Assembly (NCBI GenBank): GCA_051362555.1
Contig: CM120644.1
Span: forward strand, 15,646,534 to 15,710,533
Reading direction: 5' to 3'
DNA: 64,000 nt
DNA from: Lingula anatina
Lineage: Eukaryota > Animalia > Brachiopoda
The notes beneath the pieces are model-generated. The model saw nothing but the letters and a program-made list of their open reading frames with translations. It was not told the DNA's origin and did no database searches. The position numbers and the translations under genes were made by a program. Positions 1-64,000 of the stretch are shown in pieces (position 1 is the stretch's first letter; every line of letters begins with the position of its first letter).

Positions 1-267
1 ATTATTTTAAGGATTTTTAAGTGAAGAGAAAGGAAATGTTATTGACGTAGCAGACTATATAATGATGACCATGGCTGAGGATGGTCTTTTTTCAGCCGTG
101 TACGCTGTGACTGAGCCTACTAAGCTCCGTACGTACGTCGTACGTAGTAATCGAATGCAATTTTCAGAAATTATTTCTAGCCAAAAAATTGCATCAAACA
201 TTCTAGAATTTGAAGTGCATGCAAGTGTCCAGCTGTTTGTTTGTTTAAGAAGCCGGCACGGATCGTT

Positions 268-269
<2 letters not shown>

Positions 270-333
<64 letters not shown>
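270..333. repeat. (AT)n microsatellite
   Basis: Perfect dinucleotide run. Confidence 0.95.
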
Positions 334-336
<3 letters not shown>

Positions 337-2254
337 TTTTTTTTTACTATGATTCTGTTTTATGTTGATATTTAGTTTGGCTTCACCTATGACGTGTAAG
401 AGCACAGTGAGATCAAAAGCGGTCCACACCGAGACTTTTTTTTTTTTTTTTTTATCTAAGCAAGCCCCTTGGATGAGTGTGTCATTAAAAAACGTTCAAA
501 TATGTAAAATCTGGTGCGCTTTTCATTCAAGCAATTGCGACGATGTCAATATTTGGAAAAAATGTATACAGCAAATAATCCAGTATAGAAAATACCATTT
601 TTGTCTGCTGAACGCGATTGTGGTATGACAGGGACAAGTCCATTATTATTATTATTATTTGGAAGGGGGGGGGGGCATTTTTAATGGGTTTTTAAGGAAT
701 GACAGGCCTCGGATACGAAATCGACCCTCTCCCCCCTTGGGGAATATTAGGGGAATATAAGTGTTCTTTTTTTAAGAAGCCTAAATCCGCCACTGAGGTA
801 CATCCTCTACCAATGTCGCAGATAATTACGTGCACCATTTGCTGACAGTGCAGAAATGTAACATCACTTTTCAAGCGAAATCTAGTGAAAAATCAATATG
901 TGACTCGGGTAAAGGGCAACCAAGGTACGTGTATAATGCCAGGTCCAATGGTTTGCCTGTTCTGCTTCGAATGAGAAAATAATGAAGATACTCTCTTTAA
1001 TGGTGTACACATTTGCAGAATGCAAGCTAGATTATATCCAAGGGGAGTACAAAAATGACAGCAATGTACTCTGTTTCTATTTTGAATTGTTCCAGAAACG
1101 TTTTGTGGGTTGTTATGCCATGTGAAACAAATGATAAAATTTGTATTTTAATAATTGAAATTCTTTATGCTTTATGCTGACAAAGTTAAACGGAAAGTAA
1201 TTTCATTAAAACCGACTCGAAGTCATTTGTTATAGGATCTCAGGTGATGAGTTAAACAAATGCACGCCCTGAAATTGTATGAAAAAAAGCACAATCTTTT
1301 CTAGTACGTAAATGGCAAACATTTTTAATCCAATGGTGTGGCTGATACGGCTTGCTGATCGAGATTGATGACAGCCATCAACGAGTGCAATTTTTACCAG
1401 GGGCCCTTTGAGTTATTACAAAATTTGCTAAAGAAATCTTAAAAGATGAATGAATTGAAGGATGGATGGAAAAATGAATGAATCAATTGACAAGGGAATA
1501 TGAAGGTATGTAGGGTGTTAGGGAGGCAAACTGACAGAAAGAGAAAGAAAGAAAGGAAGAAAAGAAAGGTAGATAGTACTCAGCTATTAATGTTCCCCAT
1601 ACTCGCAAGACTATAGGTATGTTAGAGGTGCATGCGATCTATAGGGCTGCTACATACCATCTTCTGCCAAAAATAATAAAAAAAACACAATTAAAAACAA
1701 GCGATGTAAATTTTAAGAAACGTTTATTTTCTACGGCAAAAAGATAAATAGAAATGTTTACGAAACGCCAGACAAAAGAGGTAAGTTGCTTAACTTAGCT
1801 GGTTGGTAATAGGCGACTTTTTCTGTAGGGTCGGTATGCGAGATTCATTTGTTTTTGTAATTTTTATTCTCTTTAATTGTTTTTTTTTCAATTGCTTTAA
1901 TAGTGCGTTAAGATGCAATCTATGTCTATAAAGCAAAACAGCAAATTTAAACCAGGTTCTTATTAATTAATTTATTTATTCCTATAGTGGCAGGTTTACT
2001 TAAAGAACTTTATAATTCGTAAGTCTCTCTCTTATCAATCGGTAGTATATACACACAATGCCACGTGAGTTCTAAAGAAGAACTTACCATTCTTAAAAGA
2101 AATCGCATACGGAGAAATTTATACAGAGTAGAAAAATAATATTTTTCTTATGAGCAACATAATTAAATGAAAATAATAAGAAGAGACTCTTTAAAGTAAA
2201 CCTTTATAGGAGGAAGAACAAACCAATAGTGCATACGCAAAGCTTGTGAATAAA

Positions 2255-5200
2255 ATTATTTGGAACAGCTTAAATCTTGGCTTCATTTCCCTAATTTCTA
2301 GGCCTGAGGACACTATGGATACATGCCCAGATTAGTAACCAAATTTTCACGTCTACGGCCAATGCTTACCTCCCACATTCCGTAATGAAGACGGTCACAG
2401 CACGGAGTCCGTTGGAGTGTGTTACGCTCTGTAAAACCACCCCGGGATGCCTTTCCTGCAATTTCTACGCCGGAAAGTCAGGTATGGTGTAAATGTTCCA
2501 TACTACTCATGTCTACCTACTCTTTCATACTGTACCTACTAAATAAATGGTATCCAAAATCAAAAGAAGAGTCACCTCCAATAAGAAGAGTAAATTGTTT
2601 GCTTTTTATATCTCTGTATATACATAAATGAATTTCAAACAATTGCAAGTATATATCTAGGATCCAAAATAACTTCTATCCTACACACACTGGACAATAG
2701 AAGTGTCACCCCCTAAATCAGAGTAATAAAAGTAGGCAGATCTTGGTACTTATAATGCCTGGTTTACTTATAATGTGACTAATGAGTATAAAACCGCTAT
2801 ACCATGGAACTGTATTGTTGGTCTTGTACATGTACAGCAAATGTTATTCCTGTCTTCCTCCAACATGGCAAGATACAGGCAATTATCTAACAGTTATAGG
2901 TGCAAGTTATTAACCTGAAGAGGCGGAATATAAGCAATGTCAAAATATCGATTCAATTGAATTCTTCAGTCAGAACCATGCAGAGGGTCTGGTCTCGGTA
3001 TAGAAACACTGGATCAAGAGACAAATTGCCTCTGATGGGTCGTCCAAGAAATAATACTGGCCGTGAAAACCGACGACTGATTTTGGTGTCCAGGTTGTAA
3101 AGTTCTACAGTGCTTGTCAGTTGACAACACAGTGGAACAATTTCACACATAAGAATCTGTCTGTGAAAATTGCTAGGTGTCGGTTACATGCTCAGAGAGT
3201 GTACAGCAGGGTAGCAAGACTGAAACCTCTTATATCGTTACAAAACAGGCAACGTAGAATAAACTAGGGTGAACAGGATCTGGAACTGGACAGTCCATGA
3301 CAATTGGTCCTATATATTTTTTTCTGATGAGTGTCGCTTTGGTCTGACCTCTGATGACAGACGGGTACGATGATGGCGAACTGCTGTTAAAGCTTTTAAA
3401 CCACATGCACTGAATTTTCGAACCCGGAGCAGCATATTTATTATGGTGTGGGACTGCATCAGCATCCATGGCGTGGGCAAATTGATAGTGGTTGATGGAA
3501 ACATGAATCACTAGAAATATATCAATGTTTTGGAGTCAGGCTTGCTACCATCTATTACTAACATGTTTGGTAACCGGAATTATCGATTTGTTCAACAGGA
3601 TGACAATGCTCCTTGTCACAGGCCCAGAGCAGTTGATGATTGGTTTGACCAACAAGACATTCGCAGGGTTACGCTCTGTAAAACCACCCCGGGATGCCTT
3701 TCTTGCAATTTCTACGCCGGAAAGTCAGGTATGGTGTAAATGTTCCATACTACTCATGTCTACCTACTCTTTCATACTGTACCTACTAAACAAATGGTAT
3801 CCAAAATCAAAAGAAGAGTCACCTCCAATAAGAAGAGTAAATTGTTTGCTTTTTATATCTCTGTATATACATAAATGAATTTCAAACAATTGCAAGTATA
3901 TATCTAGGATCCAAAATAACTTCTATCCTACACACACTGGACAATAGAAGTGTCACCCCCTAAATCAGAGTAATAAAAGTAGGCAGATCTTGGGTACTTA
4001 TAATGCCTGGTTTACTTATAATGTGACTAATGAGTATAAAACCGCTATACCATGGAACTGTATTGTTGGTCTTGTACATGTACAGCAAATGTTATTCCTG
4101 TCTTCCTCCAACATGGCAAGATACAGGCAATTATCTAACAGTTATAGGTGCAAGTTATTAACCTGAAGAGGCGGAATATAAGCAATGTCAAAATATCGAT
4201 TCAATTGAATTCTTCAGTCAGAACCATGCAGAGGGTCTGGTCTCGGTATAGAAACACTGGATCAAGAGACAAATTGCCTCTGATGGGTCGTCCAAGAAAT
4301 ACTACTGGCCGTGAAAACCGACGACTGATTTTGGTGTCCAGGTTGTAAAGTTCTACAGTGCTTGTCAGTTGACAACACAGTGGAACAATTTCACACATAA
4401 GAATCTGTCTGTGAAAATTGCTAGGTGTCGGTTACATGCTCAGAGAGTGTACAGCAGGGTAGCAAGACTGAAACCTCTTATATCGTTACAAAACAGGCAA
4501 CGTAGAATAAACTAGGGTGAACAGGATCTGGAACTGGACAGTCCATGACAATTGGTCCTATATATTTTTTTCTGATGAGTGTCGCTTTGGTCTGACCTCT
4601 GATGACAGACGGGTACGATGATGGCGAACTGCTGTTAAAGCTTTTAAACCACATGCACTGAATTTTCGAACCCGGAGCAGCATATTTATTATGGTGTGGG
4701 ACTGCATCAGCATCCATGGCGTGGGCAAATTGATAGTGGTTGATGGAAACATGAATCACTAGAAATATATCAATGTTTTGGAGTCAGGCTTGCTACCATC
4801 TATTACTAACATGTTTGGTAACCAGAATTATCCATTTGTTCAACAGGATGACAATGCTCCTTGTCACAGGCCCAGAGCAGTTGATGATTGGTTTGACCAA
4901 CAAGACATTCGCAGGGTGATGTGGCCTGCCCAGAGTCCGGATGCAAACATAATAGAAAATGTGTCAATTGATATGTGAAAACTTTTTACAAATGCCCGTC
5001 TAACCAGCAGAGAAACTCTGTTATATTCAGTGTTTCATGCTTGGGCCAGCATATCCCTGAACGCATCAGACAATTATATGAATCCTTGCCTCGTAGACTG
5101 GCACCTATTATTAGGTCACGTGGCTATTTCACTAAGTACTAATTTTGGACTTGAAACTGCATATTTTAGTAGAATGTATATTTTGTTCTCATGTTGTGAT

Positions 5201-5322
5201 TTTTTTGTGAAATTTGATGTAAATAAAATGATACCAGGAGCATATCATTCCACAGACATTTAACTCCCCCATAGTATTGGTTCAGTAGGTGTGACACTTC
5301 TTTTGTCCAGTGTGTGTAGTAC

Positions 5323-5363
<41 letters not shown>

Positions 5364-6340
5364 GTCTATTTAGTCATGTACAAGTAAAGGTCAGTTGATT
5401 CACTATCCTCATGTTTGTTAAAGCCCCCTTTTCACTGGACGGCGTCCTTTCTGCGTCCAGCAGTACGGCCCCATTTGAGAGTTAAAAATTATAATACTTT
5501 ACGTGCCGACAACTGGCCGGTCATTGAGCATTCATTCTGATACCAAATCAATGCATGTGCCTCCTTATTAAGGCCACAGCGATAGCAATTTCATGGTCGC
5601 AGAAAGGACGCAGAAAGGACGCCGTCCAGTGTAAAGGGGTTATAACAAACAGACTGGATGTGAGTTATTCCCTCCAGCTTGATAGGACCAATTAATAAAT
5701 AAATTAATTAATCAATTAATTAATTACAAATGTGTATGAATGTCAAACATACGTATGTCAAACATGATTTTTTTACAGGTAACTGCGAGCTTAATTCCCA
5801 CAGTAGCGCAAATATACAGCTGCAAGAGATGGAGAATGTCAAGTTCTATGGGGTAAGTGATACTTGATTTTATTTATCTTTTTATTCATCATTTTAATAT
5901 TTATGTATTTATTCATTTATTCCAGCCCAGAGAAAAATCAACCAAAAACATTTTGTACATAATTGCACTGCATATTTATTTATTTTTATATATAGTGTAT
6001 GTGCTTTTTATTTATTTATTTTTTTTGTGTCACCGTTGTTGTCGCTGTGGCAGTGTACTTGGAAGTTTTACTCGTACACCCCAATCAAAGAAAGCTGAGA
6101 CACTCATGACTGTTAAGCCTACAGGAACGGTCTTTATAATATAAAAAATGAATTAAATCCATATTCACAAATGGACATTTTTGAGATTTAACTTTGAACT
6201 CACATGGTTGTGATGCAAACGTCTGACCCCATCGCTTTACTTTATTTCATTTTTTCATTTTTCTTACGGGTCGTTTATCATCCGGCTATATATATATGAT
6301 GACTACATATCCAATTCGAGTCTAGTTATCAGAGGTACCG

Positions 6341-6386
<46 letters not shown>

Positions 6387-6575
6387 ACTTAGTTGATAAT
6401 CGTTTAGTCCTAGGTGTCAAAATATTCCGTTTTACATGCAACGGAATAACAGCGGATTGAACAAAAATAGTTTACACGAGTAGGCATATTTGTATTTATG
6501 ATGCATGCAAGTCTATAAACTTATCTAGTTTTATACATAACTAATGTCTGGCAAAGGTGACATTACCAATATCCA

Positions 6576-6608
<33 letters not shown>

Positions 6609-7542
6609 TGGAACTTATTTTGATTAATTCGATAGAATAAAACAAATGTAACATCAAATATATACTTAATCTTATCCCGAAAGTTTTACTCTTAAACCAA
6701 AATCAACCTAGTTTTTTTTTTTACATAACTAATGTCTATCAAAAGTGACATAACCAATATTCAGTTATTATTATTATTATTATTATTTGGAACTTATTTT
6801 GATTAATTCGATAGAATAAAACAAATGTTACATCAAATATGTTATTAATCTTATCCCGAAAGTTTTACTCTTAAACCAAAATCAACCTAGTTTTTTTTAC
6901 ATAACTAATGTCTATCAAAAGTGACATTACCAATATTCAGTTATTATTATCATTATTATTGTTATTTGGAGATTATTTTGATTAATCCGATGGAATAAAA
7001 CAAATATTACGTCGAATGTTCTTCGTTGTATCCCGTGTACTAACAGTTTCTTCTGTACTGTATAATAATATTTTACCATTTATATTCCCGGCAGAAATAT
7101 TCTGTTATATGGTAATAAGTTTTTCGTTTCATTACAGATATATGCACCTCCTGATTGCAATGCATTCGGTAAGTATTGCTGACACCCGCACGAAAACGAA
7201 GTACATGTAGATGCTCCAGCGCAGTAGCTACTGCAATCATACTGCAAATATGCCTCAAATCTGCTTCACATTAGGAGCTAATTAGCATATTTGAAACATG
7301 CTTCTATCATGCTGCTAGTCTACTGCATTAATGCTCCTCCTGTGTACAACCCTATGTAATTTTTGAAGTAGAATTGCAGTAGGGTATACTGCATTTCTAC
7401 TGCAAATATGCTCCACACCACTACTAGACTGCGTTAATGCTTCTTTGCTACTTCGATACTACATGTACTGCATTTTCGTGCGTGCAATATCTTTGATGTT
7501 GTACATGTACAAAGCTCCTGTCCCCGGTTTCACACACACACA

Positions 7543-7588
<46 letters not shown>

Positions 7589-8975
7589 CCTGAACGTGAC
7601 TAAGTACTTAATAACCAAGGTTACATGGTTACATGGGCACATCTTGTCCTAATAACAGGAACAGTTGTATAATCTATGTATATTATATACGTTTAAACGC
7701 CATATTTGTAGAACATTAGCTTGATTAAGGTAACATTACTTACACATTTTTCCTAAATCACCAGAGGACAATGGGTTGTTCACCGTGGACATCGCGGGAT
7801 TTGGCGAGAAAGTCGTATACTGTGATGGTGGTTGGGTCGTTGTTATGAGGAGATATGACAACTCGTTTGATTTTAACCGAACCTGGGTCTCGTACAGGGA
7901 CGGCTTTGGTGACCCAAATGGCCAGTTTTGGATCGGAAACGATGCTCTCTACGCGTTGACCAATCAAGGGAATTACTCCATGCAGATTGACATGAAATCT
8001 TGCAATGGCAACTTTTACTACGTGAAGTGGAGATTGTTCCGTATTAACAACGAGGCTGCGAATTACACCATAACTGATATTATTGTTGACTCTTACAATA
8101 CTTCGACGAATTACTGGTTGGAGGAGGTTTTAGAATGGAGATTTGGAACCATTGATAATCCAGTTTGGAGGTATTCAACTGGTTCTCCAGCTGTTAATTG
8201 CCCCCATGATCACGGTACGTCGCCGACTGGTGGATCCAGGATTTTGCTTTTTGAATCATAATTTGTCTCATGTTAAGTACATTGTGGTTATTATTATTTT
8301 TTGTTATTGTTATCAAATTATATGACCTTTTTTTATTGTTTTGATAGTTTTGAACATAAGCTTTCTTATATATATATTTTTTTAAGTTTTTACTCTTTAT
8401 TTTTAACTTAACCCATGAGGAGATTGGGGGAATATATTTAAACTTACCATGTTTATACCCTCAATAAATATCAATGATAATGAATAGATAAATAATTAGT
8501 GGTTTGACTCTCTATCCCCCCTTTTCCCAGATTCATCATCCATCTACATTTACGTTTAAATACCACTTAAATTACTTGAGGAATACGATACGAATGTACA
8601 GAAAATAAGACTGAGGCAGATTAAAAATATGTTTAATATATTCATCTTTTGTAAGTGACACTTTTTATTCGGATAACACAACAGTGCACCATCAGTACGT
8701 CAGAGATGATCAAACTAAAACCAATTTAGCAGAAAATACATGTAAATAAATAAATTAATAAAAAAAATAAATATTAAGCGTGAACTGAAATTAGCGATTT
8801 TTCTCTTTCAGGTGGCGGGTGGTGGTTTAAAAATTGCACTCGCTGGCACCTCACCGGATATATGTCTTGCAATCCAACTGCTAAAGGAATGAAGTTCTCT
8901 GCTATAACTGGAGTGAACTGCAACCTTGGCTGTAGGCTCGAGGCCGGTACCATGAAGATTAGGCGAAACACTTAA
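2255..8975 (+). CDS. PAN/Apple + fibrinogen-related domain (FReD) gene, copy A; 5' end defective (possible pseudogene or altered first exon)
   Basis: Exons 2302-2481 (LRTLWIHAQ...ECVTLCKTTPGCLSCNF), 5779-5852, 7138-7168, 7765-8214 (VYCDGGWVVVMRR...GFGDPNGQFWIGND) and 8812-8975 (GGWWFKNC...MKIRRNT*). All are GT-AG and in phase, matching copies B and C. The position homologous to the paralog ATG reads ATT (2255-2257), with a +1 frameshift before 2302. Confidence 0.8.
2421..4915 (+). repeat. Tandem duplication of about 1.25 kb (2421-3667 and 3668-4915)
   Basis: Near-identical copies differing at about 6 sites, including a 1-bp indel. The junction joins Tc1 sequence to the middle of the PAN exon. 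Confidence 0.95.
2684..5316 (+). mobile_element. Degenerate Tc1-like DNA transposon in intron 1 of FReD copy A; left part duplicated
   Basis: TIR CACACACTGGACAA(T/A)AGAAGTGTCAC at 2684 and again at 3931, inverted copy ending 5316, each with flanking TA. Disrupted transposase motifs GRPR, FSDE, QQDDNAPCH and WPAQSPDANIIEN. Confidence 0.9.
5423..5640. mobile_element. MITE (PIF/Harbinger-like ends)
   Basis: Inverted ends CCCCTTTTCACTGGACGGCGTCCTTTCTGCGTCC and GGACGCAGAAAGGACGCCGTCCAGTGTAAAGGGG; no ORF. Confidence 0.75.
6527..7010. repeat. Tandem repeat of about 180 bp, about 2.7 copies, with internal (TTA)n
   Basis: TACATAACTAATGTCT...GTGACATTACCAATAT recurs at about 6534, 6722 and 6898. Confidence 0.9.
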
Positions 8976-9341
8976 ATTACCAACATATAAACTATATGGC
9001 AATTTGTATGGTCTCCACATTTATAGGCATGTGAATAGAGCTTTACACCCTCGTAATTGAGGGTGAACAATAGCCGAATTTTTTTAGGTTTTTCAATTGG
9101 TATTTTATTGAAAGGTGGTTATGTGAAAGGGATAACAACTGTTCATTTTGGCCAAAAAATTAACTTTCCTGGGGAAACAACAATTTTCCCATACTTACCA
9201 ATGGTTAATGAATCAATATCTACATTCAAATGTAGTCTCTGTTTCTTTTTTCTTAGAAAGTTTCTTTTTTGTAATACTCTCTTATGGTGTATGGAACATA
9301 CAGCGAAAAAGACGAGCAAATATATACTTATATGGTAGATG

Positions 9342-9633
9342 CAGGCGTGGAGCCAGGATTATTAAAAGAGGGTTAGGATTTTAGGAATGACAGACTGTGG
9401 ATGTGAAGCCGACCCCCCCCCTCTTGCCGAGGGGTTCGGGGCCCGCTAAAGGGTCCCGAAAAAATTAAGTTTTTTAGAGGGCAAACGGTGCCGTTTAATA
9501 CGGTTTAAAACTATGATTCAGCTAGTCAAAATTCCATTTTCTAGAGGGAAACATTGAGTGCGATTTTTTTTCTGAAATGGAAGGGGGGGAGTCAGGACCC
9601 CCCTGACCCCTCCCCCCTCTAAATCCACCACTG
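9342..9633. mobile_element. hAT-like MITE family member (other copies near 650-795, 11022-11240, 36925-37166, 54898-55130)
   Basis: Ends CAG(T/C/A)GGCGGATCCAGG and CTAAATCC(A/G)CCACTG; shared internal AAACGGTGCC...GATTCAGCTAGTCAAAATTC and GGGGAGTCAGGACCC. Confidence 0.75.
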
Positions 9634-12040
9634 ATATGCTATTCTAACAGAAGTATTTTTCCCCAGAGGTAATTCATTTCAAACACTGTTTTGGATTTTA
9701 TTCAGGTTGTAGGGCATTTTGTTCATGATGGCATTTGGTCTAGATATAAAGGCCAGCCAATTGGCATCAGTAGTGGTTTTACTCAAAGAAGTATACGTAA
9801 ACGATATAGTGCAACGATACCGTAGTGATGATAAGATGTCAGAACAGAATTAATTTATAAGCCTAAAGGAACTTGGTATGACAGATTTATTTTGCAAAGT
9901 GTAGTAGTAACCATTCTCATTTTTATAAAATTTGAAGTTTTTGTAACTACAGACAACATCTATCAAAACATTGGCATGGTATGGCAGTAACAAACATCAT
10001 AATAAAGAAAATCGTCATTTTGGAACTTTTTTCCCATTTCAAGTTTTTACAGCTTTAAAAACTCAAAAAAATATTTAAAAGCGAATATTGTGCATTTTTG
10101 GGCATTGAACATGCTAATGCTTTTTTTCCTCTATTAAGTTCAAACCATTTGAACACAATGCAGGTTGATTTTGATCCAATTTGAATTTGACGTTACTTGC
10201 TACACGGGTCTGTTTACATAGTGCATTGATCTTTGAAAGCGAACTTTTGATATAAGAGGGCGTGTGTACTATCACAACATTTTAATGACTTTATGATTGA
10301 GTTTTTCTTCATTGTTACTCTGGTAATTTCAGAAACTGTTTTATGAGACATCATTATTATTAAGAGTGTTCGCAATTATCGGAATTATCAAAATACTTAT
10401 TACTTTAATTAAGTCTTGACAAATATTAGTAACTTTCTTAATCACTATGTACTATTTTATCAATTATAAAACATGATAATGTACGTTTTTATATTATCTA
10501 TTACATGTGACTTACTGGTAATAATTATATATTGTGTTTACCATGGTCATTATTATTATTGGCATGTTGTATTTTATCTAGTGCTCAGTGTTCAATGTTA
10601 TGATTAATAACGTTTGTAATCAACGTTTTTAAACAATTACGATTGCGTAAATGTGCATCTCATTACTATTTTCATCTGATTTGATTTTGCAGATTCAGAC
10701 GAACTTACGAATCACATTTGCATTGTAGACTGCACTGTGGCCTGGTCTTTTAAGCTGTTTGAAAATTTACGATGTATGCAACGGTGGGATGCAACAAGAA
10801 AAAGGAAAATTCCTTGTAATCAAGCAAAGACAATGGATAGAAAACAAGTGAATGCGTAATAAGTAGGGAGAAATAAAGTATAAATACTTGTGAAATTGTA
10901 TGAACGTATTCCTTAGTATGTTATTTCAGTGCAGATGACCACTCGGCTGTTCCTGTTTCCTATAGCTCTTTTCTCCGAACATCTGGACTGTGCTCTTTTT
11001 CTTTCAAACATCTCAACCCCCACAGGGGCTGATCCGGGATTATTTGAAGTGTGTGTGGTGTGTGGAGGGGGTGGGGTGGGGGGCGGGGAGGCTTTTTTAA
11101 GTATGGCAGACCTCGGTACGGGGGCCGCTGTTTTTTTTTCTTGGGGGGAGAGGCGGTGGGCAGCAAACGGTGCCATTTGGTACAGTTTTGAACTGTGATT
11201 CAGCTAGTCAAAATTCAGGCCAGCCCCCCCCCCCTTTCCACTGCCCTCCCCCTAAATCCCATATTATTGTATGTTTGATGGATAAACAGGAGTTTGGTCA
11301 TGAAGGCCCAGGGCAAGCCAAGCTAAAAAAAAAACATTTTCTGTCAACTTTAAAATCCAATTTACCAGAAACTTGAGCGCAGTATTGAATTCCTATGTCT
11401 GACACTGGCCGAATGGATGGGGACTGATTAAGTGCTATCAAAAAACATTGTCCTTAATATTGATCCCAGTAAATGAATGGGTAAATGAAATGGCAGGATA
11501 CCCAAGGTGGAAAATCAATCCCCACTAAGATATCTCAACCGTATAATGTGTACTAATTGATTAGTTCTGCACCGTTAAATATGTATTCTTTGGTTTTAAA
11601 AACAAAACTGGAGCAGCTAGTGTCGTCCAATCTTTTTATTTTTATTTTGGACATTTAAAGAGACAGTGTAAGTATTAATGCTTAGTTTTTAAAAGTCTAT
11701 CTAAATGTACAAGTATGCATAAATCCTCAGAGAAAGGTACTGACCTCTGTCAAAAGCTCACACAAGGTGGACATAATACGACCGTCTAGTTAGATCGATC
11801 TACCGGAACATGCAGGTATGGGAACCCGTTCTTAGTTCCTGTTCATTAGGCTTAAGACCAGCGAATATAAGTGTCATAAAACACAAAATAAAAGAGTACA
11901 TTTCACTTTATATCTCAAGTGAACTAGAGTGAAGAGCAGCTAGTACTGGAGGGCTTTTCTTGATGCCTGACAAAATTTATCTTTTTGTTTCTTTTTTTTT
12001 TTATTGACACTGATCCGTGCACTGTCACTTTAAAGGGAGG

Positions 12041-12070
12041 TAATAAAAGAAGGAAGCCGAACTCTCAGTC
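12041..12070 (+). promoter_or_regulatory. Putative TATA-like box and initiator of FReD copy B
   Basis: TAATAAAAG about 25 nt before TCAGTC, 24 nt upstream of the ATG; homologous CATATAAG...ACAGTC precedes copy C. Confidence 0.5.
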
Positions 12071-12093
12071 AATACGCTAAGCTCGTTAAGAAA

Positions 12094-14448
12094 ATGGTCC
12101 GGAGCAGCTTGAATCTTCGCTTCGTTTTCCTCTTGACAATCTTCAGGACGCCATGGGCAGACGCCCAGATAACCGAGCAGATCTTCAATTTCACGGCGAA
12201 CTCTTACCTCCCACATTCCGTAATGAAGACGGTTGCAGCACGGAGTCCGTTGGAGTGCGTGACGCTCTGTAAAACCACCCCGGGATGCCTTTCTTGTAAT
12301 TTTTACGCCAGCAATACGTCAGGTATGGTGCAAAATTGTCTTTTCTTATTCTTCTTAATGCCCGTAACTGATTATCATAAGTACCACATGTGTTGATATC
12401 GGGACTGAAAAAAAAAAAAAGATCGAAGGTAGAAGAAACAAATTGCTGACCAAAAAATCTCTTTAAGCCGATTTGTTGTGATCTCTAACATACAAAATCT
12501 CATTATTTTATCTATAAAAATACTTATTTGTGATCATCCATTTATTCATTAGGCCTAATGAGTAGTTATCGGTTATTTAATTGTCTTTGCAAAGGTCTTA
12601 GCCCTCTGAGTGCTTTGATATTATTTTACTGTTATAGCCTCCTTAATCATAAGGAAAGTAGCTCAAAATTGAGAAACTTGACCCCAAAGACCGGATTTGA
12701 TATACAGTAAATTCTACTTGGGGTGTGCTAAACGTTGGTGATTAAAGAAACGTGTTCAAAATTCTATAAAAAATATTATTTATTGATATTGCTATAAACA
12801 GGCCTAACAAGATTTTTTAATCTTTTTACAGATAATTGCGATCTAAATTTCCGTTCCATGTCAAGCAGCATCAACTTGCAACTTCAAGTGATGGAAAACG
12901 CCACGTTCTATAGTGTTAGTAACATCGGTTTCAATTTATGCATAGTTAATGACTTGGGGGTGGGTGGGTTGGGGGGGGTTATCCCTGGGTAGGTCCAAAC
13001 TGGGATATACTTGACCGTCGCTGTAGATAATCAAACCCCAATGTCTATAGCTGCTATATTTTACGGTCATGATTTTTTAAGGGAATTGTTAGAGAAAAAC
13101 GATTAAATTAAAGAACAATACATCTTTTACACCCTTATTCAACAAGTATTTTCTAGTCCCAATTTAGTAATAACCGCATAGAAATAAACACATTTCGAAG
13201 AAGCTGCCATGGTTTGAAGGATATCAATTAGGAGGCCAGTGTGAAAAGTGTGACAGGAATGGTAGTCCTATGAATGGAAGTATGGGCACCGATATGATTA
13301 GTACAGGTTAGGGTTATCTTATGATCATGGTCTGCGCCCTGAATATCCCGCCGCGTAATTACTGGCAGCGCGAGCCAGTTACTTATAGTAACTTATAGTA
13401 ACTGGCTCGCGCTGCCAGTAATTACGCTGCGGGATATTCAGGGCACAGACTGTGATCATAAGACATACCGCGAATAGAAAATAGAATTTAGAAAATAGAC
13501 ATTGCATGTGAATGAAGCCTTAGTCGGAGTATTGGGTTTAGTATATGTCACCTGTGCAAAGTAATGGAGAACGGTTCCTAGAGGACTACTATTCCTGTTA
13601 CACCCGGAACGTCATTTTAGAGTATAACACAAAGTTGACACCCAATACGCAGCGAATTCACACTTCTATGCGATAGACTATAAAAAGTCTGAATTTCAGG
13701 GAAAACCACAAGAAAATATTTGAGGATAATTTCTGTCAGGTTTTGTTGCTTGCCCCACCGTATTCCCTAGTCCGCGGTAATTTCTGACGGCATTCTCCTC
13801 CAAAATTAATCATCCCTCAACCCTTGGTTAATTTCACGCTATCGCACGGGACTTTAAGTCATCTCGGCTGATTCCCATTATAAATGTGAATATAATCATC
13901 GTTATTTTAATAATGAAGTTCACCTTCTAAGTTTAGATATGCATACTTCAGTGCAAAAAAAAAAAAAAAAAAAAAAAAAGGAAAAAGAAAAGAAAATACC
14001 CGCCATCAATTTACTGTAGGCCAACTATAGCAGAAAAATCAATCGCTGTTACCTTTTTCTCCAAAATAATTGATCAGTTCTTACGAGTGATATTGACACG
14101 TTTTCAGGACAATTGATTTATTTACCGTTAAAGACTATAGAAATCGAAAAAGGAAGAGAGTCACTGCGAGTGATATTGACACGTTTTCAGGACAATTGAT
14201 TTATTTACTGTTAAAGACTATGGAAATCCAAAAAAGAAAGAAAGTCACTACCAGAATGACACATTTCGTGGGAATTTAACAGTTGATGAAAGTGGTGAAT
14301 GGTGAAAATTAAATAAAATATATTGCTTGCCAAAAATAATCCCGCACAATACATGCTCAGTGAATGTGTGAAAGTCGAGAAATCACTTCTGTCGGGTTTT
14401 GACAATGTTTCAATACATTGCAGCAAAATATTGTATAAAAAAAGTTCA

Positions 14449-14499
<51 letters not shown>

Positions 14500-17400
14500 T
14501 ATCAATGATTTAACAAAGACGCCTGAGAAAGGATTTTGTCATCTTAGGGGACATTTTTTAATGTGTCATCTCCCTAGAATAATGATGGAAAACCATATTA
14601 AAGACAGCAAAATCTCAAGAAGCTGTCTCACAGAGACTTAGGACACGTTTCCAATGAGAGAGTTTTGGCAAGGCCTTCCGTACGACGTATAACGTACGAC
14701 GTCATCACTTTGTGCGTGGTTTTTCTCAAGGACAAGTCATAAGTCATACGGCACTACGTATGATTTGGTGATTACACGTAGGTAAGAAACGTATCGAATT
14801 TAATAGATTTACGCTTATTTCTTTCAAGTTTAACATACTGCAGAGGAATATATAGGGTGTTAAGATTCCACTGAATCACTTTTAGACGCTGTCGGTAGAA
14901 ATGCTCTGTGAAAACAGCTGGAAAAACAGCCAGTCAATCAGTCGTCCGTAGTAGTATCAAATTCAATTTAAGTTGATTTTTTTTTCATAAACAACAGGAT
15001 CTGCGGCATCAATTGACGTAAATAATACATTCCATTCAACATCTTCCATTATTCATCTATCTAAAAAGAATCCACAAGCAGCCCCATGTTCGTGTAATCC
15101 ATATATATAGGCCTATAAAAAACCGCATACGGAGTGAGACCTGCCAAACCCACTGCTAGCTTTCTCGCGTACGTAAAACGTATTACGTATTGAACTATAC
15201 GTTACACGTCATACGGAAAGCCTTGCCAAAACTCTCTACTAACGCACTCCGTAGATCCAACTCCGCCGGGACTCTCGCTGAATGCAATCAGATTGACTCC
15301 TCTAGCAGTTAAGTTGTGAATAACTTTCTTGTGCGTTCCATCGCACCCAAAACGAAGTGACAAATCTTCAGAGGCCGAGCGCACACGGCAGTTAGTCACC
15401 CTGTAACTGTTCGCAGAGGCTTGCAATTGATTTAATCTGCAGATTGCATGCAGCGAGAGTCCCCGTGGTATGGATCGACCCCGTAAAATGATAGATTTAT
15501 TAGGATGACGCCCTTGTTTAGTCATTGTCAAGGCCAGACCGTTGGTCGATACATACTTAGTTGATCCGTAAATAATCTCTCTTACAGTGACCCTAATATT
15601 ATTTGATTTTTGAAGTTGCATAGTCTGTGCCCCCCCCCCCCCCCCCGGATTGTTTTTTTAACATACATTATCGGCGAAAAAATATTGGACTCATGTTTAT
15701 TGATCAAAGGCCGTATATGTTGTTTAATAATCGACCAGCTTCTTTTTTTTCAATTCATTCAGTGTTTGATCGCTTGAAAAGACGTGCTTTTGCAAGATTA
15801 AAAAAGTGTCTGTTCGATAAATTCACTACCTAATTGTAACATTATGATCACGTTTAGACAAAGTTCCGAATTCTCTATCGAATTCTACCGCAACTCTCAT
15901 TATTATTATTATTATTATTATAAACTTTTAAATGTGACCACAAGGTTATTCGCACGTAAACTCTTTCTAACAAGCGGAATTCTTAACTGGATAGAACATG
16001 TCCGAAAATGAAATTATGCGTCAGGGTGATGTTATGTTTTGTACTGTTCTCCATAAATTGGCTTCCTGATTTCTAGTTGATTTATCAGCCGTGTATAGCG
16101 CAGGTCCCCGTCAAAGTGCCTCAGCTATGTAATAGCTAGGCTATTAAAGCGCATTCAGATCAGCGGATCATATATGGGGACCCACTTAAGAAATTCGCCG
16201 TTTAATTCCCGATTGGACACTGAACAGATTCCCCGTGGGGATTAAGCACCAAACATTCAAGTGAGTCGGCCATATTTGGTTTTTGGATCTGTTAGAGTGT
16301 ATTCAGAACAGATGATCTACGAACTCACTGATTGACGGACCACATATGGCGGACCCCACTAATATACAAGCCACCCTATGACTCCGTTGGTCTTCCCGCC
16401 CCCACACGCATCATCGAACGGATTAAATCTCGTCTCCGAGTTTTAATTGCTAAGTCTTACAGTGACGGTGCGTGTGCAGGCGGAGGGGGGGGGGGGGAGG
16501 GGGACCATCAAGGGATTAGCGGTATAACTTTTACGTGAGTCGGCCATATTTAGTCTGCGGATCTGTTAGTCTTCGGATCAAATTGTTCTGAATGCGCTCT
16601 TAAATTGTCTGTCCCTCGAAGACTGGTCCAGTTGAGTAGTCCGTATGATGTGAAAAGGGCCTTCTTCGATTGTTCCTAGCTTCTTCCTTGAAAGATAAAG
16701 ATATTTCATAATATATTCTCCCAGGGGGAAGTAAATTATATGCTATGTTTTTTTATTTTATTACAGATATATAATCCTCGTGACTGTAACGATGTAGGTA
16801 AGTGCGTTTTATCATATTGTTTTGGACCTATAATGATTTATTTGTGAATGAAAAGTAATTGATGCATGTATAAAAAGTTAATGAGCTGTAGAAATATCAA
16901 GCTTGCTTTTATTTCCATGTTAATATCCATATTTCTTTAATTTGAGGTTCTCACATTTTCTGCTCTTTAATGTGCCGAAATGAGAATATTCCAGTTAATT
17001 TAAGTAGGATTAGTGACAAGATGAAACTACAAGATGCACATAAATGAAGTAAACTGATAACTTAATACTTACATGTACAACCTGCATTTCTTGGTGAGAC
17101 CAAAAATTTCTAAACGAAATGTAACTCGTTTATTTAAAGATGGATTGATCATGGAACAATTTATCTTTTAAAAAATAATTCCTTTGTGTTGTGCTTTATT
17201 GCCATAGTTGTGGTGCATTTGCTCTTACAAATCATTTTGTACATGCATTTTTATTTCTTAATTTATCAGAAGTCAATGGGCTGTTCACCGTGGATATCGC
17301 GGGATTTGGCGAGAAAGTCGTATACTGTGATAATGGCTGGGTCGTTGTTATGAGGAGGTACGACAACTCGTTTGATTTTCACCGAAACTGGGCCTCGTAC

Positions 17401-18365
17401 AGGGACGGCTTTGGTGACCCAAATTACCAGTTTTGGCTGGGAAACGATGCTCTCCACGCATTGACCAATCAAGGAGATTACTCCATGCAGATTGACATGA
17501 AATCCTGCAATGGCAATTATTACTTCGTCAAGTGGAGTTTGTTCCGCATTAACAACGAGGCTGCAAATTACGTCATAACCGACATTATCGTTGACTCCTA
17601 CAACACTTCGACGAATTACCGTTTGGCTGAGGTTCTAGGTTGGAGATTTGGAACGACTGATAATCCAGTGGCCTCTTGTCCTCAAAATCACGGTACGTTT
17701 TACGTTTACCTAGGAACGGATTCATCAACTATTGGTAATTACTATTAAACGTGAATGTGCCCTTACCCCAGAAAAATTCATTTTTGGTTAAAATAAACAG
17801 TTGTTATCCCTTAAAATCCCCTTTTTGTGTTTTTTTAAATAGCGTGCTACGCAGTCCTATTTTGAGTCACAAAATACCGCAGTTTCACACTCTTTCTAAC
17901 ATGATGAACTATTTTTCGAAATGAGATCGCACAACCCACTAGATAGGTGGTCAAGGAATAACAACGTCAGCTTTTTCTCTGCGGGAAAGAGGCAAGAAAG
18001 CACTTTTAAAACCCCCTCATTTCCAGAGAATAAGGCAACAGCAGACGTGTCCGTGGGCCTAGGTGTACTCATAATTTTGATCGATTTGACCGAAGTTTGG
18101 GAGGAAATTAGAGGTTGTTATCGCACAAAATATCACCAGTTGAGCCTAAAAATATAACTCCTGAACGTCCCCTTAAATCCGCTCTCTTGTCATTGCAGGC
18201 GGCGGATGGTGGTTCGAGGGTTGCACTCGCTGGCAGTTGACCGGATACTATCCGGTGGGATGCTCTGGGACACCTGGGATGAAGATGGCCGCTATAACCG
18301 GAAACAACTGCGACAACGGGTGCATAATTCAATCTGGTACCATGAAGATCAGGCGAAACACTTAG
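12094..18365 (+). CDS. Secreted PAN/Apple + FReD protein, copy B
   Basis: Exons 12094-12322 (signal-like MVRSSLNLRFVFLLTIF...DAQ, then the PAN Cys pattern CxxxCxxxxxCxSxNF), 12832-12914, 16767-16797 (PRDC mini-exon), 17270-17692 and 18199-18365. The spliced frame is open with GT-AG sites. Confidence 0.9.
13248..13603. mobile_element. MITE with TIRs, containing a nested 147-bp palindrome (13317-13463)
   Basis: GTGTGACAGGAATGGTAGTCCT and AGGACTACTATTCCTGTTACAC ends; inner arms of about 65 bp are near-perfectly complementary. Confidence 0.8.
14084..14250. repeat. Direct tandem duplication of about 83 bp
   Basis: CGAGTGATATTGACACGTTTTCAGGACAATTGATTTATTTAC at 14084 and 14167. Confidence 0.85.
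14657..15237. mobile_element. MITE with TIRs of about 38 bp
   Basis: AGAGAGTTTTGGCAAGGCCTTCCGTACGACGTATAACGT and ACGTTACACGTCATACGGAAAGCCTTGCCAAAACTCTCT. Confidence 0.8.
15268..15463. repeat. Inverted repeat / small MITE-like element
   Basis: GGGACTCTCGCTGAATGCAATC and GATTGCATGCAGCGAGAGTCCC. Confidence 0.65.
16148..16598. mobile_element. MITE-like element(s), related to 27536-27710
   Basis: AGCGCATTCAGA and TCTGAATGCGCT ends; internal GTCGGCCATATTT and GACACTGAA..ATTCCCCGTGGGGA are shared in reverse orientation with 27536-27710. Confidence 0.6.
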
Positions 18366-21300
18366 ATATAAAAAAAATCAAAATCAAAATGCAATTTAGT
18401 GTTGTTTCCACATATAATAAGTACTTGTTGAGAATTCATTTGTGTCCAATGCTGTGAGTGTGTTTCCAGTTTATATCACGTGCAATAGGATACTAATCAT
18501 TCATTTTAGAGAAAAAATAATTTTGACTCTTTAGTTCACGCATGTCATTATTTCAAAGAATCAAATACGTTTTATTTTCAATTTTTCACAGTGCTGGTGT
18601 CATACTTCCGCTACATAAATTAAAATTGCCTGTACAGTTGAGTCACATAGATAAAAATGCATCTGTATGGTTAAATTATCCAAAACGTTTTCGATGACGC
18701 AAAATAAGAGTTAAATTATTTAGCCGATTTTAATGACAAATGTTCTTGGGTTTTTCTTTGAACAAATTTGGTTGACATGAGAAAACCAAGGAATTTCAAA
18801 TTGGGTCAACTACAATATTTTTCCCGTAAGACCATTTGTGAAATGTTTAGTCGAACGTATATGATTCGGAACGACATTATTTTAATCATGTCTGACATTA
18901 ATTTAAGGTCAGTTCCGGTACAGAAGTCAGATAATGAAATTTTTAGATTAGAAGAAGTGTATTTTATTATTGTGTCAATGGTATACCCCGGCCAAATGGA
19001 CCTTCTTGCCACCATAAGGTGTCATGTTTCTCATAGCCTACATGCATCAGCGCCAACAATTTATGATCAAATGAAAATGATAAGTACAGATAAGCAATCA
19101 ATTGAATAGATAGTGATAAGTACGTTATTGATTTGTTTCTCTTTGCAGTTGGAAGGTACCTTGTTTGACGACGTCCCAAAGTCATATTTTCTGTCTACAC
19201 ATCCTGCAAATATTCTTACCGTTCCCACTCCATACCTAAAAAAAGATTAAATCCCTCAAATAAAAGTACCTGAAGCTGATGTCGATGCTTTGTTTTGAAA
19301 TACACCATTGGTCAAAAAGGTTGTCCCACCTCCAATTCCATGTGATTTTCTATACAAATGATCCCTAGCCTACCTGCGTGCAGGAAATACTTACAGGACG
19401 CAGTAGACACACACTCTAGTAGATGCGAGCACATCCTAATTTTAGATTTGAGGGGTTACATGTTATAAATGTGAATAAATAATGTATGACCCGATTTCTT
19501 CGCCGCAACTTTATATTTTCTGTGCCATTGTATTTTCTGTACATTGTTTATGTAACAATTTACACCTGCAAGTAGTTCATTGGTAAATGAAGCACGTGAA
19601 CCGGGGGTTAGACAACTTTTTTTGACTATACAGAACGGAATAGCGGTCTATATGGCTATCTAGTCTTTCAAAACTAAATTACAGAAATAGACATGGTACA
19701 TGTACATTGTATAAAACAACGAATCCAAGTACAGCGGGTGGGCGGAACAATGGTTTGTTTACAGGAGAATTTTGTTATTGATGAGAATTCTTGTGGGGAA
19801 AAAAACCTGGATAGGATATCTGTAACTGGATAGGATATCTGTATCTGCAATAGTTGTCGCCTCGCGGGTGAGCAATGTATTGATTCCCGTGCTACAGATT
19901 GGATAACACCGTGGCTCAACGGTGGTGATGTGGGGAAAAGTGTAAGCGAGGTAACGCAAAATATGGGTTTTAACGGTGAATTGAGGTATAAATAAAAAAA
20001 AAACATTTTTTAAAAATTTTAACTCAGTTAAGTGATTAATTCGTGTTTCGATAAATTAATTTAAATTAAAATGAAATCACTTATTAGGGATGGGGTATGG
20101 AATATGAACAGAAGTGAAGTAAATGTATATTTTAATGACACCCAAACCTCTCCTTACACCACCATTTGTGACTGTATATCAAACAGTTCGTAAGCAGATT
20201 CATTTTAATGCGGACGGGAGCACAGGCGCTGCCTTAGAGCCGTTGTGTGTCGTGGAGCGCCGAAAGATTGCGATTGTCGCACCTACCACACCGTGCTGCA
20301 AATCGTATTCTTTCGTCTTTTTCCGTCGCACACTTGGACAATGCTCGCTCGATCTATCAAGATAGCAATGATTGAGGTATTGATGTAACAAACAACTAAT
20401 TTCCGTTCTTTCCACTTTTTGTTTAGGATACACCTATTGGCAAGATTGATTACCGGTGTCTGGCTGATTTGGCCCTTTTGTAGTTTATTTACTTATTCTT
20501 TTATCATTTTACGCCACCTTTTCTGCATTCATACAAGCATCGATTTTTTTTGTTGGTATTAATTAAGCGCTAGAAACCAAACGGCATTTGTGTTTGTGCA
20601 CGTTCGCGATATTGTTTTTCGCGGGAAAAGGTGGGAGATGAGTTTTTTTATTATAACTATAAGGACAGTGCTATACATGCTCGTTACAACAAATCAAAAT
20701 GTTTATATATATCTACAGTTTTCTAATACGTAGCGTTTAACTATTGCTGGATTTTACTCAGAGCCAAATCAATGTGTGTTGGAGATTTTTATAGCAAGGA
20801 GAAAAATCTTTCATGGAAACAATTTCCCTTGCTTAGAAATGTTGAGAAAATTGCTAACTCAGATTCTAATTTGAATGAGATTTGGCTGTCTCTTTTTCTA
20901 TAGAGAGATTGACTCCAAAACAAAAAAGTTACTACTCAAATATTGGTTTCTACATTTAAATTGCTATATTCTAACGGGTTTGGATGACCAAGGGGAATGT
21001 TTGACCATTATCAGGAAACTGAATGATTTGTTTTATAAGGGTTTTATTCTCATTGTCTTTATTTAAGCTTTAATAACATAGTTCGGTCCAACAGCATTAA
21101 ACTGAAATTCCCAAGGCCACATTTTCGTACTTTGTACAATGTAGGCCAACGGCTGCATTTTCAAGGTCAAACAGGAGTCTGATTATACAGGGTTCGGGCA
21201 AGCAACGTGAGTCGATATTTTCTGTCAACTTTTTGTTCCAGAAACTTGAGCGCTGAATTGAATTCCGGTCTAACACTGCACGGATGCTTGTGACTGATGA

Positions 21301-21776
21301 AGCGCTAGTAAAAACATTGTTGTCAATATTGATCAAGCCGCGTGGATAAATGAAATAGTGGAACACGGAAGGTAAAAAAATCAATCGCCACTGAAACTGT
21401 CTCAACCGAATAATGTGCGCGAATCGATTCCTTCTTTGCCGTTAAATGTGTATCCTTTGGTCCCATAAACAAAGTTGGAATAGTGTCGAGCTTCCTTTTT
21501 TGACACGTTCGCTTAAAGAAACAGTGCAAATACTTCGGTCTTAGGTCTTCATATGTTTGTCCAAACGGCATTGAATATGCACAAGTACGCATAAACCCCA
21601 AAAGTACTAACTTTTGACAAAAGAAGACACAAGGTAGAACTAATAGTACCGTAAGGAACTGTTAATTTGACTCAAGCCCACCGAATATTAGTGGCGTGCC
21701 CGCGTTGTCACTTTAAAGGGAGGTCATATAAGAGGAAAGCGGAACTCACAGTCAATACGCTAAGCTGGTTAAGAAA

Positions 21777-22501
21777 ATGGTCCGGAGCAGCTTGAAACTT
21801 CGCTTCGTTTTCCTCTTGATATTAGCACCGACAATCTTCAGGACGCCATGGATAGACGCCCAGATAACTGAACAGCTCTTCAATACCACGGCGAACGCTT
21901 ACCTCCCACATTCTGTAATGAAGACGGTCCCAGCACGGAGTCCGTTGGAGTGTGTTACGCTCTGTAAAACCACCCCGGGATGCCTTTCTTGCAATTTCTA
22001 CGCCAGCAATACGTCAGGTAAGGTATTATGCCTATTCTTACTGTTCTTAATGCCCGTATCTGACTTTCATAAAGCAAGAAAAATGAAAAAAAATGAGATG
22101 ATAGACAAAGTATACCATCCATCATAAATGTATATTTATACAGTGTGTCCAGATGCATGGGATTTCAAGAGTGTAAGTTTTTTAACCTCCAGAACTCACG
22201 TCCTGTAAACATAGATTGTGGTAGCACCAAAGTACGAAACAGTTTTGAATAATCAGCTTTTTAACTTTTTAATCTAATTGTTTTCAAAAAAGATTTTGCA
22301 CCTATTTCTATTTATAACAATAAAATAATTCTTTTCATTTTTTTTTCAATGCAGGAATTTAAGGTGCAAAATATTGGAGAATTAGGACTTTCAAACTATT
22401 TTTAATTGTATTTTGAAATTATTTAAACCTTGATGATACTATGCGTGCATAATCCTTTTACTTTATTTCAAGAGCAAAGCAAAAAAAAAAAAAAATAATA
22501 A

Positions 22502-22532
<31 letters not shown>

Positions 22533-23160
22533 CAAATCTGGTAAAACGTTAGTATGATATGCAAGTTTTTACAGCATTCCAGTTTGCATCTTGGTTTTGA
22601 TATTTTAACATTACTAATGCACTGATAGTACTGGTAATATGTTGGGAAAAGGTAATGTCAATCATTCAAAATAGCAATAATTAATATTATATGATCCATA
22701 ACGGGCAATCTATGTTAACAATTTGGTATTTTTCACATCTGCAAGCATGAATATCGTCTTCTGACGTACTTATTATCTGCTTCTTTTACAGTTTGTAAAT
22801 TGATATTGTCGTTTTAAATATAATCCATGTTCTTCAAGGACTTGCCTGTTGTTCTATTATTACACATGGGATAGGGAAACCCTATTCTTTTGTAATTTCT
22901 AACTTAAGATTTCACACTAAGCCCATGTGTCATTCAAGTATAGAGTACACATTAAATCTAACTCAACATTTTAATTTTGAAATCCCTTCTCGAATGTTTA
23001 GACATATTACCTTGCTATCAAGTGAGCGCGAACAAATACATGGATTACCATGTAGAATCCTAGTCAGCAAACCATATTGAACCGTAATAATAAATGAACC
23101 CAAATACCAACTGATGGTAAATTTATTAACTGTTTATAGTTTGGTAAATTTCCAGGAATA

Positions 23161-23206
<46 letters not shown>

Positions 23207-26200
23207 GTAAATTTCATTGATATTAAAATACCAAACGCGCAATGCACGCCTTTAAAAGTACTGACTTCATTCAACAGGATGTTATTTTGATCTTTTTACA
23301 GATAACTGCGATCTTAATTTCCGGTCCACTTCAAGCAGCATCAACTTGCATCTTCAAGTGATGGAAAACTCCACGTTCTATAGTGTAAGTATAAATGAGT
23401 ACAATTACGTACAGTTATTGACTTGCGGCAGGGGGAGGGTCACCTGGTAACTAGGTTCAAACAGAGACTAGGGTTTAATTGGTCGATTCTATTAGTGAGC
23501 AAATCCAAATACAGGTCTTATAATCGGATTAGACGTTTACTAACACTATCTGCATATATTTAGCACTAACATCCATATTAACCAAATAACCCACAAATTA
23601 ACTAGAAATACCAGAGCGGAAAATGTTAGTTCTAGGTATAGCTTTCTTGGTGCTAAATAATTCTACAGTGTGTTGGTTAATTCGTTGGTTTTGTGGTTAA
23701 TGTGGGTGTTAGTTATGAAAGATCGGCGGGTAGTGTTAGTAAACGCCTAATCCGTTTATAAGGCCTGAAATATCAATAGTAGTAACTGTTTTGTTACATG
23801 ACCAAGAAATTATAAGGGGATTGTTCGATGAAAAAAGTATAAACTTAAAACACGTTGGTCCCAAAAATTAATGTGAAAATCACCATCGTTATTTTAATGA
23901 CGTGTGTATGTGCCGTTATACATGTATATCCCCTGTTAAGGTATGTATACAGCTGTACCATGAGTGTAAAAATATCTGCCAATCCTTTAATGCAGACCCG
24001 CTTTGGAGCATAAAATCCATCCCAATTACCTTTTTATCCAAAAAGATCAATCGATGCCCCCTTATATGTGACATTAACCTTTTATCAGGGCAATCGATTA
24101 TATTTTAACGCGTGTGACTATGTGCATGGACATACAACAAAACATGCACCAAAAATATCAAGCTCTATTAATTCATTTTATTATATTTTTTAGGACGACA
24201 CTCGTGAGATTTGAACGGCTGATAAAATCAATGAATGATAAAAAATACAGTGGCTCAAACTGACGGAAAGACTCCCAAACAACAACGACCAATAAAACAT
24301 GGGTTTCTTTACCTTTATGAACATTTCCGATGGGAGTTCTACAGGAATCCTTGAGGGATTCTAGATTCAGACGTCCTATAGGGTTTCTATTTAGGACACC
24401 ACTGGATGTCCTATAAGACCCTATAGCATGTTGGCCAATTTCCTATAGACTCCTATAGGACCCTATACGACGTCCTATAAGACACTATAGGATGTTGGCC
24501 AATTTCCTGTAGACTCCTATAGGACCCTATACGACGTCCTATAAGGCACTATAGGATGTTGGCCAATTTCCTATAGACTCCTATAAGACCCTATAAGACG
24601 TCCTATAAGACACTATAGGATGTTGGCCAATTTCCTGTAGACTCCTATAGGACCCTATACGACGTCCTATAAGACACTATAGGATGTTGGCCAATTTCCT
24701 GTAGACTCCTATAGGACCCTATACGACGTCCTATAAGACACTATAGGATGTTGGCCAATTTCCTGTAGACTCTTATAGGACCCTATACGACGTCCTATAA
24801 GGCACTATAGGATGTTGGCCAATTTCCTATAGACTCCTATAAGACCCTATAAGACGTCCTATAAGACACTATAGGATATTGGCCAATTTCCTATAGACTC
24901 CTATAAGACCCTATAAGACGTCCTATAAGACACTATAGGATGTTGGCCAATTTCCTGTAGACTCCTATAGGACCCTATAAGACGTCCTATAAGACACTAT
25001 AGGATGTTGGCCAATTTCCTGTAGGACATCCTATTCTGGTGGGGCCCTGTTGGAAGCTTATGGGTGATTGTCAAGGCCATTTTGCTGCTCGCTGCATTCT
25101 TTGTTAAATACGTAAATAATCTGTTCAGTAGTGCAATTGGTATTTTTTTTTCCTGCGGGTTGTTTTTATTAAAATCTATTATTGGTGGCAAGCCATTGAA
25201 TTCACATCTGTTGATCAACGTCGACGGATAGCATATGTTAGTTTATAATTAAAATCGATCCTATTCTATTCAATCATTCCGGATTTGACCGTACGGAAAG
25301 GGTGGGGTCTATCATCAACATCATCATCATCATCATCATTATCATCATCATTATTATTATTATTATTATTATTATTACGAATGCGTTTTAATGATCAAAA
25401 TTAATGGAACTTGCATGTAAACTTGATGCCTTATACATTGAGAACTATATTAAATCAATCGATCCACTTTGAGAGGTCCGAAAATGTGCTCCAAGGGAAG
25501 GGGTCTCACTGCTAGTTTTCCACAAGTTTGCTTTGTCTCGTCTAAGATCTAACATATATATATATATGAAAAATTATATTGGCCGTGTTGGGCGCGGGGG
25601 CTACGTTTAGGTGATTCGTAGATATTATAGCCAAGGTTTTTACTTGTCAGTCTTTGGAAGCTAAGATCTAATAAACGGATATTAGAACTAAGCTGGAAGT
25701 TGACGGGTCCAGTTGAGTAGGCCGTCTGTAATGGGTCTTACATCGATTGGTCTCCACTACTTCCTTCTATAATAAAGATATTTTAAGAGTTATTGTCTTC
25801 GGGGAAAGGAACAAATTATATGTAAACATTTTCTTTATTCTATTGCAGTTATATGACCCTCGTGACTGCAATGATATAGGTAAGTGCGTTTCATTATATT
25901 GTTTTGGATCTAATGGCTTTATTTGTGAAATAAATAATACAATAATTATGAAGAGATTAAACAAACCAGCGGCAAACATACTTAAAGAACACCGTCACTT
26001 TTTTTTTTTTTTTTTTTGAGGTGTGGGGGCTCTTTAATTATGTTCTTCGCCGTTTCACTCGCTTATTTGCAGAAATGAAATTGTTCAAATTTTTGTTTTT
26101 TTTTGTTTAGACACAAAACGAAAAGATGGCCTTGCAAGTTGCTTTCGTTTGTCGCCATAATTGTATAAATACATATGAAATGCGTTTCTTGGTGAGACCA

Positions 26201-27488
26201 TTAATTTACTTTTTAATAATAATTCCATTGCATATTCTGCATAATCGCCATATAAGGTTGTGTCTGGCGCATTTACTCTCAAAATCACGTTTGAGACATT
26301 TTTTCTTAATTCATCAGAAGTCAACGGGCTGTATACCGTGGATATCGCAGGATTTGGCAAGAAAGTCGTATACTGTGACAACGGATGGCTCGTTGTTATT
26401 AGGAGATATGACAACTCGTTTGATTTTCACCGAAACTGGGCCTCGTACAGGGACGGTTTTGGTGACCCGAATGACCAGTTTTGGCTGGGAAACGATGCTC
26501 TCCATGCGTTGACCAATCAAGGGAACTATTCCATGCAGTTTGACGTGAAGTCCTGCAATGGTAACTATTACTTCGTCAAATGGAGATTGTTCCGCATTAA
26601 CAACGAGGCTGCAAATTACGCCATTACCGACATTATTGTTGATTCGTACAATACTTCGACGAATTACCGTTTGGGGGAAACCCTAGGATGGAGATTTGGA
26701 ACGACTGATAATCCAGTGGCCTCTTGTCCTCAAAATCACGGTACGTTCTTTGTCGACCGGGCGAAAGGGAAAGGGGGCGGGGTCGGAGGGATCGAGGGAG
26801 AATAAAGATAAAAATCAAATAGGCGCAAATACATGTAGGAAATAGGAAAATCTTACGATGCTTTGTAGGATCCATGGATGGGAATGTTTCTTGTATTTTT
26901 TCATGATTTGCACGTTGTAATGTTATGTTTCTAAGGCGTGAGAAACTTCACTTCTCCAGTATTTGCATTAGATTTCCTGCCATTTTGAGATGTTATAATT
27001 TTATTGATAGCATGTTACACGTTGAATATTACCATTTAAAGTAAGACGAGGCTGCGATTTTCATGAAATGCTCCGTTTTAGTCATACATGTATCTTCAAC
27101 AAGGAAATATTATTATTGATCTTCCAATTTTTTTAATAGACAGAAATCACGTAGGGGGGTTGCAATGGTATTTTATCACAGAATAGTTTACACGACATCT
27201 TGGAAAGTTAAGACATATGCACTTTACAAAATTAATAAATAAATGATAAATGAAAGCAATAAATAAATAAATAAAAAGAAAACAATGTGGACTGAAAACA
27301 ACTCTCTTTCCATTTCAGGCGGCGGGTGGTGGTTCGAAAGTTGCACGCGCTGGCACTTGACCGGATTTTATCCTGTGTCCTGTAGCACTGGCGCCTCTGG
27401 GATGAAGCTCGCCGCCATAACTGGAAACAACTGCGACAACGGGTGCATGCTTAAGGCCGGCACCATGAAGATCAGGCGTAACCCTTAA
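21777..27488 (+). CDS. Secreted PAN/Apple + FReD protein, copy C
   Basis: Exons 21777-22017, 23302-23384, 25849-25879, 26318-26740 and 27319-27488. Same exon structure as B, open frame, GGWWFESC motif, ends MKIRRNP*. Confidence 0.9.
23512..23767. mobile_element. MITE with TIRs of about 37 bp
   Basis: CAGGTCTTATAATCGGATTAGACGTTTACTAACACTA and TAGTGTTAGTAAACGCCTAATCCGTTTATAAGGCCTG. Confidence 0.8.
24400..25030. repeat. 64-bp minisatellite, about 10 copies, in intron 2 of FReD copy C
   Basis: CTATAGGATGTTGGCCAATTTCC recurs at 24421, 24485, 24549 and onward to 24997 (period 64); no unique spacers. Confidence 0.95.
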
Positions 27489-27535
27489 GTTATTAACACA
27501 TTTACGTAACACGGAAGGTTAATGCCCTCCACGAA

Positions 27536-27710
27536 GGCTCCATTCAGAATAGGGGACTAACTAGTCTGATGGTCAAATATGGCCGACCAATTTGATTACT
27601 TCCCCACGGGATATCTATTCAGTGTCTATTAGCGGATTAGACGGCATGCTTTGTCGTGAGTTGCCATATTTGACCTCACGACTGGTCAGTACCTTATTCT
27701 GAATGGGGCT
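27536..27710. mobile_element. MITE just downstream of the FReD copy C stop codon
   Basis: GGCTCCATTCAGAATAGGGGACT and AGTACCTTATTCTGAATGGGGCT inverted ends. Confidence 0.65.
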
Positions 27711-29542
27711 ATAAAATCTGAAGGGATTCACCAGTCTGACGTATGGAATTTAACAACGAGGAATCGAGACAGTTAAATATTTCAACGTAAATCCAAAACA
27801 GGCCAAGGTGACACATTGCCGCCACCGCCCCCCCTCCCCTGCTCCTACAAATATACTAGTATTGGAGGTGACCCCGTCTGTCCGTGCCATATTATATTTA
27901 CATGTTATATATACATATTAATTGTATTATAGAAAAATGCCCTTGTGTACTATTACATATACCTAGCAAAGTAAGGTTAGATTGCTTTAACCTCGTACCC
28001 CTACCCCTATGAAAAATTATGAATCCGCCGCTGCCTCAGCTTAAGTGCAATAACTTTTCTTCATATTGTGTTTTGCTGATGCTCAATATACATGCTACGC
28101 GTACATATAAATATTTGTATAATTGCTGCTAAGCTTGTTTTTTCCTATGTTACGTTGAACGAAGCCAGTGAATTACATATTGTGAAATTATGGCGAAAAT
28201 AAAGAATTGATCACTCATGTTTCCTCATGCGTACTTTGCAGATTGCTTTGACACTCAAAGTCAAATTGCCAAATGCATGCTGAACAGTTAAGTACATGCA
28301 CCTAAGTAGTCGCGATGGAAACTATTTCAGTTCGGTGTAAGTCGATACAAACTGAGAAACGAATGAGAAAAAAAGTGCAAGCATCTTATCCGGGGTTCTC
28401 TGGCAAAATCAGGTTTTCCACGAAAAATCTAGATATTTTCCACTACTCAGGAATCATTTATCAGCCGATCTCAGCTCTCGAATGCGATATTTTACACCAT
28501 TTCTACAATCAGGAGGACCGCCGTGTCTTCCGGGACATTTCAGATGGAAATTTCGATATCGGAGATCTATTTGATGTGTTTAAAGTTCTGGATTGGTAAA
28601 TACATTTATAAACAACCTTTCGGAAAAAGTGGAACATAAAAATTGTGACTTCGGGCCATTTAAACGCAAGCAGTTTATCTTTATTATACTAACCATAGAC
28701 TCAGAATCACTTATGCATGTATATGCTACTAGTATGGCCATGCATCCGAGCTTAATATGAATTCAAATGTTCATTTCATATTTACTCTTTTCCATTTGGG
28801 ATGACTTAGGGGTCCAAATCATCGCACACCGTTCCTGAGCCCCTGTGACCACGGAAGCTAAAAGGGCTTAAAATAGGAGTATTGATTAGGAGTTTAGCGA
28901 TTTTTCAGGTTTTGAATTGTTCCAGATTTGAAGGCGACCGGTTTGAAAGAAACTTTTTGACATTGGGTGCTTTGTGCCGTTGTTTTGGAAAAAAATATGC
29001 GGGTTCATTATTAATGGAATAGTTATTGATTGTCGAACGAATTCGAAAAATAGAGGTACAAAATAATCGATGGCCTTTTGATCAAATAAGCGTCATCAAT
29101 ATACCGTGTAAGTCCTACAAAGAACGGCACTTCTAAAAGAGGCGATATGTTGGCATGAAATACGCCATAAACATTGACGCATATATGTGTACCAAAGGCT
29201 AAGAAAAATGCTTGAAAAGGCCGGGTGTCAGCTGCTGAAGGTCAGCAACATGTGTAAACGTGTTTATACATGTGCACGGAAGGCGGGTCATTGAACCGTC
29301 TGTGATAGACCCTACTCATCTAGACACCCACAGTAAAAGATATAAGATATTTTTGATGAAGTGGGAGAGTGGAAAATCCTTTATATATTTTTTCTGGAGT
29401 TAGGGTTTGCCCCCTGTCCCCAACCGCCATCCACAGCCTACGCCCGGGACACTGGCATTAAATGACCACTGACCTTAATGTAGAATGTGAACTTCACTCT
29501 TAAGTACCATTGATCGATCGATCCTTGTTTTAGTTACTTATA

Positions 29543-29545
<3 letters not shown>

Positions 29546-29625
<80 letters not shown>
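29546..29625. repeat. Compound (GT)n(GA)n microsatellite
   Basis: Directly visible. Confidence 0.95.
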
Positions 29626-29627
<2 letters not shown>

Positions 29628-29842
29628 CAGGCAAGAGTCAAAGCACAAAGGAAGAGAAAATGTGGGGTACTACATATACTATCACAGGTTACAGAGAGAA
29701 AGAGAGAGAAATGAAAATAAATAGAAATGCACATATCAACTTAGAATTTAGACACATTTGGTAAATATGTCTGAAGATTACCCTATTTATTCGTGTGTCT
29801 AATTATTTCACATTAAATTTCAACAAAAGACTTGTTATGTAG

Positions 29843-29888
<46 letters not shown>

Positions 29889-30982
29889 GAGCAGATTAAG
29901 ACTGGATGTACATGGGCTATAAGTAACCTTACCTGAATATAGCAAATACCCATGTAGAGGCGTTCTTTTTATAACTAACAAATGTTTAAAAAATAAAACA
30001 TAAACTAAATTTCTAAATACACTACTTAAATAATTCAGCAAACAGTTGATTATGATAAAAGATGCAACAATTCACGTGATCATAAATATTTAATTGATCA
30101 AAACGGCTGGATCAAGAAATGATCTTACTTTTTAATGGGGAAGCCCGAGGCACGGAACTTAGCGTAGGAGATATCCGTAGAAAGAATACCCGGCTGCGCC
30201 CCTGACATACAGTGTATAAACTTTCAGTGAATTAACATGGCCTGATTGATGGGTTCTGGGAATAATAAATTGACATTAAAATGATTATTCGAAATTCAAA
30301 AGCTCTAAAAGATACGGCGACTTGTAATGTAGAATTTACGTGTCGATGATATTTGTTCTAGTGAGGAACCGACTGAAGCAAACGAAGCAAACATACCATT
30401 TAAATCATTCTCATGTCACTCTTCGTTTTTTGACTACCCCTTTAAGGCTATATCAAAATTGATTTATACTATTTACACTAAAATAGATGTTAAACTTCGC
30501 TTTTTATTATTGTTAGTCACCAGGCGAACCTATTTTGGCAGGATATCCCACAGTACTTTCCTATTTTGACTTGCCTCATTCACTTGTGTTGCTAACCGTT
30601 CCTACATGTACATGTATAAACCTTTCATCTCGTAGGGCAGCCATAAAGATCATTGTCCTTGTTCGGAGGAAGCATATGTGGAGAATACTGGCATTAATGA
30701 GGTGTATTTACCTCTTAATCTAACATTAGTATAAAGCATTAATACATTTACCAGTCAATATAAATAATTATATATATGTTGTATATATATGATTATTGCA
30801 CTGTTTTAACAGAATATTAATCTCATTGACAACCGGTTGGACAACAGTTAATATGCTTTACCCCCGATTATGACACATTTGGGTAAGATCGTACTAAAAT
30901 TAACGTGTATGTTCGTCACGTGCGGTTACATTGCACTAAGTAACTTAACATTGAGCCGTGGGACTACATAGCCGAATTTTTG

Positions 30983-30989
30983 TATAAAA
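30983..30989 (+). promoter_or_regulatory. TATA box of the PAN-M15 gene
   Basis: TATAAAA 78 nt upstream of ATG 31061; the paralog has TATAAATA 79 nt upstream of its ATG. Confidence 0.6.
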
Positions 30990-31060
30990 CACGATGTTTT
31001 TCTGTCTCGACTACTCTTTACGTGTCATCGATATTGAGAGAAACTGAGGAAATCGTAGCC

Positions 31061-32929
31061 ATGAAATCCATCTTCGTCACAATTTTGATATTGGGTCTTG
31101 CAGCCGTTAATGTCAATGGTAAAGTATATTTTTTAATATGATAAGCTTTATGGTATGTTGAATTGAAGATATGCTTATAGAATTGTTGGTATTAAGTTTA
31201 AAGGAATACAATGTTAGAATGTGCGTTAGATCTTTGCATAGGAAGTAAAAATAAAATAATTAATTTTTAAATAATTCTCCATGACATTTCAGCAGTATTT
31301 CTTTAAACACCAATTAAAGCATGGTATATCAAAAACCTTAGACAAAGTGCCGATGTATAATCCCGTTTAAAACTCTTAATTTCGAACCCCACATTTTTTT
31401 TAATTGTATTTTTTTTTCAACTTTTTGACAAACCTCCAAGAGTAAGGGAAACGTTTCCATGAAAATCAATTCTATTTTCTGATGGTCAAAGGCCCATTGT
31501 GTGAGAAAATATTCTGTGGAAACCCTTTAATTGTTTTAAATAAAATTTTTTAATGGTTTTAATTGTAATAAATAACTGTATCTTATGTGTACACTTGACA
31601 AATTCATGAGAGGAAAAGACAACATGTCAGGAGAATGTTACAGTCTACACCTACAAGCACATGCATTTATTAGACGCTGCAATAATATTATTTTTTGAAA
31701 GTAAAATGCCATTTCAAATAACCGTACACGCGATTCCAGTATTAAACGCACACGACAACATGCATTTTCAGAATTCTCAGAGGCTCAATTATATCAACCA
31801 AATGCATAGTAGGCTTTCTTTTTAAAAACAAAGTAGATTTTTCCCCAACAATTGGCATCAATTTTGTCTGTTTCTTGCTTTTAGGAATATGTCGGATGAC
31901 CCGGCGTGCAAATGCATTCTACAGCAAAGGACGCGACATTGATAGCTTCATATCAGGTTCTGAAAGAAAATGTTCCGACGCATGCGCAACTAACCGTTTG
32001 TGTGTTGCTGCCACCTATCGAACTTCTGACCGCCGGTGTTGGCGACACAGCACCTTGAGGAGAACTGGCTCAGGAAGAGGATGGGTTGCTTTGAAGAAGG
32101 ACGCAAGTTGCGTCAGTAAGTAACGCGGGAAGTTTTTTTCTTTCTTCAATGCTTTTCTTTTGAAGAAAAATTGCCTCAATGATGTCACCCTAATATCAAC
32201 TTTTCATGTTCAAAAATTTTTAGAACTGATGGCTGGTTTGGGATGTTCTATGCTCAATTATTCAAACAAAATCTCCAATTAAAAACCATATACAGGTATG
32301 CACTGGGTCATAGTCGAGATTCGTTACGATAATAAAACATTAGATCTTTCACAGTGTATCAATGACCAGCTCTTGTTAAACTTGAAACAGTGAGTATTTA
32401 TTTTATTTTCACCATCAATATGACTTTTCCATAGCTCCCACACAGACCCAACCTAAATGTATACCTGTTACAGTATAACAATTTTGTGCTTGCAGAGTCG
32501 CTCAGTGGGACAGTAAAATACGGGTACCAAAAGGTGGACAGCGTGGCACTTAAGCAGAAGCTCCAAGAGATCGCAAACTTTTTCAAAACCACGGTGACCG
32601 TCACGAGTGGAAGACGCAGTGGTTTTGATCCCTATGTAAGAGACATTATTTGTACATTGAAATCGTTTGTGTCTACATTAATACAACAACAGAAACTTAT
32701 TCATATGAAATATACTAGTATATATACAATTTACATGATGGCCTTGCCCTTAATGTAATCAATTTCGCACCAATGTCTTCGATAAAGTCATAATTAGCAT
32801 TAGCCACGGCATTTCAGCAATAATGTTGAAGTACATGTCAGGAAACAAGTGGCGGTCGATAACAATTCTTAAAATTATTCATAATATTTATTGGCACCAA
32901 AGCCATAGGCCTACTCCAGACCCAGTTAA

Positions 32930-32972
<43 letters not shown>

Positions 32973-33243
32973 TCAGCATAGGATAGGTCAAGCAGCAGAC
33001 ATCTTGGTGAAGGGAGTTGGAACTAAAAAGGCATGGGATCGCCTCAGAACAAGTGGCATTCTGGACAAGGAGTATTACGTCATGTACCACGCACCGGGGT
33101 CAAGGTCGTGCTCTACGGGCACGCACATTCACATAGCCCGTTACAACAAGGAATGGAATTCTGGCAAAAATACGTGCTGGATAATTGAGGGCACGACCCG
33201 TTCCAACAAATGCCTGTCGTATAAACAGCACAAATGTCTGTGA
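31061..33243 (+). CDS. Secreted PAN/Apple + peptidase M15-like (Hedgehog/DD-peptidase, LAS fold) Zn-metallopeptidase
   Basis: Exons 31061-31118 (signal MKSIFVTILILGLAAVNVN), 31885-32115 (PAN-like CSDACATNRLCVAATY...CW), 32496-32635 (...VTVTSGRRSGFDPY) and 32977-33243 (HRIGQAADI...STGTHIHIARY). Phases 1,1,0 are consistent; AATAAA at 33361. Confidence 0.8.
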
Positions 33244-35492
33244 GAAGGTGCTTGACCAGTTCCATTCACATTAAAGAGGGACCTCCTCCCTTTGCTAATT
33301 TTGCCACAGATTTCATCAATTCACATTGCTTTGATGTACATTTAGAAAAAATGCATCGGGAATAAAATAATGTGAACTGTATACTTGCCATTTTGTGCGT
33401 TCTTTTTTGTGAACAGCTCTATAAAATGTTGACCAGCGATTGCGATTAACTTTACTCTAAACTTCATCCACAAATCTCCATATTAAACGGCCTTGAACAT
33501 GCCTGTCTCTACCAAGAATACGTTCTGGGAAATCTATGCGATTCGTCTGCCAGTTATTTACCTTCTCGGCCACCGTTCAATTTTGGGCTATACATCATAC
33601 AGTCCAGTGGTTTTAACAAGAATTTAACTTTTCACTTTATCAACAGATATATAAATGAAAAGAATATTTGAAGAAATATGAAAATCAATAAATTAATGAA
33701 AAGACAAATCGAAGTAAATGCGAATTAACTACCCCAGTGAATAAGAGATTGATATGCACCAAAATCTGGATTTATGTCTGCTAAAATATACTCTTCATGC
33801 GCATTTACACATAATTCTCCTATTTCAACTATGTTTTATCTTTGAATAAATATATAGTTGCTTTAACTATTGCTTTCAACATTAGTAGAAGTCAGATCAT
33901 TGCATTTAATTGCCTAATAAGATATTTGGTCAGTATGGCATGCATTTGAAATTTATTTTAAAAAATGATCATAGTCTTTAGAAATGTGGCCAATAGTTTG
34001 AGTAGCAGCCCCGTATACACCAGAGAAAAAAAATAAATGAGGAATAATAATAATAATAATAATAATATGAATCTCTCCAGCTCATAGATATTTTTCTGGA
34101 TATTTTTTTCTGTGTCAGTTGCTTCCTGCAGTTAAGTCACACAGCACCTTTCGAATACCTGTATGTGTTCTGTTCCAAGTATGACCGACACGCACGCTCG
34201 TGTCTCGACAATGGACGTCGATTGTGCAACGAGTACAACAATTTTCAAAATTTTCAAATTTTGCTCAATTCAGCCTCTAATATGCCTCCAAAATTGCAAC
34301 AGAAAGAAGCTTAGAGAGCAGAAAAGAAGGGAAGAGGAAGAAGAAAGACGGGGAAAACAGGAGGTAAAACTAACGTACGCCGTCAGTACATGTACGTCAT
34401 CATTAGCGTGTGAGGCAAGTGCGAAGCAAAAGTGACGCAAAAGGGAACTACTTTCGCCGTGCGTCGCATTCTCTTCATAAGTGGGGAGTGCGTGCAAGGT
34501 ACGCAGGTATCAAAACAAACTCAAGAAATGAGTACAGCTTCCACCACCACCACACCTTGCAATAAGCGTCCCTGCTTCAAAGGACATCTCACGTGACCCC
34601 TACGACTCGCAAGGCAGACTTTTACCTTTCCATTGAAAATTTTCTTCTTCTTCTACGAACTCCACGGCCTCCACTGCACCCAAAATTTGTAGGGGACGTA
34701 CGGTCCTTAAATCTGTGCGTCTGGTTGTGACCGAGGCTTAATCTAGGATTAAGCAAGTACACGTACACTTGGCTGAAGGGCGGGTAAGGAAGGGGGGAGG
34801 GGTGGTGGTGGTTGGTGGATGTAGGGGGGGGGGGTCGAGTCAGCTGAACCAAGACCTCCAACGCAATTCCCCTACGGATATTCTTGTCAATAGCACAAGT
34901 GTTGGGGGGGGGGGGGGGGGCAAGTGTGGGTGGGCTGGTTGCGGTGGGGCGGCGGGGCGTGTGTGTGTGGGGTTGTTGAAAACCTAAGGTGAGGTGCCAG
35001 AGGTCAATGGGTGCAGAACTGAAGGCACCTTGAGGTAGCTTGTACTTACCGCTGAACATTCAATTTAATTTGCGATCAACTAAATAAATGTCATTCTTTA
35101 ATAGGCATGTTATGTATGTCACAGGGTTTTTGGATTCGTTACCCCATAAAAAGTGCTAATGGATAACGTTGCGGTGAACCGAATGTGATCAGAGAAAATG
35201 CCAAACAAGTAGCGGCATGCCAATACATCGATAATCTAAACCATTTAACTATTTCAATTATGTATTGGTTTTAGAGAATCTATAAAATGATACCTTAAAA
35301 TATGAAACCGCTGTTAGAGATCACTATATTAACATCAAAATGGCAGGCGTTATACCCATTTGGTCCACATTAATATCCTCTGCTCCTTTTTTATTTGGGT
35401 TTTCGGATCAAGAGGACAGCTTTTTGTCGAAATTGGTCAGTGTGTACTTATTAATGGACATGTCACTTGTTTAATTTCTAAAGATCGATGTG

Positions 35493-35500
35493 TATAAATA
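35493..35500 (+). promoter_or_regulatory. TATA box of the second M15-like gene
   Basis: TATAAATA upstream of ATG 35572. Confidence 0.6.
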
Positions 35501-35571
35501 CAGTTCTGTCATTCGAAACGTCACTATCCTATTTTGACCAGCAGCAAGCAGACGACTTTTGAAACGGGACA

Positions 35572-35815
35572 ATGAAAGTAGCAATTCTAATTTTCCTGTG
35601 TCTTGGTCTTGGGGCCCAAAGTTACTATTTTCGTAAGTAGACGCTATTCGTTACTTACATGTATAACAGTACATACACACATTTTTTACTTAGAATTTGT
35701 GAAAGTGAAAGTTTTTTTTTTTTTTAAACATCTTTATTCTCAAGAGGGTTACATATTGATACAGTATAAATAAAGGTGGCAATTCGCCTAGGCATTATAT
35801 GCTCACCTTTGAAAT

Positions 35816-35866
<51 letters not shown>

Positions 35867-38800
35867 TTCAAGAAAAAGACGGTGACGAGGACATGAATGG
35901 CATTAGAGGGGAGTGAGGGACAGGGCATGGGGGAAAGGTAATTATGGGGGGGGCAATGGGCCATCAGGAGAGAGTGGTAGGCGCCAGAACAGAAATGGAA
36001 GAAGATTCAGACATTTTTGATTAAGAAATCTGACACTATTTCGAAAATCTTGTCGTTTTGTCCAGATGTTAGTGTTTTATGGCCATGTAGGAAGAGGGAT
36101 ATCTTATCTAGTTGGGTTCTGAAATATGCATAAGTTACACCAAGTATATCTTCAACAGATTCGTAGAGATCACGATATTTCCTCTGTTTCAGTGGGCATT
36201 GAAAGAAAAAATGTCGGATAGTTTCGGGTTTCCCACATAAACAGTTGGGAGAAGCCATAGCTGTCCAGTTGTGGTCATATAGTTGGGCTCTAAATAACAA
36301 ATCGACTCGGGCCTTATTTAGGATTTTTTCATTTTGTCTCGGAAGCTTCAGATGGGTAGTGGACATTGTTGCTGGGAAGGTTTCATTTCTAAGGTTATAC
36401 TTAAGGGAGGATGCAGAAGGAAGATTTTTTTGAGTGGTGTTTAGTTCATCCCAGCTTGTCATCAAAAAGTGTTCGGGACCTTTGTATGTGAATTTAGAGG
36501 GAATTATGTAGTCTCGTTTAGATGTTGTCCGTAGAGGTAGCATGTATTTATTTCTAAACGGAGTGAAATAGGTAGAGACATAGGAAGGTGCTAGTTGATT
36601 GTGGATATTGAACATGATTTTTTTCGCGTGGTTTCTTCGACAATGATTTGGTTCAATAATTACACAGTGAAAGTAGATGCATTTTCATCGTTATTTGTTT
36701 CAATTTTATATTTTTGGTAATTCACTTACTGTATAATGTATAAACCTATACGTGTATATGGCAGGTCTAAGCCGTTTGGCTTTTAAATGAAAGAAATAAA
36801 AGTAAGTTATAATTTGCAGATAATCATAAATACGCCGGAGTAGGTTTTTTAAAACGTGTTTATTGATAGTAATTGTTGTTGTGAATTCGGTATTACATGA
36901 ATAAGGCACTCTTTAGCGATAAAGCAGCGGCGGATGCAAAGCCTTCCCCCCCCCCTCCCCCCCCTCCCCCCCCCCCCCCCGTTGGCGTTGGAAAAAATGG
37001 TATTTTAGAAGGTGAAAGGTGCCTTTGGTATAGTTTAGAACTATAATATTCAGCTAGTCAAAATTCTAATTGGAATAGGGGGCAATTGGTGTGATTTTTT
37101 TTCAGAAATTGAAGGGGGAGGGGGGAGTCAGGACCCCCCCTGACCCCACCTCTAAATCCACCACTGTAAAGGAGAATCTACTAAAATCTCTGTATAATAT
37201 ACTGTATAATTTACTGGAAAGAGCATTGAGTATTTTATTGAGAACTTTAGATACTAGCTGCTGTGCCGTCGAAAAATAAAAAACACCTTGTATAAAAGAA
37301 TGAGAATTAATGGAAATTGACTACAAAGTGGTAGAAAGTGGTCGGTACATGTAGACTTAACTTAATCTGTACATTCCCAGTCAAAAACGTGCATCGCGCC
37401 TTCATACGGGTACATAAAACATGCAGACCATTGTCCCTTCTATCTGCACCCGCCTACCCCTAATTAACGTCTGCGCACTACACGATGCGCACATCCGGTG
37501 TATTAACAATAACGTGCACGTTTGACACCCAGGTCCACCCCAGGGTATAGTGAACTATGGGAACCAGGTGATCTACAGCAACGCGCTCAGGTACAAACTC
37601 CAGGAGATCGCCAACTTTTTCGGGTCCGTCACTGTTACCAGCGGGTTGCGTCAAGGCGGAGACCCCCACGTGAGTAGACGACAGTTGACATAATGTAAGA
37701 AAAGATATAATGATACTGGTACGTACTAGTAAGTTCTGACCCCCGATGTGACAATGGTTGCTTTAAGCAAACCCAAAATAATGCTTATAAGTATTTGATA
37801 TTTTCACTGTGTTTGTCAAAAAAGCGGTTTGTATAGATATAAGCTTGGGCAAATCTGCCAGTGTCAACAGTGTTCGTGGCGGAGCTGGTCATGTCGCCAA
37901 GGTGATAATGCAACACTGCTCACTTTGTTAGGATAATTGCAGACTCAGCTAAAATAAATGATTAATAATTAAAAAGGATTATAATGCAAAATACAGCTGT
38001 ATGAGACTTTCCCCAAGCTCTGTGTGTGTGTGTGTGTGTGTGCGCGCGCTTTAAAATGAATGTATCATACTCGCCACAAATGATAGATAGTCATATAAAA
38101 CACAGCATCCCACGTACGTGATACCCTCTCGACCAGTGGGTACTCGTGTCTGGTAAATGAGCTGCAACAGATAGTACTTGACGCTCTCCTAAGTTACTTG
38201 GACGCCCGTGACAAAAAGATATTATTCCAATGTGAACAATTCATGTGTAAAATGTTAAATATATTATACGATATGCTCATTTTTTTACCATAATGACATG
38301 AATTTTTTTTCGTCTATTTCCTCTTGTCAGTTTGAAAATTGTTTTACGTTAAACTGAGTAAGGAGATTTTGTTCAGCATTCTAAAGGTGTAATGACTGTC
38401 TAAAGAAACAAATAGAACATAGTCAAATAAACAAATAAATGAAAAAATGAAATAAAACTTAGAGATGAGTAATAGACTATAACATATTAACTCCTACATG
38501 TAATTAGAAAAGTCACTGGTTTAGCGAACACGTACGTTTTGATATATGTCGAAAAGGAAGGCGGAAAACGGTGTTGACATTGGAATTGGCATAACTATTT
38601 TTACTCGAAATAAAGCTTTTTTCGCCATTGGGTAACATAGATTTGATACAGTGCCGCCGGAATGTCCCCTTACCAAATGGCCGTATGGTTTCCCAACCCT
38701 GCCCCATATGGTCGAACAATAGAGGCCGTATGATAATTACAGGGTAGGGGAATCCCCAAGCAATCCTTATCGGACACCCAAATTAGTCGGTTCAACGAAC

Positions 38801-41076
38801 ACGGTCTGCCCCTTCTTAATTGCCTCACTTAAGGTTTCTATTATAGCTGATGCAAAGAGACTGCTATCGACACGAGCAAACAATACCGGGTTATGTATCA
38901 ACTGCAACAGAAGACTCGAGTAAAGGCAAGTCGAATATTAGAACAAAACTCTGAAGAACAAATCAGGCTTAGTTTTAAAACACGTATAACAATTTTATTT
39001 GATGATAGTAAGTCACGATCAACAAAAGCGTAGTTAAAATGGAAAATTATAAATAGCTAATACATCAAATAAATATCAATGTCTCATTACCTTTATTACA
39101 TGTGTTGCTAGTTTAGTAGCCTGATGCACGACCTTCTCTTCGTCGTATTTCTATAACACATAGTAAATGGCTTGTCGCGACACTTTATGGTCTTCATTTT
39201 CCATTTGTGCGGTTATGTTTTTAATTCGCACCCCTTGTTCTCGGAGGGCGATGATACGCAGACGCACGTAATCACTAAGAGGCTTCTTGGAATTGTGATG
39301 ATTTGGAAAATCTGAGTGTCGATTTATACCGTTCACTTGGCAGGTGACACGAAGGCACAGAAATCAGTGACATAAACTTGTCATATTATACAAAATACTT
39401 ATTGGCCATTTAGGAAGACCAGATACACAAACAATCCTGTTGACACGTGTCAGTTGATTTAGAATTATGTGCAATTGATTAGTTTGGATTGAAGAGCGTC
39501 ATCGCAATGTTAACATTAATTTTAGACGACGCGTGTCACACAGTAGTGATTATGTAATAATCAGGGCTTAATCACTGTGTTAACCCAGCATGAATAAAGC
39601 TAACCTGAACTGATTGTTAATTAATGTGAAATGACACGTGCCAACCAGTGAAGTTAGCCCGAGAGATTGTAATCCAGCTTTATAAATTAATTTCTTTTGA
39701 TGCTTTTTGTCCTACATAATCAAGGAATCAGTCTTTCGGCCGGCCAGTACCCGTCGCCTTGTCAAATAAAGAAATATTCGAAATTCGACAACGGGCCAGT
39801 TCCCCAGGCAACTTTTGCGTTCAGTTGATGGGAAGGTTGTTTACGATTGATGAACGAATACGAAAGGACAGAAATGTTACGGGTGTAGATGGGAGAGATC
39901 CTACATGCAAATATAGACAGAACTATATTAAAGATATGGCTAACAAAATATTTATCACTGAAACAACTGACAAGTCTTTTTGGAAAAAATGCATTTCGTC
40001 TATGAACAAAGCTAATAGAAATATAAAGACATACTATAAAAATAAATTTCAATCTTGTTAATAATATATATATAGCAAAGACAGTTTGAAGCCTAATAAA
40101 TACAGTGTATTACATGTTCAAGTACGAGTAGTGTTTTATTTGATCTTTAAGAAATTCATAAATTCATTTATTAAACTCTATGTAAATTCAATCAATTCAT
40201 AGCTATAATGTACACGAAAATTGCTGTCATCACCGAATCTTTTTGGTAAAGCAACTTTTAAAAATCACTGTTGGCAAGTTCTTATACTTAAAATCTCCGA
40301 ATCAGAGTAGAGTGATCAGAGTAGAGTGAAGCCACCGCGCATTAAAGGTCAATTAACGCTTGGACGAACACTTAATTGCGACCACGCTCACCTTCGATCT
40401 TTATCTCAGCGAGCTAGGGTTAGGCTCTTTTGTTAGCAGAAAGTTTGTCACGATAATTGCACGACGGGCAGGGTATGGAACTATTGTTAACAGAAACCAA
40501 ACAGCGTATGGATGACAATGTTATTTCCATAGTTACCGAGCCAGGCCGTCCGTACAACCCGCAGCGACCCGGAGGGTAAGTAAGGGGACATTCCGGCGGC
40601 ACTGTACCTAACTTCCGGAACAACCTTTAAACATTTCCCCTTTACTTTAACACCCGGTCATAAACCACCCATCTCTTTAAAGGAAAAATACATTTTTGTT
40701 CCAGTTATTGCGATGTATACCGTTTTTTGTTTGCAATTTTCTCTAGTACTGAACAAATTATCTATATATAAGTATTTTCAGTATACTGTAGCTCAGATTA
40801 AGCCTCCTTTCATTTTAGCACGCAGTTGGTCAGGCGGCAGACATCGTTGTACCTGGCCTCGATCCCAAAGTTGTGTATGATCGCCTCAGAATGAGCGGCA
40901 TTATTAGCACGGATTACATCGTCATGTATCACGCGCCAGGAGTGCGTCCGTGCTCTACCGGAACTCATCTTCACATTGCACGCTACCAAAAGGAAATGTT
41001 CACCGGTCGAGCCACGTGTTGGGTTATCGAAGGGACGAACATCTTTAACAGATGCCCGTCTCGGCCACCTTGTTAA
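35572..41076 (+). CDS. Secreted peptidase M15-like Zn-metallopeptidase (no PAN domain), paralog of 31061-33243
   Basis: Exons 35572-35632 (signal MKVAILIFLCLGLGAQSYYF), 37533-37669 (KLQEIANFFGSVTVTSGLRQGGDPH) and 40819-41076 (HAVGQAADI...STGTHLHIARY...CWVIEGT). Same intron position as the paralog; AATAAA at 41195. Confidence 0.8.
35713..36665 (-). mobile_element. 5'-truncated non-LTR retrotransposon (LINE 3' end) in intron 1
   Basis: Open 202-aa ORF2 C-terminus (36007-36615) with a CLCG..ET..HFFFQCP knuckle. AATAAA and poly(A) tail on the - strand (35712-35737). Target-site duplication AGTGAAAGT at 35704-35712 and 36666-36674. Confidence 0.85.
36925..37166. mobile_element. hAT-like MITE with a 5-bp TSD (TAAAG)
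   Basis: TAAAG|CAGCGGCGGATG...AAATCCACCACTG|TAAAG. Confidence 0.75.
39151..39336 (-). pseudogene. Transposase N-terminal HTH fragment
   Basis: LSDYVRLRIIALREQG...I...VSRQAIYYVL resembles the Tc1/IS630 N-terminal HTH; truncated by a stop codon. Confidence 0.6.
39759..40061 (+). CDS. BEN-domain-like ORF or exon inside the TIR element
   Basis: SSPGNFCVQLMGRLFTIDER...NVTGVDGR...R..YIK...WKKCISSMNKANR fits the BEN-domain pattern as I recall it. Possible acceptor at about 39724; AATAAA at 40095. Confidence 0.6.
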   Translation: MSNKEIFEIRQRASSPGNFCVQLMGRLFTIDERIRKDRNVTGVDGRDPTCKYRQNYIKDMANKIFITETTDKSFWKKCISSMNKANRNIKTYYKNKFQSC

Positions 41077-41262
41077 TATAATGTTAGGAGATCTACCGGT
41101 ACCTTTGTTCTGATGCGCATGCGAGGCAACATAACAGGTCATTTTCTGTGATTGCCTTTCGGATTGTGATTTCTAGCAGATATACGGCAACGCTAATAAA
41201 ATTGTTTTAAATGTGAAGACGCACGAGTAGTTTTTCACAAACATTATTTTCGTTTGTTTGTT

Positions 41263-41309
<47 letters not shown>

Positions 41310-42668
41310 AGTTAATATTTTAAGCATATTTTAAAGACAACGCAATAAATTGCGTGTCACTGCAGTCTTGTCCCATTTTCTGACCAATATCTCTGATTAC
41401 CTGATATTTTTCTACTTCCCCATATTTTTCCCCATAGGTTTCTTAATCTTTGAAAAACTCTTTGGCCTTTTCTTATTCAAAATCCACCAGAAATCTCTTA
41501 CATTTTCTCCAGTCAACGTATAGATTTACGTGTGAGTACAACAATAAAAACAAACAACCTGCTTACAGGTGTACTAAAGTATTACTGCTCATAAGCATTT
41601 GCTCCTGTCCCGCCAAGTATTGGCCTTGGCCCACGATTCTCGTTTATATTTACAGGTCAGATGCATTGTAATAAATATAGGACACTGATAAAGAAACGAC
41701 CTGAGAAAAACGACATGAATCACGAAAAGTCATCTTCCTGTCCATTGCTGCTCCGACAGTGCATGTTCATGAGACTCTATTATTAATATTTCCTTTTCCC
41801 TATCATTTCGTGAAATCTCGGACACAATATCAGCGTGATTAAGGCTACCGAAAGGAAAGAAAAACAAAGTGAATAAACTGGACATTTGATTCATCATACA
41901 CATTAAGGTGGAATAAACGTTTTGGATTCAGTCTACAGCCTCGGTTCCCTTTTACGACATAAAAATGATTTGAGAAGATGGGGGATGGAAGGGGTGGAGT
42001 GGGTTTGATATGACAAAGTATACAACAATAAAAAGTGTTACATGTATGTATGTATTTATATATGGTTGGCTTCAGAGCGGACATTGGATGTTCTTGTTAA
42101 GCCCACCCTTTCTTTCCTTTTGTCTGGGTTTATGGGAGAGGCGTTCAATTTTTGATATCTTTGTGTTGCGCTGGTCAAAATCATTTTTTCGAGTAATATA
42201 CTCACTGAAAATGTTCTAAAAGAGGGTCAAACGTATATAATGCTTCATAACTTGCATACATGTATGTGCTATCTCAGCATGGTCACTGAAGACTCCTTGA
42301 AGAAAAAGAAAATGAACAAAAAAGAAAGCTAAACGATGGCCAATATGACGTATTTGATGTCATAAAAACGGGTTTGTACATGTACTTAATTCCGTTCACG
42401 AAACTGAGTAACATACGGTACATATACGTGTACCTGTAAAAGCCCACCAATGTCTCAGATTCCATTTTACTTCATAAGTGTTTTATCATTTAGAGACCAA
42501 AGTGTTACGAAGCAGACAGCCTCTTGTCCAGGGAGGGTTCGGACCACATCCCTTGGCTCAGACCACATCCCTTGTCAAATCATTGATATGAATCTCGTCT
42601 GCTCCCGATTGACGTCAGGGTTTACCCACTGTGACCCAGTTTGGGTGACCCAGTTAAAGCCCCAGACT

Positions 42669-42930
42669 CGACCATTCCGTTGTGGTCAGTGTAAATATTT
42701 GTTAAGGTGTGTTTTGCTTGCATGACTAAATCGATGTCAAGGGCGATAAACGCATTTATTTACTGCTGGCCGGCCCAGTGTTTGGACACTATTAGATTTG
42801 TGATAAAGACGACCATTCCGTTATGGTCAGTTAAAATGTTTATTTACATGCGTGTTTTGTCTGCATGACTAAATCGATGACCAAGGGCGATAAACGCATT
42901 AACTCCCTGCTTGTTCATCCCATTGTTAGG
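42669..42930. repeat. Degenerate tandem duplication of about 140 bp upstream of the astacin gene
   Basis: CGACCATTCCGTT..GGTCAGT...GCATGACTAAATCGATG..AAGGGCGATAAACGCATT occurs twice. Confidence 0.8.
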
Positions 42931-43104
42931 GCACTGTGAACTTTCAAATAAAAAATCTCATTCTTAGTCTGACTCAATAAAATACCAAATTATTACATTT
43001 GTCATAGAGATGATGAAGCTAAATAATCAGTGAACCAAATAAAACCCGGAAATGCGGAAGTTTAGATCAAGTAGAGAGGGAAATCGCAAGGGGCAATCGA
43101 AATG

Positions 43105-43112
43105 TATAAAAG
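43105..43112 (+). promoter_or_regulatory. TATA box of the astacin gene
   Basis: TATAAAAG 49 nt upstream of ATG 43154. Confidence 0.6.
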
Positions 43113-43153
43113 AGATCTCAGAACAGGCAAGTCATTAGTAAAAAAACAGAAGT

Positions 43154-46100
43154 ATGAAAAACGTACAGTTTGTATCGAGATTTGTAGCCGCAGCACTGAC
43201 AGCGGCAGTTTGTGCAGTATGGGTAAGTAGTGAAACTGGCTAAACTTTCCGGTTAATAATTGTTTACTGTGTATGCACCAACAAAATAATGGATACCTGT
43301 TTTTAACGTTTTTAATATCTAGCTTGTACAGAAAGGACTAGGTTAAATAGTGCCATTTCAATTTTTGAAACTGCTTGATTCAAACATACTTTTGGGAAAT
43401 ATTTCAGCTTTTAGATGTGTCACACGCAGCGACGATGGATGAACTAATCAAGATCGCAGCAAATAAAAGTAAATATAAACTTTTTATAATTTCCTTTGTT
43501 CCTTACCAAGGGGCACGTAAAATTTCAAAACCTGCAATATGAGAAAAGTGTATTCTCAATCCACATTTATAACCTGGTCAAACATAAGTTGACTTTTTTC
43601 TATTGTACTTATACTATGATTCAGTGTTTAATCCGCGATAAATTCATCGTCATCCAGCTGAAAAAAAGAACACGGAAAAATAATTATTCGAACCAGAAAA
43701 AAAACTTTCTCGATGGTGAATTTTTATTTTCGTTTTCACATTTTACTAGGTAGAGCACTGGAGACTATACAAGATGACAGCGTTGTTCTACGTGAACTGG
43801 ATATATTGATGCTTAAAGAAGATTTTCAAGCTCTCGAAAGAGCCAGGGAGGAGGAGTTTGGGTAAGCAAGGTCGTCATATTTTAGGACAATTAGAATTTG
43901 ATAAGGCGCATATAAAAGTAAACCAAAGAAGCGATTTTTATGTTTCCTTGTCAATAGCACATTTACGGCCTAAGAATGGGATGTCAAATTCATTTTAACT
44001 GAAATGATACGTTTTTTAAAACATTAAAATGCTATATTTACGACACGTTTGCTTCTTGATTATTTCTCAATTATTTCCTTTTTATATAAAATAAAAATAA
44101 GAACAGTGGCATAGTTATAAGAGCATGCACAAATATTATATGTAGTGATAGTGGTTTGTTTCTAAAGAGAGTAAATATGTTTTTTTACTTGACTATAATA
44201 ATCAAAACGTCATATCTCAAGAACAAAAAGCGAGTTAATTTCTAAAATAAAGGTGAAGATGTATTAAGACAAATGCCCTTACAGTATGTCATCGATTGAC
44301 GAAACATATTTTAAATTTTATCTGAAGATTGCTTGACAAGGACGGTAATTATGAAGGGGAACGTACCCGCAAGAAAAGGAAAGGAGTCAGAGATTTAGGA
44401 CGCCGCTGGCCAAATGGTGTAGTTCCTTACACCATATCATCGGTGATGTGTAAGTACAAGTTGTATGAAAAAAAGTTAAAATAATTGAAATCTAAAAAAA
44501 CACTCGCAATAGATAAATAAGTGTATAAGCATATAAAAAATACATAATAAATACATAATAAATAAGTATATAAATAAATACATAAATTATTTAAAAACAG
44601 ACGAGCGCGTCTGTGGATGCACGCACATATATTTAGAAACGGGGGGGGGGGGGTTCAAGATTTTGACATAGGTGGGGTGGGGGTCTGTTGGTGGGTCATA
44701 AGAATAGTAAAAGAAGACGTAGTCAATTTTAACATAATCCCTAGGACACAGGAATGAACAAGTTTGTTGTTTTTTTTTTTTTTTTTTTTTGCTTTGTTTC
44801 TGATCTCATGCTGTTTTTCTTGGACGGAAAAGAGAAAGTGGGATACTGTGTAACCCCTATTGTAAAAACTGAAGGGGGTGACAGTTGTTCTTGCCCCCCC
44901 CCCTTACCCACGACCTGGGTGCTCCATTACATTTGAATGTACAATAAACAACGCCACACCAAACAAAACCGTGCATTGAAAAAATCATGCAAAGAAATAT
45001 TTATTTTCTGATCCATGTTTCCAGCTGCCTCAGATCGCAGAGCCATACAGCAGACCTTGGATGACTGGAACAAATACACATGTATCCAATTCAGGCCACG
45101 AAGAAATGAAAGGAATTACATTCACTTGGAAAATGGCAGCGGGTAAGAAGGAAGAAGTTTCTCAGATAGAATTTATCTTCTTGTTAATTTTTAATTTGTA
45201 TTATAAATGAAATTGAAAAATGAAAGACTTTCGAGAATAGATAAGACGGTTATTTTTATTAAAATCATATACCTGATTTAAGTACTTAAACAAAAATATA
45301 TCAATGTCATGAATGTTCTCAAAGGCAATACATATTCAAATTTATATTTTAGTTTGGATAAATAAATTTGTTTTTGGTTCTTATTAAATAAAAAAAACAT
45401 ATTTTACAGGTTTGTATTTCTAACAAGTGATTGTTACATAGAAGGTCATGAAAAGTCAAGAATTCTATTTGATTCACATTATAATCACGTCTTTTGATTT
45501 AATTATCAAACAGACTTGTATAGGGCATGTTGGATTTCCTCTTATTTGAATATGCTTCGTAAGCTTTTGTGTTTTCTTTTCTAGGTGTTCATCTTTCGTC
45601 GGAATGTTAGGACGGGGACGCCAACTGGTTACCTTGGGACAAGGATGCAGATCTGTAAGTTCAGTCGTTATGAAGCCTCGTATTTATCCAGTTATTCCCC
45701 AGTAACATGCCTCATTCATATGCCAATTTAAATTGTGGTAAATATTGCTTGTTGTAGTTGGAAAACTGGTGGAAATCAATAGAAATGTACTCGTTATTTT
45801 GTCAGTAGCATTAGATAGAAAACGATACTTTATCAGCCAATGTTTTTAAGTATAAGATTATTACATAATGCATTATGCCTTTTAGAAAGGAATCATCATC
45901 CATGAATTGGGACACGCGATAGGGTTCAACCACGAGCAGACGAGATATGACCGCGATAACTATGTCACCATCGTCAGAGGAAACATTCCAGGACATCTTT
46001 ATTACAACTTCGAAAAATATCCGCAGTCTGTTACCAATACGCATGGCGTACCGTACGATTACGACAGCGTCATGCATTACGGCCAATACGTAAGTTCAGT

Positions 46101-48167
46101 TTTTTTTTATGTTTCGTCTTACTTCTAATTTTTCTTACTCCTACCTTTTCGGGTTTTTTTTACTTATTCTTTTGGTCCTTCTTTTCATTGTTGACCTTAG
46201 ACCTTCCAGAATATAGTTAACCTACAAGAAAATCTCATATTCTCAGGCATTTTCTACCAACGGGCGTCCAACTATCATAACCAAAGATAAGTCCAAGCAG
46301 AATACAATTGGAAACAGCTTCGGGCTCAGCTTCGGCGATGTCAAATTGGCAAACGCCATGTACAGTTGCGATCGTGAGTTTCCTCGATTTATTTTACGTT
46401 TCGTGCATTTTAAAAGTCATTTGCGACAAGTAGTAATTATACAGTCTCATTTTTTAGTGTGAAGTTAAGTATAATTTGTAGATTTTATTACCCTTCTACA
46501 GGCCCGTGGCGAGCAAAGTTCAAGTTTGTGTGACCATTGAAAATAATATTGTCAGTTTGATGTTATAGTTTAATAATTATTTGAAAACCAATTTGGTCTC
46601 AAGACCCGTTGGCCTCTGCTTCCTGCTCTTGTGATGTGACTCTCTCGCTGACTCTGACGCCTATAAAGTAAGGTACACTTTTTCTCTCAACTGAACATGC
46701 ATTTTATGTCTCAGGTGGCTGCACGAACAAACCTAGATGCCCCTCCCCGGGATTCGTGGACAAGAATTGCCGCTGTATGTGCCCAGGAACTAACGGGGGT
46801 GTTCCTGTGCAACCCTGCAGTACCGGGGGTGGCACTGGGGGCGGAACTGGAGGCGGCACCGGGGGAGGAACCGGGGGAGGTACTGGCGGTGGCACTGGAG
46901 GCGGAACCGGGGGCGGAAATAGTAGGTTGAATGCATCTGTGTTTGATTTTAATACGTATCTCTTTTTTCTTGAGAATTGCGTTTTAAACGCTGGTGCTCA
47001 CTTCTATCTCACTCGAAAAACTGTCACAAGAAATGAGTGATACAGCTTTGGTCGATTTGAACTTGAACTTGATTGTTACATTTATCTGTTACAGACAACT
47101 GTCGGGATAACAACAACAATTGTGCAGGCTGGGCGTCAAGAGGCGAGTGTCAACGTAACCCTGGATACATGCACGTTTACTGTAAAGAGTCATGTCGTTT
47201 GTGTAACGGAGGAGGAGGAGGTATGGGGTCTTTTGTTTTGTTACCCTTATTTTTAGGAAGGACTTTATTCTCTCCCCCAGCATAAAATAGTTTATATTGA
47301 GTTTACCTTTATCTTCGGCATATAACCTTCTATTTGAAAAACATATATCTTTTATGAAGAATTTAGTTAGTGAATCCAAATAAATAAATAGAAATGAAAT
47401 CATGAATTTTAGTTAAACCAAAATGAAAAATATTATAAATGCGATTTTTTTCCCGCGAGCAGCAACATGTACCTCGTGGCAGTATTCTTATTCTTCACAG
47501 CCGTCATCTTCTAATATTTTGCAAATCTAGATCAATGCCTGTCGCGAATTTGTTGATGTCTTAATTGACCTTTCCTTGTGTAACCCCAAATATATCTTTA
47601 TTTCGTCGGAATTTCTGTACCTAGTCTAAATGACCAAAATATCTTTACTACTTTTTTATCACTTTTCCAGGAAGTAGCAGTTGTGTTGACTACGACACAT
47701 ATTGTGCCACTTGGGCAGCACGTGGCGAGTGCTCTCGTAACCCCCGGTATATGATCCCTTACTGTCCAAAATCCTGCAATAGATGCTCTGGAGGTACAGT
47801 CACACATAACTTCTTTGGTTTGGTTTTAAGCTGAAGTGAAATAGTTGTACTGTTTATAAAGTATTCTTTTATTAATCTATAACAGCGTTACTTCAAAATG
47901 ATTTTTATATAGATTTCAGATAATTCTTAAATATTGGTCGTCACTGAAGCATTATAAAACGTAACTTGGTATACCTGACTCTGTTTACTTTTGTCATTAT
48001 CAATATATTTATCATTGATATTTAATTTCCTTTATTTGATATTTTTTCCAGCTCCCTGCGTTGACAAGAACGTTCTCTGCGATCAATGGTCTAAGAGGGG
48101 AGAGTGCGCCAAGAACCCGAATTACATGCTTGTTAATTGTCAACGTGCGTGTGGCGAGTGCTCGTAA
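43154..48167 (+). CDS. Astacin-family (M12A) zinc metalloprotease with a Cys-rich segment, (TGGG)n linker and three ShK domains
   Basis: 12 exons: 43154-43222, 43408-43468, 43750-43861, 44328-44449, 45025-45142, 45585-45654, 45886-46089, 46247-46373, 46715-46921, 47095-47220, 47671-47793 and 48052-48167. Motifs: pro-domain ELDI, furin site [31 protein letters not shown], Met-turn SVMHY, and three CxD...C..W...GEC..NP.YM...C...C..C repeats. Confidence 0.95.
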
Positions 48168-49507
48168 TTGCCGATGCAGAGTTCTCCGTAACCCCATTTT
48201 ACGGGTTTTTTTATTTTTCTACATAAATGAATTCGATTTTATACAATATTACTTAGTTTGTGTGTGAAATGGCATGCACCGTATATCAGTTTGGTAAGAC
48301 ATATGTATTTTATTTTTGAATTGATGTTTTATATTTTGAACCGATGTATATACATATCTGTATTTATTCTAATGATTACAGCACATTTCACATGGGTTGC
48401 TCTTAGAAAAAAAGTGTACCTTGCTTTTGTAAACCTAGTGATTATTTTTTCTACAGAAATAATTTAAATATTATATTTTATATTTCAATGTTATAAAGGC
48501 ATATTATTTCCATTTACATACATATATCGAAATCTGTAGGCACTACCAAATCAACCTGATCAATAAAAGTTTATTTCCAATTAATTACCAATGTTATTCA
48601 TTTTATTAAAATAGTATATCCAACTTAAATATAGATATTAAAATTTCTTATGCTTTTAGAAAAATCCGTACGTATAATATGCCAATTAAGCCTTTTTCAA
48701 ACATGTTCTAAACAGAATGTAAGCAACTAAACGCACTTTATAATTGACTATGCTCACTTTACATTTGTACCTTTCAATAAAACGGAACGGAAGTAATAAA
48801 AGGTGGTAGGTACAAGGAAATGTTATTTTACATAGCAACCTTTAATTTTGACTATCGGCAAATACATTTTGTACAAGACTTACTCCATTTTTGGCCTTTT
48901 TCTAACTGGTTTTTCTGCTAAAAAAAACGCTTCCAGCGCAAGAAAAGCATTGGACCTTGGAGAGAGAGAGACTATGAGTGTGGTTGCATAAAAAATTGCA
49001 ACGGCTATTTAACTGATCAATCGGTTCATATCGGGGGAGGGGGGGCACACTTGCCGCTCACTGGTCAAGGTAACAGACCTATCAGCCTCTACTAAAAACA
49101 AAATACTATCGGTCTATTTACATACGGAAAATAAAAATGGTATAATTATTTTAAGTGTGTAATAGGAAAATATCATAAAAAATAAGGTCACGCCATGCAC
49201 CATATGCTTCAAAGCTATCACCTAAATAAGTGAATATATACATTAAAAAATTAAATATTGCAGCGCAAAATCGTTACTTCATGTGCAAACACGTACCATA
49301 TGCCATTTTTAAAATAATGAATTGAATCCACTGGTTATAAAAATTTTAGTCTTGGTCAAAGTAATTCGTTCTTTATCTTTTTACATTTCTGCAAATACAA
49401 ATTATCGTTTCAGTTACAGGTAGTTGCCCAGATCCGGAAAGGATACACTCAGAAAGCTTTTTTATGACAATACGTGCTGCCTGCATTATACCCAAGTCAT
49501 AGTGTTT

Positions 49508-50977
49508 TTATTGATATTCTATTACTTTCCAGGCGTCCTCTTTTCCTGCAGCCATCTTCATGAGCTTCACGGTCATTTCAGCGTATCTGGTCGCGTTCGA
49601 TTCCGTCACCCTATTTGTGCCGTAGGCCAAATTGTAGCAGAAGCAACCACGGAATTTCTGTAGGTAATGAAAAAATGGTGCTTGCGCCTTGTGTATAGCA
49701 GATGATGAAACCAGTCTCGTGGCGTGAATCAAGTCCTCCTTTGTCTCCGGAGGCCACAGTCTGTCGCAGTCGCCGAGGTTAGAGGTACAGATATCAGATG
49801 TACACCCTCGATTTGATACCATTCGTTTTACTCTTCTATCGCTAAAGAGGTGATTAGAGATTTTTGTATCTCTTATGACGTCGCCATTGTTGAGACTGGC
49901 ATGGATAACTTGAGTCGCACGTTTGACAAGTTCCCAAAACCCAGCATATGTAGTGGCTGTTGGAGTTATCAATGGGACGTCAAGAGGTATGGCCAAACTT
50001 CCAGTGGCATTGTTTAATTCCGGGGAGAGAAAACGTCGCATGTTAACCGCATGAGTGGAGACAATCTCCAAAACTCGCGGGGACTGCCCTTCATTAATAA
50101 GCTTAGCCACGGCCATCGAGGCAGCAGCAAAAAGAACGCCTTGTACAGTAACTCCATGATCCTTACATTTCACTATGATTATTTTGGTTTCTGGAACTGA
50201 AAATTGAACCGCCACTATTTTCGTGCAGCCCTCACCTGGTATTGAAACTTTTAGAAACCGCTTTGAAAATAAACTTTCGGTGGGGAATACATCTTTATAT
50301 TTCACCTTTGCAACTTGGAAATAGTCACGCCAACCGACTGCCATTTTATCCTTTGGCAGGAATTCTTCTAAAGAGTGCAGACATTTCTTGGCATCGGCAT
50401 CTTCGCGGGGCTTGCCTGCCAAAAAAGCGTTTAGTATACCGATCAGTTTCTTTGACATGATTAAAGCTGATATCCCATCCAATATAGAATGGTGTACCCC
50501 AAACACCACTGCACTGATAAACCAGCTGTCTCCTGCTATCGGAGAACACACCTCTTCCCCCGAATCGATTTGCGTGTTATCACAAGGCATGCGCAGAATC
50601 TTCACTCTCCAGAGTGGACCATTGGCTGTGTCAAACATCAAGCACATCATATGCTCGTGGACTTTCTTCCAGTCGTTGTATGATGCTATGTCCAGAACCT
50701 CGAAGTCTGTTCGAGGTTCGTCCATGTACTTGAAATACCTCTTGCCGTCTTGCCAAACAATAGCCAGGCAAAGTTGCGGAATGATTTCTTGCAGACGCTT
50801 GAGACCAAGGCCCCATACGTCATAGGATAAGAACTGTTTTGACTTAACCCACGTTGTAAATGCTGTAATACTGACACCCGCGTCATGCATAACGGCAAAC
50901 TTGTTTTCAGTGCTTCCTAGTGGGCGAAGAACTTCCGTGGTGCGCAACGATGGGTTTGCCTTAAAATTGTCAGCCAT
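49508..50977 (-). CDS. HHxxxDG CoA-dependent acyltransferase / stand-alone condensation-like protein, paralog 1
   Basis: Single long coding exon with LRPLGSTE, GPLWRV, VHHSILDG, CKDHGVTVQG and TSNLG. Likely start is ATG 50977 (MADNF), just after an AG acceptor; the ORF-track start at 51073 is probably intronic. Confidence 0.85.
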   Translation of the reverse strand: MADNFKANPSLRTTEVLRPLGSTENKFAVMHDAGVSITAFTTWVKSKQFLSYDVWGLGLKRLQEIIPQLCLAIVWQDGKRYFKYMDEPRTDFEVLDIASYNDWKKVHEHMMCLMFDTANGPLWRVKILRMPCDNTQIDSGEEVCSPIAGDSWFISAVVFGVHHSILDGISALIMSKKLIGILNAFLAGKPREDADAKKCLHSLEEFLPKDKMAVGWRDYFQVAKVKYKDVFPTESLFSKRFLKVSIPGEGCTKIVAVQFSVPETKIIIVKCKDHGVTVQGVLFAAASMAVAKLINEGQSPRVLEIVSTHAVNMRRFLSPELNNATGSLAIPLDVPLITPTATTYAGFWELVKRATQVIHASLNNGDVIRDTKISNHLFSDRRVKRMVSNRGCTSDICTSNLGDCDRLWPPETKEDLIHATRLVSSSAIHKAQAPFFHYLQKFRGCFCYNLAYGTNRVTESNATRYAEMTVKLMKMAAGKEDAWKVIEYQ

Positions 50978-52069
50978 TGCTACCTTTGAAGTATTAAAAC
51001 GGCAATGTGTTATGGCCATCACAATATATGCAATGTGCACACAAACGCGAGAGAGGCACTTGTTATTCAGCATGGAATCAAGTGTATTTTATTAAGTCTC
51101 TTATTAAAGACGTTTACGATATGGATATTTATGGATATTCGTTATCAAAACTACGTCATAAATGTGTGCATATCAAACTCACATATAGCACAGTTACGAA
51201 ATCCGGATTGCATATATGGTAAATGCATATCCCTAAAATACCTTTCAATTACCCACCTGTCAGGAGCTCCAGTGTTGCTGTATAATGTGATTTAAAAGCT
51301 TTTCAGTGAGGCAATATAGAAAACGGTCTCCGTTATATTTTTAATGTGTCTGGTAAAGCAAAATGACAATAATGACGTAGGTACTGGTATTGCGTTATGT
51401 GTGAACATATACTGTTAAACAAGATATCTTTTGTTAACATTATGTATTTCCTCTGTAAATTGTATCATAAAAGACTAAATGTCATGATGTAATTTTTAGC
51501 AGCCTGCTGGTGAAAAAGTAACTTTTTTCTACCACGTATAATGATGCATTCAATATATCTGCTTGTTACGTGAACAATCAGGAGGGAAGGGTGTTACGAG
51601 GTTTTCTAGGTCCTATCTTATATTGCACTTGGGTGTTGATATAATGTTTTTAAAATCAATGCAAGTGATACATGAAGCATATGTATAACTGTTCCATTTT
51701 AATAATAATATACTGTCTACTGTCTAACACATTTGATAAAACAACGAGTCAAAATGTGGCAAAGACGTCTGTCAAACACAAGGGTGCGCTGAAAACAATA
51801 CCTGCCTCCTAAGTTCGAATATGAACCGTCCCGTTGTTCTCTTAATTACCTCACAAAACATGTACGTAATTTTGAAACAGTAGGTCCAGTCTTGGATGAG
51901 AAAGCCTTCTACATTCCGTCGATGCACGCGCGGATTAAACAATACAGGTTTTAGCATAAAACAGTCAGCTGAAAGTATTCCTTGTATTATTGTATTTATT
52001 AACTTTTAATATCATAGTTTACAATGCAAATGGCCTTTATTTCAACAGTCTGCAATCACAATACACTGT

Positions 52070-53524
52070 TTATCGTAGTTCATCTTTAGATGTTTCCTCT
52101 TCTCCCGCAGCCATCTTCATCAGTTCTACGGTCAACTCAGCGTATCTCTGGGCGTGTAGATCGGTTGCCCTGTTCGTTGCGTAGTCAAGATTGTAACAGA
52201 AGCGACCGCGGAATTTGTGCAGGAAGTGACAGAACGGAATATTGCAATTGTGCAGTGAATCAGATGTGATGACACTCGTCGCGTGAGCTCTGGCCTCCTC
52301 CCTCCCAGGGGGGCACAGCTTGTCACAGTCGCCGATGTTGGAAGTGCAGAATTCAACTGTGCACTCCGGAGGTGACAACGGGCGTTTTTTCTTTTCTATA
52401 CCATACACGTAGTTACATACTTTCAAAGATTGTACGACATCACCATTATCAAGCTGGGCGTGGATGAGACCGGTCGATTCCTTGGCAAGGTCCCAGAACG
52501 CATCGAAGCTGACAGCTGTTGGGGTCCTCAATGAGATAGAAAGGCTGTGCGACAAAGACCCGAAAGCAGTGCTCAGTTCTGGAGAGAGAAATCGCCGCAT
52601 ATTGACAGCGTGGACTGAGGCGATGTTCACCACCTTGGGGGGTCTCCCTTCATTTATGAGCTTGGCTATGGCTACCGAGGCAGCGGCAACGAGGACACCG
52701 TGCACAGTTACCCCGCGGTCTTTGCATTGTGCTATGATCCTCTCCGTTTCAGGAATTGAAAATTCAACCACCACTGTTTTTGTACAGCTTTCACCTGGTG
52801 CAGACATTTTTGGGAACCGTTTTGTAAATAAACTTTTGTTTGGGAACCAGCCTTTATATTTCATTTTTGCCACTTGAAAATAGTCGAACCAAGTGAATGT
52901 CATTTTATTTTTCGGCAAGAGGTTTTCTAAAGGAGGCAGGAGAATCACGGCATCACCACCATCACGGGCCGGGGCATCTGAGATCACTGCATTAAGGATT
53001 CGAAGTAATCTTCCTAATAGGAGAAAATCAGATTTACCGTCGATGATAGAGTGATGTAGCGCAAAAATGACTACGCTAGTGAACCATGTGTCCCCGCTGA
53101 GGGTACACTCGTCTTGTTCCGCACCCGTGCTTCCTTTGGGCATGCGCAGAATCTTTGCTCTCCACAAGGGTTTATCAGCGTCGTAAAAAGTCACAAGCGT
53201 CATGTGCTCGTGAACTGTTTTCCACTCATCGCAAGATGTTGCATCCAGAACCTCGAAGTCTGCTCGAGGGTCGTCCACGTACTTGAAATGTCTCTGGCCG
53301 TCTTGCCAAGCTATGGTCATTCGAAGATGTGGGATGTCTTCCAGCAGTCGCTCCATGCATTGTCCCCATTGGTCAGTGGTTAAGAGCAATTTTGTTTTAA
53401 TCCAGGACGTGAAAACGATCGTGAAGGTGCCATTTTCGTGCAGAACGGCGAGGGTGTTTTCAATGCCGTGTAGTTGGCGAATGACCTCCTTAGAGTTCGA
53501 AGTCGGTGAGGACGTTACAGCCAT
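52070..53524 (-). CDS. HHxxxDG acyltransferase / condensation-like protein, paralog 2
   Basis: 484-aa uninterrupted ORF with PLWRA, LHHSIIDG and FRGRFCYNLDY; TTTTAG acceptor 16 nt upstream of the ATG. Confidence 0.88.
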   Translation of the reverse strand: MAVTSSPTSNSKEVIRQLHGIENTLAVLHENGTFTIVFTSWIKTKLLLTTDQWGQCMERLLEDIPHLRMTIAWQDGQRHFKYVDDPRADFEVLDATSCDEWKTVHEHMTLVTFYDADKPLWRAKILRMPKGSTGAEQDECTLSGDTWFTSVVIFALHHSIIDGKSDFLLLGRLLRILNAVISDAPARDGGDAVILLPPLENLLPKNKMTFTWFDYFQVAKMKYKGWFPNKSLFTKRFPKMSAPGESCTKTVVVEFSIPETERIIAQCKDRGVTVHGVLVAAASVAIAKLINEGRPPKVVNIASVHAVNMRRFLSPELSTAFGSLSHSLSISLRTPTAVSFDAFWDLAKESTGLIHAQLDNGDVVQSLKVCNYVYGIEKKKRPLSPPECTVEFCTSNIGDCDKLCPPGREEARAHATSVITSDSLHNCNIPFCHFLHKFRGRFCYNLDYATNRATDLHAQRYAELTVELMKMAAGEEETSKDELR

Positions 53525-53824
53525 TATAATCCATATAATCCTAAAATTGCAATATCATACTAATAATGTCCATATACTAATAAGTCCATATACCAGTCGC
53601 ATTGTCTTTCACTAATCTACTCCTAAAATGGCAAAATATTGATAATTATAATAATTAATAGAGTATATGCATGAATAAATTCATATACGATTGGTATTCT
53701 TTTTTCTCATAATACAGGTTCGATATGTCGGCTGTGTGCAGTGTACTGTTCTGTGAGCTCATAAATATTTTATTCGTTTAATTTCTAAGACTTAATTATT
53801 TATATGGCATATTAGTCTCACAAT

Positions 53825-53869
<45 letters not shown>

Positions 53870-54227
53870 TTCCACATAACATGGATATGTGCGTATTGCC
53901 GCTTAGCTTATTCTGATATATCTGCGCTTGTTTATAAGGATGCAAGGATGCATATACCAGTAGTATAGTTCGCATATTCATATATTACCTACAGCGATCA
54001 GCAAATAATAGACCGTTTAATGGCTGACTAGTCCCCGTCTGCAGCTGCAAGGGGAGGGATTGTGATGCGGAAAAAGTGAAAGAACATGAAAAGCTACTAC
54101 CGTGACAAGGCTATCATGTGATTTCTAAAAAATAAATAAAAAAAAAGAAAATAAAAAACATTAATAATAATAATAATAATAATTATAAAGTATTATAACA
54201 GGTGCGCGCCTTGTTATAAATACCGAA

Positions 54228-57200
54228 TAGTCTAGTGAGATTTTTGAAAAAAGGCTCTGCATAAGAGGCAAGGGGCATTTTGGGGTAAAAGTTGGGAACC
54301 AGGCTTAATAGCATAATTTTGGGATGCTGAATCCGATTTACCCGGTTCCCAAGCGAAATTTTGCGTTTTTAACGGTCTAATTTGCAAAAAAACAAAATGG
54401 CCGCCAGATTTCCTACTTTCTGCAATATCTCTGGAACTAGACAGGCGAATATGACAAATGAAGTGTCTTTACCTATATTTTCAGGGTCGAGGAACATTAT
54501 TAAGATGTTTCTGTTAGAATTAGATTTATGCAATTTTCCTAAATATGCAAATTAGGATCGCCATTACTGAAAAACCGATTTACTTCTGTATCTCTGTAAC
54601 TAGGCAAGCAAACATGACAAATGAAGTGTCTACACCTATGTTCTCAGGGTCAGGGAAAGTGATAAATCAGATGTCTTGTCTGATGGGTAGCACTGACTTT
54701 GTGAATTATGTCCGAGTAGCACCTTTTATTGTTTCTTCCCTGTATCTGTCAAACACTAGACAATCTGCTGGTAGTTAGAACCTGCCTTCAGAACTGCTCT
54801 TACGTACGTGTCAGTCAAACTACCAAAGGTCACTGCATTGTCAGGCTTTCCCAGTGAAATTGCCAGTGCTTGCCCATCAATTATAAGGCAAGGTGAGCAG
54901 AGGCGGATCCAGGATTATTTGAAGGGGGGAGTCCGCGGAAGCAAAGCCTCCCCCCTCCCCCCCCCTCACTTGGCAACAGGTTAGGGGCCTGTTGAAGGGC
55001 CACGAAAAATTTTGGTATTTAAGGGGTGAACGGTGCCATTTGGTATGGTTTACAAGTATGATTCAGCTAGTCAAATTATAATTTCAAGGGGGGACCAGAA
55101 TTCGAAAGGGGGGGGGAGTCAGGACCCGCCTTACGTAATATGTGGCAGTTTCTCTGAGCAGTCCTCTTTGGCTGGTTACAGAATGCGTATAAAAGGGCAG
55201 TAGTTCTGCAGAATAAGTCTATATTTCAAAACGTCCAGTCAGAAGTTTGATATTTTGCAGACTCTTAGCTGACCTTACGGTCTGTGAACTAACGGCAGCA
55301 ACTTGCCACACTATTGTTGCATTATGCCAGAATGGACAGAAGCAAACTGCTATTGCCAGACAGCTGAATGTGTCCCAGGGAGCAGTTTCTAACGTCTTAC
55401 AGAAACATGCCCAGACTGGTGCATTAACACAGAGACCACGGCCAGGATGTCCTAAAGTCACCACCAGAAGGGAAGACTGCTTGCTTCTGCGGTTATGTCG
55501 CAACAACCGGACAAAGACAACTCTTGCTGTACAAAATGAGTGGCAAATTACCATTCAAAAGCATGTTTCTAGAACTCTAGTGAATGCAAGGCTACTTTTA
55601 GCTGGTTAACTCTATAAACAGAGCAACACCATTTGCGGTTCCAGGCACAGCACTGGGTTCATGAAGATTTTTACAGATGAGGCAGGGTTTGAGTTCCAGC
55701 ACCGCGATGGCTGAATCAGAGTCAGTAGGTTTCCAGACGAGTCACTGCACGAGGATTGTGTCACACTACAAGGACTTGTGGCCGTGGCAGTATCTGTGTA
55801 TGGGCCGGTTTCCACTCTGGAGCCAAAACACTATTGGTGGCAATTGACGGAAACCTCAACCAGATAAAATACAGGGACATTTTAGAGAATACTTGAAATT
55901 TGCAAGAAGGTACTTCCAGGACAACTTCATCCTGCAAGATGACAATGCCCGACCACACTATGCCCATGCAATAACTGCTTTTCTGCAAAACCAAGAGGTA
56001 AACCAGTTGCCTTGGCCGACGAAATTCCCCTGACATGAATTCTATAGAAAACCTGTGGGCATAAATCGCTAGCAGAATCAAGAGCTTACCCGTCCACCCT
56101 GCAAATCGGCACAAGTTTAGGCAAGCTCTGACTAATGCATGTAACACAATACTGGATCATACTCTCAGAAACCTCTCTGCATGGAATGAGGGCTCTGGTT
56201 GCAGCTAGAAGAGGCTGCACGCGTTGTTATCAGTTTCCATTTTTCACATTTGTATTGATGATTCTTTTGTGTGAGAGAAAATCCTTACCAACTGATATTC
56301 TTGATAATATCGAGTTCATAAGAATTTAATACCTTGTTTTCAGCTATAAAATTATCCATGCGCTGATTATAACACTGATTTGAATATTAAATTATTATTT
56401 GAATTAAATTTTTGATGATGTATTCACACGGGTTGATTTATTAAAGCCATTTCAAACACGATAACAAGTGTTTTATCATCCTTTACTAATATATGGGAAA
56501 AATTCAAAGAAAATTTGTTTGAAAAAAATCCATTTTAAATGTGAAGTCTGTACATTGCATCACATGAATTATTTGATTCAGCAAATCCCTCCATTGCATT
56601 AATAAGGTAATCTTTTTTTTAAATCTAGGTAAAAGGGGCAGTTGTGTGATCCAATATGTTTACATCCCAATGGCAGCGCAGTATTTAATTGCAAAATTCA
56701 ATTCAGATTCGAATAATTGCTACAGTGTGACAGTGTAGCACTCATTGCTGATTTGATTATAGTGAAAATGTCTTAATCACTTTCCCTAACGCTGAAAACA
56801 TGGGTGTGGGCACTTCATATGTCATGTTTGCTTGCCTAGTTAACGTAAAAGCAGTTCTGAAGGCAGGTTCTAACTATCAGCATATTGACTTGTGTTTGAC
56901 AGATACAGGGAAGAAACAATAAAAGATGCTACTCGGACACGATACACAAAGTCAGTGCTACCCATAAGACAAGACATCTGATTTATCACATTCCCTGACC
57001 CTGAGAACATAGGTGTAGACACTTCATTTGTCATGTTTGCTTGCCTAATTACAGAGATACAGAAGTAAAACTGTTTTTCAGTAATGGCGATCCTAATTTG
57101 CATATTTAGGAAAATTGCGTAAATCTAATTCTAACAGAAACATCTTAATAATGTTCCTCGACCCTGAAAATATAGGTAAAGACACTTCATTTGTCATGTT

Positions 57201-57411
57201 CACATGTCTAGTCCCAGAGATATTGCAGAAAATAGGAAATCTGGCGGCCATTTTGTTTTTTTGCAAATTAGACCGTTAAAAACGCAAGATTTTGCTTGGG
57301 AACCGGGTAAATCGGATTCAGCATCCCAAAATTATGCTAATAAGCCTGGTTCCCAACTTTTACCCCAAAATGCCCCTACTATTCATCTTTTGTGAAAATC
57401 CCACTAGACTA
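54228..57411. mobile_element. Academ-like non-autonomous DNA transposon with TIRs of about 575 bp
   Basis: Ends TAGTCTAGTG...CACTAGACTA with a 3-bp TSD GAA; 54228-54805 is the near-identical reverse complement of 56842-57411. Confidence 0.8.
55290..56230 (+). pseudogene. Tc1-like transposase relic inside the Academ-like element
   Basis: HTH (QTAIARQLNVSQGAVS, RPGCPKVTT), FTDE, ILQDDNARPH and PDMNSIENLW, with stops and frameshifts. Confidence 0.85.
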
Positions 57412-58120
57412 GAAGGGGCATGTTTTCCGTTCATAGGCCAATATAGAGTCTGACCTTAATACTTGTATTGTTACATACTGGTATTTTTCAACGACTGCAC
57501 CTGTTTTGCCTATATAGCTGCAGTAGATGCGGGTCGATCGAATATCTCTATATAAAATAACTTAAAATATGCAGAGGTATAGTATGATCTTGGAAATGCT
57601 TTAATGGGGACGTCTGGGTATATTTACCGTGCATTCCTTGAAATTCATGATTGTATACACCTCGAACAAAGCATGCTTTAATGCACCTTGAACAAAACGA
57701 GTTTAATCGCAGGATAATGTAAACATTTAACAGTATAGTGATAATAGAGGAGATTTCTCACCCGCCACAGATATATCAAAAAGAATGAATTGGTCACGAT
57801 AAGAACATCTAAGACGGAGGGGAACAAGGGGGAGGGGGAGGGGGGCAATGACTTATTTGCAGTTACTCAGTCTACATTTTCTTTCAGGTGCAGGTGCAAT
57901 TCAGGCTATATATTCCTACTCACAGGTCGCTATTGAAATGCATAAGGTGGGACTTAAAATCACATTAAAAAGAATTGTTGACCTGAAGCCTATTTATAAT
58001 TTATCCCTCCACTTTTACCAGGAGTATAAGCCAACACTTATGGTAATACGTATACATTTTTATATGATGTACGGATTAGCCTAAATATAGCTAAATGGAT
58101 GACACACACACACACATGTA

Positions 58121-58165
<45 letters not shown>

Positions 58166-58719
58166 ACACACACACACTCTCTCTCTCTCTCCTCTCTCAT
58201 GCTCCCTCTTGCTCTCTCTCTCTTTCACACACACACACACACACATACACACACGACTGTTCATTTCTGGTATAATCTATTTAGTGATATAATCTGTTGA
58301 ATGTACTACAGTACAATTTACCTTCCGTGTGTGGCGGCGCGTTCATGCAACTTCCCTCACTATTCTATATGGGAAATTAGTCAGACCCAATATAAGCTAC
58401 GATTACATTCTGTGACCTAGTGTCAGATTATACTTGTAGTGTTTGCTTGCACTCGTGATAAAAAGAGGGGTGAACTATGGATATGCTTCTGGTCAACAAT
58501 AACTTCATATCCCTTTTTTTGTGTGATTTAAAAATTTTCCTAAACTGTTAAATGTCAACTTGTGAGTCGTATAGCTTGATTTGTACGTGCGCCAGAAAGA
58601 CTACATAGACGGTGTAATGGTGAAGAAGTTAGGGGATCTCCCTCCTGTCGCTCCCCTCTGTCTGGGACATATTCAATTCGACATAGACCGGCGATAATAT
58701 TTTTTATCTCTGTGAATGC

Positions 58720-58975
58720 ATGGTTCTGTTGGTTCTCATCTACACGTATTGGTATGATCTAGCTCCATATATAAATGACCTGATTAAACGCCATCGTTTG
58801 GTGACAAGCTTTTACTGGAAACCTCCATAACTACTACAGGTTAAAAACATATAGTGACATAGCATTTTCTTTAACTGCACCGGTGGAGTGGTAGCCTACA
58901 TTGTATAAGCTGCCCATTCACCTAAGGGAAATAGAAAGACAGGTTTCATATTTAAATCAGAATTAAGGAACTTAA
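58720..58975 (+). mobile_element. Degenerate CR1/L2-like LINE 3' remnant
   Basis: Fragmentary translation YSDIAFSLTAPVEW..LPIHLRE...FKSELR resembles the L2/CR1 ORF2 C-terminus. Confidence 0.45.
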
Positions 58976-59177
58976 AATTCACGTTTTAAAGATTTATTAT
59001 TCATAACTTTAATCATATTTCAAAAAAACATAAAAAAGCGAAACATTGATTTTTAAAAACTTCGGATAACTATGTCTGCAGGTAATTTTATACATTTTTT
59101 ATATATTTTATGTTGTTAAGTTTACTGAACATTTCGTAGATTAAATATTTTAATGGAATATTTCATTATATTAAATA

Positions 59178-59233
<56 letters not shown>

Positions 59234-59277
59234 GTAGTAGTAGTAGTAGTAGTAGTAGCAGTAGTAGTAGTAGTAGT
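59178..59277. repeat. Compound (TTA)n(GTA)n microsatellite
   Basis: Directly visible. Confidence 0.95.
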
Positions 59278-62200
59278 ACAATACCGACTCCTCTCTTTGT
59301 TTGGTATCCCTTCAACAACTGAGTCTAAGATATAATAATCAACGACATTTCAGTAAAGAAGATGCCCGAAACAATTGAATATCCATATTAGAAAATATAG
59401 GTAAGTAATTGGTTTGTTATGAAAGGAAAGGAAGAGAGAATGTGTGACAAACCTCTGAAAATGAATGAAGTTAATTATTAAGTGCTCAGCGATGACGATT
59501 CAGAAACCATTCACTTTGCAACCAAACAATCATCAATAAAAATACATAAAATGCATGGGATGATCAAGATTACCTGGAGAGGGGTCGTTTTTTTTACCCA
59601 CTCTACCCCCCCCCCCCCACCGCAAAATAAAATAAAATAATAATAATAAAATTTAAATTTCACCACGTTGAAAGACAGGTTGAATTAAAAAATAATATTA
59701 AATACATTATATTATTATATATTATACGTGTAATATATAATAAACATATAATATGTATTATATAATATAAATATATTATACCTGGTGTGTCTAGTAGTGG
59801 GAAGGAGGAGGATATCGCGACTTCTATTTCCTTAAACCAATTATGATAGAAAGTGCAAAATCTAGCTTTTTGTGTAATAATGCAAACATTTCTGATTCAT
59901 GCCTTGCTAGTTTTCGAACTCAGTAAAGAAGGTATTTAAAAAAACAACCATTTTGGATAATATTCGCACTTTATTAGTACTAACATAAATAAGAGTGCAT
60001 TATAGAGAGAGATTTACATTTATTTTACTGACTCATTTTGTCTTCAACCTCACGTGTATTTTTTCACAATGCCTGGTAACGAAGGTTTAGCAAATTACTT
60101 TCTATGAGAATGGAGTTTTACCGTGATTCGTCTAAAACAATTGACTGTGCCATATTACCATATTGTGTAGCTAATCATGGATGTCACTGAATTGAAGATT
60201 CTACAAATGGCGTAAATATTACAAAAACATAAGACAAATGAAAATAATGACCTGCGGCAAAAGACATTACGAATGTTTTAAAAGCCAGCCAGGTGACACC
60301 GAGAACTTAGCCCAAATCTACTTTATGCGTTATCTAAAATAAACAGATCAGATCAGGCCCGTGGCCCGGGGGGGAGGGGGGGGGTTCGAAAGAACAACCC
60401 TTTTTGCTGGGAAAAGGTCCACTCTGAATATTTTATGGTGAAAGGTCCTGCAGATTTAGATACCGCATTAGCTGGACATATTTAAATCTGAGAGAGGTAC
60501 AATCAATGTAATCTGCTTGGTTGTTTAATGGGTAATTGGTTTTCGTGCGAAGGGCTTAATTACCCCTTGGCCGTCCGAGTAGGCGCGTCAGACAATTGTG
60601 CTGATTACACACAATACGCATTTGCGAGATTCCCCGAAGAGTAATATGCATAATCAAATAGCTTTAATTGTACATACTAGTGATGATTTAATCTTTTAAA
60701 CTTCTGCATAAATTTTGACTTTCTCTTGTTAAAGCACATGTAGCCATCAAAATGTGCTTGAACAAATAATAATAATAATAATAATCAACCTGCACACATG
60801 TTGGAACATGGAGGTCAATTGCCACAAAATAAGTTGATATGTACTTGGTAGCCTGAGAAATAATATCAGGTATTAATTTAAGCAGCAATAATACCGAGAG
60901 TTAACAACGACACAAGCATATGGTGTTATGTAACAAAATTTCATGCATTACTTGCTGTGGCAGGTTTTGATTTTCAGTGTCATCAAAATTTTGTATTATT
61001 GTTAGTTTAACCTATGTATCTGCTATTCAAATAATATCGTTTGAAAAATAACTAATTTAATTATGCTTTTGCAACATGAAATTATCATTGACTTTGCCGG
61101 TTCACGTGTACACAGTACCTTGCTATCAGTGCTCCTCTTTTCTCCCCAACTCGCCCCTGACCGACTAACTACATCGTTTCAAAACAACGTTGGTATGATC
61201 CTTTACTTTTGGTGTAGGCAGTTTCGCCCCGGGGACATCATCTTCGGTTAAAAACAACGTGTCGTTTTCACCCATCTTTGCATTGCTCCTGTACAAAATG
61301 TCCGCTTGACGCCCGCCCAAGTGAAAATCGTAGCACGTGGGTAGTTACGCAAGACCCGTGACGTGTAACGAGCGCAAGGTTATTAGCATGACCACGGGTA
61401 CGCTAAAACTAAAACCCCAGTAGCAGTGCTTAAACCAGAGTCGAGGAAGCGTCGCATATTTACCGCGTGCTTAAAAGCAATATTAAACGATACACGCAAT
61501 AAATACGCGTAATAAATATGCACATACTAATAAACTGAAGGATTGATCCGAGAAAGATGCTTTAGCAGCCATTGAAAATGGATGAAGTTCAATTATATAG
61601 TCTTAAATGATGCTTAGATAGATAGCATTCACGTTGCATGCAAATATTTCCCAGTTAAAAAAAAAGACAAAAATATAAAAACATATTTTAACCTATTTGC
61701 TTGATCATTATTTTTTTTCATCTCTATTCGGCATTGACTGCGTAAGAAAATAGGTCCCTCAGATATAAACTTTAAAATGTTTAATTATCTGTTACTATTG
61801 TATTAATCAAAAAATATCATGCAGCTTTACTTGTATTAAAGTCGCAATAGCATCCGGTTCATATAGTTTGCATTAAAACGACAATACGCATTACTGGCTT
61901 GCAGGGTAATAAAAGAATTCAGAAAAGTTTGTCATTGATGACGATTCAATAAAATGTGTAGTATTTTTCATGTCCTTTTTTATTCTGTTACATCCTTTTG
62001 GACCGATACTGTACAGAGAGCTAAGGCAAAAACGGATTATTGGCCGTAATAAATTGATTATATATTTACAGGCAAAATTTGCATTTTCCATATCTAAACT
62101 ACTAGAACAGTAATAAATGTATTCACAAGCAAAATTGGCAATCACCACATCCAAGCCATAGCGATAAATCTCAAGCGTGTGATATGGATATTAGTTAATC

Positions 62201-62497
62201 GCACGTTACATATAGCCTCATATATTACGTCTGTCCATGTATGTGTTTCATTGCCACCTGTATGGAGTGAAAAATACACTGAATTCTGTGCAAAAAGAGC
62301 ATTGCTCTGGGAAATATTACACACTCAGAATTATCTATTTATTAGTCAGTCTGGTGTATCATTTTAGGAAGACATGTTATCTCCTTCGGTGTGAATATCT
62401 TTATCTTGAGGACACGTGTTGTTTTGTAATGTAATTAATTAGTGTAGATAAACAGTCCATGGAGCTCGCCTTTTCTCTTCCGTTGGCATCTTTTCAA

Positions 62498-63904
62498 CTA
62501 TTTCAATATTTTCTCGTCTCCTCCTGCCATCTTCATCCATGCGACGGTCAGCTCAGCGTATTGCTTGGCGTTGGCATCACTAACCCTGTTAGTGTAGTAG
62601 TCAAGGTTGTAGCAGAATCGACCGCGGAATTTGTGCAGGAAGTGCAGAAATGGGTAAGGGTATCTATGCCCTGCGGCGGATGTGACAATCCTCGTAGCGT
62701 GAACTTCGTCGTCTTTTCCACCAGGAGGACATAACTTGTCGCAATCTCCAATATTTGACGTTAGAAATTCCATTGTACAGTCTGAAGTTGCTAAAATCCG
62801 TTTTAAGTTTAGGCCAAGATAATCCCAAAGTTTACAAACCTGTATAATATCGCCATTGTGAAGTTTGGAGTGAATAATCTCGGTTGCTTTTTTGGCAAAT
62901 ATCCAGAAGGCACTGTATGTGAAAGCTGTTGAAGTTGCTAATTTAACATCGAGTACGGAAATTAAAGTTCCAAGGGCAGTGCGCAATTCGGGGGCCAGAA
63001 AACGTCGCATATTTACAGCGTGGGCAGAAGCAATGTTAAACTCACGCGGTGTTTTCCCATCATATAGCAAATTGGCCATGGCCATGGATGCAGCAGCAAA
63101 GAAGGCGCCGTGGACAGTCGTCCCATGATCCTTACACTTCGCTATGAATCTCTCCGTATCTTGAACCGAGAATTCAACTGCCACTGTTTTGGTATACGCA
63201 ACAGTTATTTCAGGCGGTGGCGGATATCGCGACATATATAAACTCTTGCTTGGGAACCATTCTGTAAACTTTGATTTTACCACTTGGAGGTAATCTCGCC
63301 AAGTGAAAGACATCACATCACGTGGCAAAAGATCTTCCAAAGCCGGTTGAAGTACTACATCATCGCCATCTTCGCAAGGAACGCACGACATGACAAAGTT
63401 TAGGATATTGATTAGCATGCGTAATATGAAGAGATTAGACGTTCCATCCAGAATAGAGTGATGGACCCCAAACACAACTGCGCTGGTGAAGCTGTTGCTT
63501 TCATTTGAGATATCATTATCTGCTGCTAAACTATCACATCTTTCAGGCATTTGCGCGACTTTGACTCTCCAAAGTGGACCATTGGTGGTGTCAAACATCA
63601 CGCGCATCACATCCTCGTGGACCTTCTCCCATCCATCTTTTGACATCAAATTTATCATCTCAAAGTCTATTTTAGGGGTGTCCATATACTTAAAGTGCCT
63701 CTTCCCTTCGTGCCAAACTATGGCCAGTCGAAGATGTGGGATCTGTCGTTGCAGTTGAACGAAACATTGCTCCCACACATTCTCTGCTATCAACCTTTTC
63801 GATTTAATCCACGTGGTAAACGCAACTTTGGAAACATTAGCTTTGTCTAGGATCGCAAAACTGTTTTCAACTTCTCTCAGTGGGCGAATAACGTTGTTGG
63901 CCAT
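62498..63904 (-). CDS. HHxxxDG acyltransferase / condensation-like protein, paralog 3
   Basis: Uninterrupted ORF with IRPLREVE, GPLWRV, VHHSILDG, TSNIGDCD and FRGRFCYNLDY. Likely start is ATG 63904 (MANNV), downstream of a CTGCAG acceptor. Confidence 0.88.
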   Translation of the reverse strand: MANNVIRPLREVENSFAILDKANVSKVAFTTWIKSKRLIAENVWEQCFVQLQRQIPHLRLAIVWHEGKRHFKYMDTPKIDFEMINLMSKDGWEKVHEDVMRVMFDTTNGPLWRVKVAQMPERCDSLAADNDISNESNSFTSAVVFGVHHSILDGTSNLFILRMLINILNFVMSCVPCEDGDDVVLQPALEDLLPRDVMSFTWRDYLQVVKSKFTEWFPSKSLYMSRYPPPPEITVAYTKTVAVEFSVQDTERFIAKCKDHGTTVHGAFFAAASMAMANLLYDGKTPREFNIASAHAVNMRRFLAPELRTALGTLISVLDVKLATSTAFTYSAFWIFAKKATEIIHSKLHNGDIIQVCKLWDYLGLNLKRILATSDCTMEFLTSNIGDCDKLCPPGGKDDEVHATRIVTSAAGHRYPYPFLHFLHKFRGRFCYNLDYYTNRVSDANAKQYAELTVAWMKMAGGDEKILK

Positions 63905-64000
63905 CAAGAACTTGGGGTCTGAGCTACCAGGATGAAAGGGGCCGCCTGCTGCAGGTTTAATAAAAGTAGGCTTAATAGAACTATTTAACAAAAGAAGAAA

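What the first reader, a model, noticed from the sequence alone, without database searches (positions are those of the whole stretch)
31061..41076. Intron-containing, secreted animal peptidase M15 (DD-peptidase / LAS fold) gene pair: candidate domesticated peptidoglycan hydrolases
Seen: once spliced, both genes encode a signal peptide plus an approximately 130-aa domain with VTSGxR, H-x-x-G-Q-A-A-D-I (Hx6D) and T-H-x-H-I. The ORF track hides this because an intron splits the motif. Both have TATA boxes, GT-AG introns and poly(A) signals. Established: SGxR / HxxGxAxD / HxH is the Zn site of bacterial and phage M15A-type cell-wall peptidases. The familiar animal member of this fold is the Hedgehog N-domain, which these proteins do not otherwise resemble (no CGPG N-terminus, no Hint domain). 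Inference: a horizontally acquired, host-domesticated antibacterial or digestive peptidoglycan peptidase family, analogous to the dae amidases of ticks and molluscs.
Basis: partly seen in the sequence, partly recalled or inferred. Interest (0 to 1): 0.9.

Follow-up and report, generated by a model that had tools for sequence, protein, structure and literature searches.

The report
Bacteria-derived cell-wall peptidases in brachiopods
Two neighbouring intron-containing genes, in what is likely lamp-shell (brachiopod) DNA, encode proteins predicted to be secreted zinc enzymes that would cut bacterial cell walls; their closest non-animal relatives are bacterial, so the family, also present in a worm and a chiton, was likely taken over from bacteria long ago.

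Summary
Observation confirmed, with one correction: gene 1 has a fourth exon (31885-32115) encoding a PAN/Apple-like domain, which RNA reads show is spliced in. Gene 1 (231 aa) and gene 2 (151 aa) carry a signal-like N-terminus and a LAS-fold domain with an intact Hx6D/HxH zinc site. The motif-splitting junction is seen in gene-1-like reads; gene 2's junction was not listed. Both match Lingula anatina records at 98-99%. The family has 10 Lingula gene models plus Owenia and chiton members, fused to PAN, cysteine-rich-repeat or SH3b-type domains. Its nearest non-animal kin are a rare bacterial M15_3 subfamily (E 1e-24; up to 54% identity) fused to LysM, peptidoglycan-binding and goose-type lysozyme domains. 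No Hedgehog sequence match was found, although fold scores tie with Hedgehog. Animals form one clade nested in that subfamily, but the AU test is mixed (p 0.046 and 0.33). Best reading: one old bacterium-to-lophotrochozoan transfer, domesticated as a secreted peptidoglycan peptidase; activity untested. The concept is not new: rusticalin-like M15_4 proteins are published, and three Lingula paralogs appear in a 2020 supplementary table. The clade, donor subfamily and lysozyme link were not found in print.

The parts
30983..30988 (+). G1 TATA-like box (weak, common hexamer)
31061..31118 (+). G1 exon 1 CDS: predicted signal peptide, ends in phase 1
   Evidence: hydropathy; RNA joint to 31885
31885..32115 (+).
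   Evidence: PAN_4 E 2e-5, below cut-off; joints on both sides; paralogs P0002 and P0003 pass the PAN_1 cut-off
32496..32635 (+). G1 exon 3: N-terminal half of the M15 domain, with S134-G-x-R137
32977..33243 (+). G1 exon 4: H144 (first codon), D151, H181, H193, H195, four Cys, stop
   Evidence: loose ends behind 32635 read into this exon
33361..33366 (+). G1 candidate poly(A) signal
   Evidence: read depth falls to 0.36 or less in bin 33329-33675
35493..35498 (+). G2 TATA-like box (weak, common hexamer)
35572..35632 (+). G2 exon 1 CDS: predicted signal peptide, ends in phase 1
37533..37669 (+). G2 exon 2: N-terminal half of the M15 domain, with S57-G-x-R60
   Evidence: same product as RefSeq model P0001
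40819..41076 (+). G2 exon 3: H67 (first codon), D74, H104, H116, H118, four Cys, stop
41195..41200 (+). G2 candidate poly(A) signal

Best explanation
These are two tandem, intron-containing animal paralogs whose products are predicted to be secreted zinc peptidases of the M15A/LAS type that would cut the stem peptides or cross-links of bacterial peptidoglycan, and the family likely came from one ancient transfer from bacteria into an early lophotrochozoan. Shown here: the gene structure, splicing of gene-1-like transcripts, invariant motif residues, and close sequence kinship to a bacterial subfamily. Predicted: the LAS fold. Inferred by analogy with the Streptomyces albus DD-peptidase (1LBU) and VldE: H67/D74/H118 (G2) and H144/D151/H195 (G1) hold Zn2+; R60/R137 binds the substrate carboxylate or the transition state; H116/H193, possibly with the subfamily-specific H104/H181, activates water. 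My committed guess for the bond is a D-Ala-D-amino-acid bond, i.e. D-Ala-mDAP cross-links or D-Ala-D-Ala ends (about 0.4; L,D bonds are the alternative). After transfer the domain gained conserved cysteines (likely two disulfides), a signal peptide and introns, and was repeatedly fitted with targeting modules: SH3b-type in Owenia and the chiton, cysteine-rich repeats or PAN in Lingula, none in G2. G1 is strongly basic (pI 10.0), which would suit binding to anionic bacterial surfaces. The likely role is digesting or killing bacteria at mucosal or gut surfaces, alongside lysozymes. Step odds: real genes 0.97, intact LAS zinc site 0.95, bacterial origin 0.85, acts on peptidoglycan 0.75.
For: (1) The family profile recovers 32 proteins without an animal name or animal-type cysteines among 42 hits (14 of 20 near-length, 18 of 22 longer); the best reach E 1e-24, and 27 of the 32 carry PF08291. 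17 of the 18 longer ones also carry LysM or PG_binding domains. (2) The less diverged animal paralogs are 50-54% identical to their best bacterial match and G1/G2 35-38%; HHalign probability 99.9, E 1e-36. (3) S57, R60, H67, D74, H104, H116 and H118 are invariant in 10 of 10 animal and 37 of 37 bacterial-subfamily rows, whereas H104 is in 0 of 17 and H116 in 1 of 17 phage-type outgroup rows. C111, C133 and C145 are in 10 of 10 animal and 0 of 37 bacterial rows. (4) AF2 model of P0001, pLDDT 87.8: top Foldseek hit 1LBU (E 0.024, probability 0.90); VIA top seven rows are all LAS proteins, 1LBU Z 7.9, rmsd 3.3, 99 aligned. (5) All 7 animal domains hit endolysin family phrog_894 (best E 1e-6) and 5 of 7 hit Peptidase_M15_3 (best E 8e-5). 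(6) Trees: animals are one clade (98/88; 99/94) inside the bacterial subfamily; 0% of 200 bootstrap trees make the bacteria a clade. (7) The Owenia member has a bacterial SH3_3 domain above cut-off (E 2e-9), and the chiton member a similar region (BLAST E 8e-11). (8) Between G1 and G2, pS is 0.75 and pN 0.27 over 130 codons, indicating purifying selection.
Against: No activity data. The AU test of bacterial monophyly was borderline in one taxon set (p 0.046) and not significant in the other (p 0.33), so nesting is not statistically secured. The alignment is only 133-136 columns, and the outgroup is phage-type M15 only (no Hedgehog, Trichoplax, fungal or broad cellular M15_3 sequences). Fold scores tie 1LBU (7.9) with Hedgehog (7.8, 7.7) and VldE (7.2), and none reaches Z 8 or Foldseek E 0.001. 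G1- and G2-matching proteins (P0019, P0001) do not hit PF08291 as whole proteins. No member of the bacterial subfamily was found to be characterised, so the substrate rests on domain neighbours. The window's two genes lie on a long branch (0.73-0.78) and lack a known peptidoglycan-binding module. Tissue of expression is unknown.
Confidence: 0.62

Rival explanations
1. Bacterial origin, but not lytic: the proteins trim or bind peptidoglycan fragments (immune damping, sensing, symbiont control), or the PAN-clade paralogs have shifted to another substrate or a signalling role, as Hedgehog did with the same fold.
For: The window's clade is on a long branch and has replaced the D of S-G-D-R, which is invariant in 37 of 37 bacterial rows and kept by the five other animal rows. 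PAN is a general protein- or glycan-binding module (own knowledge). The best structural match is titled a DD-peptidase/carboxypeptidase.
Against: All predicted zinc ligands, the Arg and both extra His are kept in all 10 animal rows. The nearest bacterial sisters are fused to lysozyme and LysM, a lytic arrangement. Owenia carries SH3b.
Confidence: 0.24
2. No bacterium-to-animal transfer: the domain is an old eukaryotic or Hedge-related lineage lost in most animals, or it moved from animals into bacteria, as one paper proposes for myxobacterial g-type lysozymes.
For: The AU test did not reject bacterial monophyly in the second set (p 0.33). The sister bacterial proteins carry an animal-like g-type lysozyme domain (E 1.5e-40), and PMC12855814 (section 10 part 1 read) argues for animal-to-myxobacteria transfer of such domains. 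Fold scores tie with Hedgehog.
Against: Named animal members come from only three species in three phyla, while the bacterial subfamily is deeper and has records labelled Acidobacteriota, Planctomycetota, Chloroflexota and Bdellovibrionales. No HH_signal match for 7 of 7 domains, no Hedgehog chain among the 4 PDB sequences at E up to 10, and no Hedgehog-named hit. 0% of bootstrap trees support bacterial monophyly in either set.
Confidence: 0.12
3. Bacterial contamination or a mis-spliced artefact.
For: None beyond the bacterial similarity.
Against: Spliceosomal introns split the motif; poly(A)-selected reads span the G1-type junctions; neighbours are animal genes (fibrinogen-related domains, an astacin motif, a Tc1-like transposase piece); RefSeq paralogs lie on five scaffolds.
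Confidence: 0.01

Closest known systems
Streptomyces albus Zn DD-peptidase (PDB 1LBU; M15A, Pfam Peptidase_M15_3)
   Same: LAS fold, Arg then Hx6D then HxH arrangement; best Foldseek and VIA row; the family profile aligns S-G-x-R and Hx6D to it (a match helped by the PG-binding domain of bacterial rows).
   Different: 15-19% identity; the animal proteins have introns, conserved Cys, an extra invariant His (H104) and PAN or no accessory domain instead of PG_binding_1.
Uncharacterised bacterial M15_3 subfamily (P0021-P0054, loci L021-L034 and L056-L081), sister group LysM-g-type-lysozyme-PGBD-M15 fusions
   Same: All seven motif residues shared; 35-54% identity; same clade.
   Different: No introns and none of the three conserved Cys; different accessory domains; rare (3 of 401 genomes in a phylum sample, 14 of 401 in one class).
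Rusticalin-like proteins of tunicates, amphioxus, corals and placozoans (PMC6339383, passages read; PMC7379824, first part, passages and supplement rows read)
   Same: Animal, intron-containing, clan MD peptidase domain proposed to be horizontally acquired and antibacterial; the cysteine-rich repeats are shared with three Lingula paralogs of this family.
   Different: Their domain is Peptidase_M15_4 / L-Ala-D-Glu peptidase-like (Ply500); this family hits M15_3, and M15_4 was not listed for any of 7 domains. None appeared. The window genes have no cysteine-rich repeats.
Pneumococcal VldE (PMC11667670, passages read)
   Same: LAS/clan MD, Hx6D plus HxH; an L-Ala-D-Glu endopeptidase; best PDB sequence hit (E 0.33), Z 7.2.
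   Different: About 23% identity; its four-zinc loop with extra acidic residues was not seen here; it is a bacterial remodelling enzyme.
Hedgehog N-terminal domain
   Same: LAS fold, tied Z scores 7.7-7.8; secreted animal protein.
   Different: No sequence match; no Hint domain; proteins end 36 (G1) and 33 (G2) residues after HxH.
Dae domesticated amidases; animal g-type lysozymes (Dae recalled, not from a call; g-type from PMC11576321 and PMC12855814, passages and one section part read)
   Same: Bacteria-derived cell-wall hydrolases kept by animals; patchy distribution.
   Different: Unrelated catalytic folds; analogy only.

Membership tests
M15A / Peptidase_M15_3 (clan MD, LAS) | Zinc ligands Hx6D plus the second His of HxH | tested here: met
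   G1 H144/D151/H195 and G2 H67/D74/H118; invariant in 10 of 10 animal rows. Zinc binding itself was not measured.
M15A / Peptidase_M15_3 (clan MD, LAS) | S-x-x-R (substrate-binding Arg) upstream of Hx6D | tested here: met
   S57/R60 invariant; aligns with the corresponding Arg segment of 1LBU.
M15A / Peptidase_M15_3 (clan MD, LAS) | LAS alpha/beta fold | tested here: met
   Model pLDDT 87.8; top seven VIA rows are LAS proteins, best Z 7.9 with rmsd 3.3 over 99 residues; unrelated rows start at Z 5.2. The fold does not separate M15A from Hedgehog.
M15A / Peptidase_M15_3 (clan MD, LAS) | Pfam PF08291 gathering score (23.2 bits) | tested here: inconclusive
   P0001 and P0019 give no hit as whole proteins; animal paralogs reach 13-21.8 bits; their direct bacterial relatives pass (23.6-40 bits). 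Membership is transitive, not by cut-off.
M15A / Peptidase_M15_3 (clan MD, LAS) | Zinc-dependent hydrolysis of peptidoglycan peptide bonds | not testable with these tools
   Needs recombinant enzyme and muropeptide LC-MS.
Hedgehog / Hedge-domain proteins | HH_signal profile match | tested here: not met
   0 of 7 domains in Pfam scan at E up to 10 (HMMER filters drop most matches above 0.1); no Hedgehog chain among PDB sequence hits.
Hedgehog / Hedge-domain proteins | C-terminal Hint domain and the Cys-Gly-Pro-Gly mature N-terminus (motif recalled) | tested here: not met
   Both spliced products stop 33-36 residues after HxH and lack the motif.
Rusticalin-like proteins | Pair of N-terminal cysteine-rich repeats | tested here: not met
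   G2 has no accessory domain and G1 has PAN. Three other Lingula paralogs do have the repeats.
Rusticalin-like proteins | Peptidase_M15_4 / Ply500-like C-terminal domain | tested here: not met
   M15_4 not listed for any of 7 domains, M15_3 for 5 of 7; Ply500 Z 5.7 versus 1LBU 7.9.
Bacteria-to-animal HGT gene | Physically integrated in the animal genome, spliced and expressed | tested here: met
   Introns, animal neighbours and spliced reads for G1-type transcripts; G2 junction not listed.
Bacteria-to-animal HGT gene | Nested within bacterial homologues with the alternative rejected | tested here: inconclusive
   Nested in both trees, 0% of bootstraps for bacterial monophyly; AU p 0.046 and 0.33.
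Bacteria-to-animal HGT gene | Absent from related and outgroup eukaryotes | tested here: inconclusive
   Only Lingula, Owenia and Liolophura are named among hits, plus two unnamed animal-type fragments. The searches are word-seeded, the longer one scored only the top 7989 candidates, and no animal genomes could be searched by tblastn.

The most novel reading that the evidence does not exclude
An undescribed M15 subfamily, marked by an extra invariant His, was captured once by an early lophotrochozoan from a bacterial multi-domain lytic protein (LysM, goose-type lysozyme, PG-binding, M15). The same bacterial lineage would then be tied to the disputed origin of animal g-type lysozymes, so animals and these bacteria exchanged both halves of a cell-wall-lysis kit: a glycan cutter and a cross-link cutter. 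The animal peptidases would be a class of innate-immune or digestive enzyme that works with lysozyme on DAP-type walls.
Probability: 0.2. Interest if true: 0.8.

Novelty: new variant of a known kind. Interest (0 to 1): 0.55.

Why it matters
Animals are known to attack peptidoglycan with lysozymes and amidases (own knowledge); stem-peptide or cross-link peptidases in animals are only sparsely proposed (rusticalin-like proteins) and their function was left for experimental test in the passages read. This family gives small (130-aa domain), soluble, likely disulfide-stabilised candidates in three phyla with a traceable bacterial source, so the claim can be tested directly. It also shows repeated fitting of different targeting modules to one borrowed enzyme. 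The lysozyme-fused bacterial sister group adds sequences that bear on the open argument about the direction of g-type lysozyme transfer.

Tried and rejected
No whole genome is held for the window, so copy number here rests on public protein records. Single exons gave no Pfam hit for the peptidase and no word-seeded homologue. Phage donor rejected: one weak tblastn hit among 50,697 phage records (E 0.07); IMG/VR scans gave 20 and 20 loci at E 7e-7 or weaker within their candidate sets, and those used fell in the outgroup. Seven of 14 phmmer hits (P0006, P0007, P0009, P0011-P0014) were multi-stretch repeat matches and were discarded. A GTDB scan for the lysozyme-fused sister group found 0 relatives among 127 pattern matches, and none of 12 added loci had the lysozyme domain, so the taxonomy of that group is unknown apart from one Bdellovibrionales record. 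A single-sequence fold of the G1-like protein failed (pLDDT 33), so the PAN-M15 arrangement is not modelled. ESM Atlas gave only leads (0.85-0.90, clusters with M15_3/M15_2 on 11-36% of members); a second query did not complete. No RNA holder was listed in the run index; raw-read runs were laid instead. No Rfam match in the window. Three look-ups in earlier scan findings returned nothing. Ten paper searches found no paper that discusses this family; most hits were seen as listings only, subscription journals are not covered, and supplements other than PMC7379824's were not read. Rows left out of trees: fragments P0035, P0036 and P0018, fused model P0017 and P0055-P0064 throughout; P0001 and P0019 replaced by the window's products; 10 near-duplicates dropped, which used 14 of 22 subfamily loci and 17 of 41 weak loci as outgroup; one search added 12 loci and dropped 4 long outgroup rows, 7 bacterial rows and P0003.
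Full report
OBSERVATION. Splicing the window at GT-AG sites gives two open genes on the + strand. Gene 1 (G1) has four coding exons, 31061-31118, 31885-32115, 32496-32635 and 32977-33243, for 231 aa. Gene 2 (G2) has three, 35572-35632, 37533-37669 and 40819-41076, for 151 aa. The catalytic domains are 60% identical, with pS 0.75 and pN 0.27 over 130 codons. In both, a phase-0 intron falls just before the first zinc-binding His, which is why single exons miss Pfam.

RNA. Raw reads from runs with the same species label join G1 exon 1 to exon 2 (22 reads in X7, 2 in X9) and exon 2 to exon 3 (24 in X9, 9 in X7). Reads that end at exon 3 continue into the start of exon 4: 17 in X7, 14 in X8, 32 in X9, none listed in X5. 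These reads are mostly 90-99% alike and show at least two variants, both keeping the His, so they represent alleles or close paralogs. X1 had essentially no G1 reads and X4 few. G2 exons had depth near 1 in X7 only and no junction was listed, so G2 splicing rests on homology and on a RefSeq model with the same product.

IDENTITY AND FAMILY. A phmmer search of 1.84 billion representatives with the last exon of G2 gave 14 hits, 7 of them true homologues. They are named Lingula anatina, Owenia fusiformis and Liolophura sinensis proteins. G2 differs from XP_013396719.1 at 3 of 151 positions, and G1 from the last 231 residues of P0019 at 3, so the window is very likely Lingula. Ten Lingula RefSeq models on five scaffolds belong to the family, one truncated. 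Architectures: bare M15 (G2), one or two PAN plus M15, two cysteine-rich repeats plus M15 (three models named 'lysozyme 1'), and SH3b-type plus M15 in Owenia (SH3_3 E 2e-9) and the chiton (BLAST E 8e-11 to the Owenia region). Two unnamed fragments (P0035, P0036) are closest to the animal rows. P0035 loses similarity exactly where the window's genes have the motif-splitting intron, which hints that this intron is shared with the other subclade; its DNA was not seen.

BACTERIAL KIN. A profile of seven animal domains recovered 42 proteins at E up to 0.01: 8 named animal proteins, the 2 fragments and 32 others, best E 1e-24, 27 of them with PF08291. Of the 18 longer ones, 17 carry LysM or PG_binding domains. 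The less diverged animal paralogs are 50-54% identical to their best bacterial match; G1 and G2 are 35-38%. Named or placed records are Acidobacteriota (Pyrinomonadaceae and relatives), Planctomycetota, Chloroflexota and Bdellovibrionales. The subfamily is rare: 3 of 401 genomes in a phylum sample and 14 of 401 in the class of G002 (different profiles and thresholds). One record titled 'Clostridia' (G004) was drawn in that class sample. Seven motif residues are invariant in 10 of 10 animal and 37 of 37 subfamily rows; H104 and H116 are nearly absent from the 17 phage-type rows; three Cys are in all animal and no bacterial rows. Part of this invariance is by construction, because loci were fetched with motif patterns, but H104 and H116 were not in the patterns that fetched the bacterial loci.

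FOLD. AlphaFold2 on a 32-row alignment gave pLDDT 87.8. Foldseek had no match at E 0.001; the best rows were 1LBU (E 0.024), VldE and Hedgehog. VIA ranked 1LBU Z 7.9 (rmsd 3.3, 99 aligned), Hedgehog 7.8 and 7.7, VldE 7.2, then T5 and Ply500 endolysins 5.7. The fold is LAS, and the fold alone does not separate M15A from Hedgehog. Sequence does: 7 of 7 domains hit an endolysin family, 5 of 7 hit M15_3, and none hits HH_signal or a Hedgehog chain.

PHYLOGENY. With phage-type M15 as outgroup, animals form one clade (98/88; 99/94; 98/97 unrooted) inside the bacterial subfamily, and no bootstrap tree makes the bacteria a clade. The sister group (94/92 and 93/91, not starred) holds multi-domain proteins and two stand-alone domains, one from Bdellovibrionales. 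Nine of ten long proteins of this group carry a goose-type lysozyme domain and the tenth a short piece; P0038 matches solved g-type lysozymes at E 1.5e-40. The AU test against bacterial monophyly gave p 0.046 in the first set and 0.33 in the second. Kinship with this bacterial subfamily is therefore firm; nesting, and with it the direction, is favoured but not secured. Three animal species against a deeper, multi-phylum bacterial group make bacterium-to-animal the more economical reading (inference). One origin followed by many losses, or later animal-to-animal movement, cannot be told apart here.

MECHANISM. By analogy with 1LBU and VldE (PMC11667670, passages read: Hx6D plus the last His of HxH bind zinc, and alanine mutants lose activity), the proteins would be secreted, bind Zn2+ through H67/D74/H118 (G2 numbering), use R60 for the substrate and H116, perhaps with H104, for water activation. 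That the S. albus enzyme also cuts D-Ala-mDAP cross-links is recalled, not from a call. I put a D,D bond at about 0.4; L,D bonds as in VldE or MepK (weak hit for a bacterial member, E 0.005) are the alternative. Fusion of bacterial sisters to lysozyme, LysM and PG-binding domains, and of the Owenia member to SH3b, is the main reason to expect peptidoglycan as substrate. Digestion versus defence is open.

WHAT IS KNOWN. Animal clan MD peptidases of proposed horizontal origin are published: rusticalin-like proteins (PMC6339383, passages) and M15 domains in Trichoplax and fungi (PMC7379824, first part and passages). The supplement of PMC7379824 lists three Lingula members of this family (A0A1S3ITZ8, A0A1S3IU05, A0A1S3KGF4) under IPR009045, while its main text has no occurrence of Lingula, brachiopod or Hedgehog. 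Whether Trichoplax B3SC14 (PF08291) belongs here is untested; it did not appear in my searches. The two g-type lysozyme papers disagree on the direction of transfer with myxobacteria (PMC11576321, passages; PMC12855814, passages and section 10 part 1), and neither main text contains the word peptidase. Ten searches found no paper on this family as such.

VERDICT. A real, expressed gene family, very likely of bacterial origin, and a new variant of a known kind: domesticated cell-wall hydrolases. New here are the three-phylum clade, the donor subfamily, the shuffled targeting domains and the lysozyme-fused sister group.

Noticed in passing
window 49508-51088, 52070-53554 and about 62500-63990 (all - strand): Three long uninterrupted ORFs (about 500 aa) with PapA_C / AATase / condensation-type acyltransferase matches, 64-67% alike in DNA. 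A tandem, apparently intronless family with bacterial or fungal-type domain matches; possibly a second horizontally acquired family next door. Origin not tested.
   Followed up: partly
window about 2200-27500 (+): Tandem genes with PAN-like exons (about 2205-2490, 12034-12396, 21732-22127) and fibrinogen-related domains (7734-8261, 17179-17748, 26245-26805), probably lectin-like immune genes. Their PAN exons were not among tblastn hits of the G1 PAN domain.
   Followed up: partly
window 45900-47040 (+): Astacin-like metalloprotease exons: HExxHxxGxxH near 45901 and a SxMHY turn near 46054 (family assignment from recalled motifs), followed by a Cys-rich and Gly-Thr repeat exon.
   Followed up: no
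window 38646-39283, inside G2 intron 2: Run X1 shows depth up to about 190, all first mates on + (probably antisense to G2), with many loose ends leading elsewhere. No stop-to-stop frame over 89 aa and no Rfam match. Probably a transcribed repeat from another locus.
   Followed up: partly
P0038, P0039, P0041, P0044, P0046, P0047, P0049, P0050, P0052 (unnamed metagenomic proteins): Bacterial-type proteins with an animal-like goose-type lysozyme domain fused to a PG-binding region, M15 and usually LysM. Host taxa unknown; they may extend the known bacterial range of g-type lysozymes beyond myxobacteria.
   Followed up: partly
window 36007-36684 (-), 54271-57377: A reverse-transcriptase-associated fragment (zf-RVT E 0.0015) in G2 intron 1, and a Tc1/mariner-like element with 535-bp inverted ends (96% alike) and a transposase fragment.
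   Followed up: no
window 2421-4917 and 24392-25034: A 1250-bp tandem duplication at 99.5% identity (possible assembly artefact or recent duplication) and a 64-bp-period tandem array that also matches its own reverse complement.
   Followed up: no
L063 (G003:C302): The M15 domain sits in the middle of a 1768-aa open frame in a Planctomycetota genome; other domains were not examined.
   Followed up: no
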